A stretch of 64,000 bases of DNA from a virus, in the IMG/VR virus record IMGVR_UViG_3300046506_000220, positions 1 to 64,000 of that record. The stretch is one strand, 5' to 3'. The notes below the pieces were generated by a model. The model was given only the letters and a program-made list of their open reading frames with translations. It was not told the origin of the DNA and did no database searches. This document shows positions 1-64,000 of the stretch, one piece after another; position 1 is the first letter of the stretch; every line of letters begins with the position of its first letter. The translations under genes and the position numbers were made by a program.

Positions 1-9
1 GCCCCCCCT

Positions 10-108
10 CCAGCCTTCCTCCAGCCTTCCTCCAGCCTTCCTCCAGCCTTCCTCCAGCCTTCCTCCAGCCTTCCTCCAGCCTTCCTCCAGCCTTCCTCCG
101 GCCAACCT
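10..108. repeat. 11-bp tandem repeat (CCAGCCTTCCT) x8 plus a degenerate copy
   Basis: Perfect copies start at 10, 21, 32, 43, 54, 65, 76 and 87; degenerate CCGGCCAACCT at 98-108. Confidence 0.95.
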
Positions 109-351
109 CCAGCCCGGTACCACCCCATATTCAACCCATATTCGCGAGGTGGTACACTGTTTATCGGGCAAGCTCCTGAAAAGGATGCTTAAGGGATGCT
201 TAAGGCCAGTAAGCTCCTTACCGGAGCCCAATAAGATCCTGATAAGAGCCTTACCGGGGGCCAGAATAAGATGCCGGGGAGCGGCATTAAATAACCATAT
301 TCAGCCGGCATTTAATATAAACCGTCGACAGACCATCAAACAGACCACCAG

Positions 352-915
352 ATGACAAGGAAAGCTGAACCCTTCAGCCGCGCCGACTTCACCATCAAGC
401 TCGCACGGGAGCACTTTGGCTACGACCCGGAGCTGGGGCGCGTGATCCGGCTCAGGAACCCGCGGCGGGGACCGCAGACGGCCGGCCAGATCGCCAGTAA
501 GCCCGATAGCGCCAACGGGCTGCGGCGGGTCAAGTTCCGGGGCCTGCTGATCTACGAACATCATCTGGTCTGGGCACTCGTCAAGGGCGAGTGGCCCGTG
601 GCGGGGCTCAGACATCGCGACGGCAACGGCGAAAACAACCGGATCGGGAACCTGGTGGAGGCCACCCGCACGGTTCAGAGCAACAGACTTTTACAGACTG
701 GGGACCGGGCGGATGAAAACCTGCCACTTTCCGGTGTCGTCCCGACTTCCAGCGGAAAATTCAAGGCTTTGATCTATCGGGGCAGAATGTGGTACCTGGG
801 GACTTTCGAGACCGCCAAAGAGGCCTCTCAAGCTTACGAACGGGCCAAAAAGGTGTTGCACAACCCCCTCAATTGCAAAATCCCGACCGAGGACCTCCTG
901 AATCTCCTCTTTTAA
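352..915 (+). CDS. HNH homing endonuclease with C-terminal AP2 DNA-binding domain
   Basis: HHLVW...HRDGNGENNRIGNL is an HNH_3-like motif; SGV..SGKFKALI..YLGTFETAKEASQAYERA is AP2-like. Confidence 0.85.
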   Translation: MTRKAEPFSRADFTIKLAREHFGYDPELGRVIRLRNPRRGPQTAGQIASKPDSANGLRRVKFRGLLIYEHHLVWALVKGEWPVAGLRHRDGNGENNRIGNLVEATRTVQSNRLLQTGDRADENLPLSGVVPTSSGKFKALIYRGRMWYLGTFETAKEASQAYERAKKVLHNPLNCKIPTEDLLNLLF

Positions 916-937
916 GCTCCCCAACCCCGGTAACAGC

Positions 938-1036
938 AGACTTTTGAGACGCCGGAGAGGCTCTCCAGGCTTACGAAAAGCCAAAAAAGTGTTATCAACT
1001 GTAAAATTCCGGAGGAAGACCTCCTTATTTAAGCTC
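938..1036 (+). repeat. Degenerate duplicate of the 3' end of the HNH-AP2 gene
   Basis: Aligns by eye to ~800-919 through shared blocks GACTTTYGAGAC, GCTTACGAA, GCCAAAAA.GTGTT, GACCTCCT and TTTAAGCTC. Confidence 0.7.
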
Positions 1037-1222
1037 TCAAGCTCTCTCAGGCTCTTTACCAGCCCCAATCCGGGCTGTATAGTTCGAGCCATGCTTCATG
1101 ATCTGTGGTGGTGAGTGAGGCAGGAGAGGATGCAAAATCCTCTCTTCAGACGGTTGGAGTGGCCAGCTTTGACCGTCACCCCGCCAGGGGGCATCAATAG
1201 TTTTGATCCTTGGTAGTTTCTT

Positions 1223-1308
1223 AGCCCCCGGTCGGGTCGCTCCCGCCTGGGGGCTTTCTCCATTTCTGGCGCCTTGAACCGTTTCCGGACAAGGTTCAGG
1301 CGCTTTTT
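1223..1308. terminator. Paired hairpins between convergent genes (probable terminators)
   Basis: Stem AGCCCCC..GGGGGCT followed by TT; stem GCGCCTTGAACC..GGTTCAGGCGC followed by TTTTT. Confidence 0.5.
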
Positions 1309-1351
1309 GACCAGGTTCAGTAGCTGTCCTCGCGGTTGAACACGTGCAGGC

Positions 1352-3871
1352 TCAGGCGACGCTCAGCCTCTCGCCAGAACGGCCCGTCGGGGTACTCGAC
1401 GAACCCGTCACACCCACAAGTGTGAGGTTTTCGTAGCAGATCTCCTGCCCCCCCAGCTCCGTGCCGGTGATTGAAAGCCTGAATCCGAACTCGGAAGCCA
1501 ATTCCCTCATCTTGGCTCTGAACTGCGTCGATCCAACAGGCCTCGCAGACGCCGGCCCGACGCAAAAGGACCAGTACGCCTGGTAAAGCCTCGTTTCCGG
1601 AACGGATATGCGGGTCGAAGTCTTCGATCCAGCGGACTCCACGCTCTGGAGAGCGCTGATCCGCACCTTGCCGCTCTCCGTGAGAAAAAAACGTACGCTG
1701 TTATTGATGTTGGCCACTTCGCGCATGACCTGCACATGCGAAGCGGGCAAGGTGAACTCACTGGCCACGCGCAGCCGCGCCATCGCCTGCACCGCCCACG
1801 CGACAATTGCTTCGCGTTCCTCAACGACGATCAGGTCCCCGAGGTCCAGGCGCCGCTCACTCGCCCGGACCGGCCGGTTGAACTGGAACACGAGCCACCT
1901 GCGGTTAAACCCCTCGGAGGTGTCCTCGGTGCGCGGGTAATGGTTGCCCGCGAACCAGTGCGTGCAGATTGGCTTGAAGCGGAAGATCTGGTCACCCTTC
2001 ATCTGGCCGCTCATCTCGGCGCCATCGATGATGTCCTTGAACTTCTGGCCATCGATGAGCTTCCTCTCCGACAGCTCCCCCGCCACGTTGATGATCTTTT
2101 CAAACATCTGGGTGGGCAGGAACCTGTCCGACCAGTCATTCGGCGGCACCGCGCAGCGCGCGTTGTCGGGCACCAGCGACTGCGCGATTCTCAACAGCTG
2201 GGATTTGCCGGATTTCGGCGCCCCCTGCAGCAGGATCGCGCGCTGATAGCGCGGGCCGAGACCAAACAGCGTCACCGCGAGCGCTTCCTGCAGTGCATCC
2301 ACCTTCTGCTGGTAATCGTCGTCCTCGGCCCAGCACTTCTCCAGAAACTGGAAAAAAAGCGGGGCCTGCCCGGCTGAACCCGGCAGGTAACGGAATGGCA
2401 GCGTGTAGACCATCCCGTAAGCGGGGTCGTGCGGCAGCAGCTTGAGGTCTTCCGTCAGGAAACCGTTGGCGAAATTCACGCCGCGCACATCCAGCGCCTT
2501 GATGCCCTGCGGCAGCACCGTCTTCATCAGGCCGTGGATGCCCCGGATGTCGCTGAACTTCTTGCAGGCGATCAGGTGCCCGTAGTCGGCGCTGATGCGC
2601 GCCTGCACATAGGTGTCGTCGAGCTTTTCCCAGTGACTGCCCGCCCACTTCCAGATCGTGCCGTTGTGGGCCTTCACGGGAAACAGCTGCTCCAGGTCCC
2701 GGATCGCCGCGCGCGCGATCTCCGACTGGTCCTGGCCGCGGATGTCGCCCATGCGCAGCTCCTTGATGCGGCTCTTGAGCGTCGTGATCTTGACCCCGAG
2801 GCCCCCGGCGTTCGAGATGTAGTCCAGCAGCCGGTCCTCCTCGAGCTTGTTGAGCGACGTGGCGCTCGAGATCTTCAGGAGCGCCCGGTCGATCGCCGCC
2901 GCGCGCTGGGGCGAATCCTTGGGCCACCGTTCGAACTCGTCGATCAGGAACTGCTTGATCAGCTCGAACGTCCACTGCTCCTGCTCCCGCGTGAATTCCA
3001 GCCCCCACGCCTGCTTTTCTTCCTCCGTCAGGCCGTCATCCCAGCCGCTGGGCAGCACCTTCTGCTTGTCGAACACGTCGCGGTGCAGGAAGCGGATCAG
3101 GTTGCGCACATGCTTGTCGACATCGATCGGGTCGCCCGCGACGTGCTCGGTGAAGTCGCTCGCGTACGCCTGCAGCATCCCGATCGCCTCCTTCACCGAC
3201 CGGTCACCCCGCATCACCGCGTAGGCGAACAGGCCCGCGCGCTCGGTCAGGCTCGTGTCGCGCGAACCCGCCGACGCATAGTCGACCACGCGCGTCCAGC
3301 CGCTGTGCGACAGGTCGACCCCCGCCTCGGTGAGCGCGGCGCGCAGCATCGACTCGATCTCGGCATCCAGCGCGCTCAGCTGCGTGTGCACGTCGACGAG
3401 ATCGCAGCTGGCCTCGTACGCGCGGCCCGTGTCCGGATGGATCGACGGCGGCAGCACCGCCTGCGTGCGCGCCGAGAGCAGCTCGACGATCGTCTCGCCA
3501 CTCGTGTTGCGGATGCGAAAGGTCTTCAGGCCCGTGTAGCGGAACGCCAGCATCGCCCCCTTCCTGCCGACCCGGCGCCACGGCGACGGGGGCAGCAGCT
3601 GCTCGATCACGGCGACCAGCCGCTGGTCGGTGGTGTCGATGTCGACCATGCAGATCCCGGACTGCGGCCCCAGCACCAGCCCGATGTTGCCCCCGGCGCA
3701 GCTCTGAAGCCACTGCGCCTGCGTCTCAGGCTCCACCGGCTGGTCGAAGTAGCGCGACCAGTCCATCGGGATCGGCTTCTTCTCGCGGGGATACAGCGGG
3801 ATCACGGGCAGGCCCGCTTCAAGGTAGCGGGGTGCGGTCAGCGCAAAGATGGCGGGGCGTTCGTTACTCAT
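1352..3871 (-). CDS. Bifunctional Prim-Pol primase / D5-like SF3 helicase
   Basis: N-terminal VIPL..KKP, NIGL..G and VDID Prim-Pol motifs; NFANG; Walker A GAPKSGKS; FNRRWLV. Start set at MSNERP, which overlaps the upstream stop. Confidence 0.85.
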   Translation of the reverse strand: MSNERPAIFALTAPRYLEAGLPVIPLYPREKKPIPMDWSRYFDQPVEPETQAQWLQSCAGGNIGLVLGPQSGICMVDIDTTDQRLVAVIEQLLPPSPWRRVGRKGAMLAFRYTGLKTFRIRNTSGETIVELLSARTQAVLPPSIHPDTGRAYEASCDLVDVHTQLSALDAEIESMLRAALTEAGVDLSHSGWTRVVDYASAGSRDTSLTERAGLFAYAVMRGDRSVKEAIGMLQAYASDFTEHVAGDPIDVDKHVRNLIRFLHRDVFDKQKVLPSGWDDGLTEEEKQAWGLEFTREQEQWTFELIKQFLIDEFERWPKDSPQRAAAIDRALLKISSATSLNKLEEDRLLDYISNAGGLGVKITTLKSRIKELRMGDIRGQDQSEIARAAIRDLEQLFPVKAHNGTIWKWAGSHWEKLDDTYVQARISADYGHLIACKKFSDIRGIHGLMKTVLPQGIKALDVRGVNFANGFLTEDLKLLPHDPAYGMVYTLPFRYLPGSAGQAPLFFQFLEKCWAEDDDYQQKVDALQEALAVTLFGLGPRYQRAILLQGAPKSGKSQLLRIAQSLVPDNARCAVPPNDWSDRFLPTQMFEKIINVAGELSERKLIDGQKFKDIIDGAEMSGQMKGDQIFRFKPICTHWFAGNHYPRTEDTSEGFNRRWLVFQFNRPVRASERRLDLGDLIVVEEREAIVAWAVQAMARLRVASEFTLPASHVQVMREVANINNSVRFFLTESGKVRISALQSVESAGSKTSTRISVPETRLYQAYWSFCVGPASARPVGSTQFRAKMRELASEFGFRLSITGTELGGQEICYENLTLVGVTGSSSTPTGRSGERLSVA

Positions 3872-4421
3872 GGGCGTGTTGGATGTCTTCGCTGGGGGTG
3901 GTCGGCGTCGCGTCATCGTCGGTGCTCTGGCGGGCCAGTGCGCTACGCAGCCGGTCCATCACGTCGGTGCGCTGGGCGGGTGACAGAACCTCTTCCATGA
4001 TGGCGAGCACCGTGTCCTGGAAGCTGCGGATCTGCTTGACGCCCAGCGCCCGCTCACGTGCGCTCACCAGCCGCTCCAGCAGGCTCGTGGCGACACGGAA
4101 ATACGCCATCCGCTCGGTCTGATCCGAGTCGCCGATGGTCTTGCCGTAATTTTTCAGCTCCGAGAACACCGAATAGAGGTCGACATCGAGGTTCGAGTCG
4201 ATCAGCTCCTCGGTGATGAGGATCATCGGTGGCGGGGGTGACCTGGGGTGGTCCTGTTCGGTCTTGCCGCGTGCCGCGAGCGAGATGATCCCGGTGAATT
4301 CGGGGCTGTACGGACACCCGGGATCCGTCAGGTAGGCGCCATCCTCGAGGGCCAGCTTGAAGACGAGCCTGAATGCCCATTCGGCATGTTCCCCGATCTC
4401 GGGGAAGTGGCGGTCGCTCAT
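3864..4421 (-). CDS. Hypothetical phage protein
   Basis: ATG preceded by GGAG RBS (MSDRHF...); its stop overlaps the primase start. Confidence 0.7.
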   Translation of the reverse strand: MSDRHFPEIGEHAEWAFRLVFKLALEDGAYLTDPGCPYSPEFTGIISLAARGKTEQDHPRSPPPPMILITEELIDSNLDVDLYSVFSELKNYGKTIGDSDQTERMAYFRVATSLLERLVSARERALGVKQIRSFQDTVLAIMEEVLSPAQRTDVMDRLRSALARQSTDDDATPTTPSEDIQHAHE

Positions 4422-4572
4422 GGTGTCTCCGGTCGAGGAACAACAATAGGCCCTCCCGCACCACGATGAAACCAGAATCAGCACGACTATCTGATAGACG
4501 GGCGCGTCTATCGGATGGTCGTGGTGGCGTGTCTGTGTGATCAGATCCACGCCGGAACCGCTGAAAATTCCG

Positions 4573-4890
4573 TCAGTGCGCCAGATGCATCGGCTGCGCC
4601 ACCAGGCGCACACCCAGGGCAGCGCAAACGCGGCTGATCGTTTCGAAGCGCGGTTCGCTGCCGGGTCGAAGAGCTTTGTACAACGCTTCGCGAGCGATGC
4701 CGGAATCCTTCGCAACCTGTGACATTCCCCGTGCACGGGCAATGTCGCCGATGGCAGCGGCCAGTAGTGCCGGGTCGTTCTCTTCAAGAACGGTTGTCAG
4801 GTATGCCGCCACTTCCTCTTCGCTGTTCAGATATTCGGCCGCATCGAACTCGGAGAGTTCGGAAACCTTGATTTTTCTGGTCATGGTCAA
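4573..4890 (-). CDS. Addiction-module antidote protein (HI1420-like, XRE HTH)
   Basis: FDAAEYL...IARARGMSQVAKDSGIAREALYKAL...PRFETI. Confidence 0.85.
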   Translation of the reverse strand: MTMTRKIKVSELSEFDAAEYLNSEEEVAAYLTTVLEENDPALLAAAIGDIARARGMSQVAKDSGIAREALYKALRPGSEPRFETISRVCAALGVRLVAQPMHLAH

Positions 4891-5186
4891 TCCTCCAGGG
4901 ATTTCGCCAGCGCAATGGCTCGCCGGATGTCGGCCTGCTGGGTGGACTTGTCACCGCCGCCCAGCATCACGATCATCAGTTCGCCGTGCTGGACGTAATA
5001 CAGGCGCCAGCCTGGCCCGAAATGTTCGCGCATCTCGAACACGCCTTCGCCTACAGGCTCCACGTCGCCCAGATTGCCAAGCTGGGCCTTGCGCAGCCGT
5101 TTGATGAGGCGCTGCCGTGTCAGCCCGTCCTTCAGGCCTTTGAGCCAATCGGAGAACTCATCGAGCTGTTTCACCGTGCAGGTCAT
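4887..5186 (-). CDS. Addiction-module killer protein (HI1419-like, RelE/HigB fold)
   Basis: FSDWLKGLKD...GNLGDVEPVGEGVFEMREHFGPGWRLYY...GGDKSTQQADI; toxin lies upstream of the antitoxin. Confidence 0.85.
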   Translation of the reverse strand: MTCTVKQLDEFSDWLKGLKDGLTRQRLIKRLRKAQLGNLGDVEPVGEGVFEMREHFGPGWRLYYVQHGELMIVMLGGGDKSTQQADIRRAIALAKSLED

Positions 5187-5194
5187 TAATCAAT

Positions 5195-5212
5195 TGTAAT
5201 CGAATGATTACA
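5195..5212. promoter_or_regulatory. Inverted-repeat operator of the TA operon
   Basis: TGTAATC-GAAT-GATTACA palindrome just upstream of the toxin start. Confidence 0.55.
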
Positions 5213-5333
5213 CAATGTCAATCCGGTGAGGTCGGCATTGGCCGTTGGCAGGTAGCGCCGGGGCGCTGGCAGGTTTTCTTTGTAATACAGGTTCCCGTTG
5301 TTCAGAATGGCGGCTATTCCCCTGGGCCTCCTG

Positions 5334-7109
5334 ATGAACCAGTACCTGCAGCAGCTTCTCGAGCGAGCCGAGAACCGCTGGTCCAATGACCGCGCGGGGA
5401 TGTCGTATGGCGACTGGATGTGCGAGAACACGCTGCTGGGTGACCGGCCCTTCAGTTTCAGGCGTTATCCGTTCCAGAAACAGATCGCCGACGACATGCA
5501 CGACAACCTGGACGTGGTCAAGCCCTCCCAGGTGGGGCTCACCGAGCTGCAGATCCGCAAGGTGCTGGCGTTCATCGCGCGCGTGCGCAACGTCTCGGTG
5601 ATCTACACGCTGCCCGATGAAAAGATGATGGAGCGCATCTCGGCCGGCCGCATCCGGCCGATCATCGACAACAACCACGTCTTCAACCTTGAATCGATCG
5701 GTGCCACCCGCCCGACCCGCACGCGGGAGATGATGCAGGTCGGCAAGTCGTTTCTGTATGTCACCGCGGCCGGCGAAGGGGCGGCGACGTCCATCTCGGC
5801 CGACATGGTGGTCAATGATGAGGTGGACCTCACCGACCAGTCGATCCTGGCCCTCTTCGGCTCACGCCTGCAGGGCTCCGACTACCGGATCAACCACCGC
5901 TTCTCGACGCCGACCTTCGAGGACTACGGCATCGACCAGACCTTCAGGGTCAGCGACCAGCACGAGTACCTGCTCAAGTGCGCGCACTGCAACCACTGGC
6001 AGGTGCCTGACTTTGAGCGCCCGTTCGTGCGTATCCCAGGACTTGCCGACAGTCTCGCTTTCGAGGAGATCGAGGAATCGATGATCGATGCCGGCGTGAT
6101 TGACCTTGATACCATCACGGTGTGCTGCGAGCACTGCGGCGCTCTGCTCAACCTGGGGGACCACGAGCACCGCGAGTGGGTCGCGAAGCATCCGTCGCGC
6201 AAGCACGCACGTGGCTACCGGGTGCGTCCGTTCACGACCGAACGGCTCGATCCGAAGTACATCCTCACGCAGCTCTTTCGCTACAAGCGCAAGGACTTCC
6301 TGCGCGGCTGGTACAACACCGTGCTCGGGCGCTCGCACACGGGCGGTGACCAGCGCCTGTCTGATGCCGATATCAACGCCGCGTTCACCGAGCTGATGCT
6401 CAAGGCACCGCCGCTTCCGGGGCTACCGGCGTGGATCGGCGTCGACGTCGGCCAGACCTGCCACATCGTGGTCGCTCAGGGCTATGACGTCAGCTCGATG
6501 CACGTGCGCGAGTTCATCACGGTGCCGGTGGCGCGTCTGATCGAGGAGCTGCTGCGCATCTGCGTTGAGTATCGCGTCGTGGCGGGTGCCTGTGACCGTC
6601 ACCCGTACACGCCGACGGCCGAGGCCGCGCGCGATGCGACGTACGGGCGCGTGCTGCCCAACGAGTACCGCGGCGCGAAGGAAATCAACCTGGTCAGGGA
6701 TGCGGCGGGCGAAACCATCTACATGCAGACCAACCGCACCATGCTGCTCGACGAGGTCGCGCGGGCGGTGCGTCTGCATCGCATCCGCTTCTCGGGCTAC
6801 GGTACCCAGAAGGCGGCCATCGTTGAACATCTGAAGGACATGGTCCGTAACGAGGAACCGGAGAAGGAAGCCGAATGGAAGAAGCTGAACGGCAACGATC
6901 ACTACTTTCATGCGCTCGGATTCATGTTGTCGGCCGTGAAGCTGCATACCACCAACGCTTCTGCCCTCTTCAACACCGAAACGCGCGCTGTCATCGCCCT
7001 GACTGGAGCTGATGTGGGTTTCAACGCAGCACCGGGTCTGGTGACTCACAAATCCACCACCAACAGGCTGATCTATGGCCACCACGCCCAAAACATCCTC
7101 CACCTCTAA
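5334..7109 (+). CDS. terL: Terminase large subunit (GpA-like)
   Basis: PFQKQI, KPSQVGLTE Walker A, DEVD Walker B, FSTPT, CxxC pairs, GVDVG and NDHYFHA nuclease motifs. Confidence 0.85.
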   Translation: MNQYLQQLLERAENRWSNDRAGMSYGDWMCENTLLGDRPFSFRRYPFQKQIADDMHDNLDVVKPSQVGLTELQIRKVLAFIARVRNVSVIYTLPDEKMMERISAGRIRPIIDNNHVFNLESIGATRPTRTREMMQVGKSFLYVTAAGEGAATSISADMVVNDEVDLTDQSILALFGSRLQGSDYRINHRFSTPTFEDYGIDQTFRVSDQHEYLLKCAHCNHWQVPDFERPFVRIPGLADSLAFEEIEESMIDAGVIDLDTITVCCEHCGALLNLGDHEHREWVAKHPSRKHARGYRVRPFTTERLDPKYILTQLFRYKRKDFLRGWYNTVLGRSHTGGDQRLSDADINAAFTELMLKAPPLPGLPAWIGVDVGQTCHIVVAQGYDVSSMHVREFITVPVARLIEELLRICVEYRVVAGACDRHPYTPTAEAARDATYGRVLPNEYRGAKEINLVRDAAGETIYMQTNRTMLLDEVARAVRLHRIRFSGYGTQKAAIVEHLKDMVRNEEPEKEAEWKKLNGNDHYFHALGFMLSAVKLHTTNASALFNTETRAVIALTGADVGFNAAPGLVTHKSTTNRLIYGHHAQNILHL

Positions 7110-8658
7110 AGGCCTGGGCGGCACCATCGGGTCGGCTCTGGCCATCCTGCTGCCACGGGCGAGAGCCGGCAAGGGCTTGTCGATGCCGGGGACCTACAAT
7201 CCCTCGGCACCCGACCAGCTGCTCACGCTGCCGACCTATCGCGAGCATCTGACCGATATCTTCGCGACCCGTACCGCGAATGACTCGCGCGCGCTGATCA
7301 AGTCGCTGTTTGTCCAGGATCCGGACATGTCCGCATCGGTCAACGCGTTCCTGACGGTGGCCAACACCGACATGGTGCCGATCGTGCGCGATGTGAACGG
7401 GATGATCGACCGCGACGGCATGAAGATCCTCAACGCGGTGATGGAAGCCTACGACACGCGCTTTGACTATACGAAGGGCTTCGACATGCGCCCGTCGTTC
7501 AAGGAGCTGGCCGAGAATTTCCGCTACCTGCTGCTCGCAGGTGGCTCGTTGCCCGTCGAGATGGTGCTCTCGAAGGCCTTCACGCCGGATGAATTCCGCA
7601 TGATCGACCCCGTCACGCTGTGGTGGAAGGAGACCCAGCCGGGTGTGTTCGATCCGATCCAGCGGACCAAGAATGGCCAGCTGATCGACCTGTCGATTCC
7701 GACCTTCTTCGTCAAGTTCTTCCGGCGCGATCCCACCAGCATCTACACCTACTCGCCGTTCGTCTCGTCGATCAACACGATCGCCGCGCGCCAGCAGGTC
7801 ATCAACGACCTGTACCGGATCATGCAGCTGACCGGCTACCCGCGCCTTGAAGTGAAGGTGCTGGAGGAGGTTGTCCTTAAAAATGCCCCGCTTGAGATCA
7901 GGACCGACCCGCTCAGGCAGAAGCAGTATGTTGAAAGTGCGCTCGCGCAGGTGACGGGCAACGTCTCGAACATCCGTCCCGACCAGGCCTTCGTGCACAC
8001 CGACTCGATCGACGTGGCGATGATCAACGACAGGCAGCCGGGGATGGCGCTGGACATTTCGAAGATCATCGACACGCTCAACTCACAGAACCAGGCGGGT
8101 TTGCGCACGATGGCGACCATCATCGGACGCGGCACCTCGGGCGTGAACACCGCCTCGGTTGAGGCGCGGGTCTTCAGCATGGTCGCCGAGGAGCTGAACC
8201 AGCCGATTGCCGATCTCTTCTCCGACATGCTGACGCTCGCGATCCGCCTGCAGGGCTCGCAGTCGGCGGTGACGGTCAGGTTCCGCCCGGTTGAGCTGCG
8301 CCCGCTCACTGAACTTGAACCGCAGCTGACGATGCGTGCCGCGCGCCTGAAGTCCGACCTGTCGCTGGGCATCATCGACGACGACGAGTACCACCTCGAG
8401 ATGTACGGCCGCATCCGTCCGGACAGCGCGCCGCTGCTGAGCGGCACGAACTTCATGCCGGGAACCAACGTGCAGGTGTTGACGGCCCAGGACATGCAGC
8501 TCCAGCCGAACACCGACCAGAGTGCATCCAACAGTACAACGAACCAGAACTCACCAGTGCCTAACGCGAAGAAGGTCAGCCCCAACTCCGATCCGCTGGG
8601 TCGATCGCTGACACCCAAAGGTTCGAAGTCCGCAACAAGTAACACGGTCAAACCGTAA
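7075..8658 (+). CDS. Portal protein
   Basis: 527 aa directly after terL; call rests on synteny and size. Confidence 0.7.
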   Translation: MATTPKTSSTSKGLGGTIGSALAILLPRARAGKGLSMPGTYNPSAPDQLLTLPTYREHLTDIFATRTANDSRALIKSLFVQDPDMSASVNAFLTVANTDMVPIVRDVNGMIDRDGMKILNAVMEAYDTRFDYTKGFDMRPSFKELAENFRYLLLAGGSLPVEMVLSKAFTPDEFRMIDPVTLWWKETQPGVFDPIQRTKNGQLIDLSIPTFFVKFFRRDPTSIYTYSPFVSSINTIAARQQVINDLYRIMQLTGYPRLEVKVLEEVVLKNAPLEIRTDPLRQKQYVESALAQVTGNVSNIRPDQAFVHTDSIDVAMINDRQPGMALDISKIIDTLNSQNQAGLRTMATIIGRGTSGVNTASVEARVFSMVAEELNQPIADLFSDMLTLAIRLQGSQSAVTVRFRPVELRPLTELEPQLTMRAARLKSDLSLGIIDDDEYHLEMYGRIRPDSAPLLSGTNFMPGTNVQVLTAQDMQLQPNTDQSASNSTTNQNSPVPNAKKVSPNSDPLGRSLTPKGSKSATSNTVKP

Positions 8659-8737
8659 AAAATCTTTGACTCCTAACCATGGCGGTCTGAATAATACGGC
8701 TACTTTCACCGAGCAGTCATATTTGAACCAGACTGGT

Positions 8738-9868
8738 ATGCCCAAGAGCATCGCGATCACCCCTCGCATCGAACAGCTCATCTCCCGGAACAACGGGGGT
8801 GAGCACATTGACCTCCATTCAATTGCGGTGTTCGAGGCATCGGTGCTGAACACGCGTCCGCTCTCGCAGCCGGGGTCACTTTTCGACAAGGGTGTGACCA
8901 CCATTGAGACGCTCAACCAGATGGCGACGTATCTGAACAGCGGCGGACTGGTGCCGCTTCAGACACTTCATCAGAACGGTGACGAGCTGCCGGTTGGCCG
9001 CTTCTTCTACGGTGAGGTGCTGCCGTCAACCACGGGTGACGGCTCGAACGAGCTGGTGTGCCTGTTCTATCTGCCGAAGTCGGAGTCCGACCTCGTGATG
9101 AAGATGGACAACGGCATCATCGACGAGGTCAGTGCGAGCCTCGTTGCGCAGCACCTGCTGTGCTCGACGTGCAGCTGGGACTGGCGCAGTGCAGACGCGA
9201 CGTTTGCGAACTTCTATGACCGTACCTGTGGCAACGATCACGTGCTGGGTGCCGATGGTGTCCATCTCAGCATCAGTGGTCTGGACCGGTGGACAGAAAC
9301 GTCGCTGGTGTCGAAGGGGGCGGCGAACAACGCCAAGATTCTGGGCCGCACGAAGCAGCGGCTTGGCCAGGAGCAGTACGACCGCCTGGCGGCTTCGGGA
9401 ATCGTACCCGAGCAACTCATGCTGATTGCCACCACCACCGAAACCCGGAGTCCGAAGATGGATAAAGACATGACCGAACTGATCGAGGGCCTGGCCACCA
9501 CCAGGGCCTCGCTCACACTCAAGGAAACCGAACTCGCGACGGCCAATGCCCGCATCACCGAGCTGACGGGAGAAACGACCCGGTTGAGCGCTGAAGTGGC
9601 GACCCTGAAGGCAGGTACCACGTTGACCGAAACCACTGCGCAGCTCACGGCTGCCCAGGCGCAGGTCACCGAACTGACGGCCGCAGCAGCTGCGAGCGCC
9701 ACGGAGCTGGCGGACACGAAGGCCAAGCTCACCACGGCTGAAGCGCAGATTGCCGTGCTGCAGGCGGGTGCCGGGGCGGGTGGCCGGGGCGAAGGCGCGG
9801 GCGCTGGCAGCAGCCGTGAGGTCAGGCCCAGTGCCCGGAACAACGCGTTCAAGGCCCCCCCGCGTTAA
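8738..9868 (+). CDS. Prohead protease fused to coiled-coil scaffold
   Basis: Lies between portal and capsid genes; LH..., EVSAS and ETSLV protease-like motifs; Ala/Thr-rich coiled-coil C-terminus. Confidence 0.65.
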   Translation: MPKSIAITPRIEQLISRNNGGEHIDLHSIAVFEASVLNTRPLSQPGSLFDKGVTTIETLNQMATYLNSGGLVPLQTLHQNGDELPVGRFFYGEVLPSTTGDGSNELVCLFYLPKSESDLVMKMDNGIIDEVSASLVAQHLLCSTCSWDWRSADATFANFYDRTCGNDHVLGADGVHLSISGLDRWTETSLVSKGAANNAKILGRTKQRLGQEQYDRLAASGIVPEQLMLIATTTETRSPKMDKDMTELIEGLATTRASLTLKETELATANARITELTGETTRLSAEVATLKAGTTLTETTAQLTAAQAQVTELTAAAAASATELADTKAKLTTAEAQIAVLQAGAGAGGRGEGAGAGSSREVRPSARNNAFKAPPR

Positions 9869-9909
9869 GCGTCAAGCGTTAGTCATCACCACCACATGAG
9901 GACACTTCA

Positions 9910-10314
9910 ATGAGCAACGCAATTGGTAGCGGCGTATCGCTTCGCGGTTTCTATGATGACGACGCGCAGTACACGTTCCTGCTCGCGGCGGGTATCACCC
10001 GTGACGATCAGGGCAAGGCCGTCACGCTCGACCCCACCGCGGTCAACACCGTGAAACTGAGCGACGACGGGGAGCGCATCATCGGCCGGCTGGAAGTGGT
10101 GGAAATCCGCGCGCAGGAAGGTGTGAATGTCGGCACCGTGTCGATCCAGGGGTCGCTTGACTACCCGGTCAAGGACGGCGAGGTGCTGGTCAACGGCGAC
10201 TCACTGGTGGGCGGTGGCGGAGGTACGGTCAAGAAGGCGGGGACCGGCGTGTTCACCAATCTTGTGGCGACCGGCGAGATGAACGGCACGAACATCGTCG
10301 CCATCAAGGACTAA
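9910..10314 (+). CDS. Putative capsid decoration protein
   Basis: 134 aa, Gly/Val-rich, immediately before the major capsid gene. Confidence 0.55.
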   Translation: MSNAIGSGVSLRGFYDDDAQYTFLLAAGITRDDQGKAVTLDPTAVNTVKLSDDGERIIGRLEVVEIRAQEGVNVGTVSIQGSLDYPVKDGEVLVNGDSLVGGGGGTVKKAGTGVFTNLVATGEMNGTNIVAIKD

Positions 10315-10328
10315 AAGGAAAGAACATC

Positions 10329-11516
10329 ATGGCTGACCTGATCGATATTCCCCGTCAAGCGCCCGAAGTTGTGCTGGCTGGCCTGCGGCCGGCTGATCCG
10401 AGCGACCAGGGCCGCTCGGCCGATGCAGGTCGACGTCTCGTGCGTCTTGCTGCGGATGTCGGCCTGGGCATGCGTGATTACCTGACGCTGGCGATTGACC
10501 CGCGGACCTCGTCCGAAGCGCAACGCTACGATGGCCTGAATGGCTACGAAGCGGCGCTCGCCTATCTCAACCTGCCGGTACGTCAGGATCTTGAACAGGG
10601 TGTGCTGCTGCAGGCGGCGTCTGAATCGTTCCAGACCTATCCGGGCACGCGCGCGATGTTCCCGGAGGTGATGGATGACATCCTGCGCTGGCGCAACCGT
10701 CAGGACCAGCTCGAACAGGTCGGCCCGCTCGTGTCGCAGTCGCGCACGATCAGCGGCGCCGAGATGATCTCGACCTTTGTCGATGACGACTCGAACGAAC
10801 GTGGCACGTATACGGTGAGTGAATTCGGCCAGGTGCCGGTTCGCACGATCCGTACGTCGCAACAGACCGTCGGCATCTTCAAGCACGGCTCGGGCTACCG
10901 GACCTCCTACGAATTCAACCGCCGCGCCTCGCTCGACATCATGACCCCGTTCGCCGCGCGCGTCGCCCGTGAGCTGGAGATCTCGAAGGTGCGCGCGGCC
11001 ACCAGCACGCTGATCAACGGCGACGGCATCAACCCGGCCGCCCCGGTGGTGCAGGTATCGGCCTTCGGCGGGGATGCCACCAAGGCGTTCTCGACCAACT
11101 ACAAGGCGCTGGCCAAGTGGCTGATGGCGCGCGCGAAGGCGGGGTATCCGATCGACACGATCCTGGGTAACTACGACATGTTCGTCGAGATCCTGTTCAT
11201 GTTCCAGCCGGTGCTGGGTCTGGGGGGCTTCACGGATATCCAGGCGCTGGTCGCGCAGGGCACGCCGAAGATCAACACGAACCTGCCGATCCTCAACAAG
11301 TCGGTCAATTTCGCGTTGTCCTCGGGTGTGCCGGAAGGTCAGCTGGTCGGCTTCACGGTGGCTGAGACGCTCGAAGAACTGGTTGAAGCCGGTTCGAACA
11401 TCGCGGAAAACGAGCGTTCGATCGGGAACCAGTCGATCACCTACGTGCGCACCGAGAACACCGGCTACAAGCTGGCGTTCCCCGACACGCGCCAGGTCCT
11501 CGACGTGGCTCACTGA
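10329..11516 (+). CDS. Major capsid protein
   Basis: 395 aa with strong RBS; followed by a terminator; synteny; VSEFGQVP and INGDG features of HK97-fold capsids. Confidence 0.75.
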   Translation: MADLIDIPRQAPEVVLAGLRPADPSDQGRSADAGRRLVRLAADVGLGMRDYLTLAIDPRTSSEAQRYDGLNGYEAALAYLNLPVRQDLEQGVLLQAASESFQTYPGTRAMFPEVMDDILRWRNRQDQLEQVGPLVSQSRTISGAEMISTFVDDDSNERGTYTVSEFGQVPVRTIRTSQQTVGIFKHGSGYRTSYEFNRRASLDIMTPFAARVARELEISKVRAATSTLINGDGINPAAPVVQVSAFGGDATKAFSTNYKALAKWLMARAKAGYPIDTILGNYDMFVEILFMFQPVLGLGGFTDIQALVAQGTPKINTNLPILNKSVNFALSSGVPEGQLVGFTVAETLEELVEAGSNIAENERSIGNQSITYVRTENTGYKLAFPDTRQVLDVAH

Positions 11517-11535
11517 GCCCCGGCCCGGGCTGGAG

Positions 11536-11569
11536 AAAAAAGGCCCGCCCTCACCGGGCGGGCCTTTTT
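11536..11569. terminator. Bidirectional rho-independent terminator
   Basis: AAAAAAGGCCCGCCC-TCACC-GGGCGGGCCTTTTT. Confidence 0.85.
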
Positions 11570-11586
11570 CAATTACGGATGGCACC

Positions 11587-11910
11587 ATGAAGATTCTCGC
11601 GCAGACCCTTGGCACCTTTCAGCTGCTCGACAACCTTACCGGGGATCTGATCCCGGCGTCGCGCCCCGCCGTCATCACGAAAACGAGCTTCACCACCGCG
11701 CGCGCCGCGATCGAGCAGGTCAGGATCCTGGCCGAGCTGAAGGACGACGCGACCGACGCCGAATTCAGAAAGCACTGGGAGGAGGCCGGGGGTGACTACG
11801 ACCTCGCGGTTCAGTCATTCCTGTCGGCGTATGGCGCGGACCCGGCCGTTGAGGTAGCGGAAACAGAGGCCCAGCCCGCCCCCTCGAAGCGCCGGGGCCG
11901 CGCATCATGA
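11587..11910 (+). CDS. Hypothetical virion-module protein
   Basis: MKILAQTLG...; ATGA overlap with the next gene. Confidence 0.6.
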   Translation: MKILAQTLGTFQLLDNLTGDLIPASRPAVITKTSFTTARAAIEQVRILAELKDDATDAEFRKHWEEAGGDYDLAVQSFLSAYGADPAVEVAETEAQPAPSKRRGRAS

Positions 11911-12635
11911 AATGGTTCCTGGCCGGTGAAGACATCACGCTCGAGGCCGAGGTGGTGGCTGGCGGCATTCCCGCCCAGCCGGATGCCGGCACGGCCAGCG
12001 GCACCGTGCGCGACCCGGCCGGCACGATCCTCCCCGGCCTCGACCATGTCCCCCTTGACGTACCGGGCACCACCATCTCGCTGGTCGTGCCTGCGGCGCA
12101 GAATCTGCTTGCCAGCGGCGCCGACTCCGAGGCCCGGTACGTCACCTTTATCTACCGGGTGAACGGCCAGAGCCACCAGCAGACGCTTGCCTATGCGCTC
12201 TATCCCTTCCTGCCTCTCGAAACCAACGAGGACGCGGTACGGGCCGTTATGGGCCTCTCCGTTGACGAGCTGCCCGATGACGACATCGAGATCATCCCGG
12301 CCTGGTTCAACCTGCGTGATGAGTACGGCACCGACTTCACGAACGCCTTCACGATGACGGGACCCAGGCGCACGGCGGCCAACCGTGTGCTCGCGGCGCG
12401 CGCGGCACTCAATACGCTGCCTTCGCTGCAGCTGCGTCTGGTGCAGTCCCGGCAGGTCGAGAATGCGCAGTTCTCCCGCTGGGACTGGATCGATTTCGAC
12501 AGGCTCAAGAGCGACCTCGTCGGGGTGCTCAGCTCGAACCTCCAGCTGCTCAGCACCAGCCTGGCGCTGACCCTGGCCACCCAGCAGACTTTTTTCACCG
12601 TCTCCCATCCCGTTGACCCGCTGACCAACGCCTGA
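11907..12635 (+). CDS. Putative head-tail adaptor
   Basis: Synteny; overlapping start/stop with neighbours. Confidence 0.5.
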   Translation: MKWFLAGEDITLEAEVVAGGIPAQPDAGTASGTVRDPAGTILPGLDHVPLDVPGTTISLVVPAAQNLLASGADSEARYVTFIYRVNGQSHQQTLAYALYPFLPLETNEDAVRAVMGLSVDELPDDDIEIIPAWFNLRDEYGTDFTNAFTMTGPRRTAANRVLAARAALNTLPSLQLRLVQSRQVENAQFSRWDWIDFDRLKSDLVGVLSSNLQLLSTSLALTLATQQTFFTVSHPVDPLTNA

Positions 12636-13147
12636 TGAGCCACCTCTCCCCCCTGAACCGCGAGCTGGTCAACCTGTCGCAGGGCAACGCGAAGCTCTGG
12701 GGGATGGTGAGCGCACCGATCGCCCGTACCGGCACCGAGGCCTTCGGGCCGCCGCAACGGATGCTGCATGCGCGTCGCGGTTCCGTGGCCCAGGCGGGCG
12801 ACATCGTGATGGATCTGGGCGAGCGTTATGTGCTCGGCTTTTTTAACCAGACCGCGAGCGACGCCATCTTTCGCATGTACCGCCTGCCCTTCCTCGCTGA
12901 TGTCAGGCGGATGGTGACGACGGCCGACCCCGTCAGCGGCTTTCCTCGCAATACCGGTGAGCAGACGGTGGCCCGTGCGTGGTATGACCTCCAGCCGAAT
13001 GGTTTCGGCAAGGATCTCGACAAGCTCAACCGGGCGAAGTACCGGCTCATCACGGGCTTTGCGCTGAAGGTCGGTGATGTGCTGGATGGCCACAAGGTGG
13101 TGAGCGTTTCGCTCGAGCTGGGCGTCAACGTGGCCGAGGCGGAATGA
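12635..13147 (+). CDS. Putative head closure protein
   Basis: Synteny; TGATG coupling. Confidence 0.45.
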   Translation: MSHLSPLNRELVNLSQGNAKLWGMVSAPIARTGTEAFGPPQRMLHARRGSVAQAGDIVMDLGERYVLGFFNQTASDAIFRMYRLPFLADVRRMVTTADPVSGFPRNTGEQTVARAWYDLQPNGFGKDLDKLNRAKYRLITGFALKVGDVLDGHKVVSVSLELGVNVAEAE

Positions 13148-13923
13148 TGGCACCGGCCTCGCTGTCGGACCAGTCCGCCGCGCTCAGGGCGTTCGTGGAA
13201 GACCGTTTCTTCTCGACGGTGACGGACCAGCTGGCCGCGTCCGCCGACGGGATCGGGGTCGAGATCCAGTCCGTGCTGACGCAACTGCTGAAGGGCTTTT
13301 TTGCCAGCCTGGCGGCGAAGCTCAATGGTCTGGACGAGCCTTTCGAGGAGATCCGGCCGATTGTTGGAGGATCGTGGATCCCGCTGGGACTTGAATACGA
13401 GAAGTACCGCAAATTCGGCCAGACTGACTACTTTGTGTACTCCGAGCTGCCGATCCTGCGTCGGCGCACGTACCGGTCAAGGAAGCTCAGGCGCACCACG
13501 ATCGGCCTCAAGCGTGACCGGACGGAGAGCCTGCGTAACCAGATGAAGCGCATCAACAATTTCGCCGAGCTTTACGGTGCGGTGATCGTCAACCTTGAAT
13601 CCCACACCACGATCAACAGGGGGGGCCGGCGCCAGTACAAGGCCGGCACCCTGCGCGAGGGCGTCCGGGTGGGTGGACAGATCACCAGGAAATCGAGCGA
13701 TTTCGTCAGCATCGTAGTTGACTGGGTCCCCAATCTCACGGGGCAGGATGTGCTGGTGCGAGGCGTGACTGAAGAGAAGCTCAACCCCCGGATCAAGCGC
13801 AAGCTGCTCAATAGTCAGGATGCCTACCGGCCGCTGATCGGGGCCTACCTGCTCTTTTACCAGAACACCACCGTCAGGGACATCATCCTTGGCACCCTTC
13901 GGAAATATGGCGGCGCCCCATGA
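13144..13923 (+). CDS. Putative neck / tail completion protein
   Basis: Synteny; basic protein; ATGA coupling. Confidence 0.45.
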   Translation: MMAPASLSDQSAALRAFVEDRFFSTVTDQLAASADGIGVEIQSVLTQLLKGFFASLAAKLNGLDEPFEEIRPIVGGSWIPLGLEYEKYRKFGQTDYFVYSELPILRRRTYRSRKLRRTTIGLKRDRTESLRNQMKRINNFAELYGAVIVNLESHTTINRGGRRQYKAGTLREGVRVGGQITRKSSDFVSIVVDWVPNLTGQDVLVRGVTEEKLNPRIKRKLLNSQDAYRPLIGAYLLFYQNTTVRDIILGTLRKYGGAP

Positions 13924-14378
13924 TCAGCACCAACGTCTATGAAGATCATCTGAGCAGCCTGCTGAAGTTCTGCACGGACTTTGCGGCGAGCATCAGTGTC
14001 GACGGAGAGCCCGCGTTTCAGGCGGTCTTCTTCGACGCCTATGACGAGTTCGACCAGCTGCCGGCTGGTTCCCTGATCGGGCCTGCCGGCTATGCGCTCG
14101 ATGTCGACGAACATGTGGTGACCATCAAGGTGATGATCGGCGTGGCCACCGAGATGGATCCGAACACCTTCCGGTTGACGAAGGCGATGGGGAAGTTGAC
14201 CCAGCGGCTGCTGCCGACCCGACGGATTGCCGTGTTTGATGCGGACACTGGCACCGCGATCGGCACCCTGACCGTGCTGGATGGTATTCGCGTGCTGCCC
14301 GAGGCAGGCGGCGGCGGACGGTCCATGAAGTACCTTGCCTTCATGGCCTCGTCCGATGTCACTGCGGATCTTTCTTGA
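13920..14378 (+). CDS. Putative tail terminator
   Basis: About 150 aa, just before the major tail protein. Confidence 0.5.
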   Translation: MISTNVYEDHLSSLLKFCTDFAASISVDGEPAFQAVFFDAYDEFDQLPAGSLIGPAGYALDVDEHVVTIKVMIGVATEMDPNTFRLTKAMGKLTQRLLPTRRIAVFDADTGTAIGTLTVLDGIRVLPEAGGGGRSMKYLAFMASSDVTADLS

Positions 14379-14556
14379 GGAAACTCTCCATGAGTTGCCG
14401 GTCGCGGTCTACACCCGCCTGGATACCCGCTTCGACCAGGAAGTGGATCTCGGAATTGCGGGTGCGCTTGTTCAGTTTGCGGCGTGCATCCACCTGGGCG
14501 ACCAGCGAACGCGGGAGCCGCGTGGTGAAGGCGATGATTTCGTCATTGTTTTCCAA
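14359..14556 (-). CDS. Arc/Mnt-family ribbon-helix-helix regulator
   Basis: TTG start after an AGAAGGGGG RBS; FTTRLPRSLVAQVDARRKLNKRTRNSEIHFLVE resembles Arc FNLRWP...RSVNSEI. Confidence 0.7.
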   Translation of the reverse strand: MENNDEIIAFTTRLPRSLVAQVDARRKLNKRTRNSEIHFLVEAGIQAGVDRDRQLMESFLKKDPQ

Positions 14557-14650
14557 GATGGTGCCCCCTTCTACCAAACAAAACCTTTGATTGTTGATGG
14601 TAGCAAACGTAGCATCCCGTAACCAAGGATTTATTCGAGGAGAACTAACG

Positions 14651-15442
14651 ATGGCTGGCGAAGCAATTACCCAGAAGTTCATGCTCGGAACGGCCACCGT
14701 GATGATCGGTGCCCAGGCCGACCTCTTCAATCTGAATCCCGCAGAGCACTCGATTGGCCTCGTCAAGAATTTCTCGATCAGCGGCCAGCCGGCGTACACG
14801 GAACTGACCCAGGGCGTGAAAAACTCGGTCGTGTATTCGGTGATGACGGGCAACCCGGTCACGGCCACGATGGAGGTGTACGAGCACACCTCGAAGACGC
14901 TCACATACAGCCTGGGGCTCGATGGCTCCGCACTGTCGGCCAGTACCGTTTCGACGACCACCAATGCCGATACGCCAGCCAACCCGGCCGGCAACGCGGT
15001 GATCCCGGTGGCGCTCGTGACCGGCTTTGCAGCTGGCGACTGGCTGCAGGCCCAGGTGCCAGGTCAGGGCGATAAGCTGCTGGTCGCCCAGGTGAAGGAG
15101 ATCGACGACACCGCCAAGACGATTACGGTCGCCGATGCGCAGTCGTTCTCATACGCGCTGCCGATGGGCACGGTCGTGAAGAAGGTCAACGTCATCGGTG
15201 TCGGTTCGAAGGCCGACCAGCCGTTCCTGTCGGCCAAGATCGTCGGCAACCTCGCCGATGGCATGCCGGTGGCGCTGCTGATCCCGAAGATCCGCATCAC
15301 CGGGGGCTTCACGCTCGCGTTCAAGACCGACGCGTTCGGCAACCTGCCCTACAAGTTCCAGCCGTACGACCTGACGGCAACCGATCCGTTCTACGCTGAC
15401 TTCCTGCCGTACGGTCAGGCACTGCTGGCGGCGGCGTCCTGA
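14651..15442 (+). CDS. Major tail tube protein
   Basis: GAGGAG RBS; position before the chaperones and tape measure. Confidence 0.7.
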   Translation: MAGEAITQKFMLGTATVMIGAQADLFNLNPAEHSIGLVKNFSISGQPAYTELTQGVKNSVVYSVMTGNPVTATMEVYEHTSKTLTYSLGLDGSALSASTVSTTTNADTPANPAGNAVIPVALVTGFAAGDWLQAQVPGQGDKLLVAQVKEIDDTAKTITVADAQSFSYALPMGTVVKKVNVIGVGSKADQPFLSAKIVGNLADGMPVALLIPKIRITGGFTLAFKTDAFGNLPYKFQPYDLTATDPFYADFLPYGQALLAAAS

Positions 15443-15531
15443 TGCGTGAGGTGCCTGCTGGTACCTTGAAAACCCTTGATGAACCAGCCCACCGGTTGCA
15501 ATAATCGGTGGGCTTTTTCATTGAGGATTCC

Positions 15532-15978
15532 ATGTCTTCCACCGCCAGAAAGCTACCTCCCCCAGCCCCGAATCCGCGCATGAAGCTCACGGTCAACGGT
15601 GTTGAGCGCGAGCTGTTCATGTCGTTCGGCCTGCTCAACGAGATCTGCCGTGGTGTCGGTGACGTCCAGGGGGCGATCGCGATCCCCACCAATGCCGAAC
15701 TGCGTGACTACGCGCTGATGGTGGTGCTGTCCGAGCGCGATCCCACCAACGGCGAGGTGATCACCCCCTGCAACCTGCATCTGCTCGATATCAGCACCGG
15801 GGAAGCGGAAAACCTGCTGGCCTGGATCTCTGAGCATGTGACGGATTTTTTTCTGCGGACGATGGAGAGAGTCGTCCGGACGCAGAGGGGCAACGAGGGC
15901 CGCTTCAGGGATCTGGCGCGGCCGGCGCCAAACCCGCCGGAAAGCTCAACGCCTACACCGACTGGTTCCGGGGCCTGA
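15532..15978 (+). CDS. Tail assembly chaperone (G-like)
   Basis: Position; contains in-frame slippery T TTT TTT at 15846-15852. Confidence 0.65.
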   Translation: MSSTARKLPPPAPNPRMKLTVNGVERELFMSFGLLNEICRGVGDVQGAIAIPTNAELRDYALMVVLSERDPTNGEVITPCNLHLLDISTGEAENLLAWISEHVTDFFLRTMERVVRTQRGNEGRFRDLARPAPNPPESSTPTPTGSGA

Positions 15979-16268
15979 ATTTTATCGAAGGCCTTTGCTG
16001 GGCCTTTGACACGGTGCCTTCGCAGGTGGGAAAGATTATCTGGATGTACACCCGCGAGGACATTAAAATTCGCACACGGTTGCGGCTTGGCGAAGGCCAG
16101 GCGCATCACGTGCAGCAGTTCCAGACGATTGCCACCCTTCTCTCCGGGTTTCTCGGCCCTGCTCCTGCCACAGAGTCAACCGCTGAAACATCCGACTCAT
16201 CGTCAGGAGTGCCTAAAAACTTCGAGGATGCGCAACGTCAACTCGCAGCGGTTTTTGGGAAAAGCTAA
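15846..16268 (+). CDS. Tail assembly chaperone, -1 frameshift extension (GT-like)
   Basis: The -1 frame is open from just before the slippery site to TAA at 16268, which abuts the tape measure ATG. Confidence 0.6.
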   Translation, partial: FFSADDGESRPDAEGQRGPLQGSGAAGAKPAGKLNAYTDWFRGLNFIEGLCWAFDTVPSQVGKIIWMYTREDIKIRTRLRLGEGQAHHVQQFQTIATLLSGFLGPAPATESTAETSDSSSGVPKNFEDAQRQLAAVFGKS

Positions 16269-19200
16269 ATGGCTGGCGAAAACGAGATCAAGAAAGCGGA
16301 GATTGGCCTTGGCGTCACTGACGAGACGTTCCATAGCTATCAACGCCTGATTTCGATGTTGGGCACGGTCTTCGACCAGTTGACGAAGATCCAGGGTTCT
16401 GCCCGCAACATCAATCTCGGTGGCGTGTCGTTCAACGACCCTGACAAGGCCGGTTTTACCGAGCAGCTGGCGGGTCTGCAAAGGGACCTGCGTACCCTGC
16501 TGAACGCGATCCGGCAAGGTACCCCGAACGCGCAGATCAACTCCGCGATCCTCGCGAACCAGCGCGCCAATCTCCAGTACAGCGACAGTCGCGTCGACCT
16601 GGAGATGACGAAAAACGCGAACGCCGCGGCGGAACGTCGCGTGATGCTGCAAAAGCAGCAGAACGTGGCCGCCGAGGCTTCCCGCGCGTATGCCATCGAG
16701 CAGATCGGCCTGTCGCGCGAGATCCAGCAGGTGACCGAGCGGGTCGCCATCGCCCAGGAGCGCTACCGCAACGCCCTCGTCTCGACTGACGTCACCGCCG
16801 CGACGGCCGCCAAGCGGGAGATCCGCGACGGTCGCGATCGCCTGAACCAGCTTCAGGAAGAACTGAACCTGCGCGAGCGCGGTGCAAAGGTGCGCCTGGG
16901 CAATGTGCTGGATGCCGGGGGCGACTCGTCGATCGCCAATGCGCAGCTGGCCGCCGTCACCGCGGGCAAGGCCGAGCTGAGGGAAGCCCAGCGCATGGTG
17001 GCCGCGGCGGTGCGGCAGGCCGAGACGCAGGCCAATGCGCAGCTGCGTGCCGCCCAGGCACCGATCGATCGCGCATTCACGGTGGCCACCGCTGAAGACC
17101 GCCGTCGTTACGTCGACGCCAACATCGCGGCCGGCAGGGTCGGCCCCGACCGCACCCGTCTGGAACAGTTGCGTGACCGGGTCGCGGCCCAGCAGCAGGC
17201 GGAAGCGGAAGCCGGGCAGGCGGCGCTTGACCGGCAGGGGGCGAAGGTCGGCCCCACACGTGAGCGTCTGTTTGCGCTGCGCGACAAGGTCGCCGCGCAG
17301 CAGCAGAAGGAAGCGGAGGCGGAACAGGCGGCGCTTGACCGGCAGGGTGCGCAGGTCGGTCCCGCGCGTGAGCGCCTGCTCGCGCTGCGTGACAAGGTTG
17401 CCGCGCAACAGCAGAAGGAAGCACAGGCCGAGCAGGAGGCACTCAACCGGCAAGGCGCGCAGGTCGGTCCTGATCGTGTGAGACTTCAGGCGCTGCGCGA
17501 CAGGGTCGCCGCGCAACAGCAGAAGGAAGCGGATGCCGAGCAGGCGGTGCTCAACCGGCAGGGCGCGAAGGTCGGCCCCGATCGCGCGAGGCTCCAGGCG
17601 CTGCGCGACAAGGTTGCGGCCCAGCAGCAGAAGGAAGCGGAAGCTGAACAGGCAGCGCTCAACCGGCAAGGCGCGCAATTCGGCCCCGACCGCTCGACGA
17701 TCTACAAGCTGCGGGATCAGCTCTGGGAGCAGCAGAAGAAGAGCGACACCATCTTTGAAACGATGTTGCGGCAGGCCCAGATCTACAACAAGAAATGGGA
17801 AGAGGACCAGAAAAAGCAGGCTGGTGTGGGCCAGAGCGACGCCGACATACGCCAGCGGCGCTACGGCCAGGTTTTTGGCGATGGTGGGGCGGCCCTCGCG
17901 CTCACGCAGACAGGTCTCACGGCGAACTACATGCTCACGCGGGGGGTCGCCACCGCATTTGCGGATGCGATCCGGTTCACCGTCGAGTATGGGGAAGCGC
18001 TCGCCCATCTGCGCACCATCACGAATGCCTCGGATGGCCAGATGCAGACGTTCAGGGAGACGATTGAAGGTGTCTCCAATGCCACCCGCTATAGCGCGGT
18101 TGATCTGACCAGGGCCGCGGCTTCCCTGTCGGAGACGGGCGTCACGGCCAGTCAGATGAAGGTGGCGCTCAAAGGCGTCGCGGATCTTGCGACGGCCACC
18201 GGCGAAGACTTCGCCACGACGGTTGATACCGTTACGGGCGCGCTCGGGGCATTCAAGCTGTCGGCCACCGATTCGGTTCAGGTCACGAACATGATCGCCC
18301 AGGCGGTCAACGGTTCGCGCCTGACGATGGAGAAGCTCAAGGGGTCTTTCGAGACTACGGGTGAGACCGCGAGCGAAGCCGGCGTCTCGTTCAAGGAGCT
18401 GCTGGCGGCAACCGAGGCGATCGCGAACACGGGCTCGGCCTCGGGCGCGACGCTCTCCACCGGCCTGCGGCAGCTGCTGATCGATCTTGAAAAGCCGAGC
18501 CAGAATTTCAAGATGATCCTGGCTCAGGTCGGCCTGACTGAAGAGGATATCAACGTCAAGACCCAGGGCCTGTACGGCGCGATGCGCAACCTGCATGACG
18601 CCGGCTTCACCGCCGCTGACGCGATGCAGTCCTTCAACGCGCGCAGCTCGGCGGCGTTCACGGCGCTCTCAGGCAACCTCGGCGCAATGGCGACCTTCGA
18701 GGGCCAGCTGAACAACACCGACGCCGCGACGCGCGCGACGACCCAGCAGATGGACACGCTGGGCGCCCAGTTCGACCGCTTCAAGAACCAGACCTCCCTG
18801 CTGGTCGGCGAAGCCTTCACGCCCCTGCTGTTCGGCTTCAAGGAGCTGATCAAGCTGGCTTCCGACCTGGAAACGAACATGCGTGGCGCGGGAGCCGGGG
18901 TCGAGGTAATCGGTACCGCGTTAGGCGGGGCTGCACTCGCGGGCGCTGGACGATATGTCGGCGGGCTGGCCGGGGGTCTGACCGGGATGGCGGTGGGTGG
19001 ATTCAAGGCGGCGGCTGCCGCGGCAGAGGTTGGAGGTCAGATGGGTGTGATCGTTGCCGCCGCCGCCGCCGCGGTGGCGGGTATCGCTTATCTGGTTCGC
19101 GCGCTCAGTGATACGAACAAGGCGTTCGATGCTCAGGTCACGGCCGTGAAAGCGGCGAAGGACGCGCAGTCGGAAAGTCAGCAGGGCATGGACAGCCTCG

Positions 19201-22200
19201 GCCGCACGATCGAGACGCTGGGTCACAAAATGGTCGCGCTCAACCAGCATCCCGAGTTGCTCAAGCGTGAGATCGATGACGTTGCGAAGACGTTCGAGAA
19301 GTATGGTGAGCAGCTCGACAGGAGTGCGATTCACAAGACCGAGGACCTGATCGATGCGCTGCAACGCCTGCACGGTCAGATGGGTCAGCGTTATGAACTG
19401 AACACCAATATCGTTTCGGTTCAACTCGACCGGCTGAAGGATGAGACGCTGAAGAAGCTGGCCGATTCGGGCAAGGACTTTACGGCGGCGACGGCTGCGG
19501 GTCCCCAGGACAGGATCAACCGCGCCCGTGATACCTCGGTTCTCGTGACAGGGGACACGGGGGATATCGTGGAGAGCCTGGGCGACATCAGCATCCTTCC
19601 GAGTGGCCGGCGCTCCAGGGGCACGCTGCCGGTCAGTGGCGTCACGCAGGCTAACCTCGGGCAACTGACGGCCTATCTCGGTGAGCTGGTCGACCCGGCC
19701 AAAGTCGCTGCGTTTCAGGCAGGTGCTGCTCAGGGCCTTAATGCTTACCCGGAACCGACGACAGCTGACGAGGTTGCTAAAGCCATCGAACGGATCGACA
19801 ACGCCAGTGGTGCCCTGAATGCGGCGCGTAACGTGGTCAATACGGGTGCCCTCAACCCCAATGCGACGCTTCAGCAGAAGCAGACCGCCGGGGGGGTTGA
19901 ACAGTTATTCAGTAACTATCAGGCGGCGTTGAACGGCACGCGTGTTGTTCTTGAAACCCTCCAGCGCACCCTCTCCGAGCAGGTTACGGTTAAAGGCCAG
20001 CAGGATCAGAGCGCCTATGAGCGCAGTCCGGGCGTGGCCGCGCGCACCGCGGGAATCGACAGGGTTCTGCGTGCCGCTGAGCGTGTGCTGACCTCAGGTT
20101 CGGGCGTCAACCGTTCGCTTGACGACCTCTGGACTGCCCAGACGATGGCCGAGAGTGGCCGGCGCCAGTTCGGCAGGGATGGCAAGCCCCTGCGCTCCCC
20201 TAAGGGTGCGGTCGGTGTAGCCCAGGTGATGGAGGGCACGGGTCCCGAGGCGGCGGCTGATGCTGGCGTCGACTGGGATCGCGACAAATGGCTGAACGAC
20301 CCGGCCTACAACGAAAAGATCGGCAAAGCCTATATGGGCAAGCTGATGAAGAAGTACCGTGACAACAACACGCTGTCGCTTGCGGCCTACAACTGGGGGC
20401 AAGGCAACGTCGACAGCCTGCTGAAGACCGCGGGCGACTTCCGCAATCCGGCGAGTGGTATCACCGAGTCGGACTTCATTGACGCGATTACGGCCAGGTC
20501 CAAGTCAACGGAAACGGCGGACTACATCGCGCGTGTCGGAGGGGGGGCCGGTGCCGGCGCACTGGGCCAGTACTATGCGCTGAAGAACAATCGTGAGATG
20601 GCGGTGGCGGCGCAGCAGGCTGCCGAGCTGGTGCAGCAACTTAAAGCCGCGTTCGATCTGGCCGTCAAGGACAAGAATCTGCCTGAGCAGGCCAGCATCA
20701 CCATACAGCTGGATCGGGCGAAGACCAGTCTCGCGGCGTTCGAGACCGAATACAACAAGAAGCGCGAAGCCGCGGCCCCTGCCCTGCGCAAGGTCGCGCA
20801 GGCTGAGGAACGTGCGCTCGAAGCGCAACTCGGCGCGCTCAACAAGCAGATCAACGCCTCAACCGACATCGATGATATTCAGGTCAAGCGCGATGACACC
20901 AAGGCCCTGATCACGCAGAAGTACCAGACCCAGATCGATGTGCTGAAGAGTTCCAGCCAGATCCTGAAGGGTCCGGAGGGTGCGCCCACCTACTCGGCCG
21001 AGGTGGAGGCGCAGATCAGGAGCCTTCAGGATGAGCTGGCCGCGAAGCTCAGGTCACAGGACGAGGCGGTCGCGCACCATATCGAGACCGTCACCAAGGC
21101 GCTGGAGGATGCGAAGCTCAAGGAGCAGCTGAAGAAAGACGCCCAGGAGTTCAATGCCTTCATGAGTCGGCTGGGCCTCGACATGAAGGCGGGCGACACG
21201 CAGCTCAAGGTCGACCTTCGCCGAAATGCCCAGCCCCTGCGCGATGATGCGAGCCAGGCGGCGTACATGAACGACCCGCGCTACAGCGCGCAGTTCAGTG
21301 GGGTACAACGCCAGTCGCTGTCGTTCAGGCAGGCGGCGGACCAGGACGTGAAGGATCAGGCCGACTTTGCCCGCCAGCAACGCCGTCAGCTCGAACTCGA
21401 CGCATTTGCCGCGCAGGCGCAGGCCGAACGCATCACGCTGAATAACCGGCAGGCGGCGCAGGAGGCTGAGGTTGCCGGTTTCAGGAACCTCCCCGAAAGC
21501 GCCCCCGAGCGTGAGCGCGCGCAGAAAGCCCTGAACCAGACGTTGAATGAGCAGCTGGCCCTGACAGGCAGGATCGGGGAGCTTGAGCGCGACCAGACCA
21601 AGAACGCCGAGGACCGGCTGGAAACCGAAAGCAGGATCAACGCGAAGAAAGCCACGCCGCTCACGCTCGGCGAGGGCATCCTCGATGCCAACGCGAACTA
21701 CATCCGGATGCACGACGAGACGGCGCAGGCGCTTGACGGCTACAACCAGATGATCTCGACCACGCAGAACAACCTCGCGGGCTTTTTCGACACGATCCTG
21801 ACGAAGTCGGCGAGCGCGGGCGAGGCGATGAAGGCGTTCGCCCGCTCGTTCCTGCAGTCGATCCTGTCGATCATGGAGCAGCAGGCGGCGCTCTCGCTGG
21901 TGAAGTCGATCCTGGGCGCGTTCGGGTCGGCGGGCGCCTCGTCGGCGGGTGCCGGTGCCGATGTGCAGGTTGGCGGCCCGATGGACCTCGGATCGGGCAC
22001 CGTTACGGCGCTGCCTGCGATCCAGGGGGGGGTGGTTGGTGAGGGGGTGATCACCCGCGGGGGCGCGATCTCGCGCTTCGCGGGGGGTGGCCGGGTCAAT
22101 GGCCCGGTCAGTACGCGTGACTCGGTGCTTGCGCTGCTCAAGCCGGGCGAAGTCGTGATGAACGACGGCGCTGTTTCGGCCGTCGGCGAAGACTTCCTGA

Positions 22201-22421
22201 ATGGCCTGAATGCCCAGGGCAACCGCGTGATCTCGAGGAGCCAGCCGGCGCCGGCTCCGAAACGTGACCGGGTTCCGGATCACGTGAATGTCTGGGTCGT
22301 GGCACCGGACCAGAAGCCCCAGCTGGGTCCGCGCGACATCGTGGCCACCATCAGCGATGACATTACCCGTGGTGGCACGACCAAGCAGCTGATCCGGCAG
22401 GTTGCACTGGGGCAATCGTAA
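16269..22421 (+). CDS. Tape measure protein with lytic transglycosylase (SLT) domain
   Basis: 2050 aa, Ala-rich; TMP core; SLT motifs AESG..GAVGVAQVM..AAYNWGQGNV..ETADY; FAGGG..GP..DSV..L.PGEVVMN C-terminus. Confidence 0.9.
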   Translation: MAGENEIKKAEIGLGVTDETFHSYQRLISMLGTVFDQLTKIQGSARNINLGGVSFNDPDKAGFTEQLAGLQRDLRTLLNAIRQGTPNAQINSAILANQRANLQYSDSRVDLEMTKNANAAAERRVMLQKQQNVAAEASRAYAIEQIGLSREIQQVTERVAIAQERYRNALVSTDVTAATAAKREIRDGRDRLNQLQEELNLRERGAKVRLGNVLDAGGDSSIANAQLAAVTAGKAELREAQRMVAAAVRQAETQANAQLRAAQAPIDRAFTVATAEDRRRYVDANIAAGRVGPDRTRLEQLRDRVAAQQQAEAEAGQAALDRQGAKVGPTRERLFALRDKVAAQQQKEAEAEQAALDRQGAQVGPARERLLALRDKVAAQQQKEAQAEQEALNRQGAQVGPDRVRLQALRDRVAAQQQKEADAEQAVLNRQGAKVGPDRARLQALRDKVAAQQQKEAEAEQAALNRQGAQFGPDRSTIYKLRDQLWEQQKKSDTIFETMLRQAQIYNKKWEEDQKKQAGVGQSDADIRQRRYGQVFGDGGAALALTQTGLTANYMLTRGVATAFADAIRFTVEYGEALAHLRTITNASDGQMQTFRETIEGVSNATRYSAVDLTRAAASLSETGVTASQMKVALKGVADLATATGEDFATTVDTVTGALGAFKLSATDSVQVTNMIAQAVNGSRLTMEKLKGSFETTGETASEAGVSFKELLAATEAIANTGSASGATLSTGLRQLLIDLEKPSQNFKMILAQVGLTEEDINVKTQGLYGAMRNLHDAGFTAADAMQSFNARSSAAFTALSGNLGAMATFEGQLNNTDAATRATTQQMDTLGAQFDRFKNQTSLLVGEAFTPLLFGFKELIKLASDLETNMRGAGAGVEVIGTALGGAALAGAGRYVGGLAGGLTGMAVGGFKAAAAAAEVGGQMGVIVAAAAAAVAGIAYLVRALSDTNKAFDAQVTAVKAAKDAQSESQQGMDSLGRTIETLGHKMVALNQHPELLKREIDDVAKTFEKYGEQLDRSAIHKTEDLIDALQRLHGQMGQRYELNTNIVSVQLDRLKDETLKKLADSGKDFTAATAAGPQDRINRARDTSVLVTGDTGDIVESLGDISILPSGRRSRGTLPVSGVTQANLGQLTAYLGELVDPAKVAAFQAGAAQGLNAYPEPTTADEVAKAIERIDNASGALNAARNVVNTGALNPNATLQQKQTAGGVEQLFSNYQAALNGTRVVLETLQRTLSEQVTVKGQQDQSAYERSPGVAARTAGIDRVLRAAERVLTSGSGVNRSLDDLWTAQTMAESGRRQFGRDGKPLRSPKGAVGVAQVMEGTGPEAAADAGVDWDRDKWLNDPAYNEKIGKAYMGKLMKKYRDNNTLSLAAYNWGQGNVDSLLKTAGDFRNPASGITESDFIDAITARSKSTETADYIARVGGGAGAGALGQYYALKNNREMAVAAQQAAELVQQLKAAFDLAVKDKNLPEQASITIQLDRAKTSLAAFETEYNKKREAAAPALRKVAQAEERALEAQLGALNKQINASTDIDDIQVKRDDTKALITQKYQTQIDVLKSSSQILKGPEGAPTYSAEVEAQIRSLQDELAAKLRSQDEAVAHHIETVTKALEDAKLKEQLKKDAQEFNAFMSRLGLDMKAGDTQLKVDLRRNAQPLRDDASQAAYMNDPRYSAQFSGVQRQSLSFRQAADQDVKDQADFARQQRRQLELDAFAAQAQAERITLNNRQAAQEAEVAGFRNLPESAPERERAQKALNQTLNEQLALTGRIGELERDQTKNAEDRLETESRINAKKATPLTLGEGILDANANYIRMHDETAQALDGYNQMISTTQNNLAGFFDTILTKSASAGEAMKAFARSFLQSILSIMEQQAALSLVKSILGAFGSAGASSAGAGADVQVGGPMDLGSGTVTALPAIQGGVVGEGVITRGGAISRFAGGGRVNGPVSTRDSVLALLKPGEVVMNDGAVSAVGEDFLNGLNAQGNRVISRSQPAPAPKRDRVPDHVNVWVVAPDQKPQLGPRDIVATISDDITRGGTTKQLIRQVALGQS
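17139..17725 (+). repeat. 108-bp (36-aa) tandem repeat in the tape measure gene, 5 full copies plus 1 partial
   Basis: Units start at 17139, 17247, 17355, 17463, 17571 and 17679 (VGPDR.RL..LRD.VAAQQQKEA...). Confidence 0.9.
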
Positions 22422-22813
22422 TGGCCACTACCGCGACCTTCGACTTCCCGCTGCACATGGTGGAGGACAAGAACACGGACCCCGGCAACCGGGTCCAGCT
22501 GGGTAACTCCTATATGTTCGCCACGCCCCCCACGGCGCCTACTCCGCGTGTGTTCGTCCTCTCCTTCGAGACCATGTGGCGGGGCCTGAAGGCCGACGGC
22601 ACGATGGACACCACGACACTCGCGCAGACGAACGCCGGGGCGCTGTGGGCGTTCTACCAGACATATCAGTTGCACAAGACGTTTCAATATCAGCATCCGT
22701 GGTTCGGCGCGGTCAACGTGCGCTTTAACAAGCCGCTTGAACTGCCCAAGGGCAGGAAAGGCGCCGACGGCTGGACCGAGGCCTTCAGCATTGAGCTGAT
22801 CGAGCAGCCTTGA
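22421..22813 (+). CDS. Minor tail protein (lambda M-like / distal tail)
   Basis: 130 aa immediately after the tape measure; synteny. Confidence 0.6.
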   Translation: MATTATFDFPLHMVEDKNTDPGNRVQLGNSYMFATPPTAPTPRVFVLSFETMWRGLKADGTMDTTTLAQTNAGALWAFYQTYQLHKTFQYQHPWFGAVNVRFNKPLELPKGRKGADGWTEAFSIELIEQP

Positions 22814-23304
22814 GAGCCGATCTTCCCGATACCCATGTAGCCGACGCCTTCGAGCTGTCGCCCGATGCGCTGGTGGATCTGTTCAGGATCCAGCTCAACC
22901 AGCTCGGCGGCAGCACGATCATCTGCATGACGGCGCAGAAGCAGGTGGTCTGGCAAGGGATGACCTTTGAATCGATCGCCGTGAACCTGACCCAGGAAGG
23001 GGTCAGCACCAACGGGGAATGGCAACGTCCGAAATTTACCGTTGCGAATCCCGACGGGGTGTTCTCGGCATTCGTTGCACAGGGAAAAATGGACGCCGCG
23101 ACGATTACCCGCTACCGCGTCAACAAGGCGGACGTGGATGCCAACATCGGCCGCTTTGCGATGAACGTCTGGCGTCAGTCGAAGACCCTGTCGATGAGCA
23201 GGACACTGGTCACCTTCGAGCTGCGCTCGCCGCTGGACGGCCCCCAGTTCCAGCTGCCGGCCCGCGCCTTCTATCCTCCGGAGTATCCGCATGTCTCTTT
23301 GTAA
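22810..23304 (+). CDS. Minor tail protein L-like (short form)
   Basis: DLF.I, WQG..F, RP..TVAN and VTFELRSPLD...QLPAR motifs. Confidence 0.7.
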   Translation: MRADLPDTHVADAFELSPDALVDLFRIQLNQLGGSTIICMTAQKQVVWQGMTFESIAVNLTQEGVSTNGEWQRPKFTVANPDGVFSAFVAQGKMDAATITRYRVNKADVDANIGRFAMNVWRQSKTLSMSRTLVTFELRSPLDGPQFQLPARAFYPPEYPHVSL

Positions 23305-24571
23305 ATAACCCAACCCTAAAGGACGGAGCTTTCCACTGTATCAGGACGAACCCGATGCGTGAATTCAGGACGATTTACAGCGCCCCTTACCAAACCGATA
23401 GGGTTGGCAAAATCAGCTATGTTGACGGACGCGTTAACGTCTGAGTGCCGCTGATTTCCGCACAAACAGGAGAAGTGATGCTTAACCCGTTTTCCGATAG
23501 CCCCACATACCGAGCACGTTTGGCTGGTATAAGCAGGGTCGACATACACCACAGCCAATCCGGCACCTTGCGCCTTGTAGGCCACAAAGTCCTGCAATTG
23601 GGCGAAGGCCCAGCGATGCAGCCGTGTTTTCATCCGCTTACCTGCTTTGATTCTGGCGCGGATATAGGTCAGGTCTTCCATGCGGATTTCGCCTGCCCCA
23701 ACACGGATAGCTTCTGTAACGATGGCTTTGCTGGTTTCGTGGTTGACGTGCCTGACATGTCGTTGTTCACGCCCGGAGATAGCGCGCAGCTTTCGCTTGG
23801 CTGCACGGCTACCGTTGGCTTGGAGGCGACGACGATGGGCAAGGTATTTGTCGCGGTTATGCCGCAGTTGTCCGCCACCAAACACCTTTCCAGTGCTGGT
23901 TGCAGCGAGGTTGTTCTCCCCAACATCAACCCCAAAAGTACCACCGGTAACAGGCGTGATATCGGGCAAGTTGAGAACAAGATTGAAATACCAGACGCCT
24001 TTTTTGATAACAAGTCTGGCTTCTTTCGGTTGTCCGTTGGCGAAAAGATTGAATTGATGCTTTCCGCCAACAAATGGAATGTGCTCGCGTCCGCCCAAAG
24101 TGAACAGGGAGAGCGCGTTACCCTTGATCGAGTATGTGCGCTTGTCGAAATTGACGGACGTGGGATGGAATGTGATAACTGGAACAGGCTTGTCCTTGTC
24201 GAATTTCTTGTTGGCTTTCAGCGTTCTATAGGCGTCAGCCACACGATGCACCGCCTGACACACCATCTGGCTACCGAGCGCCGGGAACCGTTCCCGCACC
24301 AGATAGTAAGCAAGATGGTGCAACGCAACGCGATTCCAGCAACGCTGCTCCATTGCCATCGGAACGATGGAATTGCATGCACCCGAAAACTCAATAGTCA
24401 AAGCAGAAAGCGCCGCCGATTGTTCGGCAGTTGCCAGCAGCTTCAACGATATGGTTCGATGGGTCATTTTGTGATCATACAGTCTTGTGTGAAAAGTTCC
24501 GTGTGCTCGACCGCAATGCGGTCACTCTCGGCTTGAAGCTAGGATTTCTCAGGGTTCGAAGATGTCACTTT
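23301..24571 (-). mobile_element. IS200/IS605-family element, tnpB only (IS1341-like)
   Basis: Carries tnpB; right end ...CCGTCCTTTAGGGTTGGGTTATTTAC; left-end hairpin GACCGCA-A-TGCGGTC (24509-24523); lower GC; removing it reconstitutes the L/K gene overlap. Ends are inferred. Confidence 0.75.
23316..24467 (-). CDS. tnpB: TnpB RNA-guided endonuclease
   Basis: RuvC motifs GVDVG, MEDL and SDVNASVNI intact; YTSQTCSVCG..CLCG zinc ribbon. Confidence 0.92.
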   Translation of the reverse strand: MTHRTISLKLLATAEQSAALSALTIEFSGACNSIVPMAMEQRCWNRVALHHLAYYLVRERFPALGSQMVCQAVHRVADAYRTLKANKKFDKDKPVPVITFHPTSVNFDKRTYSIKGNALSLFTLGGREHIPFVGGKHQFNLFANGQPKEARLVIKKGVWYFNLVLNLPDITPVTGGTFGVDVGENNLAATSTGKVFGGGQLRHNRDKYLAHRRRLQANGSRAAKRKLRAISGREQRHVRHVNHETSKAIVTEAIRVGAGEIRMEDLTYIRARIKAGKRMKTRLHRWAFAQLQDFVAYKAQGAGLAVVYVDPAYTSQTCSVCGAIGKRVKHHFSCLCGNQRHSDVNASVNIADFANPIGLVRGAVNRPEFTHRVRPDTVESSVL

Positions 24572-25083
24572 ATGAACAATACATCGAGGGGTTTGAAGGT
24601 CTGCCCTATGTGGAAGGCCGGTCTGACTGCTACGGCCTGGTGCGCAGGTGGATCCGCCTGAAGTACGACATCAGGTTGACCAACTACGCGCGTCCGCCCG
24701 CGTGGGAAGACGACGGATTCAACCTGCTTGGCGACTACTTCGGGCGGGAAGGTTTCGTGATCGTCATGGTTGCGCTGAACCGGCTGGAGATCGGGGACCT
24801 TCTTCTGATGCGCATCGCCAGTCGCAGCGGGGTGGCGAACCATATCGGCATTTATGTGGGCAACGGCTATGTCCTCCATCATCTTTACGGCCAGAAGTCC
24901 AGGGTTGATGCGCTCAATGAACAGTGGAAGGGACGGGTTCTGGATGTTCTCCGGCATCCGGACATCTCAGCGAAAAACATTGAGACCGTCGAGAAGATTG
25001 ACCTGATGACCCTGCTTCCCCCGCACATGAGAGAGAAATATGAACGAGCAGCAGCTGCTGGCACTGTGGAATCCGCAGGTTGA
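24562..25083 (+). CDS. NlpC/P60 tail assembly protein (K-like)
   Basis: GLPY..GRSDCYGLVR; GDLLL; NHIGIYVGNGYVLHH. Confidence 0.85.
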   Translation: MSLYEQYIEGFEGLPYVEGRSDCYGLVRRWIRLKYDIRLTNYARPPAWEDDGFNLLGDYFGREGFVIVMVALNRLEIGDLLLMRIASRSGVANHIGIYVGNGYVLHHLYGQKSRVDALNEQWKGRVLDVLRHPDISAKNIETVEKIDLMTLLPPHMREKYERAAAAGTVESAG

Positions 25084-25471
25084 GCGTTGTGGCTTCATCC
25101 TGAGCGATGGCGAGATCGTCGAGTGTCCTAACGTTCACGAGAATCCGGAAAAAGGCTTTGAAATCCCACTCCAGTCCATCACACAATACAGGGATCGCGT
25201 GAGCGCCACGTGGCACACGCATCCGGCGACGGGACCGAACCTCAGTGCGCAGGACTACAAGGCGTTCCAGCTCTGGCCCAGGTGGTACCACTACATCATT
25301 GGTGAACGGGAAGTCTGGTGTTTTTACGTTCGCAACAACGCGGTGATCCTGTTCGATGAAGACGATCTATCTGCATGGCTCCCTGAAGGATCGACACCCG
25401 GAGCCGATCAAGGTCCACGCGTCGAGCGTGGCGGAAGCGCTGTCGATCCTGAAGCAGCTTCCGGCGTTTGA
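25040..25471 (+). CDS. JAB/MPN domain tail protein
   Basis: ERCGFI...NVH...WHTHP....LSAQD metalloprotease motif. Confidence 0.8.
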   Translation: MNEQQLLALWNPQVERCGFILSDGEIVECPNVHENPEKGFEIPLQSITQYRDRVSATWHTHPATGPNLSAQDYKAFQLWPRWYHYIIGEREVWCFYVRNNAVILFDEDDLSAWLPEGSTPGADQGPRVERGGSAVDPEAASGV

Positions 25472-25973
25472 CGTGGAGAACCCGGTCGAGGTCCGCGTCA
25501 GGGGCTTCGAGTGCCGGGATGCGCTTTACGCGGCGACCGATGTCGACGAGCTGCACGTGTACCCGGCGCTGCGCGGCGGCGGTGGCAACGGCGGGTTCCT
25601 GCAGATCATCATTGGCGCGGTGCTGGTGGTGGTGGGAGTCATCGTATCCTTTATCCCCGGTGGGCAACCGTTTGGCATTTCCATCGCGATGAGCGGCGCG
25701 ATGATGATGCTCGGCGGCCTGATCCAGCTGCTGGCGCCCTCTCCCAAGGCGAGTACCAGCGCCGACACGAGCCAGTCGCTCTACATCCCGTCGAACCAGA
25801 ACACCACGAAAATTGGCACGCGCATCAAGCTGATCTTCGGCACCGTGCGGACCTTCGGCCACTACCTGTCCTTCAATGTCGATGCCCGACGGCTCGATAA
25901 CAGCACGCTTGCGCTTGGCGGCTACTGCAACTACACCGGGGCAGGTCAGGCCCAGAACTGCGTGCTGGGTTAA
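25356..25973 (+). CDS. Tail assembly protein I-like
   Basis: Ubiquitin-like N-terminus (IYLHGSL), GGGG linker, hydrophobic QIIIGAVL segment. Confidence 0.8.
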   Translation: MKTIYLHGSLKDRHPEPIKVHASSVAEALSILKQLPAFDVENPVEVRVRGFECRDALYAATDVDELHVYPALRGGGGNGGFLQIIIGAVLVVVGVIVSFIPGGQPFGISIAMSGAMMMLGGLIQLLAPSPKASTSADTSQSLYIPSNQNTTKIGTRIKLIFGTVRTFGHYLSFNVDARRLDNSTLALGGYCNYTGAGQAQNCVLG

Positions 25974-28900
25974 ATGCACACCAACCGCACACTCCGGGGC
26001 GCAGGTGGGGGCGGGAGTGGTTCGAAGAACCCCACCCGCACCGATGACAACCTGTTCTCGCGCGACACGGTCGAGATCGTCCTGGCGCTCGGTGAAGGTC
26101 CGATCCGGGGACTGCGCAATGGCATGCAGTCGTTCCATGTCGGCGGCACGCCGCTGATGTCGGAGAATGGCTCGATCAACTTCGAGTCGTTCAATCTTGG
26201 CGTCAAGCTCGGGCACCCCGGCGAGTCCCCGATCAACTTCCAGCTCGGTGGCGAAGCCTCCAACACGGCCGTCGGCACGCGCCTCTTTCAGGGTACCTGG
26301 ATCACCCGCCAGACCGATGCGTCGCTTCGGAATGACATCGACCAGCTCCAGGTCCGGCTTCAGGTCAGCACGCTGTATGTCCAGAACGACAAGGGTTCGT
26401 TCAACAACACGGCGCACTTCCATATCCAGTACCGCGCCGCGTCGAGTCCGTCCTGGTCGGAATACAACGGCAGCGGCGGCATTGCCGTGACGGGCAAGAC
26501 CTCAAGCGGCGTGATCGTCGAGTATGCATGGAATGTGCCGCGTATCAACGATGACTGGGTGATCCGCGTTCTCAAGGACAATCCCGACAGCAGCACCACC
26601 GACTATTGCGACATCACCTGGGAAAGCTTCCAGATGGTTACCGCGAGCAACCGGACCTATAACCGGGTTGCCCTCCTCCATCTGGTTGCGCTCGCAACAA
26701 GCCAGTTCAGCTCGATCCCGGATTTTGCGGCGGAAGTTGACGGTCTCGAACTGCTGGTGCCGACCAACTACAACACCGACCTGCACACCTACGACGAAGG
26801 CACGCCGTGGAACGGGGGGTTCAAGCAGACCTGGACCAACAATAACGCCTGGGTTCTCTACAACCTGATCATGAACCCCGACTGGGGACTGGCGAAGTAC
26901 TACCCGTGGATCACCTGCAACCGCTTCGACTTCTACGATGCCGGTAAATGGTGTGATGTCATGGTCCCGGACGGGCGAGGCGGCTGGCAACCGCGCTACA
27001 CCTTCAACATGGAGATCAAGGACGCGCAAAGTGGCCTTGACATGCTGCAGTACGTGGCGGGCACCTTCGGCGCGGTGATCTTCGACGATGCGACCGGCAT
27101 GGTCCATCTGCGCGTCGACCGGTGGGAGGAACCGACCCTGCTGCTGACACCCGAGAACGTGTCACCTGAGGGTTTCAGCTACACCTTCACCGATATGGCC
27201 TCCCGCTATAACGACCTGGAGGTGCATTTCGTCAACCCGGACCTGGATTATCAGGGTGACCTGCGCAACGTCACTGACCCGAACCATATCGCGCTATACG
27301 GCCATATCCCGAACTCGTTCGAGGCGATTGGCTGTACCAGCGAGCATGAAGCGCTGCGCCGCGCCTACTACCGGCTGATCACGAACCTGACCGAGACCAT
27401 GACGGTCACGTGCAGGACCGCGCGGCTCGGACGCATCATTGACCCGTACAGGCCGATCTACATTGCCGACCCGACCACTGGTTATTCGACGGGTGGCCGG
27501 ATCAGGTCGATCGCCAACAACCTGATCTATCTGCGCGACCCGATCTATTTTACGGTCAACCAGAACTACAACCTGAAGCTTCAGGCGCGCGGCGGCCTGT
27601 GGACACTGGTGGTGGCGCCCGATATGGTCGGTAGTGCCTACCAGTTGCGCATCGTGAGTGGCGTCATCCCACCGGACATCCCCGACCGCACCGTCTTCAC
27701 GATCGAGGATAACGGCGGCTTTGGCATTGCGAAGCCCTTCCGGCCGCTCACGATCAGTCCCGCCGATGGCTCACCGAACGAATACGACATCACGGCTGTC
27801 GAGATCAACATCAACAAGCAGGCCGCGGCGGATAACTGCACACCCGTCGGTAGCACGCAGTATTCGTTCAAGAATCCGCTGATCCCCCCTCCCCCGACGA
27901 ATCTGGTCGCGGAGTCGGGCACGGCCATGCTGTTTCTCAGCCAGGACGGCACCATCATGGCGCGCATTCACGCGTCGTGGGACCCGCCTGGGACCGCCGT
28001 CATCAAGAACTACCTGATCCACTGGAAGGAGTCCAACCAGTCGACGTGGTTCGAGACGACCTCGATGAGCGAGAGTGTCATCCTGGCACCCTGCAAGACG
28101 GGGGTGCAGTACGACATCGTTGTCTGGGCAATCAGCAGCTTTGACTATCGTAGCGCCCAGCTCGCGATGTGGAACTACACCTGCCTGGGCAAGGATGAGC
28201 CGCCGAGTGACGTGCAGAACTTCAATGCCATCAAGCGCTCACAGGACATCCTGCTGAGATGGGATCCGATTGCGGATCTGGACCGCGCCGGCTATGAGCT
28301 GCGTCTGGGGTCCAACTGGGACACGGCGGTGGTGCTCGTGACCGACTATGCGGCCACCCAGTTTGCCTGGACCACCACGCAGGGGGGCAGCTACGACTTC
28401 CTGATCCGCGCCATCGACACCTCGCACAACTACTCCCGCCTGCCAACCCGCACGACGCTGCGGCTGTACGGCCCGTCTGCGGTGACCGGGGCGATTGCGA
28501 TCCAGTCAGGCAACCGGGTCGACCTGCGGTGGAATCCGAACCCGGAAGACAACATCACCGACTACGAGATCCGCGAGGGAGGCACGTGGGCGACCGCCGT
28601 GTTCGTGGCCAAGGTGAAGTCGACCACCTACGCCGCCACGGCGGGCGCGGCAGGTACGCGGATCTTCTGGCTGAAGGCGATCGCGTCGCCGGGGATCTAT
28701 TCAGACAAGGCGACGTTCGTGACCACCGACATCGCCCAGTCCGACAGCACCAACATCCTGTACTCGTCGGATGAGGTGGCCAAGGGCTTCACCGGGCCAA
28801 AGTTCAACATGGTGTCCTATGGCCAGTCGCTGCGCATGGATGATGGCAAGACGAGGTCTGAATACTTCTTCTCGGTGAACCTGGGAGATGTATTCCGTGC

Positions 28901-29573
28901 CCAGAACTCGCTGTTTATCGGCCTGAACGCGATCACCGATGACAAGACCACCTGGGCGCAGTCGACCTTCCCGTGGAATGACCCGATCGCCAACAAGCAG
29001 TGGTCCACACCGGGGGATATTGCCTCGATCGGCTACAGGATGGAGATCGCGACTTCATCCAGCCTGCCTTCAAACGTGCTGTACTCGTGGCGCCTGAATA
29101 ACGTCCTGACGTTTGCCGGCCCTGGTGAGGATGGCGCCGTCACGATCCAGCAGACGGTCACCTACAAGCCCAGCAAGTATGGTTCTGGCCTGTGGTGTCA
29201 GACTGCGCCGCTGCAACCGCTGCCCACGCGGGTTAACTTCAGCGTCAACATCCCGAACGTGTTCAGCACGTCGTTCTGGTTCGTTCCGGACGATCTGACC
29301 GACCACTTCCCGATCGTGAACCTGCAGGGTCGTGATGGCGTGTTCATCAAGATCGGTTATGCCGCGGCGACCCAGACGATCTATGCGCTTGACAACGCCG
29401 GCAGGAAGGTGTCGGTGCCGGCGAATATCGAGGCGGGTGAGCGCTACTTCATCGGCTTTTCGCAGAACGTTAACGAACGGATGATCTGGTTCGGCAAGGA
29501 CGACGGTTCCTGGGCACGCTCGTCGATTGCGCTTCCTGGCATCGGCGCCACCATCAACTACTCGCTCTACTGA
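25974..29573 (+). CDS. Tail tip / host-specificity protein J-like with FN3 domains
   Basis: GAGGG start; LGEGPIRGL, VPTNY, WTNNNAWVLY and CDVMVPDGRGG.QPRYTFN motifs. Confidence 0.9.
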   Translation: MHTNRTLRGAGGGGSGSKNPTRTDDNLFSRDTVEIVLALGEGPIRGLRNGMQSFHVGGTPLMSENGSINFESFNLGVKLGHPGESPINFQLGGEASNTAVGTRLFQGTWITRQTDASLRNDIDQLQVRLQVSTLYVQNDKGSFNNTAHFHIQYRAASSPSWSEYNGSGGIAVTGKTSSGVIVEYAWNVPRINDDWVIRVLKDNPDSSTTDYCDITWESFQMVTASNRTYNRVALLHLVALATSQFSSIPDFAAEVDGLELLVPTNYNTDLHTYDEGTPWNGGFKQTWTNNNAWVLYNLIMNPDWGLAKYYPWITCNRFDFYDAGKWCDVMVPDGRGGWQPRYTFNMEIKDAQSGLDMLQYVAGTFGAVIFDDATGMVHLRVDRWEEPTLLLTPENVSPEGFSYTFTDMASRYNDLEVHFVNPDLDYQGDLRNVTDPNHIALYGHIPNSFEAIGCTSEHEALRRAYYRLITNLTETMTVTCRTARLGRIIDPYRPIYIADPTTGYSTGGRIRSIANNLIYLRDPIYFTVNQNYNLKLQARGGLWTLVVAPDMVGSAYQLRIVSGVIPPDIPDRTVFTIEDNGGFGIAKPFRPLTISPADGSPNEYDITAVEININKQAAADNCTPVGSTQYSFKNPLIPPPPTNLVAESGTAMLFLSQDGTIMARIHASWDPPGTAVIKNYLIHWKESNQSTWFETTSMSESVILAPCKTGVQYDIVVWAISSFDYRSAQLAMWNYTCLGKDEPPSDVQNFNAIKRSQDILLRWDPIADLDRAGYELRLGSNWDTAVVLVTDYAATQFAWTTTQGGSYDFLIRAIDTSHNYSRLPTRTTLRLYGPSAVTGAIAIQSGNRVDLRWNPNPEDNITDYEIREGGTWATAVFVAKVKSTTYAATAGAAGTRIFWLKAIASPGIYSDKATFVTTDIAQSDSTNILYSSDEVAKGFTGPKFNMVSYGQSLRMDDGKTRSEYFFSVNLGDVFRAQNSLFIGLNAITDDKTTWAQSTFPWNDPIANKQWSTPGDIASIGYRMEIATSSSLPSNVLYSWRLNNVLTFAGPGEDGAVTIQQTVTYKPSKYGSGLWCQTAPLQPLPTRVNFSVNIPNVFSTSFWFVPDDLTDHFPIVNLQGRDGVFIKIGYAAATQTIYALDNAGRKVSVPANIEAGERYFIGFSQNVNERMIWFGKDDGSWARSSIALPGIGATINYSLY

Positions 29574-29575
29574 AA

Positions 29576-30037
29576 ATGGCCCATACCATTTCTGACATCG
29601 CGGTGATGAATACGGTGCTCGATGATGACCTTTTCGTTGCGGCACTCAAGGGTGATGCGCCGGTCGGTTTCCAGCCGTTCCAGACGTTCTACCCTGGTGA
29701 CTACCAGTACAGCGAGGCAGTCTTCCGTTTAAGCATGGAATCCACCTCAGGCGACCGCGGCGTGGTTGAGAAGCTGAGCATTACGGTGGATGTACCGGAT
29801 ATTTTCGACCGGGGGCTGCAACTGCTTAACGCCGGAGGCGTGGTACGGGTCTATTTCGCACGGAAGTTTCATGTCCCACCCGTCGTGGTGGTCAGCGTGG
29901 AAAGTGCGAGTGATGCCTGTGTGGCCAAGTTTGATCCGGCCACTGTCACGAAGATGTATTTCGACTGCTTTCTTGAACGCGTCACCGACAAGGTCAAGAT
30001 CGCTGGCGCGCTGACCTGGGCCGCACATGCGTACTGA
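29576..30037 (+). CDS. Tail-associated hypothetical protein
   Basis: Directly follows J; F..PP.V and W.AHAY C-terminus. Confidence 0.6.
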   Translation: MAHTISDIAVMNTVLDDDLFVAALKGDAPVGFQPFQTFYPGDYQYSEAVFRLSMESTSGDRGVVEKLSITVDVPDIFDRGLQLLNAGGVVRVYFARKFHVPPVVVVSVESASDACVAKFDPATVTKMYFDCFLERVTDKVKIAGALTWAAHAY

Positions 30038-30047
30038 AACAAAGTCC

Positions 30048-30083
30048 TTGGGGGCGCTCATCCGCGCCATTAAAATTTCGGCA
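30048..30083 (+). promoter_or_regulatory. Putative promoter of the fibre/radical SAM operon
   Basis: TTGGGG-N17-TAAAAT; the 13-mer TAAAATTTCGGCA is shared with 34038-34050. Confidence 0.5.
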
Positions 30084-30100
30084 AGCTAACGGACATCACC

Positions 30101-31603
30101 ATGCAAGGCTATACACAGATCCCCGACAGCGAGCGGGTTTCCGACTCGCTGATCCCGCTGCTCACGAATGATCAGGTGGCGATTTCGCGCAACGCGGGGT
30201 CGGCCTTCCCGACGTCCGGTCTGGTGGTGGGCATGCCGTATCTGGCGGTCAGTGAAAACAAGCTCTACCGGCTGACCAGCCTCGCGCCGCTGACCTGGGT
30301 CGTGGAGCTGGACTACAACATCGCCTATGCGACGGTGAATGATATTGCCGCGTCCAATGCGAACGCCAACCTGCGCATGTTGCGCAGCGGCGACCTGATG
30401 ACGGGTTTTCTGACCCTGTTCAATGATCCGACGCAGGCGCTGCACGCCGCGCCCAAGCGCTACGTCGACAACCAGATGGCCATCGCCGCGACCAGTGCGA
30501 ACGCCCGCGTGGCGCGCAGCGGCGACCTGATGACGGGCTACCTGACGTTGGTCGGGGACCCCTCCCAGCCCTATCACGCCGCGACCAAAAACTATGCTGA
30601 CTACCTGTACAACGCGCTGAACAGCGCGAAGGTGGGCCGCAACAGCGACACCTTCAACGAGGTTTACAACAACGGCTGGTACCGCTCGAATGGCGCGGTC
30701 GGCTGGTACAGCCAGAGCTATGGCGGCGGCATCTGGATGGCTGACCCCTACTATGTGAGCGTGTATGGCGGCAAGGGCTTTCGCACCGACACCCACACGC
30801 TGGAGATCGGCACGGGTGGCATCTGGACCGCGCGCTACGGCTGGCTTGAAAACCGCTTCGCCGGCAAGGGCGCGGAAGACCGGATCAACGGCACGGCGAC
30901 GGTTGACGCCGGTTCGGGCGGTGTCCTTGCCCCTGCGTCTTTCTACCTTGACCGTAGCGGCTCGGCCGCGCGCCTCGTGCGCGTCTACGGCAACTGCAAC
31001 TGCAACTGCGCGTGCACGTGCTTCCCGGCCGGCACGCCGATCCTGCTGGGCGATGGCAAAACGTGGATGTCCGTCGAACACATCCGCCCGGGCGACATGG
31101 TGATGACGCCGCTTGGGCCGATGCCCGTGCTCGAGGTGGAAACGCCTGTTCTCGGCGATCGCAGGATGCTCGGCTTTGCTGACGATCCGTTTGTACGCTG
31201 GACCGACGATCACGCATTCTGGACGCGCCGCGATGGTCGCGAAGGCCTCGCCGTGGCCGATCGCGCGAGCTTCATGCGTGGCGTCGAGCTGGGCGTCGTG
31301 CGCGGCCTTCCGGATAACGATGCGGTGCTCGAGCTTGACGATGAGCGCGACGAATTCGCGCACTTTATGGGCGGCTGGGTTCGCCAGAAGGTGGTCGATT
31401 TCACCGACGGGCACGCGCCCGATACGCGCGTGTACCTGCCGATCGTGGGCGGCTGTCACCTGATCATTGCCGCCGGCTACGTGATGAGCGGCGGCGCCAA
31501 CGGCTTTGACTTCGACTATCACTCGCTCGACTGGGATGCCATGCAGCGCCAGCGGTATTCCGGGAACTCACCCAGGGGGACTGCCCATGCTGCTGGTCCA
31601 TAA
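30101..31603 (+). CDS. Tail fibre with Cys-rich motif and C-terminal Hint domain
   Basis: Two RSGDLMTG.LTL..DP....HAA.K.Y.D fibre repeats; NNGWYRS..GW...YGGGIWM.D; GNCNCNCACT then CFPAGTPILLGDG..VEHIRPGDMV; WTDDHAFW; RVYLPIVGGCHLIIAAGYVM. Confidence 0.8.
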   Translation: MQGYTQIPDSERVSDSLIPLLTNDQVAISRNAGSAFPTSGLVVGMPYLAVSENKLYRLTSLAPLTWVVELDYNIAYATVNDIAASNANANLRMLRSGDLMTGFLTLFNDPTQALHAAPKRYVDNQMAIAATSANARVARSGDLMTGYLTLVGDPSQPYHAATKNYADYLYNALNSAKVGRNSDTFNEVYNNGWYRSNGAVGWYSQSYGGGIWMADPYYVSVYGGKGFRTDTHTLEIGTGGIWTARYGWLENRFAGKGAEDRINGTATVDAGSGGVLAPASFYLDRSGSAARLVRVYGNCNCNCACTCFPAGTPILLGDGKTWMSVEHIRPGDMVMTPLGPMPVLEVETPVLGDRRMLGFADDPFVRWTDDHAFWTRRDGREGLAVADRASFMRGVELGVVRGLPDNDAVLELDDERDEFAHFMGGWVRQKVVDFTDGHAPDTRVYLPIVGGCHLIIAAGYVMSGGANGFDFDYHSLDWDAMQRQRYSGNSPRGTAHAAGP

Positions 31604-32318
31604 ATCCCTCATTGCCACCGAGCTGACGGTTGAAGAGGCACAGCAGGTTACCGACATCGTCAACGTGCTGCCGACGGACACCGGCTTCGTGATGCAGTGC
31701 CCGTCGCTGAGCCTCTACTGGCAGTTCAACCTGGAGCTGGTCGAGCACGGTAACGACATCCTGTACCTGAACCGTACGCGCGCGGGCCAGTGGACGGTCA
31801 TGTGGGCGACCGACCTGCACGAGTCGAAAGACAGCTGGTCATCGGTGATGCTGCGCAAGAACCTGGATGAGTTCCGCCCGCTGGTAATGATCGGCATCAG
31901 CCCCGACAGGAAGGACTACACCGCGATCTTCTTCTGTAACACCCGTGAGCCGAACAATCCGCAGCCGCTGGTTGATGACACCACCGAGACGGGTGACATG
32001 TCGATGAAGCGCCTGATGCCCGGCATCGAGCCGCTGCTGCAACGTCACTGGGCGAAGCACAAGCTCCTGAAGGGTGTGAAGACCAATGACTCGCTGGCCG
32101 CGCTCGAAGCGCAGGTGGACCTGCTGACGTTCTGGCTGCTCGAGTACCTGCCCGAGGACAAGCGCCAGAAACTCCTTGACGCAGGGGTGCTGAAACTCAA
32201 GGATGAAGAGACACTTTTCGATGACGTGATCGCCTACAAGACCCGCCTGCGTGAACGGCAGGCGCTCTACCTTGCGACGCTGAGCCAGTATGACAACCTT
32301 CGTCCTGAAAACGGTTGA
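31587..32318 (+). CDS. Hypothetical accessory protein of the fibre/radical SAM operon
   Basis: AGGGGG RBS; overlaps both neighbours; short coiled coil LAALEAQVDLL. Confidence 0.65.
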   Translation: MLLVHKSLIATELTVEEAQQVTDIVNVLPTDTGFVMQCPSLSLYWQFNLELVEHGNDILYLNRTRAGQWTVMWATDLHESKDSWSSVMLRKNLDEFRPLVMIGISPDRKDYTAIFFCNTREPNNPQPLVDDTTETGDMSMKRLMPGIEPLLQRHWAKHKLLKGVKTNDSLAALEAQVDLLTFWLLEYLPEDKRQKLLDAGVLKLKDEETLFDDVIAYKTRLRERQALYLATLSQYDNLRPENG

Positions 32319-33654
32319 CGCGACGGGTACCGGGCGCGACTTCTTCTACAACAACATGCGCAGCACGCTGGTGGATGCCGTCACCGGCCGCAGCGTCGTG
32401 CCGCTCACCGAGGCGCCTGAGCGCGCGCCGTTCCAGCATCCAGGCCGCAAGGACCACACGATCCGCACGCTCAAGATCCAGCTCGGTCTCTCGTGCAACT
32501 ACAGCTGCGAGTATTGCAGCCAGCGCTTCGTGCCGCATGCGCAGCCGACCGGCCCCTACTCGGTTGACCAGTTCATCTCGCGCCTGTCGTGGAACGCGTC
32601 GCTCGCGGACGATGCGACGATCGAGTTCTGGGGGGGCGAGCCGCTCGTCTACTGGAAGACGCTGGTGCCACTGGTTGAGCAGCTGCGCATCCGCTATCCG
32701 GCGCTGACCCTGAAGATGATCACCAACGGCTCGCTGCTCGACCCGATGAAAGCAGGCTGGCTGATCTCGCAGGGTTTTCACATCGGCCTCTCGCATGATG
32801 GTCCTGGGCAGGTCGCGCGTGGTCCGGATCCGCTCGACGAACCCGCCACGCGCGAGGCGATCCTGATGTTGTACCGGCGACTGGCGCCACTTGGGCGCAT
32901 GTCGTTCAACACGATGCTGCACAGGGACAATCGGTCGCGAAAAGCGGTACAGGCGTTTTTCGTCGAGCTGACGGGCGATGAGCATGTGTCCATTGGCGAG
33001 GGCATGTTCGTCGATGCGTACGATGAGGGCGGCAAGGGCATGTCGATGCCGGATCCGCATGACCACATCGATTACCGCCGCCAGGCGTTCGAGGAGCTGC
33101 GCACCGGCCAGGCGCTGAACTTCATGAATGTCACGCAGAAGATCCAGGATTTCGCCCAGTCGGTTGCGACCGGCCGGCCGGCCTCGACGGTCGGCCAGAA
33201 ATGCGGATCCGATCGCGCCGACAGCCTGACGGTGACGCTCGAAGGCGATGTGCTGACCTGCCAGAATGTCTCGGCCGTGGCGGTGGCACCGAACGGCACG
33301 CCACATCGTGCGGGGTCGCTCGATGATCTGCAGTCGGTGCAGCTCACCTCGTCGCGTCACTGGTCGACGCGTTCGCACTGTTCGGGCTGTCCGGTTCTGC
33401 AGCTGTGCAAGGGCAGCTGCATGTTCCTCGAGGGGGACCTGTGGAACGTCACCTGTGACAGCGCGTATAGCGATAACGTGGTGTTCCTCGCAACCGCCCT
33501 GCTCGAGCTGACAGGCTGCACCCTGAAGCGCATCGAGCCGATGACGGGCAGTCTGCCTGAGCCCCGCCAGAACGTCTTTGGGCCGCTCGCCACGCCGCGG
33601 GCCGCACCCGCACCCCGCAAGATCATCTGGATCAGAACGGAGACACCATCTTGA
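32290..33654 (+). CDS. Radical SAM enzyme with SPASM domain
   Basis: CNYSCEYC (CxxxCxxC), FWGGEPL, ITNGSLL and SHDG; SPASM cysteines CG..GDVLTCQ..CSGCPVLQLCKGSC..C. Confidence 0.92.
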   Translation: MTTFVLKTVDATGTGRDFFYNNMRSTLVDAVTGRSVVPLTEAPERAPFQHPGRKDHTIRTLKIQLGLSCNYSCEYCSQRFVPHAQPTGPYSVDQFISRLSWNASLADDATIEFWGGEPLVYWKTLVPLVEQLRIRYPALTLKMITNGSLLDPMKAGWLISQGFHIGLSHDGPGQVARGPDPLDEPATREAILMLYRRLAPLGRMSFNTMLHRDNRSRKAVQAFFVELTGDEHVSIGEGMFVDAYDEGGKGMSMPDPHDHIDYRRQAFEELRTGQALNFMNVTQKIQDFAQSVATGRPASTVGQKCGSDRADSLTVTLEGDVLTCQNVSAVAVAPNGTPHRAGSLDDLQSVQLTSSRHWSTRSHCSGCPVLQLCKGSCMFLEGDLWNVTCDSAYSDNVVFLATALLELTGCTLKRIEPMTGSLPEPRQNVFGPLATPRAAPAPRKIIWIRTETPS

Positions 33655-33956
33655 ACGACGATCAGGCACAGCAACAGCAACTCGACCCGCAAGGTGTGCA
33701 GTTCACCATCCGGGCGCTGCAGGACCAGCGTAATGAGCAGGCTGATCGCGCAGCTCAGGCCACGGCTGTGGTCCAGCAACTGCAGGCCCGGATCGAGCAG
33801 CATGTGAAGCGCGATGCTCAACTGCAATCGCAGCTCGATGACATGAAAAACCAGCTTGAACTGACGAAGTCGGCACTGGCTGATGTGCAGACACGCGCGA
33901 CGGGCATGGGCGTGGTGAATGTTGCGATAAAGAGCGCGACCGGGGCGAATGGTTAG
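33651..33956 (+). CDS. Gln-rich coiled-coil hypothetical protein
   Basis: TTG start after GGAG, overlapping the radical SAM stop. Confidence 0.6.
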   Translation: MNDDQAQQQQLDPQGVQFTIRALQDQRNEQADRAAQATAVVQQLQARIEQHVKRDAQLQSQLDDMKNQLELTKSALADVQTRATGMGVVNVAIKSATGANG

Positions 33957-34013
33957 TTCTGGTTAGAAAGGATACCGAAACGTATCATTTCGTTGGCGGT
34001 GCGAATAAACTCT

Positions 34014-34050
34014 TTGGCCAAGCCCTGCCCCTCCCCGTAAAATTTCGGCA
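34014..34050 (+). promoter_or_regulatory. Putative promoter of the second fibre module
   Basis: TTGGCC-N18-TAAAAT followed by TTCGGCA. Confidence 0.45.
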
Positions 34051-34075
34051 CTCACCCACCACTGAGTGCTGATTC

Positions 34076-37000
34076 ATGGCCAACAGCGGCGCCCCCACCA
34101 ACGCGGATGGTGCAACGGTCACGACCGTGCTGGCGCCCGTTGCCTCGACGACACCGCATGCGCCGATCGCGATGCTGTATGGTCTCGGCCCACCGATCAG
34201 CAGCATCGGGGTCGAGGGCGCGTTCTACCGGGACATGAACAACGATGACATGTACGGTCCCAAGGCGGGCGGTGTGTGGCCTGACGCGTACAGCATCCGT
34301 GGCTGGAAAGGTGACCAGGGTGTGCAGGGTGAGGTTGGGACGCTCAACCCGGACGACCAGGCCTACATCGACGCGGCGAAGACCGCTACGGATGCCAACC
34401 GCACCGCTGCTGCTGCCAGTCAGGCTGCTGCCGCGACCAGCGCAACCAGTGCGGGGACGTCAGCCACCAATGCGCATACGAGCGAAACGAACGCAGCTGC
34501 AAGTCAGGCCGCCGCCGTAACAAGCCAGGCCGCCGCCGACGCATCGAAGACGGCCGCGGCCGGCAGCGCGACGCAGGCCGACACCTCGAAAAATGCTGCG
34601 GCGACGAGTGCCGGCGCGGCGAGCACCTCGGCGACCGCTGCGGACCAGTCGAAGCAGGCCGCCGCGACGAGTGCTACCGCCGCAGCCGGCAGCGCTACCG
34701 CCGCTGATACGTCGAAGACGGCAGCGGACGCCAGCAAGACTGCTGCGGCCGGCAGTGCGACGGCAGCAGGCAACAGCGCGACGGCCGCCGCCCTTTCCGC
34801 AACCAGCATCGGTAACTCGGAAACGAATGCCCTCGCCTCGAAGAACGCGGCGGCTGCGAGCGCCAGCGCCGCCGACGTATCGAAGACGGCCGCTGCCGGC
34901 AGTGCCACCGCAGCCGCTACGAGTGCGACGGGCGCGGCCAGCTCGAAGACGGGCGCTGACAACAGTGCCACGGCAGCGGCTGGTAGCGCGACGGCAGCGG
35001 ATGCCAGCAAGACTGCTGCTGCCGGCAGTGCGACGGCAGCGGATGCCAGCAAGAGCGCTGCTGCGGGTTCCGCCAGTGCCGCAGCCGGCAGCGCCACAGC
35101 AGCGGACGCCAGCAAGAGCGCTGCCGCTCTTTCCGCCAGCAGCATCGGTAGCTCGGAAACGAACGCCCTGGCTTCGGCCAATGCAGCGGCGGCGAGTGCG
35201 AGCGCCGCCGACGTATCGAAGACGGATGCTGCCACGAGCGCGACGGAGGCTGGGTCGAGTGCGACGGCAGCAGCCACGAGCGCGACGGAGGCTGATGACA
35301 GCGCTGCTGCAGCAGCCGGTAGTGCAACGGCAGCGGATACCAGCAAGACGGCTGCCGATGCATCGAAGACAGCTGCTGCCGGTAGTGCAACGGCCGCTGC
35401 CGGCAGTGCGACGGCAGCAGGCAACAGCGCCGCCGCCGCGAGCGCCAGTGCCGCCAGCATCGGTAGCTCGGAAACCAATGCCCTGGCCTCGGCGGATGCA
35501 GCGGCAGCCAGTGCCAGCGCCGCCGACGTATCGAAGACGGCCGCTGCCGACAGTGCAACGGCCGCTGCCGGCAGTGCCGCCGCAGCCGCGACGAGTGCGA
35601 CGGCGGCAGCCACCTCGAAGACGGGGGCTGACAACAGCGCTGCTGCAGCGGATGCCAGCAAGACGGCTGCGGCAGGTTCCGCCAGTGCCGCAGCCGGCAG
35701 TGCGACAGCAGCAGGCGACAGCGCGACGGCGGCAGGCGACAGCGCGACGGCGGCAGGCGACAGCGCGACGGCCGCTGCCCTGTCGGCCACCAGCCTCGGT
35801 AACTCGGAAACGAACGCCCTGGCTTCGGCCAATGCAGCGGCTGCGAGCGCGACGGACGCAGCCGGCAGCGCGACGCAGGCCGATACATCGAAGCAGGCGG
35901 CGGCGACGAGCGCAGGTGCTGCGAGCAGCTCAGCCACGGCAGCGGACCAGTCGAAGCAGGCGGCAGCGACGAGCGCCACGGCCGCCGCCGCGAGTGCCAC
36001 CGCTGCTGACACCTCGAAGAACGCCGCAGCCGGCAGCGCGACAGCGGCAGGTAATAGCGCGACAGCGGCAGGCGATAGCGCCACGGCGGCAGGCAACAGC
36101 GCCGCCAGCATCGGCAACTCGGAGACGAACGCACTGGCCTCGGCTAATGCTGCGGCGGCCAGCGCGACGCAGGCCGATACATCGAAGCAGGTGGCGGCGA
36201 CGAGCGCGAGCGCAGCCGCGACGAGTGCGACGGCGGCAGCCACCTCGAAGACGGGGGCTGATAACAGTGCCACGGCAGCAGCTGGCAGCGCCACGGCAGC
36301 GGATGCGTCGAAGACGGCTGCTGCTGGTAGTGCCACGGCAGCAGGTAACAGCGCCACAGCAGCGGACGCCAGCAAGACTGCTGCGGCCAGCAGCGCCACG
36401 GCAGCGGCCACCTCCGTCGCCAGCATCGGTAACTCGGAAACGAATGCCCTGGCCTCGGCCAATGCCGCTGCGGCGAGCGCTGCTGCCGCCGATACATCGA
36501 AGAATGCTGCGGCGACGAGTGCAGGTGCAGCCGCAACTAGTGCGACGGGCGCGGCCACCTCGAAGACGGGGGCGGACAACAGCGCCACGGCAGCGGATGC
36601 CAGCAAGACTGCAGCGGCTGGTAGCGCCAGTGCTGCTGACACCTCGAAGACCGCTGCTGCCGGCAGCGCGACGGCAGCGGCCGGTAGCGCCACGGCGGCG
36701 GACACCAGCAGGACAGCTGCCGCAGGTTCTGCTACTGCAGCAGCTGACAGCGCCACGGCGGCAGGCAACAGCGCGACCGCGGCGGCTAACAGCGCATCGG
36801 GTGCAGCAACCAGCGCGAACAATGCCTCAGCAACGTTAGCGAACGCCCTGACGAAGGCTAATAACCTGTCCGATGTGGCTGATGCTGCCACCGCGCGCTC
36901 GAACCTCGGGCTGGGCACGGCAGCTACGCACCCCGTCGGGGACCTGCTCCAGACGGCGAACAACCTGTCCGACGTGACCCCCGCCACCGCGCGCTCGAAC

Positions 37001-37543
37001 CTCGGGCTGGGCACGGTTGCCACGCACCCCGTCGGGGACCTGCTCCAGACGGCGAACAACCTGTCGGACCTCCAGAGTGCATCGACCGCGCGCTCGAACC
37101 TCGGGCTGGGCACGGCAGCTACGCACCCGCTCACGGACTTCGTCCAGCCGACGAACAACCTGTCGGACGTGCAGAACGCGGGGACCGCGCGAGCCAACAT
37201 CGGGGCCAATGTGTACGACATTGCGCTGTCGATTGAAGGCAAGACAACCAACGCAGAGCTGGTGTTCAACTTTGTGGTGGGGCGTGCCTTCACCTGGCCC
37301 GCGAACCTTACCGGCTCCGCGGCGAAAGCGTCCGTTGCAGCAACCGCTTCAGCGACCTTCTCGATCACGCAGAACGGTGGCGCGATTGGCTCTTTCAACT
37401 TTGCAGCCAGTGCCACGGTTGCCACGTTCACTTTCGCTTCTCCCGTGACCTTTGCCGCAGGCGACCTGATCCAGATTACGGCTCCGGCGACCGCTGATAC
37501 CACCCTCGCGAATATCGGCGTGACCTTTGCAGGAACACGGTGA
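34076..37543 (+). CDS. Long side tail fibre (Stf-like, Ala/Ser/Thr repeats)
   Basis: About 800 aa of SKTAAAGSATAA and SETNALAS repeats; NNLSD..TARSNLGLG repeats near the C-terminus. Confidence 0.8.
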   Translation: MANSGAPTNADGATVTTVLAPVASTTPHAPIAMLYGLGPPISSIGVEGAFYRDMNNDDMYGPKAGGVWPDAYSIRGWKGDQGVQGEVGTLNPDDQAYIDAAKTATDANRTAAAASQAAAATSATSAGTSATNAHTSETNAAASQAAAVTSQAAADASKTAAAGSATQADTSKNAAATSAGAASTSATAADQSKQAAATSATAAAGSATAADTSKTAADASKTAAAGSATAAGNSATAAALSATSIGNSETNALASKNAAAASASAADVSKTAAAGSATAAATSATGAASSKTGADNSATAAAGSATAADASKTAAAGSATAADASKSAAAGSASAAAGSATAADASKSAAALSASSIGSSETNALASANAAAASASAADVSKTDAATSATEAGSSATAAATSATEADDSAAAAAGSATAADTSKTAADASKTAAAGSATAAAGSATAAGNSAAAASASAASIGSSETNALASADAAAASASAADVSKTAAADSATAAAGSAAAAATSATAAATSKTGADNSAAAADASKTAAAGSASAAAGSATAAGDSATAAGDSATAAGDSATAAALSATSLGNSETNALASANAAAASATDAAGSATQADTSKQAAATSAGAASSSATAADQSKQAAATSATAAAASATAADTSKNAAAGSATAAGNSATAAGDSATAAGNSAASIGNSETNALASANAAAASATQADTSKQVAATSASAAATSATAAATSKTGADNSATAAAGSATAADASKTAAAGSATAAGNSATAADASKTAAASSATAAATSVASIGNSETNALASANAAAASAAAADTSKNAAATSAGAAATSATGAATSKTGADNSATAADASKTAAAGSASAADTSKTAAAGSATAAAGSATAADTSRTAAAGSATAAADSATAAGNSATAAANSASGAATSANNASATLANALTKANNLSDVADAATARSNLGLGTAATHPVGDLLQTANNLSDVTPATARSNLGLGTVATHPVGDLLQTANNLSDLQSASTARSNLGLGTAATHPLTDFVQPTNNLSDVQNAGTARANIGANVYDIALSIEGKTTNAELVFNFVVGRAFTWPANLTGSAAKASVAATASATFSITQNGGAIGSFNFAASATVATFTFASPVTFAAGDLIQITAPATADTTLANIGVTFAGTR
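36860..37205 (+). repeat. About 100-bp tandem repeat (NNLSD..ARSNLGLG..ATHP) x4
   Basis: ACCGCGCGCTCGAACCTCGGGCTGGGCACGG recurs near 36890, 36986 and 37085; a diverged fourth unit follows. Confidence 0.85.
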
Positions 37544-38442
37544 TGGCGCAGAAATTCGTCATCCTGACGAGTGGCAACCAGTGGGCTGTTCCGGCTGACT
37601 GTTCTGGCACGCTCGACAAGGTCGAGATGATCGGGGCCTCAGGCTCTGCCATGCGTGGTGGGGGTGCTGGTGGTAGTTACGCTGTCCAGCCGAACCTGGT
37701 CGTGGGCGCTCCGGGAACCGTGGTGAACTATCAGATAGGTGCGGCCCCCGTTGCGGGCACAAACAGTCCTGGTCCCTTCACTACACAGCGCTCATGGTTT
37801 CTCGATCAAACGAAGTACCGCGCAGGGGGTGGGACTTGCTGCTACAACAATGCAGCAGCACTAGCTACCCCCGACTCCGCTGTTCAAGCAGGAGGTACTT
37901 CGTACCTCGGCGGTAATGGCGGTGCCCAGGCTTCTACAGGTTCAGGTAATGGCGGGGGGGGTGGTGCGGCAGGGCCTTTGGGTGTTGGTGGTAAGGGGGG
38001 GTCTGCTGTTGGTTCAGGCACAGGCAGTGGAGGTGGTGGTGGCGCCAATAATGGTGTCGCTGCTGCTAATGGCACTAATGGCACTGCAACTGCAACGGCT
38101 GGTGGTAATTCGGGCACTGGTGGAGTCGGTGGTATCGCAGGTACTGCAACTGTTCCTAATGGTGGTGCCGGGGGTCCCGGTGCTGGCGGTGGGGGAGCTA
38201 CCACGACCACAGGTGTTGGTGGTAAGGGCGGTGATGGTAACGGCATGGCTGATGGCTCTGTAGGCCCCGGTGGTGGGGGCGGTGGAGGGAAAGTCGCAAG
38301 TACCATGGGCGGCGCTGGTGGTCAGTATGGTGGTGGTCCCGGTGGTGGTACCGCGAATCAGGCAGGTACCCAAGGTCTCATCGTCCTCACCTACACACCC
38401 GTGGCCGCAGCCGCGCGGCGCATCGTATCGATAGTGGTCTGA
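37540..38442 (+). CDS. Glycine-rich tail fibre / adhesin-like protein
   Basis: WAVPA..VEMIGA.G.., polyglycine tracts and G.QGLIVLTY end. Confidence 0.65.
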   Translation: MMAQKFVILTSGNQWAVPADCSGTLDKVEMIGASGSAMRGGGAGGSYAVQPNLVVGAPGTVVNYQIGAAPVAGTNSPGPFTTQRSWFLDQTKYRAGGGTCCYNNAAALATPDSAVQAGGTSYLGGNGGAQASTGSGNGGGGGAAGPLGVGGKGGSAVGSGTGSGGGGGANNGVAAANGTNGTATATAGGNSGTGGVGGIAGTATVPNGGAGGPGAGGGGATTTTGVGGKGGDGNGMADGSVGPGGGGGGGKVASTMGGAGGQYGGGPGGGTANQAGTQGLIVLTYTPVAAAARRIVSIVV

Positions 38443-38466
38443 GGACCCGTTTTTCGGAGGTCAATT

Positions 38467-38799
38467 ATGGCAATTCTGGATCGCATCGCAGCAGCCCGTG
38501 ATGACCAGTTTTCCGCTCGCGTGGCGATGATCCTGATGAAGCTGTGTGTAGATGTGGCCAATGAAGACACCGGCTATATCAACCACGTGAACCGGCTTCA
38601 TTTCGCAGAGCTGCACTTTCGCGCCCTGGTCAACAGCAAGTCGCTGGCCGCGGCGATCATCGCCAACAACGGCACGATCCAGGCCGAGATCGACAGCGCG
38701 CCGGCTGAGCGTGGCGCGAATGTTCCGGACGGGGACCTCGAGTATGTGATCTCCGGACTCTACGACCATTTCGCCAACGCCTACGCGCAGGTCACCTGA
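38467..38799 (+). CDS. Hypothetical protein
   Basis: GGAGG RBS; 110-aa ORF. Confidence 0.7.
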   Translation: MAILDRIAAARDDQFSARVAMILMKLCVDVANEDTGYINHVNRLHFAELHFRALVNSKSLAAAIIANNGTIQAEIDSAPAERGANVPDGDLEYVISGLYDHFANAYAQVT

Positions 38800-39047
38800 T
38801 GAGCAGCGACCGGCAGTTCGAACAGATCGCGGACCCTGTCAACCTCGTTGTGCGCTACACCGCCAGCGACGGCAGCAGGCAGCACGCCATCCTGCTCGAA
38901 GGTGCCCCGCTGTGGATCGAGTATCAGGCGTGGCTCGCGGCGGGCAACACCCTTGAGCCCGTTGAGGAGATGCAGGTGACCTTTAACGCGGCTGATCACA
39001 CCTTCTCGCAGGACGTGTGGCAGGCTGCCATAGGAGAGAACTCATGA
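38799..39047 (+). CDS. Hypothetical protein (fibre-assembly N-terminal-like motif)
   Basis: EYQAWLAAGNTLEP motif; coupled to its neighbours. Confidence 0.55.
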   Translation: MSSDRQFEQIADPVNLVVRYTASDGSRQHAILLEGAPLWIEYQAWLAAGNTLEPVEEMQVTFNAADHTFSQDVWQAAIGENS

Positions 39048-39199
39048 TCCGGACCATCCTGCTGGTTGTACTGGTGCTGCTGCTGGTCGGTGCCTGGCCA
39101 GGCTGGCCGTACAGCACCGGCTGGGGCTATTACCCGACGGGCATTCTGGGCGTGCTGCTGATTGTCGTGCTGGTGCTGGTGCTGCTCGGCCGATTGTGA
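39044..39199 (+). CDS. DUF3309-like small membrane protein
   Basis: TILLVVLVLLLVGAWPGWPYSTGWGYYPTGILG. Confidence 0.75.
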   Translation: MIRTILLVVLVLLLVGAWPGWPYSTGWGYYPTGILGVLLIVVLVLVLLGRL

Positions 39200-39229
39200 A
39201 GTTTGTGAAGACTGACACAGGAGTGAGGC

Positions 39230-39445
39230 ATGGAAAGCTTTCCCGACTGGGCCGTGCGCCAGACACATGCGCTCGCGGCCCTGTCGGAGTCGGACAGGAC
39301 CGTGATCCGCTGCTATGAGAACGGGGTGCCGGTGCCGCCTGCGTGGGTGGCCTACCGCAAGGCACTGCGCCTGATCATTGCAGCCCCCACGGGTGACCCG
39401 GCGCAGCCACTGCCTGCGCGCCCCCCCTACCCGGTGGGGACCTGA
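39230..39445 (+). CDS. Tail fibre assembly chaperone-like protein
   Basis: L..SD.TV.RCYE...W.AYR.ALR..P..P motif. Confidence 0.55.
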   Translation: MESFPDWAVRQTHALAALSESDRTVIRCYENGVPVPPAWVAYRKALRLIIAAPTGDPAQPLPARPPYPVGT

Positions 39446-39826
39446 ATGGACCTGAACGTCATGGACACGACCGTCAGTTCTGCCTGGGGCTGGATCGGGG
39501 GTGGCGGACTCGCAACCGTGGCGATGGCCGCCATGCAACTGCGCCGGCGCCTCTCGCGCGACGATGTCGAGCGGCATAAGGACAGCGCCGAGAAAGACAT
39601 CATCGACCGGCTCTCGGAAGAGCTGGACCGCGCGGACAGACGCGCCGAGGCGGCCGAGAAACGCAGCAACGAGGCGTTCGAGGCGCGCAATGCGCTGCTG
39701 CGTGAACTGGCGCCGATCCATTCAACGATGGCCGCGATGGAGGAACGGATGAAACAGCAGGCTGCACAGATCGTGACACAGCAGGAGGAGCTGGCGAGGC
39801 TGCGGGAGAAACGTCATGCCGACTAG
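39446..39826 (+). CDS. Membrane-anchored coiled-coil protein (lysis region)
   Basis: N-terminal hydrophobic segment followed by a coiled coil. Confidence 0.55.
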   Translation: MDLNVMDTTVSSAWGWIGGGGLATVAMAAMQLRRRLSRDDVERHKDSAEKDIIDRLSEELDRADRRAEAAEKRSNEAFEARNALLRELAPIHSTMAAMEERMKQQAAQIVTQQEELARLREKRHAD

Positions 39827-40286
39827 CGTACCGCAAGCCCTGATGGGCAGTATGCGCTTCCTGCGCGATGGCGTGGTGCTCACGCTCGTGCTGGCGGTGG
39901 CGCTCGGTGGCGCGATCGCGGGCTACTCGTACAGCGAGTACCGCCTGCGCGTGATCGTGCTCAATTCGGCGGCCGAGCATCAGGCCGAGATCAGACGGCT
40001 GCAGGAGACGAATACGCGGGTGCTCGCGGCACTGACCGCGCAGGTCCAGTCGGCCGCGCAGACCGCCAATATCGCTGGGGCCAGGGCCGCGAATGCAGCC
40101 GACCAGTCGGCGGTCGCGGCGCAAACCGCGAAGTCGGCCGCGGTCGAGACGGCGCGTGCCGCACAACGGCGGCCGACCATCGTCGTCACGCCTGTGGTAC
40201 CGGAGCCCGCGCGCGCCAATCTGAACCGCGCGATCGAGCGCACCAACCGTGCGATCGATCATACCAATCATCAGGAGCACAAATAA
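39816..40286 (+). CDS. Putative inner-membrane spanin (Rz-like)
   Basis: N-terminal transmembrane segment plus Ala-rich helix; followed by a lipoprotein gene. Confidence 0.5.
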   Translation: MPTSVPQALMGSMRFLRDGVVLTLVLAVALGGAIAGYSYSEYRLRVIVLNSAAEHQAEIRRLQETNTRVLAALTAQVQSAAQTANIAGARAANAADQSAVAAQTAKSAAVETARAAQRRPTIVVTPVVPEPARANLNRAIERTNRAIDHTNHQEHK

Positions 40287-40474
40287 TGCGCACTGCCCTG
40301 CTGTGCCTGCTGCTTGCGGGTGGATGTGCCACGCACGCGCCGGTTGCGCAGTGTCCGTCACTGCCCGTGCTCGTGAGCCAACCCAGCCCCGCCCAGCTGG
40401 CCGCCTATGCGCAGCAGGTGGTCGAGCTGTACGGGCAATGTGCGACGTTGCAATCCTCTAAAGCTAACCCGTAG
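40286..40474 (+). CDS. Putative outer-membrane spanin lipoprotein (Rz1-like)
   Basis: Signal peptide with lipobox-like LLAGGC; Pro-rich; additional cysteines. Confidence 0.55.
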   Translation: MRTALLCLLLAGGCATHAPVAQCPSLPVLVSQPSPAQLAAYAQQVVELYGQCATLQSSKANP

Positions 40475-40480
40475 GAGTCC

Positions 40481-40726
40481 ATGATGAATGTACGTGCGAA
40501 ATTCAAGGTGACGGAAGTGACCGATGCCGGCGACGGCATGAAGATGATCAGGATGCGTCCCGTATACGGCGACAGTCCGGAAAACACGCAGTTCTTCAGG
40601 TGGACCCCCTCAGGCGAAATCTTCATGGGTGTGCTCAACCCGGCAGCATCGGCGCAGTTCCAGATGGGCCACGAGTATTACGTGGACTTCACGCGCGCCG
40701 ATCCCGTTGAAGCAACCATCATCTGA
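40481..40726 (+). CDS. Hypothetical phage protein
   Basis: AGGAG RBS; VRAKFKV...ENTQFFRWTPSG...NP.A..QF..G.EYYVDFT. Confidence 0.7.
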   Translation: MMNVRAKFKVTEVTDAGDGMKMIRMRPVYGDSPENTQFFRWTPSGEIFMGVLNPAASAQFQMGHEYYVDFTRADPVEATII

Positions 40727-40750
40727 GCGGGGCATAACGGGGAGTCGGAC

Positions 40751-41263
40751 ATGGACAGTTTCCCGGACGCGTTCGCGAAGCTCATCGACGTCGAGAAGGG
40801 TCTGAGCCTGGACCCGAACGACCGCGGCAACTGGACCAGCGGCAGGATCGGCGTGGGCGAGCTGCGCGGCACGAAGTACGGCGTGAGCGCCATGTCCTAC
40901 CCCACGCTCGACATCGCGAACCTCACGCTGGCCGACGCCCAGGCGATCTTCCGGCGCGATTTCTGGAACAGGGTGCAGGCCGACCTGTTCGTGCCCACGG
41001 TTGCGTTCCAGCTGTTTGACGCGGCGGTCAACAGCGGCGTCGACGCCGCCATCCGGTGGTTGCAGAAGGCCGTGGACACCGCGCCCGATGGCGTGATTGG
41101 CAAATACACGCTCGCTGCCGTCGCGGCGCTCCCTCCCGCCGTCATCAACGCACGCCTTAATGCCTACCGGCTGCTGGACATGACCGGGATGGGCGGCTGG
41201 CAGGTCAACTCACGCGGCTGGGCGCGGCGCGTGGCGAACAACATCCTCGCGGGGGTGATATGA
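40751..41263 (+). CDS. Endolysin, glycoside hydrolase family 108 with peptidoglycan-binding domain
   Basis: EKG....DPNDRGNWT..GTKYGVS; LFDAAVNSG; DGVIG..T; GWARRV. Confidence 0.88.
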   Translation: MDSFPDAFAKLIDVEKGLSLDPNDRGNWTSGRIGVGELRGTKYGVSAMSYPTLDIANLTLADAQAIFRRDFWNRVQADLFVPTVAFQLFDAAVNSGVDAAIRWLQKAVDTAPDGVIGKYTLAAVAALPPAVINARLNAYRLLDMTGMGGWQVNSRGWARRVANNILAGVI

Positions 41264-41964
41264 GCAGCTGGTCAGACATCGCTGGCGCGATTGCCAAAGG
41301 AGCGCCGCTGCTGGGCAGTCTGTTGCCCGGACCCGGCACGCTGGTCGGTGCCGGCGTGGGCGCCGCCGCCTCGATCGTGGCCTCCGCGCTCGGCGTGCCG
41401 GCCGACCCCGACAGCATCACGGCGGCCCTGCGTAATGACCCTGAGGCGCTCGCGAAGGTGCGGCAGGCCGAGCTGGACAACCAGGCGAAGCTCGCCGAGA
41501 TCGCGATGCAGCGCGAGCAGAACGCGCTCGCCGCGCTTAACGCGCAGTACGCCGTCGCGGCAGCGGATCGTTCGGGCGCGCGCCAGTACGCGAGCGCCAC
41601 GGAGGATCACACCGCGCGCAACCTCGCCTACCTGTACACGGGGGCGCTGTTCGCCGTGATCGCGGCGCACCTGTGGATCGTGGTGCTGCGCATCCCGATC
41701 GAGCCGGTGGCGATGAACATCATCAGCACGCTTGAGGGCGTGCTGATCGCGATGGTGCTCGGCTCCAAGGAGTTCTTCTTCGGCTCGTCGTCGAGCGCGG
41801 TGAAGCAGCAGGACAAGATCACCAACTTCGCGACCTCGCCGGGTGCGGTGAGCGCGCCCGCCCCTGCTGCTGGCAATACGCTGACCACCACGATCCAGAC
41901 GCCCAGTGACAGTCAGCAGACCGTCACCGTCGGGCCAGCGGACGACGTCTTCAGGGGGCATTGA
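41260..41964 (+). CDS. Holin-like membrane protein
   Basis: GAPLLGSLLPGP.G N-terminus; DR..AR; two transmembrane segments; FFFGSS. Confidence 0.65.
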   Translation: MSSWSDIAGAIAKGAPLLGSLLPGPGTLVGAGVGAAASIVASALGVPADPDSITAALRNDPEALAKVRQAELDNQAKLAEIAMQREQNALAALNAQYAVAAADRSGARQYASATEDHTARNLAYLYTGALFAVIAAHLWIVVLRIPIEPVAMNIISTLEGVLIAMVLGSKEFFFGSSSSAVKQQDKITNFATSPGAVSAPAPAAGNTLTTTIQTPSDSQQTVTVGPADDVFRGH

Positions 41965-41965
41965 G

Positions 41966-42328
41966 ATGCAGTTCAGACAGGGCCTGTGGTTTTTGCAACC
42001 GCGTCGGGACGACAGCCGTCGGATCGACGCAATTTTTAGTCTGTTAGTCGATGTTTCTCACCAACTGGAGTTGATCATGAGCGCATTGGATGACCTGAAA
42101 GCCGAAGTCCAGGCAACCGTCGATGTCGAACAGTCGGCCGTCGTGCTGATCCAGGGCATTGCCGCCCAGCTGACCGAGGCGCTGGCGAATTCCGCCAGCC
42201 CGGATCCGGCGATCGCGGAGCTGACCACGAAGCTCAGCGCGAGCGCGGATGCGCTGGCGGCGGCCGTCGCGGCGAATACCCCGGCGCCCGCCCCCGCCCC
42301 GGCGCCGCCCGAGGCCGAGGCCCCGTAA
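41966..42328 (+). CDS. Hypothetical Ala-rich protein
   Basis: ORF after the holin; the start may be the later ATG (MSALDDL) after GGAG. Confidence 0.55.
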   Translation: MQFRQGLWFLQPRRDDSRRIDAIFSLLVDVSHQLELIMSALDDLKAEVQATVDVEQSAVVLIQGIAAQLTEALANSASPDPAIAELTTKLSASADALAAAVAANTPAPAPAPAPPEAEAP

Positions 42329-42484
42329 CAGACACAGTGCGCGACGCAGCGGTGAGCCAGCCAACCGAGCCAACCAAGTTCCCCTCACATGCGCGCTGCC
42401 CCCTAGACAGGGTCTGCCAGGGCAAGGGGGACGGCTGGACGTAACCCTCGCCTCGGTGCTTTCTCCGTTCACACCGAGGATTCC

Positions 42485-42510
42485 GGGAGCCTGTATGGCT
42501 CCCTTTTTTT
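42485..42510 (+). terminator. Rho-independent terminator ending the late operon
   Basis: GGGAGCC-TGTAT-GGCTCCC-TTTTTTT. Confidence 0.9.
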
Positions 42511-42732
42511 ATGCCTGTCTGACTATCTGTCCAACCATCATGACGCATGGTTAGCTTTGTTTCCTGCGTGCCTAGTTAATTGACTAGGTTTTCGCCTAGC
42601 CACCTAGGCGACTGGCTAGATGATTTGTTGTCTGGCATACACACAATCGAGTCAACCACCATCCAGCACGTTGAACTTGTCGTGTTGATCACTTATCCTC
42701 TTGCAACAATCAATCAAGTCTAAGGAGCCAGG

Positions 42733-43419
42733 ATGAGTGTGATCTGTATAGGAACAGAGAAGGGCGGCACTGGGAAAAGCACGCTGACTCAGAGTATTTC
42801 TGCCCTTCGAGTAGGGTTGAATTACAGGGTTGCGGTCGTCGACTTCGATAATCAGGGGACTACCGCGCTATGGGCCGATACTCGCGACGAGGATCAAGGG
42901 TTGAAGTCGATCAAGCTGGCCGTTCCACAGTACAACTCGAAGGTGAGTCACGCGGACTACTTTGCTGGCTTCATCACTGACCTGGCAGCGAGTTACGACG
43001 ACGTGTTCATTGACGTGGGTGGGAAAGACTACGATGTCTTCCGCGCTGCACTGGTGGCCGCAGACAAGATCGTCGTGCCGCTGGAGCCAAGCCCAGCTGA
43101 CCTGAACACCATGCCGCCGTTCGCCGCGCTGGTGGACGAGCTGCAAAAACTCATCGGCCGCAAGTTCGATGTGGGCGTGGTGCTCAACAAGGCCGACGAT
43201 TCACCGATCATGCTGGCCGGGATGCTCGAAGGCATGGGCCAGTTCAAGAAGGTCGTGCCTCTGATGAAGACGCAGGTCGGAAACCGCGCCGCGTTCAAGC
43301 GCGCGACGGAGGAGGGCAGGGGCGTCACCGAGCTGGTTCGCGTCAAGGGCAAGACCAAGCCCGATCTGGCCGCGATGAACGAGATCAAGGACCTGTACCT
43401 GGAGATTTTCGGAAAATGA
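42733..43419 (+). CDS. parA: ParA partition ATPase (type Ib)
   Basis: KGGTGKST deviant Walker A; VDFDNQG; IDVGG; short, with no N-terminal HTH. Confidence 0.9.
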   Translation: MSVICIGTEKGGTGKSTLTQSISALRVGLNYRVAVVDFDNQGTTALWADTRDEDQGLKSIKLAVPQYNSKVSHADYFAGFITDLAASYDDVFIDVGGKDYDVFRAALVAADKIVVPLEPSPADLNTMPPFAALVDELQKLIGRKFDVGVVLNKADDSPIMLAGMLEGMGQFKKVVPLMKTQVGNRAAFKRATEEGRGVTELVRVKGKTKPDLAAMNEIKDLYLEIFGK

Positions 43420-43895
43420 AGGCACACATCCGACGCACGAGGAATGAACTGATCGGCGAGCTTCAGAAGGCCGAACCGGTGATTCAGGAAGCCCCTCCGG
43501 AGTCGCAGAAGCCTACGGCTGAACAGGTTGTGGCCGATCACAAGGCAGCACAGGCGCGCAGGCAGAACGGTAGCCCCGCACCCGAAACACCCGCTGCCGC
43601 CGCACCGCAGCCCGCTGGCGCAGTTTCCGTGCCCCAGCCGATGCCCACCCCCCTTCCTGCCAGACCAGCCGTTTCTACGGCCGCGGCTTTGCCGAGCGGG
43701 TACGTAAGCAAGCGGGGGGTGCGTGACCGGGGGCAGGCGCTGAACGTTTCGATTCCGACGCCGCTCTTCGCGCGGCTCCAGGCGCTGTCAGCGAACACTG
43801 GCATTACGCAGAAGGACATCGTGGCGACGGCGCTGGAGAAGGAGCTGGCGCTGATCGAGTTTGAGATGCAGCAGGAGGCACAGCCGAAGAGTTGA
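43416..43895 (+). CDS. Putative centromere-binding RHH protein (ParG-like)
   Basis: Disordered N-terminus plus LNVSIP..LFARL..LSANTGITQKDIV..AL; ATGA-coupled to parA. Confidence 0.65.
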   Translation: MKAHIRRTRNELIGELQKAEPVIQEAPPESQKPTAEQVVADHKAAQARRQNGSPAPETPAAAAPQPAGAVSVPQPMPTPLPARPAVSTAAALPSGYVSKRGVRDRGQALNVSIPTPLFARLQALSANTGITQKDIVATALEKELALIEFEMQQEAQPKS

Positions 43896-43899
43896 GATC

Positions 43900-44260
43900 T
43901 ATTGGGACATTTTCCGGGTTGGCTGAGAGTTTTCCACAGCCAACTTGGTTTTTAGAAAGACGTTTTTTCGTTTTAACTACGTTTTAGCCTTTCCAAGCTA
44001 TTGATTTTCAAGCAGTAAACGCTGCCTATTGGGACATTTTCCGGGTTCTATTGGGACATTTCCCGGGTTCAAAGGGACATTTCCCGGGTTATTGGGACAT
44101 TTTCCGGTTTGGGGCCAGGTCGCTTCCGGCAGTTATCCACAGGGTACAGCCAGTTCAAGCGGGCTATGGGCGAATTCAACCGTCTATTAGCCAAGGTCAA
44201 GCTGTTGTAGGATTGGGACATCCTAAAGTTTTGCCCCAATAACCCGGAAAATGTCCCAAT
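43900..44260. promoter_or_regulatory. Iteron plasmid replication origin
   Basis: Consensus TATTGGGACATTTYCCGGGTT at 43900, 44027, 44049, ~44070 and 44090; inverted copy at 44241-44260; AT-rich tract ~43945-44015; DnaA box TTATCCACA at 44133-44141. Confidence 0.9.
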
Positions 44261-45005
44261 GAATTCTCCGCTTCCTAAGTCGATGCCAGTCACTGAGCTG
44301 CACGTTAACATGAGCAACGCCTTGACGCGGGCTGCACACAGCTTGAGTCTCGCGGAGAAGAGGGTCGTCGCCGCGTGCATCGCGCAGTGTGACTCCGTTC
44401 CGATGAAGGAGCTGGAGCGCGACGGAGCGTGGACCGTTCGGCTGCGGGCGACAGACTTCGCAGAGACCTATGGCATCGACGCAACCACAGCCTATGAGCA
44501 GCTGAAGGATGCAACAGACGTGCTGATGAAGCGTCAGGTCACCTTCACGGTGCCAGCGAAGCGCGGGCCGCGCGTCATCAAGTACCAGTGGGTGGGAAAG
44601 GCTGTGTATTACCACGGGGAAGGGTGGATCGAGATCGAATGGTCCAAGGACATCGTTCCGCATCTGTTCGGGCTGCGCAAAGAGTTCGTCTCGTACAAAC
44701 TGAAGCACGCGGCGGCGCTCCGCTCGCTCTATTCGTGGCGGCTGTTCGAGTGCCTGAAGTCCTGGCAGGGGACCGGTGAGTGGTCGCCAACGATCGAGGA
44801 GTTCAGTCACGCGATGGATGTTCCTGACAAGTACCGGGCGAATTTCAAAGAGACTCGTGTACGGGTGATCGAGCCAGCGGTGGCTGAGCTGCGGGAGAAG
44901 AGCGGGCTGTTGGTGGAATGGGAGACCAAAACCGCTGGACGGAAGGTCGTAGGATTACACTTCAAATTCGAAGTAAGCCCCCAGCAACAACTCGCGTTGG
45001 AGTAG
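44259..45005 (+). CDS. repA: Plasmid replication initiator (Rep_3 family)
   Basis: SNALTRAAHSLSLAEKRV; LRSLYSWRLFE; RVIEPAVAEL; GRKVV...F. Confidence 0.9.
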   Translation: MNSPLPKSMPVTELHVNMSNALTRAAHSLSLAEKRVVAACIAQCDSVPMKELERDGAWTVRLRATDFAETYGIDATTAYEQLKDATDVLMKRQVTFTVPAKRGPRVIKYQWVGKAVYYHGEGWIEIEWSKDIVPHLFGLRKEFVSYKLKHAAALRSLYSWRLFECLKSWQGTGEWSPTIEEFSHAMDVPDKYRANFKETRVRVIEPAVAELREKSGLLVEWETKTAGRKVVGLHFKFEVSPQQQLALE

Positions 45006-45007
45006 TC

Positions 45008-45172
45008 ATGTTCACATCAACCACTGAGCTTTTCCTGACCTACCTTGCTGTCCGGGCCGGCTTTCGGCGCAGTGCACACGTCGATTACGGCGGGCTGCGC
45101 ACTGAGTGGTCGTACGAGGAATGGCTGGACATCATGTTGAAGAACGAGGACCAGCCAGCAGACGCTGGCTGA
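45008..45172 (+). CDS. Small hypothetical protein
   Basis: GGAG RBS, ATG just after the rep stop. Confidence 0.4.
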   Translation: MFTSTTELFLTYLAVRAGFRRSAHVDYGGLRTEWSYEEWLDIMLKNEDQPADAG

Positions 45173-45387
45173 TTTCAGTAAGACTTTGCGAGGCGGAGCA
45201 CGATAGGATTTTGTGGTTTGCCAAACGCGACTAACCGTCTGCCCGCCCGTACTCTGCGCATGCAGACCGCTAGTTGCGTTATCCACAAAACCCGGCGCGC
45301 ATAAAACTTTCATTACGTTACAAAAAAATTTTTCGTGAACTGACGTTCGATAAATAGAATATTACGTTTTCGACCTCGTCAGCTTCC

Positions 45388-45711
45388 ATGAAAATCGAAG
45401 ACCGAGAACGCCTCGAAGCCAGACGCGGCCAGCAGCTATGCACGGCGAACGGCTACCTCCACTACAGGCGCTTCGCCAATGGCCGTGACGCGGCGCTGAT
45501 GCCGCTCCTCTACACGGTCGCCATCATCACCGACCTGACCGAATGGGGCTACGGCGACCGCTGGTGCTACCACACTCTCTTTGACGCCAGCGAGGCGCTC
45601 GATGCGTGGGACGGCGGGGAGGGCACCGAACCCACCGGCTGGCACCGCCATCCCGACACGGGCCGCAGGCGCGAGGACGGTGACCCGGCCCGGGAAGAGG
45701 TTCGCCCATGA
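45388..45711 (+). CDS. Hypothetical protein
   Basis: First gene of an ATGA-coupled cluster; GYGDRWCY..EPTGWHRHP. Confidence 0.65.
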   Translation: MKIEDRERLEARRGQQLCTANGYLHYRRFANGRDAALMPLLYTVAIITDLTEWGYGDRWCYHTLFDASEALDAWDGGEGTEPTGWHRHPDTGRRREDGDPAREEVRP

Positions 45712-45941
45712 TCATCGAAGCCGACGGCGAGCTGTGCATGTGGATCATCTTCGAGCGCCCGCGCGATGCGCCCGAACTTTACATCGCGCGCCTGTTCAGG
45801 CTCGACCAGCCGATGAACACCGTGATCTATGGCGACACGCTCGACGAGGTCCGTGAGCTGCTGGCGAAGCTGTATCCTGGCCTGACCTGCCTGCCGAGAA
45901 ATCCGGGCGACGAGGTGCATGTCGTGGAGACGTGGCTATGA
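45708..45941 (+). CDS. Hypothetical protein
   Basis: ATGA coupling; ends in VVETWL. Confidence 0.65.
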   Translation: MIIEADGELCMWIIFERPRDAPELYIARLFRLDQPMNTVIYGDTLDEVRELLAKLYPGLTCLPRNPGDEVHVVETWL

Positions 45942-46123
45942 TTGATCAACTCGAATGCGCGCTGGGACGGATCGCGGATCTGGAATTCGACAACAGGGCA
46001 CTGCGCCGGAAGCTGACCCAGGCCAACCAGATGCTGAATGAACTGCGCACGGCCCGCCCGCTGCTGTTGTACGGCGATGCGTGGCTGGATAAGATCAACC
46101 AGACACTGGCGCACACCGAATGA
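45938..46123 (+). CDS. Hypothetical protein
   Basis: ATGA coupling. Confidence 0.55.
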   Translation: MIDQLECALGRIADLEFDNRALRRKLTQANQMLNELRTARPLLLYGDAWLDKINQTLAHTE

Positions 46124-46542
46124 GCAGCACCCCCCTGATGCTTGGCCCTGATGAGCGCGCTGCACTCACGGCCCTGCGCGGGCTGGCCAGTGCGAACCCC
46201 GTCGACATGCGGGTGCTGCCCAAAGCCCTCAGGACGCCTGAAGGCAAGGCCGCGCACATGGCCCGGATGACGCAGCAGTGCGTCACCATCCCGCTTGACT
46301 TCCTGGTCACCTTCAGCATCGAGACCGGGCATCCCATGGGCGCCTGCCGGCACATGAGCATCAGCGTCGGCAAGGCCGGGCGCGTACCCAACGAGCATGC
46401 CGTGTGGCTGGTCGCCGAAGCGCTGGGCTTTACGGGTGGGCTGGACACGTGCATGCACTGGCTGGAAACCTTGCAGGGCCACGGCCAGGCCGTTAACGTA
46501 GTGCAGTCTGTTCTGATCGCCGAAGGAGTGAAAAATGACTGA
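46120..46542 (+). CDS. Hypothetical protein
   Basis: ATGA coupling; RHMSISV motif. Confidence 0.6.
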   Translation: MSSTPLMLGPDERAALTALRGLASANPVDMRVLPKALRTPEGKAAHMARMTQQCVTIPLDFLVTFSIETGHPMGACRHMSISVGKAGRVPNEHAVWLVAEALGFTGGLDTCMHWLETLQGHGQAVNVVQSVLIAEGVKND

Positions 46543-46822
46543 TTTCGAACTGGCCTGTGCCACAGCCACGATGCTGGGCCGCCTGCAGATCGGGCTGAAA
46601 GCTGAACTGGCGGGCACGACTGACGCGGCTGAACGGCAGCGCCTGGAAGTACTGCTGCGTGGCATCCCGGACGCCTGCCTGCTGCTCGGCGTCGCCGCAG
46701 CCAGGCTCCAGGACGATGCCGGGCAGCGCCAGCCGGTGGAGAACCTGCGGCGTGGACATGAAGACAGCCGGCCCCCGTATCACGTTGCCCTGCATCCCCT
46801 GCACCCCGACGCAGACGTCTAA
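46535..46822 (+). CDS. Hypothetical protein
   Basis: AAGGAG RBS. Confidence 0.55.
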   Translation: MTDFELACATATMLGRLQIGLKAELAGTTDAAERQRLEVLLRGIPDACLLLGVAAARLQDDAGQRQPVENLRRGHEDSRPPYHVALHPLHPDADV

Positions 46823-47019
46823 TGCCTATCGGACCCGGCAAGTACGACGCCCTGTGCACCGACGTGCGTGAGCGCAGCCAGGCACAGGGCGCGATCGTCA
46901 TCATCCTGAACGGCGAGCACGGCTCGGGCTTTGCGGTGCAGGCCGATGCCGCCGCGACGCTGGCCCTGCCCCGGCTGCTTGAAAACCTTGCGCGGCAGAT
47001 TCGTGCCGACCTCACATGA
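46822..47019 (+). CDS. Hypothetical protein
   Basis: TAATG coupling. Confidence 0.55.
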   Translation: MPIGPGKYDALCTDVRERSQAQGAIVIILNGEHGSGFAVQADAAATLALPRLLENLARQIRADLT

Positions 47020-47216
47020 CGCCCATCTCTGATCTTGAAATCCTTGACGGCCTGACGATGCCCGGTCTGAACGTCGAGGCGACGCTTGAGCCACGTGAGC
47101 TGACGCTGCTGCTCTACGGCATCCGCAACATCATCGCGCGGCGCGAGCGGCTCGTTGAGCAGGTCGAGCGCGAGAAGGCCGCGCGTGAACTCCAGTACTA
47201 CCGCAAGACACCGTGA
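47016..47216 (+). CDS. Hypothetical protein
   Basis: ATGA coupling. Confidence 0.55.
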   Translation: MTPISDLEILDGLTMPGLNVEATLEPRELTLLLYGIRNIIARRERLVEQVEREKAARELQYYRKTP

Positions 47217-47446
47217 GCCAGTCACGAAAGGGGTCCGCGCTCGAGGCGCTCACCAACGTGGCCGTGGGCTATGGCGTCAACTGTACGGCCAACGCGCTGC
47301 TGTTCCCGCTGTTCGGCTGGCACATCACCACAACACAGAACATCACGCTCGGCGTGATCTACACGGTGATTTCGCTGGTCCGCTCATACGTATTACGTCG
47401 TTTCTATAACTGGCGCACCCTCCGTACGGCAGCGGCGCAGCCATAA
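47213..47446 (+). CDS. Small phage membrane protein
   Basis: QSRK.S.LEA..NV.VGY...SLVRSYVLRRFYN; two hydrophobic segments. Confidence 0.65.
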   Translation: MSQSRKGSALEALTNVAVGYGVNCTANALLFPLFGWHITTTQNITLGVIYTVISLVRSYVLRRFYNWRTLRTAAAQP

Positions 47447-47631
47447 GCGAACGGTACGAAATCCTCGAAAACGGCCGCGGCATCCGGTGCCTGCGCTGCG
47501 GCCTGACGTCGTGGCATCTGGGCGACGTGGCGCACCGCTACTGCGTGCAGTGCCACGTGTTTCATGACGATGACGATCAGGTATACGACGGGCTGAACGC
47601 ACCCGACGCAACCCGCAAAGGAGTGCACTGA
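47443..47631 (+). pseudogene. Zinc-finger microprotein with ATA in place of the start codon
   Basis: ATA AGC GAA...IRCLRCGLTSWH.GDVAHRYCVQCH...TGA; upstream in-frame stop at 47407. Confidence 0.5.
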
Positions 47632-47632
47632 C

Positions 47633-47845
47633 ATGGCGATGACCGTATGGATCCCCGAGACGCCCGCCGGCACGGTGCTGGACTGGCTCGTGGCCGAGAC
47701 GGAAGAGCAGGCCTGGCAGAACCTGCTGGAGGACGCCGCTGACATGCCGTATAACGGCGTGGCGGGCTTCAGGGCGCGTGGCTATCAGGTCTTCGAATAC
47801 GACGTGGTGGAAGAAGTGGTGAAAAACTGGGGGGCGCCGACATGA
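47633..47845 (+). CDS. Hypothetical protein
   Basis: AAGGAG RBS. Confidence 0.6.
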   Translation: MAMTVWIPETPAGTVLDWLVAETEEQAWQNLLEDAADMPYNGVAGFRARGYQVFEYDVVEEVVKNWGAPT

Positions 47846-48189
47846 AGTATTACGTACTCGACGCGAACATGGGGCCGGTACCGGTATCCGTGAACATCTG
47901 GGTGTCTTTTCTTCGATACGGAAATCGCATCGTCGCCGTTTCAGACATCGACGATGATGCGAAAGTTACGTCAATGTTCAACGGGACCGATTCGATGATG
48001 TACGCATCGTACGTGACGCACGTCGATGGGGAACTGCTCGGTGTAATCGGCTATCTGACCGAGGACGAAGCGAAAACCGGCCATCAGGAAATCTGCACAG
48101 CCCTGCGCGCGCTTGACGACCGCTCAGGCAACGCCATGTTCGCGGTTCTGTGTGAGATCAACCCTGAGAACCGCAGACGCGCATCATGA
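47842..48189 (+). CDS. Hypothetical protein
   Basis: ATGA coupling. Confidence 0.55.
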   Translation: MKYYVLDANMGPVPVSVNIWVSFLRYGNRIVAVSDIDDDAKVTSMFNGTDSMMYASYVTHVDGELLGVIGYLTEDEAKTGHQEICTALRALDDRSGNAMFAVLCEINPENRRRAS

Positions 48190-48359
48190 GCAGGATGAGC
48201 CTGTCCGACAGGCTGGATGCCGACGAGATTGCGACCTGCGTGGAGCGCCAGGAACTGCTGCAGGAGCTTGAGGACATCGAGGACCTGGTTGAACGCATGA
48301 AGGACCGCGCTGCGCGCCTGATGCGCCAGATTGCGGCGCTTGACGCGAGAACGACATGA
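48186..48359 (+). CDS. Small coiled-coil hypothetical protein (57 aa, absent from the ORF track)
   Basis: MSRMSLSDRLDADE...; ATGA coupling. Confidence 0.5.
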   Translation: MSRMSLSDRLDADEIATCVERQELLQELEDIEDLVERMKDRAARLMRQIAALDARTT

Positions 48360-48384
48360 GCCACTTACCACTTATACGCCTGGC

Positions 48385-48582
48385 ATGACCATCGCGCAGC
48401 TGCTGCAACCCTACACGGTCTACCTGGCCCTGTACGACTACGACGTGGAAGTCACGCTGCCCGTGGGCACTGACTTCGAACTGCTGACCAGGGTGAAGGA
48501 CGACTACATCGGGTTCTTTCGGCATCCGGAATACGGCGAGTTTGCCGTGCAGACGCCGGACGCTTTTCAGTTGAACGGCTGA
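48385..48582 (+). CDS. Hypothetical protein
   Basis: ORF within the cluster; start uncertain. Confidence 0.45.
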   Translation: MTIAQLLQPYTVYLALYDYDVEVTLPVGTDFELLTRVKDDYIGFFRHPEYGEFAVQTPDAFQLNG

Positions 48583-48638
48583 CGCGTGCGGGCTGCACAT
48601 GGGAATGGCTGATGGACTGAATGGGAGGGCATACAGCC

Positions 48639-48860
48639 ATGTTTGCTATCAAGGATTTGCCAGAGGAACTGAAGCAGAACCTCGTCATGAGCGCGATTGA
48701 TATCACCGGCCAGACGATGATGGCGAACCGCGAACGCCTTGCCGTGCTGCTGCTGGATCGCCGTCCGGCACTGAACGAAGCCATGGCAATCAGGGCGGTC
48801 GATTTCGCGCTCGAAGTCCTCGCGATGCTCGCGGCCGACGCCGAGGAAAACGTTGGATAA
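48639..48860 (+). CDS. Hypothetical protein
   Basis: GGAGG RBS. Confidence 0.55.
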   Translation: MFAIKDLPEELKQNLVMSAIDITGQTMMANRERLAVLLLDRRPALNEAMAIRAVDFALEVLAMLAADAEENVG

Positions 48861-48874
48861 CGCCTGCCTGACAC

Positions 48875-49063
48875 ATGGAATTACGCGACCTTTATGACGC
48901 TGTAGACACGCTGCGCGACATCCTGCCGGAAGGCTATGACGCGGAGCGTGTCTACAACGCGTTCAAGCACATCGACAAGATTGCGTTCGCACGCGGCTAC
49001 AACCGCTGCGCCGCAGACTTCAACCTGGGTATCACCATCGAGCCGACGGAGAACCAGGCATGA
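48875..49063 (+). CDS. Hypothetical protein
   Basis: ORF coupled to the next gene. Confidence 0.55.
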   Translation: MELRDLYDAVDTLRDILPEGYDAERVYNAFKHIDKIAFARGYNRCAADFNLGITIEPTENQA

Positions 49064-49416
49064 TCGACCCGGCTGAAATTGACCGGCTACTGGACGAGAT
49101 TATCGCCACGGTTCGCACGACGGCTAACACGTCGCTGCAGACGGCGACCGGACAGATTACGCTGCGCGGCGCGCTCCGCAGACTCTATGAGCTGGGCGTG
49201 ACCGACGGCATGGAACAGATGCTGTATCCCGGCACGGCGCAGGCCAACATCGAGGCCGAGCAAACGCGGCTTTTGCTGAACGTCGTGGCTGACACGCTTG
49301 AGGATAGCCACAAGAGCGTGCTGGCCGCGCAGCTGCGCCAGCGGTTCGACCTTGGCGACACGCACATCACGCCGCTCGCGCCCGGTATCTTCGTGCTGCA
49401 TGGGAAGAAATCATGA
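49060..49416 (+). CDS. Hypothetical protein
   Basis: ATGA coupling. Confidence 0.55.
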   Translation: MIDPAEIDRLLDEIIATVRTTANTSLQTATGQITLRGALRRLYELGVTDGMEQMLYPGTAQANIEAEQTRLLLNVVADTLEDSHKSVLAAQLRQRFDLGDTHITPLAPGIFVLHGKKS

Positions 49417-49631
49417 ACCTGCAAACCGGCGATAACGTGCTGATCGAGTGCGATGGTCGGCGCGTCCCAGGCGTCGTGATGCTGGCGTCCGGCAACGGCA
49501 AGTCGCTGGTGCTGGAGTTCGACGCGCTGCTGGACGGGCACCTTGGCATGATGGCCGTATCGCTCGCAGACGACGGCAAGTATTCGGCGCTTCTGACGGG
49601 TTCGGAAGTAGTCCTAATAAAACGTTGCTAA
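49413..49631 (+). CDS. Hypothetical protein
   Basis: ATGA coupling. Confidence 0.55.
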   Translation: MNLQTGDNVLIECDGRRVPGVVMLASGNGKSLVLEFDALLDGHLGMMAVSLADDGKYSALLTGSEVVLIKRC

Positions 49632-49639
49632 TTCCTTTT

Positions 49640-49912
49640 ATGTCAAATCCCCTGAGGACCGCTAAATGTCTGTACTGCAGCGAGCCGGTTCTGGAGAGTG
49701 ACCGCATCGGTCCGTACCCCGTGAACGGTGAGCCCGTGCACTGGGAGTGTGGGCTGCGCTGCGTCGTCGGTGGCCTCAATCATCTGAATGGGCAATGCTC
49801 ATGCTGTGGCGGTACGTTACCGCCCGACCCCGAAGGCTGTACCCGCAGGGAAGCCGCCCGCATGGCGGCGCAAGTCTGGATTGCACGAAACCCACTAAAA
49901 GGAAACGCTTAA
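49640..49912 (+). CDS. Cys/His-rich putative zinc-binding protein
   Basis: CLYC..HWEC..H....CSCCGG. Confidence 0.55.
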   Translation: MSNPLRTAKCLYCSEPVLESDRIGPYPVNGEPVHWECGLRCVVGGLNHLNGQCSCCGGTLPPDPEGCTRREAARMAAQVWIARNPLKGNA

Positions 49913-49913
49913 A

Positions 49914-50285
49914 ATGCTGACAGGAAAAAACGCAGACAGACAGCTGGCCGAGCTTCGCAGGCGCATCGAGGCTGAGCATGGGAAGTTCAAGGCCACCATA
50001 AGCGCGGCCATTCAGGCGTTTCTGGTGGAGCACGACCTGACGCTGGATGACCTGCGGCCGGTGACGGCCGCTGCGCCGGCAAGGCAGGCCAGGGTAAAGC
50101 GGGCACCAGTGGACGTGAAGAAGGCCCCCAGGAAAGCCCTGAAGAAGCGCAAGGCGGCCTTCAAGGGAACGCAGCCGCCGATGTACCGCAACCCCGAAAC
50201 GGACGCAACGTGGTCTGGTTTTGGGCGCATACCGGGCTGGATCGCCGGCAAGGACCGTGAACAGTTCCGCATCAACGGCGCCTGA
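49914..50285 (+). CDS. H-NS family nucleoid-associated protein
   Basis: PMYRNPETDATWSGFGRIPGWI.GKDREQF matches the H-NS C-terminal TWxGxGRxPxW motif. Confidence 0.85.
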   Translation: MLTGKNADRQLAELRRRIEAEHGKFKATISAAIQAFLVEHDLTLDDLRPVTAAAPARQARVKRAPVDVKKAPRKALKKRKAAFKGTQPPMYRNPETDATWSGFGRIPGWIAGKDREQFRINGA

Positions 50286-50327
50286 TGTCACCATGCCCGG
50301 CCGCTTCTCAATGACGATCGACGAGGT

Positions 50328-50594
50328 GTGACCATGTCACCAGACTCTCTGGTTCGCTTCATCGAGGCCAGGAACGCGGCCCTGCGCACGCTCGACCTGA
50401 ACTGGGCACGGCGGACGGTGCCGTATGTGAACGACGAGACGCTGCTCGTGACGCTGCATAAAACCCGTTACGACTGCACCATGATCGAGGATCACTTGCG
50501 CCTTGAAAGTGCTGAATGGCTGCGTGCGCGCGGCTACAAGGCCCTCGGCGGGGTGCCGCTGCTGCCGCCCGGCGAGCTGCCACGCGGCGTGTGA
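50328..50594 (+). CDS. Hypothetical protein
   Basis: ORF with GAGG RBS. Confidence 0.55.
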   Translation: MTMSPDSLVRFIEARNAALRTLDLNWARRTVPYVNDETLLVTLHKTRYDCTMIEDHLRLESAEWLRARGYKALGGVPLLPPGELPRGV

Positions 50595-50643
50595 GTGTTC
50601 CTGTAAAGGCTCACCTATAGCGTGTGATCAGCGCTCCTGTGGT

Positions 50644-50673
50644 GTAGTATGCTATACACGTATAGCATACTAC
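50644..50673. promoter_or_regulatory. 14-bp perfect inverted repeat, probable TA operator
   Basis: GTAGTATGCTATAC-AC-GTATAGCATACTAC. Confidence 0.7.
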
Positions 50674-50688
50674 CGTTGGGAGGTTCCC

Positions 50689-50913
50689 ATGCTTGCAATC
50701 CGGCTCCCCAGGGAGATCGAGGAGCGTCTTGATGCGCTGGCAGCCGCCACAGGGCGCACCAAAACCTTTTACGCCCGTGAGGCGATCCTGGAATACATCG
50801 ACGATCTGGAAGACCTCTACCTTGCCGAACATGAGCTTGAGGAAATCCGCGCCGGGCGCAGCATCCCCATTCCACTTGAAGATGTGATGAAGCAGTATGG
50901 TCTGGCGGATTGA
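50689..50913 (+). CDS. RHH antitoxin (RelB/StbD-like)
   Basis: MLAIRLP.EIE.RLD.LA..TGRTKTFYAREAI.EY.DDLEDLYLAE. Confidence 0.85.
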   Translation: MLAIRLPREIEERLDALAAATGRTKTFYAREAILEYIDDLEDLYLAEHELEEIRAGRSIPIPLEDVMKQYGLAD

Positions 50914-51169
50914 GTTGTCGGGGCTGGCACAGAAAAATCTGCGCGCCCTCGATCATGGAGCCGCAGACCGCATCCTGCGATATCTCACCGATCGGGTTGC
51001 CAGGCTGGACGACCCCCGCAGCATCGGCGACCCGCTCAAAGGCGCGAAGCTCGGCGAGTTCTGGAAGTATCGCGTGGGCGACTACCGGATCATCGCCGAC
51101 ATTCAGGACCACGCGTTGTGCATTCTGGTGGTGCGGATCGGCAACCGCCGCAAGGTCTACAGGCAATGA
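50897..51169 (+). CDS. RelE/StbE-family toxin
   Basis: DPRSIG.PLKG..LGEFWKYRVGDYRII..I.D....ILVVRIGNRRKVY. Confidence 0.9.
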   Translation: MVWRIELSGLAQKNLRALDHGAADRILRYLTDRVARLDDPRSIGDPLKGAKLGEFWKYRVGDYRIIADIQDHALCILVVRIGNRRKVYRQ

Positions 51170-51179
51170 CACTCACACC

Positions 51180-51425
51180 CTACTGGGCCGTGCTGGGTGC
51201 CGGGGGCACGCGGCCCTCGCAGCTGGCAATGAACTCCTTCATCGCGACCAGCATGTCCTCGCGCCGCGCATTGCTGATCCAGTTCATCCGGCCGCCCTGG
51301 ATCACCTCCAGATCAAACACCAGTAACGCGAAGCCGTAGCCTTCGAAAATCTCGGAAAGGGCCTGCGCGACCGAGTTCATTGTGTTGTGATGCTTCGCCT
51401 GAATCGGTGCCTCATTCTGGTCCAT
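51180..51425 (-). CDS. Hypothetical protein
   Basis: AAGGGAG RBS; GFALLVF...NWISNA.REDM. Confidence 0.6.
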   Translation of the reverse strand: MDQNEAPIQAKHHNTMNSVAQALSEIFEGYGFALLVFDLEVIQGGRMNWISNARREDMLVAMKEFIASCEGRVPPAPSTAQ

Positions 51426-51645
51426 GCTCCCTTCTCCCTGAGGTGACTGCCCTGATCTCGATCTCAAAGCGCGGCACGCCATCAACCGTGACCACGTGCG
51501 TTTCGCCCACGCCGATGTACTCGATGATCGCCTTGATGCAATCGCTCGTGACATCGACGGCGCCACGGTGAAACGTGTTGCCCGCCCGGTTCGTGTGCCC
51601 CGCCTTGATGCGCTTCGTGAGCGCGGTGCAGGCGACGTGGATCAT
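51412..51645 (-). CDS. Hypothetical protein
   Basis: AGGAG RBS; ATGA coupling. Confidence 0.55.
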   Translation of the reverse strand: MIHVACTALTKRIKAGHTNRAGNTFHRGAVDVTSDCIKAIIEYIGVGETHVVTVDGVPRFEIEIRAVTSGRREHGPE

Positions 51646-51932
51646 GACGGCTCCTGAGGGGCGATGAGCGGGTCCAGCCCGCGCGCGTGACGCCACTCGC
51701 GCACCGATGCGTCACCATCGAGCACGACGCGGGCGGCCATCACGGCGGTCTGCACGGCCTCCTTGCGCACCCTGGCAGCGCTCTCGTCGAACACGGCCTT
51801 GCACAGTTCGCCAAACTCTTCCGCAAGTGCAATGGTCATGACCCGGTCGCCGGGAAATTTCGCCCGCGCGAGGCGCAACTCGGCACGAACCTCGTTGAGG
51901 AAAATCTTCACCTCGTCATCATCGCGGATCAT
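51642..51932 (-). CDS. MazG-like nucleotide pyrophosphohydrolase
   Basis: LAEEFGELCKA...VRKEAVQTA. Confidence 0.6.
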   Translation of the reverse strand: MIRDDDEVKIFLNEVRAELRLARAKFPGDRVMTIALAEEFGELCKAVFDESAARVRKEAVQTAVMAARVVLDGDASVREWRHARGLDPLIAPQEPS

Positions 51933-52116
51933 TCGAACCGTCCTCCTCTTCGTCGGGTATCACCCCCCGTTGCGGGTAGAGATCAGCTGCTACCTCGGTG
52001 CGCAGCACTTCAACAAAACGGAGCAATGACTCCTCGTCAAACTCGATCGTGCCGTCGCTATAAACGATGGCGTATTCGCTGGCGAGTTCCAGGATGTCCT
52101 GTCTTGGGTCGCTCAT
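51919..52116 (-). CDS. Hypothetical protein
   Basis: ATGA coupling; GAGG RBS. Confidence 0.5.
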   Translation of the reverse strand: MSDPRQDILELASEYAIVYSDGTIEFDEESLLRFVEVLRTEVAADLYPQRGVIPDEEEDGSNDPR

Positions 52117-52400
52117 GCTGCTTCCTCGTCGTAATGGGCGAACGCATGCCACACATACAGCCCGCCGTGCTCGAAGAAGGTCGACACATAGTCACCCGCA
52201 TCCGGTGGCACATCGTGGCCGGTGCCCACGATGTTCACCGTGACCGCCTGCTGGTCCCCGGTATCGACCAGTGCGCGGTCCAGCAGCACCCAGGCGAAAA
52301 AGTCGCCGCTCTGCCAGTCCACCCTCTCGACCAGCGCCCCTGGTGGCAGCATCAGCTGCGTAGCACCCAGCTCAACCGGGTACTTGTAGATCGTTTGCAT
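52113..52400 (-). CDS. Hypothetical phage protein
   Basis: TIYKYP...VGTGH...YV.T....YVWH. Confidence 0.6.
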   Translation of the reverse strand: MQTIYKYPVELGATQLMLPPGALVERVDWQSGDFFAWVLLDRALVDTGDQQAVTVNIVGTGHDVPPDAGDYVSTFFEHGGLYVWHAFAHYDEEAA

Positions 52401-52454
52401 GCGACCCCCATCGGTTGCTGACACACGTAATGCTCGGCCTGTATCGGCTCTCCT

Positions 52455-52835
52455 TCAATAGATTTCAGCGGGCGCGGTGAACCACAGGCGCCTGGGCACA
52501 CCCCCGGCGACGGGCAGCGCGTACTGGATCAGATAGTCCTGATCCTTCTTCTGGGCCATCGACAGCTCGCCCGCATCGTGCCGCGCGCGACACAGGGCCA
52601 GCCGCTCCAGATCCCGCTCAAGCCAGCGTGACTCGCCGGGGCGCTTGCGCGCCACGATGAACCCGTACAGCTTCGGATCGCCCCAGCCGGCGAGCGGCAG
52701 CGTTCGCATGACCTGCACGACATGTTCGAGCGGGGTGTCCAGACGCGCGGCGATCAGCACAGGCGTGTAATTCAGCTCCAGTAACGACCTGATGGTTTCC
52801 ACGATCAACCTCCATGCGCACCTACGCCAGCTCAA
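52455..52835 (-). CDS. Hypothetical protein (possible N-terminal HTH)
   Basis: IAARLDTPLEHV; start uncertain. Confidence 0.45.
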   Translation of the reverse strand: MSWRRCAWRLIVETIRSLLELNYTPVLIAARLDTPLEHVVQVMRTLPLAGWGDPKLYGFIVARKRPGESRWLERDLERLALCRARHDAGELSMAQKKDQDYLIQYALPVAGGVPRRLWFTAPAEIY

Positions 52836-53148
52836 AAAAATACGTTTCCTTTCCGTCGGGCAGCTTCACGCGCACGGGCGACAGGTTGAACAGGCCACCC
52901 GTCGTGTAGTTGCACGGGCCGTTGCCCTTGCCTCGCGCGAACGCATCGCGTGGCTCGCCCTCGCGGTAGCGGCCGATGCACGAGAAGGCGACGGCACCCT
53001 CTGGCGCACCGGCATCGCGCCAGTCCTCAGTCGCGGCCTCAAACTTGCACAGCGGGCACACAAAGCGCCATTTCAGCGGATCCGCACCGAAGCGCCGCAC
53101 CGCCTCAGCCTTGAAGTCTTCCAGCGTGGTTTCGCGGATCTGGCTCAT
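52822..53148 (-). CDS. Cys-rich phage protein (VVA0879-like)
   Basis: RFG.D...WRFVCP.C...CIGR...CNY..GGLF. Confidence 0.6.
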   Translation of the reverse strand: MSQIRETTLEDFKAEAVRRFGADPLKWRFVCPLCKFEAATEDWRDAGAPEGAVAFSCIGRYREGEPRDAFARGKGNGPCNYTTGGLFNLSPVRVKLPDGKETYFFELA

Positions 53149-53152
53149 GGCT

Positions 53153-55174
53153 TCAGGCCATCAGAGGAAGGCTGAACACGTGATCCGCAACCGGTCGCTT
53201 GTGGGTCACGACGATGACCTGCCTGATGGTCTCTTTCAGCCGCTGCAGACACTCGGCGGTGTAGCACGCGCGCTCCTCGTCCATTGACTCGTCGAACTCG
53301 TCGGCCATGAACACACTGAACACGCCGTTGGTGAGCACCTGCCCGAGACCGATGCGCAGCGCGAGGTTGGCCACCGCCTTGCCTGAACCGGAGAGCGTCT
53401 GCACCTGCTGGCCGTCGACCGTGATGTTGAAATCGTCATCCACCACGATCGAGCTGCGCGCGCCCCCCGTCATCTGGTTCATCAGCAGTGAGGCCACCTT
53501 GTTGAGCGACGGAATCAGGAACGACTTGATGACCGTCTTCGCCTCCGCGATCGCCGCCTTCGCGTTCGCGTAGTCGTCGGCACGGGCAACCAGCCCGTCG
53601 TGCTGCGCCCGGTCAGCCTCCCAGGATTTCACAGCCGCTTCGTACGCGTTATGCGCCTGCTCATAGGCGCGCGACACCACCAGCCGCTCGTCCAGCTCAC
53701 TGAGTGTCTGCTCGACGCTCGCCAGCTCGGCGATGCGCGCTTCGCGCGCGGCCAGCTTCTCGAAGAACTGCTCGTAGGACATCAGCTGCGCGCCGTACGC
53801 GAGCAGCTCGCCGTCAAACTGCTGGCGGGCCTTGAGGTCGGCCGAACGGTCAGGGGTGTTTTCAATCGCCTCGGCCAGCGTCCTGACCGATGCTTCGGTG
53901 TCGCTTATCTCGGCCGCAAGCTGGCCGATCTCGAGCTTCAGCGCCTCGATCTGCTGCGCGAGGTCCGCCCGGTAGGCCTCGATCAGGCCCTGCGTGTGGG
54001 TGACGGCCTGTTCCAGCTCCGCGCGGCGCTCGATGTTGCCCAGCAGCGCGCGCTGGTTGCGCAGGAACTGGCGCGTCAGCTCCGGCGCCGGGGTCTCGGT
54101 GACGTCGGCGTACGCTTCGAGTGCGGCGCTCGCAAGCGGCCAGTGGTGGTCGCACTTCGGGCACACGTGCTCGCCCTGCCCGAGCAGCTTCTGCCTGGCG
54201 ACCCACCGCTCGTGCATGTCCCAGTGCGCCTCAACCACGTTGATGCCGGCTTCCTGCATCTCCGGCATCGGCAGCCCGGCGAGCTGCTGGGTGATGCGCG
54301 CCAGATCCATGTCAAGCATCGAGCGGCCATCGCGCTCGGCGTCAAGCTTCTCCAGCCCGGCGCGCTTGCGGTTCAGTTCGGCCGCCTGGCCGGCGAGCAT
54401 GCCCTCCAGCGTCTTCTTCGACGTGATCAGGGTGCTGCGGCTGTCGAGCAGCCCCTGCAGCGTCCCGGCGGTTTCGGTGATGGCGCAGACAGGCTCGACC
54501 GGTTTCAGCGGCTTGTGGGCCACCATACCGCGCAGCTGATGCAGCTCCGCGACCAGTTCAGCCGTCGTCGTGCGTTTGAGCGCGAGCGTCGTGCTGCTCT
54601 CGTAGCCTGACGGGATGGCGGGCTGCACAGGCTCGCGCAGCACGCTCGCGAGGCCTTCGGCCTGGCGGCGGAACGTGAGCGACTTCTCGTTGAATTCCTT
54701 GACCATGTCATCGAGCACCGTCAGGCCAATGGTCTGGTCGACGATCTTCTTGCGCTCGGCGGGCTTCGCGTCCGAGAGCTTCTCGATCTGCCCCTGCAGG
54801 CAGGCGTTGGCCATCGTGAACACGTCGAAGTCGTAGCCGAAGATCTCCTTCATCTTTGCGTTCACGGGCTTGGTGCCCGTCGCGACGTCCTGCTCGCCGT
54901 CGTTGAGCACCCGGATGAGCTTCGCGTTCTTCACCGTGCGCACCACGCGGTACATCATCTCGCGCACGACGAACTCAAGCGTCACCTCCAGCTTTTTGTA
55001 ATCCTCGACGGCGCCGCGCAGCGCCACGGTGCCCCACAGGGCGAACAGGATCATCTCCAGCGTGACGCTCTTGCCGCTCTCGTTCTTGCCCGTGATGGCG
55101 GTCTGGCCAGTCTTGAACTCGAACACCGAGTTCGCGTGGCGATAGCCGTTCCTGATATGCAGTCTGTTAAGCAT
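53153..55174 (-). CDS. SbcC/Rad50-like SMC ATPase
   Basis: GKNESGKS Walker A; QGQI Q-loop; CPKC zinc hook; LSGSGK signature; MADEFD; VVTH. Confidence 0.88.
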   Translation of the reverse strand: MLNRLHIRNGYRHANSVFEFKTGQTAITGKNESGKSVTLEMILFALWGTVALRGAVEDYKKLEVTLEFVVREMMYRVVRTVKNAKLIRVLNDGEQDVATGTKPVNAKMKEIFGYDFDVFTMANACLQGQIEKLSDAKPAERKKIVDQTIGLTVLDDMVKEFNEKSLTFRRQAEGLASVLREPVQPAIPSGYESSTTLALKRTTTAELVAELHQLRGMVAHKPLKPVEPVCAITETAGTLQGLLDSRSTLITSKKTLEGMLAGQAAELNRKRAGLEKLDAERDGRSMLDMDLARITQQLAGLPMPEMQEAGINVVEAHWDMHERWVARQKLLGQGEHVCPKCDHHWPLASAALEAYADVTETPAPELTRQFLRNQRALLGNIERRAELEQAVTHTQGLIEAYRADLAQQIEALKLEIGQLAAEISDTEASVRTLAEAIENTPDRSADLKARQQFDGELLAYGAQLMSYEQFFEKLAAREARIAELASVEQTLSELDERLVVSRAYEQAHNAYEAAVKSWEADRAQHDGLVARADDYANAKAAIAEAKTVIKSFLIPSLNKVASLLMNQMTGGARSSIVVDDDFNITVDGQQVQTLSGSGKAVANLALRIGLGQVLTNGVFSVFMADEFDESMDEERACYTAECLQRLKETIRQVIVVTHKRPVADHVFSLPLMA

Positions 55175-56168
55175 TGCGCATCTCCTGATACCTGCCGAGC
55201 ACTTCACTGCCCACCTCACCACTCACGCCGTGCTTCGTCAGGCACCGGCCCAGGATGTCCATCATGTCGAACGACTCGGTCTGCATCGAGATGTCGACGA
55301 AGTCCTCGCCGTTATCTGCAATCGGCTTGGTGGTCACCGCCCACGCATCGACCTCGAAGTCGATCTGCTCACCGGGCCTGAGCGCCACGCGCACCGCCAT
55401 GTCGTGGAACCGCCCGGGCGAAGCCGCAAGCGCCTCCTTCAGCTCGTCGAGCGTGAGCGTGACGTAGACGTTGCCCTCCGGATCCTCGCCGTGCGCGTAC
55501 GGCTGCAGGGAGCCGGGAAACAGCACGCGCACGCCGTCGATCATCTCGTCATAGGGGCGATGATCGTGACCGCTCACCACCACCTTCGTGTACGGGCGCA
55601 GCTCGAACAGCGGGATCGCGTTGTGCGGGTTCTCGTCGAATGTCACGCGGTCCCAGTGGCCGACCACGAGGTCATATTCCCTGTAGCCCTCGTTGCCCAG
55701 CTCGCGCGCCATCTCCTTCGAGTTCCTGAACGGGTGCCACGGCAGCACGCCCACGCGCAGGATGCCGTGCTCGATGACGGTCAGCTCGTCCTTGACCACG
55801 ACGATGTTCGGCATGCTGTCCAGCAGCTCGTAGAGCAGATCGAAGGAACTGGCCTTGTCCGAGTCGCGTGACGCATCATGGTTGCCGCGCACCAGCACGA
55901 ACCACGTCTTCGGGCGGCGGATCGCCGCGTCGCGGTACGCGATTGCGACCTTCAGCACGATCTCGGGCGCGACCACGTACGAGTTGAAGATGTCGCCCAG
56001 GCAGATGTTCATGTCGACCTCGGCGTCCAGCTCGTCCCTGAACTGGGCGAACTGGGCGGCTTCGCGCTCGCCGCGGCGGTGCAGCGGCACGCCCGTCTGG
56101 AATGACAGGCCGAGATGCGGGTCGCCGATGAACCCGATGGTCCGTTCCTGCAGAGTGATTGTTTTCAT
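55167..56168 (-). CDS. SbcD/Mre11-like metallophosphoesterase nuclease
   Basis: GDPHLG, GDIFN, GNHD, GH, GHDH and PGS motifs. Confidence 0.85.
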   Translation of the reverse strand: MKTITLQERTIGFIGDPHLGLSFQTGVPLHRRGEREAAQFAQFRDELDAEVDMNICLGDIFNSYVVAPEIVLKVAIAYRDAAIRRPKTWFVLVRGNHDASRDSDKASSFDLLYELLDSMPNIVVVKDELTVIEHGILRVGVLPWHPFRNSKEMARELGNEGYREYDLVVGHWDRVTFDENPHNAIPLFELRPYTKVVVSGHDHRPYDEMIDGVRVLFPGSLQPYAHGEDPEGNVYVTLTLDELKEALAASPGRFHDMAVRVALRPGEQIDFEVDAWAVTTKPIADNGEDFVDISMQTESFDMMDILGRCLTKHGVSGEVGSEVLGRYQEMRNA

Positions 56169-56215
56169 GTTGTGTGGTGGTGTGGTGGTGAAAGTGATGG
56201 TGGTGGTGGTAAAAC

Positions 56216-56797
56216 TCAGGCGTCCGGATCCGGATGCGGCGTCGAGTGCGCCTTCGCCGCAAGCAGGACCTTGATCTGGTGCACCACGTCGAAGAGCGCG
56301 CTGTGCGCATCGCCCTCAAACGGAATGAGCCGCTCGAACGGCGGCGGATCATGCGGAAAGTACCGGCCGCGCAGGAACGAGTTCATGTCGTTCACGTCCC
56401 GGTAGTAGAACGGGTTGGGCAGCGCGAACTGCCTGCAGTAGCTCTCGATGAACGGGTACTCGAAGTGACTCGGCTTGGCCCACAGGCGCAGGCTGTCGTT
56501 GGCGGGGTCGATGCCGGCGCGTGCCCATTCGACGAACGCCTGCATCACCACCTCGGGCTTTTCCGAGCGCTCGAAGATGCTGCGCAGGATGTGGCTCTTG
56601 TCCTTGAGCCACCACTCGCGTGTGCTCTCATCGAAGAACCGGCCGTGCGGCATCATCAGGCAGCGGTCGAACATGACGGGTGAGATCTCACCCGACTCCA
56701 TGTCAAAACGCACCGCTGCGATCTGGATGATCGCGGTGGTTTCAGGTGATGTCCCCGTTGTCTCCAGGTCCACCATCGCGTTAAGCATCTTAGTCAT
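56216..56797 (-). CDS. DEDDh 3'-5' exonuclease
   Basis: MVDLETTG; IIQIAAV; TREWW; HSALFD. Confidence 0.8.
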   Translation of the reverse strand: MTKMLNAMVDLETTGTSPETTAIIQIAAVRFDMESGEISPVMFDRCLMMPHGRFFDESTREWWLKDKSHILRSIFERSEKPEVVMQAFVEWARAGIDPANDSLRLWAKPSHFEYPFIESYCRQFALPNPFYYRDVNDMNSFLRGRYFPHDPPPFERLIPFEGDAHSALFDVVHQIKVLLAAKAHSTPHPDPDA

Positions 56798-57239
56798 TTC
56801 GTTGAACCAGTTGAGAGAACATTCTTGAATGTTCAAGTTTGTAGGGTTCAAGTTCAACCCAGCGTACTGACTTTGCATCGTGCTGGATAAATACCCGAGC
56901 CGGGACGACATACCATTGAGGGACGCTCTCGCGTCTGATCCAGAAGTAATACATGCCATCCGCCGCAATAACCTGACGGCACGCGGCCCACTGCGCCTTC
57001 CTGATCATTGAAAATGAAAATGAAGGTTCACTGAGGGTGCTTTTCACTTCGGAGTAAAACGTGTAGCCATCCCAGGTGACAAGATAGTCAGCGGGCTGGG
57101 CATCCTTGAAGGACGCGGACACGCCCGACTCGCCACGCACATGCGCGGTGTCGGTCAGGCGCTGGACGTACGCGCGCTTTCCGAAAGGTGCGAAGAAGGA
57201 AACGAATTCCGACTCCGCATCTTTCCAGATGCTCGTCAT
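56790..57239 (-). CDS. PD-(D/E)XK nuclease, RecU / Holliday junction resolvase-like
   Basis: PADY....SEVKST....Q motif. Confidence 0.6.
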   Translation of the reverse strand: MTSIWKDAESEFVSFFAPFGKRAYVQRLTDTAHVRGESGVSASFKDAQPADYLVTWDGYTFYSEVKSTLSEPSFSFSMIRKAQWAACRQVIAADGMYYFWIRRESVPQWYVVPARVFIQHDAKSVRWVELEPYKLEHSRMFSQLVQRND

Positions 57240-57309
57240 TTTCTTTGTGTTTACCGTGGTGGTGGTGTACGCAAAGTATAGCGAGCGTGAACCGTTTCGG
57301 TATCCTTTT

Positions 57310-60000
57310 TTATGCCGATACCACTTCGGCTTCATCGACCAGGATGTAATTCAGGATCGCCTCGCGCTCCTCTGCAGTGGCCCGTTGTTCCCACCGGTCT
57401 TCCGCCACGCATGGCACACCCTTCTGGATCTCCATCAGCTCGATCATCCCGCTCGGCGCCTTCTCCAGATCCCACGGCTGCATCGTCTTGCCGATCGCGA
57501 GTGATGAGTCGAGCTTCAGGGTGTTGAAGAGACCCCGCGGCTTGATCATCTCATCGTACAGCGTGTCGCAGAACCTCAGCACCTGCGAACGGGGCACGGA
57601 GTAAACCAGTTCGTCGTGGATCAGCAGGTAGAAGCGCGCGCGGAAACCTTCAAGCTTGATACGGGCCTTCATCGCAATCATGGTCTGCTTCGACAGTGCC
57701 GCGACCAGCCCCTGCACCTTCGCGTTGACCGCCTGGTTGCCGGCGCGGCGGTTGACCTTTTTGATCACCAGCTCACCGAACGCGGCAATCGCCGGGATCC
57801 CATAGGCCTCGAACTTGGCGCGCATCAGGTTGATCCACTCATAGGTCGCTTCGAACCGGTCGCGCCGGTGATGGTCGGGCAGCTCGACATAACCCTGGTC
57901 GCGGGCCTCCTGAATCGTGTCGACGCGCCACTGCTCGGCGACCGCAAAGGTGGCGCGGTACCGGTCGGTCATCTCCCACATGAACTCGCTCGACCAGCCG
58001 AGCGCTTCACCCGTGGTGCCGAGCGCGCCGGAGTACCAGTAACCAAAATTCGCTGGCTTGCCGATGTCCTTGCGCAGCTGCTTCCTGTCCTCGCGGGCGT
58101 TGTACTCCTCCTCGCTGATGCCCATCAGACCCGTCACGGCACGCTTGTGCAGGTCGTCGTGCGGCCGGTGGTCATAGGCCTGCGCAAAGGCGGGGTCGCC
58201 CGAGTACTCGCCGATCGTCACCAGCTCGACGGCCGACCAGTCAGCCGACACCAGCACGTGCTCCTCGCCCCCGGCGTCGTCGTCGTCGGCCTCGTAGAAG
58301 CCGCGCACGTACACGCTCTCGCCAAACTTGCTCAGCTGCTGGCCGTTGGGGGTGGCCATCGCGCTGCGGCGCGTGGCCAGCATCGACGACAGCACCGGGT
58401 ACACGCGGCCCGTATCCGGGTCGACCAGGCGCAGGTAGGGCGTCAGATACAGCTTCATGCGCTGCGCGATGCTGGCCATCTCCCTGAAGGTCCTGAACAC
58501 CGTCAGGCCCGCCTCGTAGCGCTCGATGTCACGCATGGCCACGCTCTCGCCGCGCGCGGCGAGCTTGATGTGCGCGTGGATCTCGCCCTTCCCGTCGAGC
58601 ACCGCGTCGCCCCACAGCTCGCGATGCTTCCTGATCCAGCGGCGCTCCAGCTCCTGCCGGCAGTCGTCATCACTTTGCGTCTTGCCGTCGGCCTGCATGT
58701 ACGAGCCGCGCAGCAGGTCGTAGAGGACCGTGCGCATCGGCATGTAGTGCACGAGGTTCACGCCCGTGGGCTCGCGCATCCTGCGCTCGGTGGCCCAGGC
58801 GTTCGACACGGGGCTGCGCACCTGCATGCACTGCGCGAAGTCGTCGTCGCTGTCGGCCGTGCTGGCCCAGTCCTCGATCTGCCTGCGGTACTTCCGGAAG
58901 CCCTCGCTGCCCTTCACCGGGTCCACATACCACCTGTCGTACTTCGCCAGCTTCTCGTGCGGCTCGTCCCCGAACGGCAGCAGCGTGCGGATCGCGGCCT
59001 TCATGATGCGCAGGTTGCGCGCCTCGTTTTCACGCTCGAGCGCACGCCGCTCGAACACCGCGCGCGCGTTGAGCTTGATGCCGTGCTGCCACACTTCGGA
59101 CGCCTCGCGCACGAAGGGCATCTCCTGCGTCATGAACGTGTCGAACACCGGGGGGTTGGTTTCCATGATGTACTGGAGCACGCGGTGGAAAAGCCGCATG
59201 CACCACCAGGCGTCATCCACGCCGTACTCAAAGGTTTCCTCGCCGGTCAGCTGTCCCATGTGCACGCGAGCGCCAAGCGTCTCCTCGTAGGTCGCCATGC
59301 GGTAACCGAACCAGCTCTCGACCGCGCGCTTGAGGTCATAGCCGATGCGGATGCCCGCGACGTAGCCGTTGTAGCTATGTGCGGCCGTCGACTCCTTGGC
59401 GCAGACCTTGTAGAGCAGATCCTCCTGTTCGGCCGTCATCGGCATGCCCTGCTCGTAGCCCGCGAACACACGCGCCACGGCCGGCAGCAGCTTCTCGATG
59501 CCACCCAGACCCGGTTCACGGAACCGGTCCTTGAAGTAGGTGTCGGGTGAATACGCCGACACGCACAGCTGCAACGTGCAGATGACGCGCTCACCCAGCT
59601 CGAAGCCGAGCGACTTCATCATCATCGTCCACTCGAAGTTCGCGTTATGAATGACCCAGTACGCATCCTCGGCCTTCGCAACAAGCAGCGCGCGCGCCTC
59701 TTCCCACGGCACGCGGTTCTCGATGTCCGCGTGCATCAGGTTGATGTAGTAGCCCGCCGCGTTTTCATCGGGGTAGAGCGAAAAGCCGCACACATCGGTG
59801 CGGTTCACGTCGAACACGAGCCGCGTTGAGGCGGACTTGCGCCCCTCGTCATCGGTCTTCAGGAATTCGTTCAGGCCCGCGTGACGGCGGGAGTCTTCCG
59901 TTTCAATGTCGAAGCCGATAAAGCCGGCCGCGGCAACCTCCGCGATGATCCTGGGTGCGATCTCGTGGAAGTTGCGCGCGTCAACGAGGACCTTGTCCAT
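57310..60000 (-). CDS. DNA polymerase, family A
   Basis: Exo motifs FDIET, HNANFE and YGVDD; motif A SADWSAVEL; motif B R..GKPANFGYWY; motif C IHDELV. Confidence 0.9.
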   Translation of the reverse strand: MDKVLVDARNFHEIAPRIIAEVAAAGFIGFDIETEDSRRHAGLNEFLKTDDEGRKSASTRLVFDVNRTDVCGFSLYPDENAAGYYINLMHADIENRVPWEEARALLVAKAEDAYWVIHNANFEWTMMMKSLGFELGERVICTLQLCVSAYSPDTYFKDRFREPGLGGIEKLLPAVARVFAGYEQGMPMTAEQEDLLYKVCAKESTAAHSYNGYVAGIRIGYDLKRAVESWFGYRMATYEETLGARVHMGQLTGEETFEYGVDDAWWCMRLFHRVLQYIMETNPPVFDTFMTQEMPFVREASEVWQHGIKLNARAVFERRALERENEARNLRIMKAAIRTLLPFGDEPHEKLAKYDRWYVDPVKGSEGFRKYRRQIEDWASTADSDDDFAQCMQVRSPVSNAWATERRMREPTGVNLVHYMPMRTVLYDLLRGSYMQADGKTQSDDDCRQELERRWIRKHRELWGDAVLDGKGEIHAHIKLAARGESVAMRDIERYEAGLTVFRTFREMASIAQRMKLYLTPYLRLVDPDTGRVYPVLSSMLATRRSAMATPNGQQLSKFGESVYVRGFYEADDDDAGGEEHVLVSADWSAVELVTIGEYSGDPAFAQAYDHRPHDDLHKRAVTGLMGISEEEYNAREDRKQLRKDIGKPANFGYWYSGALGTTGEALGWSSEFMWEMTDRYRATFAVAEQWRVDTIQEARDQGYVELPDHHRRDRFEATYEWINLMRAKFEAYGIPAIAAFGELVIKKVNRRAGNQAVNAKVQGLVAALSKQTMIAMKARIKLEGFRARFYLLIHDELVYSVPRSQVLRFCDTLYDEMIKPRGLFNTLKLDSSLAIGKTMQPWDLEKAPSGMIELMEIQKGVPCVAEDRWEQRATAEEREAILNYILVDEAEVVSA

Positions 60001-60191
60001 CAGCCGATCCTCTTCACGCGATGGAACAGCGAATCGAGCATGATCAGGCTCACCCGCCCGTCCATGCGCAGATCCTCGTTCTCGTAATGGACCGTGTCAT
60101 CCAGCACCTGCGTGACGACGTGCACGTTGCCGGTTCGCTTGCAGCGGATGAGCTGCCCCGGCTGCGGGAGTTGGGGTAGTTCGTCGGTCAT
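60000..60191 (-). CDS. Hypothetical protein
   Basis: Coupled at both ends. Confidence 0.55.
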   Translation of the reverse strand: MTDELPQLPQPGQLIRCKRTGNVHVVTQVLDDTVHYENEDLRMDGRVSLIMLDSLFHRVKRIG

Positions 60192-60973
60192 ATCATGAAC
60201 TCCGTGAGGATCTCGTTCATCTTCTGGTCGTCTGGCACCCCAACGACCAGGTGCCGGGTGATCAGCGCTTCATCAACATCGAAGAAGCCGATGATCTCCC
60301 ACATGCCCCTGAGCGCGGCGTCATTGCCTGGCGTCCTGAGCCAGTTCAGTGCGCGGCAGTCATTGATGCCCAGCGCCTCGCCTTCCGCGTCCCAGTCGGG
60401 CGTCGCACCTTCGGTGAAGAACTGCATCCAGCGCGCCCGGTCACACCGCTCCCAGGACTTCTCACCGAAGAACGGGAGGCCTGTGATCTTGTCCGCGTTA
60501 TCCCCCACCAGCGCCTTGTACAGACGCACTTCAGTCCAGTCTGTGTTTTCGTAGCGGATGTTCTCGCGCCCGACGATCTGCGTGTGCCTGCCATCACACA
60601 GCGCGAGCATGTCGCCATCGGTCGAGTGGATGCGGATCGCGTCCGCGATCGGCGCATACAGCCGGTGCAGCTTGGCGATCACGTCGTCCGCCTCCCAGCC
60701 GGGGATCTCCAGTGACATGCAGCGCGTGGCCGGCAGCACCTGCTTGAACAGGTCCATCGTCCGGTAGAACACGTCAGAGGCCCTCGCGCGGCCGACCTTG
60801 TAGCCGGGATACAGCGCGCGGCGTCGCGCCTTCGCGTTGTAGCCGTCCCAGACGAACAGGATCGGGTCGAAGCGCGGATAGGCGTTCAGCTCGAACAGGT
60901 AGGCGCGGATCGAGCCGTAGGTTTCGAAGTTGATGCGGAAGATGTTGTTGCCATCGATGATATGAAACGGCAT
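60188..60973 (-). CDS. 5'-3' exonuclease / flap endonuclease
   Basis: IIDGNN; WDG; R..LYPGYK..R; EADDVI; STDGD; GDNADKI.G. Confidence 0.88.
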   Translation of the reverse strand: MPFHIIDGNNIFRINFETYGSIRAYLFELNAYPRFDPILFVWDGYNAKARRRALYPGYKVGRARASDVFYRTMDLFKQVLPATRCMSLEIPGWEADDVIAKLHRLYAPIADAIRIHSTDGDMLALCDGRHTQIVGRENIRYENTDWTEVRLYKALVGDNADKITGLPFFGEKSWERCDRARWMQFFTEGATPDWDAEGEALGINDCRALNWLRTPGNDAALRGMWEIIGFFDVDEALITRHLVVGVPDDQKMNEILTEFMI

Positions 60974-60994
60974 ACAGGCCCTCCCGGAACGAAG

Positions 60995-61028
60995 AAAAGC
61001 CGCAGGCCTGGGTATCAGCCTGCGGCTT
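60995..61028 (-). terminator. Rho-independent terminator after the SSB-like gene
   Basis: Stem AAGCCGCAGGC..GCCTGCGGCTT, followed by a short T-run on the minus strand. Confidence 0.65.
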
Positions 61029-61047
61029 GCGTGGAACGCAGCGACGC

Positions 61048-61755
61048 TTACGCGTGCTCTTCCGAGTAGACGCCGAGCGGCTCAAACGTCATGACGCCCC
61101 ACTCGTTGCCTTCCTTGTTCTTCATCTTCCGGAAGCTGACCTGCACCTCGACCTGCTGGTCGAGCAGGCCCTCGGCAGTGGCCTTGTTGTAGAAGTCGCG
61201 CCACTCGCGAAAGCCGGTGGTCGAGGTGGCGTAGCCCACGCGCTGACCCTTCTTCGCCAGCACAACCTTCTTCGGCGACACGACGTCCTCGGTGAGGACC
61301 ATCGGGATGTCAACGGCCGAGTACGGCCTGGCCTTGTTATCGAGGCTGCAGGCGCGCTCGATTGCCGCCGACCACGGAATGCCCTTGTCGGACATCACGC
61401 CGTCGTAGGTCGACCAGTACTGCGCCGGGTTGCCCGCCTTGATCGAGTACTTGGGCGAGAAGCCCACGCCATCGGTCATGTCGATGATGGCGACGAACGT
61501 CGAGATCAGCTCGTCCGACTGCCCGAAGATCAGGCCGAACTCCTTGACCTTGACCCACAGGTCGACGTTCATGCCACCCGTCATCAGCTGCTCCATCGAC
61601 ACCTTCTTGCCGGGGGGCAAGGCAGCGGCAACGGCGGTGCTGGCTGCCGGGACGACAGCGGTGCCAGTGACAGCGGTGGTGCCCGCAGCAGCGGTGGCGA
61701 CCGTGCCAGCGGCGGCCTGGGCTTTTGCAATTGCTTCCTGAATTTTGTCAGTCAT
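61048..61755 (-). CDS. Putative single-stranded DNA-binding protein
   Basis: AAGGA RBS; has its own promoter-like region and terminator inside the replication module; acidic C-terminus; function inferred from context. Confidence 0.45.
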   Translation of the reverse strand: MTDKIQEAIAKAQAAAGTVATAAAGTTAVTGTAVVPAASTAVAAALPPGKKVSMEQLMTGGMNVDLWVKVKEFGLIFGQSDELISTFVAIIDMTDGVGFSPKYSIKAGNPAQYWSTYDGVMSDKGIPWSAAIERACSLDNKARPYSAVDIPMVLTEDVVSPKKVVLAKKGQRVGYATSTTGFREWRDFYNKATAEGLLDQQVEVQVSFRKMKNKEGNEWGVMTFEPLGVYSEEHA

Positions 61756-61909
61756 GATTTTGATCCTTAGCCAGTTTAAGTTTGATATCGCCCTACCTCA
61801 CCCCCGTGGTGGAGGGGGTGAGTCCGAAGATATTATCTTCGAACTTCTAACGATTCAACCTGTTTTATCTGATAGATCAGGCTGAATGTGTGCTGTCTCA
61901 CAGTCCCCT

Positions 61910-63349
61910 TCAGGAGACGTCATTCATGGCCATTTTGCGGGCCGGCGCGGCGCTTTTGTCGAACATCGTCTGCTGCTCCTGCCGGCGTTGTTCGGACAAC
62001 GAGAAGACTTCTTTTGACGGGTCAACCAGATGCGCGTCGCGTGATTTCTGTTCAACGATCTGGAAGATGCGCTGATCAATCGAATGCCGGTATTCCAGCA
62101 GGTAGATCAGCAGCGACTTCTCGCGTTTGCCACGGATGCCCCGTCGATAGGCCTGCACGAAGCTGTCATCCATGTAGTTCAGCGACGTGAACACCATCGT
62201 GTGCAGGTGCTGCCAGTTAAAGCCCACGCCTGCTGTATCGGTGGAGGCCACCACGCAGTCAAGCAGGCCACTGCGGAACTGGTTATCGATCACCGCACGG
62301 CGGGCCGACGATACATTGCCGTTGATGAGCGCGGTGCGCAGCCCCATCGAGCTGGCGAGGCGCCCGATCCGTTCCTGCTCGGGAATGAGCGCGGCGAACA
62401 CCGCGAGCGGCTCGCCCGACTGCACCGCATCGGCCAGATGGATGATCAGGCGTTCGTCCTTGCCGGTACGCTCGCCCGCAGCCAGCCCGAACGATTCCGG
62501 GTGGGCCATGATCTGGCGACAGCGCATCGCGTTCAGAGCCGGCGACTCGCCGTTGAGGAACGAATCCTCCAGCTCGACGAGCGCCTTCTCTTCCATCTCG
62601 TCATACGCCGCACGCTGTTTCGGCGACATGTCGCACAGCTCGGTAACGATCACCTTGGCCTCAGGCCCGTGGATCTCCTCAAACGTGTGACGTACCGCTA
62701 TCTTCGAAAGCACGGCCCCAAGGTGCGCATGGTTCTGCCAGCCGATCGTCTTGCCGGATGCGTCGGTGACCCGGTGGTAGTTCAGAAAACCGTTGAGCGT
62801 GCCGTAGAAACGCGGCTCGATCGCCTCCAGCACCGGGTAGGCACTCGAGATCTTTCCCTTGATGATGGTCCCCGTCATGCCGACGAAGTACGACAGGGTC
62901 TTCATCGCCTGGAGGAACGCCTGCGTACGCTTCGCGTTGTAGCCCGACCAGCCGAGGTGGATCTCGTCGCCAACCAGCGCGGCCAGCTCCGGGTGCCAGC
63001 TCTTCATGCGTTCCCAGTCGTCGCCAAAGCGCTCGAAGCCCATCAGGAACACCTTCGCCTGCGGGTTGCGCATCTGGCGCTCGCGCCGCGCCTTGTCGCC
63101 GTCGATGATCTGGACGTCGTCTTTCGTGAAGCGCGTGAACTCCAGGATCTCATCCCGGTTCTTGCGCAAGAGCGACATCGGCATCACGAAGAACGACTTC
63201 ACGCCCTTCTCATGCCACAGGTAGTCCATGTAGACCACCGCGCTGCCCGTCTTCTGGCACGCCGGATCGCTCAGGTTCAGGCACCTGGGCGTCATCATGT
63301 AAAACGTCAGGTCCGCGATCTGGTGATCGCGAAGTGCTTTCTTTTCCAT
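61910..63349 (-). CDS. SNF2-like superfamily 2 helicase
   Basis: LRDHQ; DEIH; MTGT; ING..S...R; AGVGFN; QAYRRGIRG. Confidence 0.8.
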   Translation of the reverse strand: MEKKALRDHQIADLTFYMMTPRCLNLSDPACQKTGSAVVYMDYLWHEKGVKSFFVMPMSLLRKNRDEILEFTRFTKDDVQIIDGDKARRERQMRNPQAKVFLMGFERFGDDWERMKSWHPELAALVGDEIHLGWSGYNAKRTQAFLQAMKTLSYFVGMTGTIIKGKISSAYPVLEAIEPRFYGTLNGFLNYHRVTDASGKTIGWQNHAHLGAVLSKIAVRHTFEEIHGPEAKVIVTELCDMSPKQRAAYDEMEEKALVELEDSFLNGESPALNAMRCRQIMAHPESFGLAAGERTGKDERLIIHLADAVQSGEPLAVFAALIPEQERIGRLASSMGLRTALINGNVSSARRAVIDNQFRSGLLDCVVASTDTAGVGFNWQHLHTMVFTSLNYMDDSFVQAYRRGIRGKREKSLLIYLLEYRHSIDQRIFQIVEQKSRDAHLVDPSKEVFSLSEQRRQEQQTMFDKSAAPARKMAMNDVS

Positions 63350-64000
63350 TCAGGCAGACCTCCCCCGTGGTGCCGGCAGGTCCGACAGCGGGTCCTCGCG
63401 GCGCGCGTAGCGGCGCAAGGCGGTCATGCCGAGCGCCTCGAGCGGCAGGGAGATGATGGGGCTCTCCTCGCCGGCCAGCAGCGTCGAGCGGATGCGTTGC
63501 GCGGGCTTGCGCACGATGAGGTCGGCGGTGCCCGTGATCACCACCCGGCGCGGGGTGGTCAGGCACTGGTTGGCGACCTCATCGATCAGCCGCTGGTGCT
63601 TCGGATTCGCCTGCGTGAGCACCAGCGGCTGCACGTTGGTGCGGGTCAGCTCGGTGCGCAGGTCGGTGGCGGTGAAATGCCAGATCGGGCGCACGATCGG
63701 CGCGATCGGACTGCTCATGCGCGAGAGCGACAGCAGGATCACGTTCATCTCGTCGTTGGTGTCCTCGAGGATGAACACGCCCGCTTCAAGCGCATCTTTC
63801 GGCAGCGGCAGCATGGCCTTCACCAGGGGGTCGGTCACGAGCTGCTGGAACTGTTTCCAGTGGCTCGCATCCGGCACCACGGCACTCACCGGAAACAGAT
63901 GGTTGCAGGGCAGGCGCCGGGGTGTCTGCACGACAAAGGGCGAGGCCTGCTTCAGCGACAGGAAATTGGTGGCCGCGCGCCCCTGATGCAGATAGGCGAT
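63350..64000 (-). CDS. Hypothetical protein, 5' end beyond the window
   Basis: Reading frame stays open to the window edge; its stop abuts the helicase ATG. Confidence 0.55.
   Translation of the reverse strand: MAYLHQGRAATNFLSLKQASPFVVQTPRRLPCNHLFPVSAVVPDASHWKQFQQLVTDPLVKAMLPLPKDALEAGVFILEDTNDEMNVILLSLSRMSSPIAPIVRPIWHFTATDLRTELTRTNVQPLVLTQANPKHQRLIDEVANQCLTTPRRVVITGTADLIVRKPAQRIRSTLLAGEESPIISLPLEALGMTALRRYARREDPLSDLPAPRGRSA

What the first reader, a model, noticed from the sequence alone, without database searches (positions are those of the whole stretch)
30101..33956. Candidate virion-maturation system: tail fibre with NCNCNCACT motif and Hint domain, plus accessory protein and radical SAM/SPASM enzyme
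Seen: four overlapping genes behind their own promoter-like site, inside the tail module. Gene 1 is a tail fibre in which Y-G-N-C-N-C-N-C-A-C-T (the NCNCNCACT part is 30992-31018) directly precedes a Hint domain starting C-F-P-A-G-T. Gene 3 has CxxxCxxC and a full SPASM cysteine set. Established: radical SAM/SPASM enzymes are mainly peptide or protein maturases (sactionine/ranthionine thioether crosslinks, Cys-to-formylglycine conversion), often on Cys-rich substrates, and Hint domains self-cleave before their first Cys. Inference: autocleavage exposes the Cys/Asn motif at the fibre's C-terminus, where the enzyme crosslinks or modifies it, or builds a metal-binding tip. That would be RiPP-like chemistry on a structural protein, with the 243-aa gene as chaperone or recognition factor. 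I know of no characterised example.
Basis: partly seen in the sequence, partly recalled or inferred. Interest (0 to 1): 0.92.

Follow-up and report, generated by a model that had tools for sequence, protein, structure and literature searches.

The report
Radical-SAM enzyme paired with cysteine-laddered phage fibre
This phage makes a tail fibre that ends in a run of asparagine-cysteine pairs capped by a self-cutting domain, and the iron-sulfur enzyme encoded two genes downstream almost never occurs without such a run, so phages probably modify these fibre tips chemically, a step described in no paper I found.

Summary
At 30101-33956 (+) four overlapping genes follow the J-like central fibre gene. 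They encode a 500-aa fibre (NCNCNCACT at 30992-31018, then a Hint-type domain), a 243-aa protein of no known family, a radical SAM/SPASM enzyme and a 101-aa coiled-coil protein. The promoter is not confirmed.

- From the enzyme: 21 of 23 viral/phage loci and 51 of 55 bacterial-genome loci with at least 3 kb upstream carry a same-strand ORF with an (X-Cys)n ladder. The ladder lies at the very C-terminus or directly before a Hint domain.
- From the ladder: 36 of 36 terminal-ladder ORFs with at least 3 kb downstream are followed by a homologue of the enzyme.

Homologues without Hint stop 0-12 residues after the ladder. Hint cleavage would therefore give the same mature end.

The non-Cys ladder positions are N 69%, A 12%, D 11% and Q 1.6%. 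These are the acceptors reported for the beta-thioether synthase NxxcB.

Best reading: the enzyme installs Cys thioether cross-links in the fibre tip. The enzyme-ladder link is strong; the chemistry is inferred. The 243-aa protein is clade-specific and its role is open. The coiled-coil gene is not part of the conserved core.

This scan found and followed up the same system on at least eight other genomes. My eight literature searches found no description.

The parts
30101..31603 (+). Side-fibre-like protein, 500 aa. It has an N-terminal attachment domain shared with other ladder fibres, a Gly-rich fibre body, a conserved tip module (IWTA-x-YGWL ... L-x-x-S-G-x-x-v-x-L), the Asn-Cys ladder and a Hint domain.
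   Evidence: ORF. phrog_16641 tail fiber, E 5.6e-6. Full-length homologues in Achromobacter phages JWF and 2-1, 49-51% identity. Alignment of 26 ladder proteins.
30992..31018 (+). Asn-Cys ladder N-C-N-C-N-C-A-C-T (residues 298-306); the predicted mature C-terminus and candidate substrate.
   Evidence: C301, C303 and C305 are invariant. N298, C299, N300, N302 and C307 are at least 90% conserved in 26 sequences whose mean column identity is 35%. Composition of 119 distinct ladders.
31019..31600 (+). Hint-type autoprocessing domain: Cys1 = C307, C-F-P-A-G-T; block B T-D-D-H at 31202-31213. It has no terminal His-Asn plus nucleophile. A conserved F-D-Y...W stretch lies near its end.
   Evidence: Profile of 11 homologues against PDB: 8w20 E 4.1e-10, PI-SceI E 9.3e-7, gp41-1 intein E 4e-4. 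11 of 11 members hit Pfam Hom_end_hint at E<=1, best 1.1e-8. The window's own sequence is only Hint_2 E 0.03.
31587..32318 (+). 243-aa accessory protein (family G5) of unknown function. N-terminal beta-rich domain plus C-terminal helical bundle, with the conserved motif A-K-x-K-L-L ... L-A-A-L-E-x-Q-V-D-L-L.
   Evidence: No Pfam, NCBIfam or PHROG hit. 37 clusters in 5.8 billion proteins, all unnamed. Model pLDDT 78.8. No clear fold match. Lies between ladder ORF and enzyme in 18 of 73 loci.
32290..33654 (+). Radical SAM/SPASM enzyme, 454 aa. CX3CX2C lies at 32494-32517 and the seven-Cys SPASM region at 33202-33456. About 55 residues precede the radical SAM core, too few for a full RRE.
   Evidence: phrog_1802 E 6.4e-57. 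TIGR04085 SPASM 30.2 bits, cut-off 27; weak hits to PapB, QhpD and anSME models. Invariant Cys. PDB by profile: TigE 8VPO E 1.3e-16, CteB 5wgg 2.6e-12, anSME 4k37 6.3e-11. 538 representatives at E<=1e-30.
33651..33956 (+). 101-aa coiled-coil protein, translationally coupled by a 4-nt overlap. Probably not part of the conserved system.
   Evidence: Only coiled-coil-type weak hits. tblastn relatives (E 4e-4 to 4e-8) in 11 of the 27 loci searched, L004-L014, all of the closest clade.

Best explanation
This is a fibre-tip maturation module of an 82.8-kb JWF-like siphophage. Each step is marked as shown or inferred.

1. Shown: the fibre is made as a precursor whose tip module ends in an Asn-Cys ladder, followed by a Hint domain.
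2. Inferred from Hint chemistry and from Hint-less homologues: the Hint domain cleaves at T306|C307 by N-to-S acyl shift and hydrolysis. This leaves ...NCNCNCACT as the free C-terminus, the same kind of end that Hint-less homologues encode directly.
3. Link shown by comparative genomics, chemistry inferred: the radical SAM/SPASM enzyme acts on the ladder. The most likely mechanism follows known enzymes. A ladder Cys thiolate binds the open iron of the first auxiliary cluster. The 5'-deoxyadenosyl radical abstracts a hydrogen from a neighbouring residue (Asn, Asp or Ala; C-beta as in NxxcB/PapB, or C-alpha as in sactisynthases). A C-S thioether forms. This repeats along the 3-9 X-Cys units.
4. 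Inferred: the result is a reduction-proof covalently stapled tip, within one chain or between the chains of the fibre. It is made in the cytoplasm, where disulfides cannot form.

The 243-aa protein is a clade-specific helper (chaperone or adaptor); its role is open.
For: Enzyme to ladder:
- 21 of 23 enzyme-seeded viral/phage loci with at least 3 kb upstream have a same-strand ladder ORF.
- The two others are RSP15, whose fibre fragment ends ...N-C-Q-C-G-N, and L016, where the contig ends 229 nt before the expected position.
- 51 of 55 bacterial-genome loci also have one, and L201 has a ladder with an 18-aa acidic tail.

Ladder to enzyme:
- Of 120 viral stretches encoding NCNCNCxC, 60 are ORFs of at least 90 aa with the ladder at most 10 aa from the stop or before a Hint.
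- 36 of 36 of these with at least 3 kb downstream have the enzyme downstream on the same strand.
- Of the other 60 stretches, 3 have it.

De-replicated at 70% enzyme identity: 38 of 42 assessable clusters carry a ladder (this pool includes ladder-seeded loci).

Position: the ladder is terminal (tail 0-12 aa) or directly precedes Hint in 17 of 119 distinct ladders.

Chemistry:
- The Cys columns are invariant. X positions are N 68.9%, A 12.1%, D 11.3%, Q 1.6%. NxxcB's native acceptor is Asn and it tolerates Ala, Gln and Asp (PMC9389541, section 6 passages).
- Seven SPASM Cys, as in CrpC, leave one auxiliary iron free for a substrate Cys (PMC13692751 Discussion).
- The nearest non-phage relatives lie in RiPP-like clusters.
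Against: - No mass or structural data exist; the chemistry rests on analogy.
- The closest solved enzyme by sequence is TigE, a cyclopropylglycine (C-C bond) synthase, not a thioether synthase. All NCBIfam hits are far below their cut-offs.
- Small residues at X could reflect packing in a beta-strand rather than acceptor chemistry.
- An alternating X-Cys strand also resembles the metal-binding HxH strands of T4-type fibre tips (recalled, not tested).
- Many loci add a 2OG-Fe(II) oxygenase-like gene (26 of 73), so the final product may be more complex.
- Four genome loci lack a ladder by my rule.
- Virion incorporation of this fibre and Hint cleavage are not shown.
Confidence: 0.6

Rival explanations
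1. The ladder is a metal- or iron-sulfur-binding tip: Cys from three chains face the fibre axis. The enzyme does something other than thioether formation, for example another Cys or Asn modification that tunes metal binding, or Cys-to-formylglycine or dehydro-residue conversion.
For: The strict alternation X-Cys puts all Cys on one face of a strand. Extra terminal Cys (tails C, CGC, CGCC in 22 of 119 ladders) suit a cap. The anSME model and structure align over the whole length (65-377, E 1e-10; 72-380). The CrpA paper also raises metal binding as a possible function (PMC13692751 Discussion).
Against: A metal site needs no dedicated radical SAM enzyme, yet the pairing is nearly obligate. The anSME motif C/S-x-P/A-x-R (recalled) is absent. 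Asn is preferred at X (69%) where any small residue would serve a metal site.
Confidence: 0.17
2. The ladder proteins are not (only) structural. The module makes a RiPP-like secreted or lysis-released product, and in this phage the ladder domain has merely been fused to a fibre.
For: Small ladder proteins exist: 65-134 aa in L003, L017-L019 and L141, the last with three in tandem. Relatives of the enzyme lie beside a C39 ABC exporter/HlyD and beside YcaO.
Against: Most ladder ORFs are 200-620 aa and follow J-like and fibre genes. They share the fibre N-terminal domain. The small ones follow a fibre that ends in a Peptidase_S74 chaperone domain. No exporter or leader protease lies in the phage loci.
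Confidence: 0.08
3. The Hint domain does more than cleave. Its thioester ligates the ladder end to another molecule (a second fibre protein, a lipid or a sugar), and the enzyme prepares or follows that ligation.
For: The Hint is of the Hedgehog/BIL type without C-terminal splice residues. It has a conserved F-D-Y...W tail of unknown role.
Against: 102 of 119 distinct ladders have no Hint and simply end. Ligation therefore cannot be essential to the system.
Confidence: 0.07
4. The enzyme acts on nucleotides or cofactors, as in phage DNA hypermodification, and sits beside the fibre by chance of synteny.
For: Phages do use radical SAM enzymes on DNA: M6 gp53 (PMC8989533, passages).
Against: That enzyme is spore-photoproduct-lyase-like, and 'SPASM' does not occur in the paper's text. 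The window's enzyme hit no Pseudomonas (M6) or Salmonella (ViI) phage record; the 24 matching records are Campylobacter, Ralstonia, Achromobacter and Thermus phages. The pairing with ladders holds across siphoviruses, an Ackermannviridae phage (RSP15) and the jumbo phage RP12 with different gene orders.
Confidence: 0.02

Closest known systems
NxxcB / NxxcA (streptococcal radical SAM RiPP; Cys-to-Asn beta-thioether)
   Same: A radical SAM/SPASM-type enzyme and repeated Asn/Cys motifs. The X positions of the phage ladders (N, A, D, Q) are the acceptor residues NxxcB uses or tolerates (PMC9389541 section 6 passages).
   Different: The spacing is N-x-x-C, not N-C. The substrate is a short leader-bearing peptide, not the end of a 500-aa structural protein. 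There is no Hint.
CrpC / CrpA of Methanococcus voltae (PMC13692751; abstract, sections 12 and 14 read)
   Same: A SPASM radical SAM enzyme with seven SPASM Cys. It installs thioether (ranthionine) links in the C-terminal Cys-rich part of a full-size protein.
   Different: CrpC has an RRE; the window's enzyme has only about 55 residues before its core. The CrpA motifs are C-A-G-M, C-A-V-D and similar, not N-C ladders. The host is archaeal and cellular; 'phage' does not occur in the text.
QhpD / QhpC (quinohaemoprotein amine dehydrogenase maturation)
   Same: A radical SAM/SPASM enzyme that cross-links Cys to Asp/Glu within a protein subunit (recalled). The NCBIfam model TIGR03906 hits at E 2.8e-11.
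   Different: 42.8 bits against a cut-off of 453. The match covers only the radical SAM core (residues 53-175). The substrate and context differ.
TigE (PDB 8VPO), CteB (5WGG), anSME (4K37): closest solved structures by sequence profile
   Same: Radical SAM core plus SPASM domain: E 1.3e-16, 2.6e-12 and 6.3e-11.
   Different: TigE makes methylcyclopropylglycine and has an N-terminal RRE, residues 3-85 (PMC10878394 passage). CteB makes gamma-thioethers and anSME makes formylglycine (the last two recalled). The three chemistries differ, so sequence similarity does not fix the reaction.
Hedgehog/BIL-type Hint domains and the Peptidase_S74 intramolecular chaperones of phage fibres
   Same: A C-terminal self-cleaving domain removed from a fibre precursor. 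In related loci the fibre ahead of a small ladder protein ends in Peptidase_S74.
   Different: Here the cleaving domain is a Cys-nucleophile Hint, not a Ser-Lys S74 domain. It follows a modified-peptide-like ladder.

Membership tests
Radical SAM superfamily | CX3CX2C motif for the SAM-binding [4Fe-4S] cluster | tested here: met
   C69-x3-C73-x2-C76 is invariant in 29 sequences. PF04055 scores 25.9 bits, below its 29.5 cut-off, for the window's protein. PF13353 scores 22.9 against a cut-off of 22.
SPASM-domain radical SAM enzymes | Seven-Cys motif C-x(9-15)-G-x4-C ... C-x2-C-x5-C-x3-C ... C for two auxiliary clusters (the motif as written is recalled) | tested here: met
   C305 ... G319-x4-C324 ... 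C364-x2-C367-x5-C373-x3-C377 ... C389 are all invariant. The first spacing is 18 rather than 9-15. TIGR04085 scores 30.2 bits against a cut-off of 27.
Thioether-forming RiPP maturases (sacti-/ranthisynthases: PapB, CteB, NxxcB, QhpD) | Score above the family model's cut-off | tested here: not met
   PapB NF047865 scores 46.1 bits against 340, QhpD 42.8 against 453, and the SCIFF maturase 23.4 against 425. It is not a member of any named equivalog. This does not bear on whether it works like one.
Thioether-forming RiPP maturases | Cys-containing substrate encoded beside the enzyme | tested here: met
   (counts in the report).
Thioether-forming RiPP maturases | Product with -2 Da per link and loss of free thiol | not testable with these tools
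   Needs mass spectrometry.
RRE-dependent RiPP systems | PqqD-like RRE domain in the enzyme or in a partner protein | tested here: inconclusive
   The enzyme has about 55 residues before the core, whereas TigE's RRE spans residues 3-85. The accessory model gave no clear fold match.
Hint / intein superfamily | Block A with nucleophilic Cys1 and block B T-x-x-H | tested here: met
   C-F-P-A-G-T and T-D-D-H. C1, T62 and H65 are invariant in 11 sequences. The profile hits inteins at E 4e-10 to 4e-4. Every single-sequence Pfam score for the window's protein is below cut-off.
Hint / intein superfamily | Hint fold of the whole domain | tested here: inconclusive
   The fibre model had mean pLDDT 36.8. 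Only the first 71 or so profile positions align to solved Hints.
Splicing inteins | C-terminal His-Asn followed by Cys/Ser/Thr and a C-extein | tested here: not met
   The domain ends the protein and no conserved H-N is present. Cleavage-only of the Hedgehog/BIL type is inferred.

The most novel reading that the evidence does not exclude
Phages use a dedicated radical SAM enzyme to turn the C-terminal Asn-Cys ladder of a receptor-binding fibre into a run of closely spaced thioether rings. These may join adjacent residues (thiomorpholine-like or thiazepane-like backbone rings, by analogy with the Thr-Gln morpholine of TqqB) or join the three chains. This would be a new post-translational modification of virion proteins. 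It would replace disulfides in particles assembled in the reducing cytoplasm and would be needed for adsorption. The family would span hundreds of phage lineages, with optional Hint capping and oxygenase tailoring.
Probability: 0.3. Interest if true: 0.95.

Novelty: new variant of a known kind. Interest (0 to 1): 0.85.

Why it matters
Enzymatic, RiPP-type cross-linking of a virion structural protein would be a new principle in phage assembly. It would mean covalent, redox-proof stabilisation of a host-recognition tip, made before lysis.

The family is large: 538 representatives at 50% identity with E<=1e-30. It sits in phages and prophages of Burkholderia, Achromobacter, Ralstonia, Limnohabitans and many MAG lineages.

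The system gives enzymologists a natural protein substrate with a very simple repeat. It gives phage biologists a testable determinant of fibre stability or host range. It also offers a possible tool for stapling protein ends.

Tried and rejected
- Structure of the whole fibre: mean pLDDT 36.8, so it was unusable. The Hint fold and the ladder geometry could not be modelled, and both fold jobs were then spent.
- Fold of the accessory protein: Foldseek against PDB gave nothing at E<=0.001. VIA-align wide gave a best Z of 6.4, to generic helical hairpins. The N-terminal domain matched SPP1 gp22 (2xc8) at Z 5.3, rmsd 3.4 over 94 residues. No family stood out.
- ESM Atlas: no usable hit; its own model of this protein is poor.
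- Complex prediction of enzyme + fibre residues 176-306 + accessory protein (as partner) + three 4Fe-4S clusters: 'no answer', score 0.00 in both runs, controls not run. This is no evidence either way.
- Profile-profile comparison of the accessory families G1, G5, G4 and G16: no similarity, probabilities 0.1-0.4%. I cannot say that G5 and G1 are homologous, although they occupy the same place.
- Fused forms of the accessory protein: none among longer proteins (weak evidence).
- Pfam on G1, G16 and three further cluster genes of L017: nothing at E<=0.05.
- The fibre profile against PDB found only the Hint part.
- Nucleotide-modification reading: rejected.
- Literature: eight searches gave no paper on a radical SAM enzyme acting on a phage fibre. 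The RP12 paper only lists the genes.

Full report
WHAT IS THERE

The window is the first 64 kb of an 82,832-base virus record rated complete. Its tail module and the four genes of the finding are syntenic with Achromobacter phage JWF. The genes on the + strand run as follows:
- A J-like central fibre, 25974-29573 (phrog_31, E 1e-149).
- A 153-aa protein.
- The 500-aa fibre, 30101-31603.
- A 243-aa protein, 31587-32318.
- A 454-aa radical SAM/SPASM enzyme, 32290-33654.
- A 101-aa coiled-coil protein, 33651-33956.
- A 1155-aa Ala-rich fibre, from 34076.

The four genes of the finding overlap by 17, 29 and 4 nt. The fibre reads ...VYG-NCNCNCACT-CFPAGT..., and the ladder sits exactly at 30992-31018. 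The long ORFs on the opposite strand (for example 30086-31522 and 32197-33669) are shadow frames of G+C-rich coding DNA.

The claimed promoter is not found by the consensus scan. Only an 8-of-12 match, TTGGGG-17-TAAAAT, lies at 30048-30076.

THE ENZYME
- It has the CX3CX2C motif and seven further invariant Cys in the SPASM pattern.
- It passes the SPASM domain model (30.2 bits against a cut-off of 27). It falls far below every named maturase model: PapB 46 bits against 340, QhpD 43 against 453, anSME 41 against 349.
- It belongs to phage family phrog_1802 (E 6e-57).
- The family is large: at least 2,696 clusters at 90% identity with E<=1e-20 among the 8,000 candidates scored, and 538 representatives at 50% identity with E<=1e-30.
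- By profile, the closest solved structures are TigE (8VPO, E 1.3e-16), CteB (5WGG) and anSME (4K37). TigE makes a cyclopropyl ring and carries an RRE in residues 3-85 (PMC10878394 passage). The window's enzyme aligns from about residue 45 onward, so it has no room for a full RRE. Sequence similarity does not fix the reaction.

THE HINT DOMAIN

Alone, the window's sequence scores below Pfam cut-offs (Hint_2 E 0.03). A profile of 11 homologous domains gives more:
- It matches an intein-type domain in PDB 8w20 at E 4e-10 over positions 2-71, which includes the T-x-x-H block.
- It matches PI-SceI at E 9e-7 and the gp41-1 intein at E 4e-4.
- All 11 members hit Hom_end_hint at E<=1, best 1e-8.
- C1, T62 and H65 are invariant.
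- There is no C-terminal His-Asn/nucleophile and nothing downstream to splice to. N-terminal cleavage only is inferred.

The fold itself could not be checked.

THE CENTRAL TEST: ENZYME TO LADDER

I seeded with the enzyme in IMG/VR (24 loci) and added three phage records.
- 23 of these 27 loci have at least 3 kb upstream.
- 21 of the 23 carry a same-strand ORF with an (X-Cys)n ladder of three or more units containing N-C.
- The exceptions are RSP15, whose 'side tail fibre fragment' ends ...N-T-N-C-Q-C-G-N, and L016. L016 has the gene order of L017/L018, but its contig ends 229 nt before the expected ladder gene.

- 51 of 55 loci with at least 3 kb upstream have a terminal ladder ORF upstream. 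So do 7 of 25 loci with less DNA.
- The opposite strands of all 80 loci hold 2 such ORFs.
- The four misses are as follows. L201 has a ladder followed by an 18-aa acidic tail, right before the enzyme. In L189 the ORF at the fibre's place looks disrupted. L218 and L224 are not phage loci: the enzyme (42% and 39% identity) lies beside a C39-peptidase ABC exporter and HlyD, or beside a YcaO-nitroreductase fusion, an ATP-grasp and a GNAT.

THE CENTRAL TEST: LADDER TO ENZYME

- In 60 stretches the match lies in an ORF of at least 90 aa, with the ladder at most 10 aa from the stop or before a Hint of about 170 aa.
- 36 of 36 of these with at least 3 kb downstream have a homologue of the enzyme downstream on the same strand. 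So do 9 of 24 with less DNA.
- Of the other 60 stretches (short or internal matches, mostly chance), 3 have the enzyme. Two are small true ladder proteins and one is cut by a contig end.

Many loci are near-duplicates. After clustering the enzymes at 70% identity, 38 of 42 assessable clusters carry a ladder. That pool includes the ladder-seeded loci, so the two seeded counts above are the cleaner figures.

ANATOMY OF THE SYSTEM ACROSS 73 LOCI

The gene order is: ladder protein, then family G1 (41 loci) or G5 (18 loci, the window's 243-aa protein), then optionally other genes, then the enzyme.
- The optional genes are G4 (26 loci; 2OG-Fe(II) oxygenase-like, phrog_81 E 9e-9, Pfam below cut-off), G16 (11 loci), further unknowns, or a second radical SAM gene.
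- G1 and G5 show no detectable similarity.
- The window has the minimal set.
- The 101-aa gene has relatives only in 11 of the 27 loci searched (L004-L014, the closest clade). In other loci the enzyme is followed by lysis-type genes.

Ladder proteins range from 65 to about 620 aa. Most share the fibre N-terminal domain and a tip module with the motif I-W-T-A-x-Y-G-W-L. In L017-L019 and L201 a small ladder protein follows a fibre that ends in a Peptidase_S74 chaperone domain.

WHAT THE LADDER SAYS

Among 119 distinct ladders:
- There are 3-9 X-Cys units.
- 17 ladders are followed by a Hint. The rest end after 0-12 residues, often with extra Cys.
- X is N 68.9%, A 12.1%, D 11.3%, Q 1.6%, C 1.6%, and others about 1% or less.

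The Cys columns are invariant in an alignment whose mean column identity is 35%. A review of streptococcal radical SAM RiPPs states that NxxcB's native beta-thioether acceptor is Asn. It adds that Ala, Gln and Asp are tolerated, while Cys cannot be replaced (PMC9389541, section 6 passages). PapB links Cys to the carbon next to a carboxylate, including the C-terminal one (PMC12373016 abstract). CrpC shows that a seven-Cys SPASM enzyme can install such links in a full-size protein (PMC13692751, sections 12 and 14). These parallels make repeated Cys thioether formation the best-supported chemistry, but they are analogies.

THE ACCESSORY PROTEIN
- It has no family in Pfam, NCBIfam or PHROGs.
- It has 37 unnamed relatives and no fused forms.
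- The model (pLDDT 78.8) shows a beta-rich N-terminal domain and a helical C-terminal bundle, without a convincing structural relative.
- Its place directly after the fibre gene is where tail-fibre assembly chaperones usually lie (established knowledge).

EARLIER WORK AND LITERATURE

The scan's index shows that the same system was noted and followed up on at least eight other genomes, with the same general reading. I took from it two paper leads (CrpC, NxxcB) and checked them myself. My eight literature searches found no description of a radical SAM enzyme acting on a phage fibre. Supplements were closed.

VERDICT
- The functional coupling of enzyme and ladder is very well supported, about 0.9.
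- Hint-mediated exposure of the ladder is a sound inference.
- Thioether cross-linking is the most likely chemistry, about 0.55-0.6.
- The roles of the 243-aa and 101-aa proteins are open.

Noticed in passing
L218 (Sulfuritalea MAG) 1347-7164; L224 (Polaromonas MAG) 1-7927: The nearest non-phage relatives of the enzyme (42% and 39% identity) sit in RiPP-like clusters. One has a C39-peptidase ABC exporter plus HlyD. The other has a YcaO-nitroreductase fusion, an ATP-grasp, a GNAT and an RTX-type protein. I found no Cys-ladder precursor in them.
   Followed up: partly
L141 and L142 (IMG/VR), three ORFs just upstream of G1: Three tandem small ladder proteins (95, 92 and 109 aa) precede one enzyme, like the multiple precursors of a RiPP cluster.
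   Followed up: no
L003 (Ralstonia jumbo phage RP12) 999-1196 and 2153-7263: A 65-aa ORF ending in N-C-N-C-N-C-A-C-T-R-G-S-L lies about 1 kb upstream of the first of three clustered radical SAM genes, and about 5 kb upstream of the one that matches the window's enzyme. The RP12 paper only lists these genes.
   Followed up: partly
26 of 73 related loci, e.g. L015 5198-5824: A 2OG-Fe(II) oxygenase-like gene (phrog_81, E 9e-9) often lies between the ladder gene and the enzyme, which hints at further tailing of Asn/Asp. It is absent from the window.
   Followed up: partly
window 34076-37543 (+), with 34014-34043: A 1155-aa fibre made largely of Ala/Ser/Thr repeats (S-A-T-A-A-x-x-S-K-T-A-A-A-G type). 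It is preceded by the only promoter-like site the scan found in the region, TTGGCC-18-TAAAAT.
   Followed up: no
P0289 (800 aa, from the representative library): A tandem fusion of two radical SAM domains of this family. It matches loci such as L024/L025, where two such genes are adjacent.
   Followed up: partly
L189 (Comamonadaceae MAG) 4735-5778: At the place of the ladder fibre, the ORF after the conserved upstream gene ends in unrelated sequence. This could be a frameshift, an assembly error or a decayed prophage.
   Followed up: no
window 31019-31600, last 30 or so residues of the Hint part: A nearly invariant F-D-Y...W stretch follows the last Hint block in all close homologues. Its role is unknown.
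   Followed up: no
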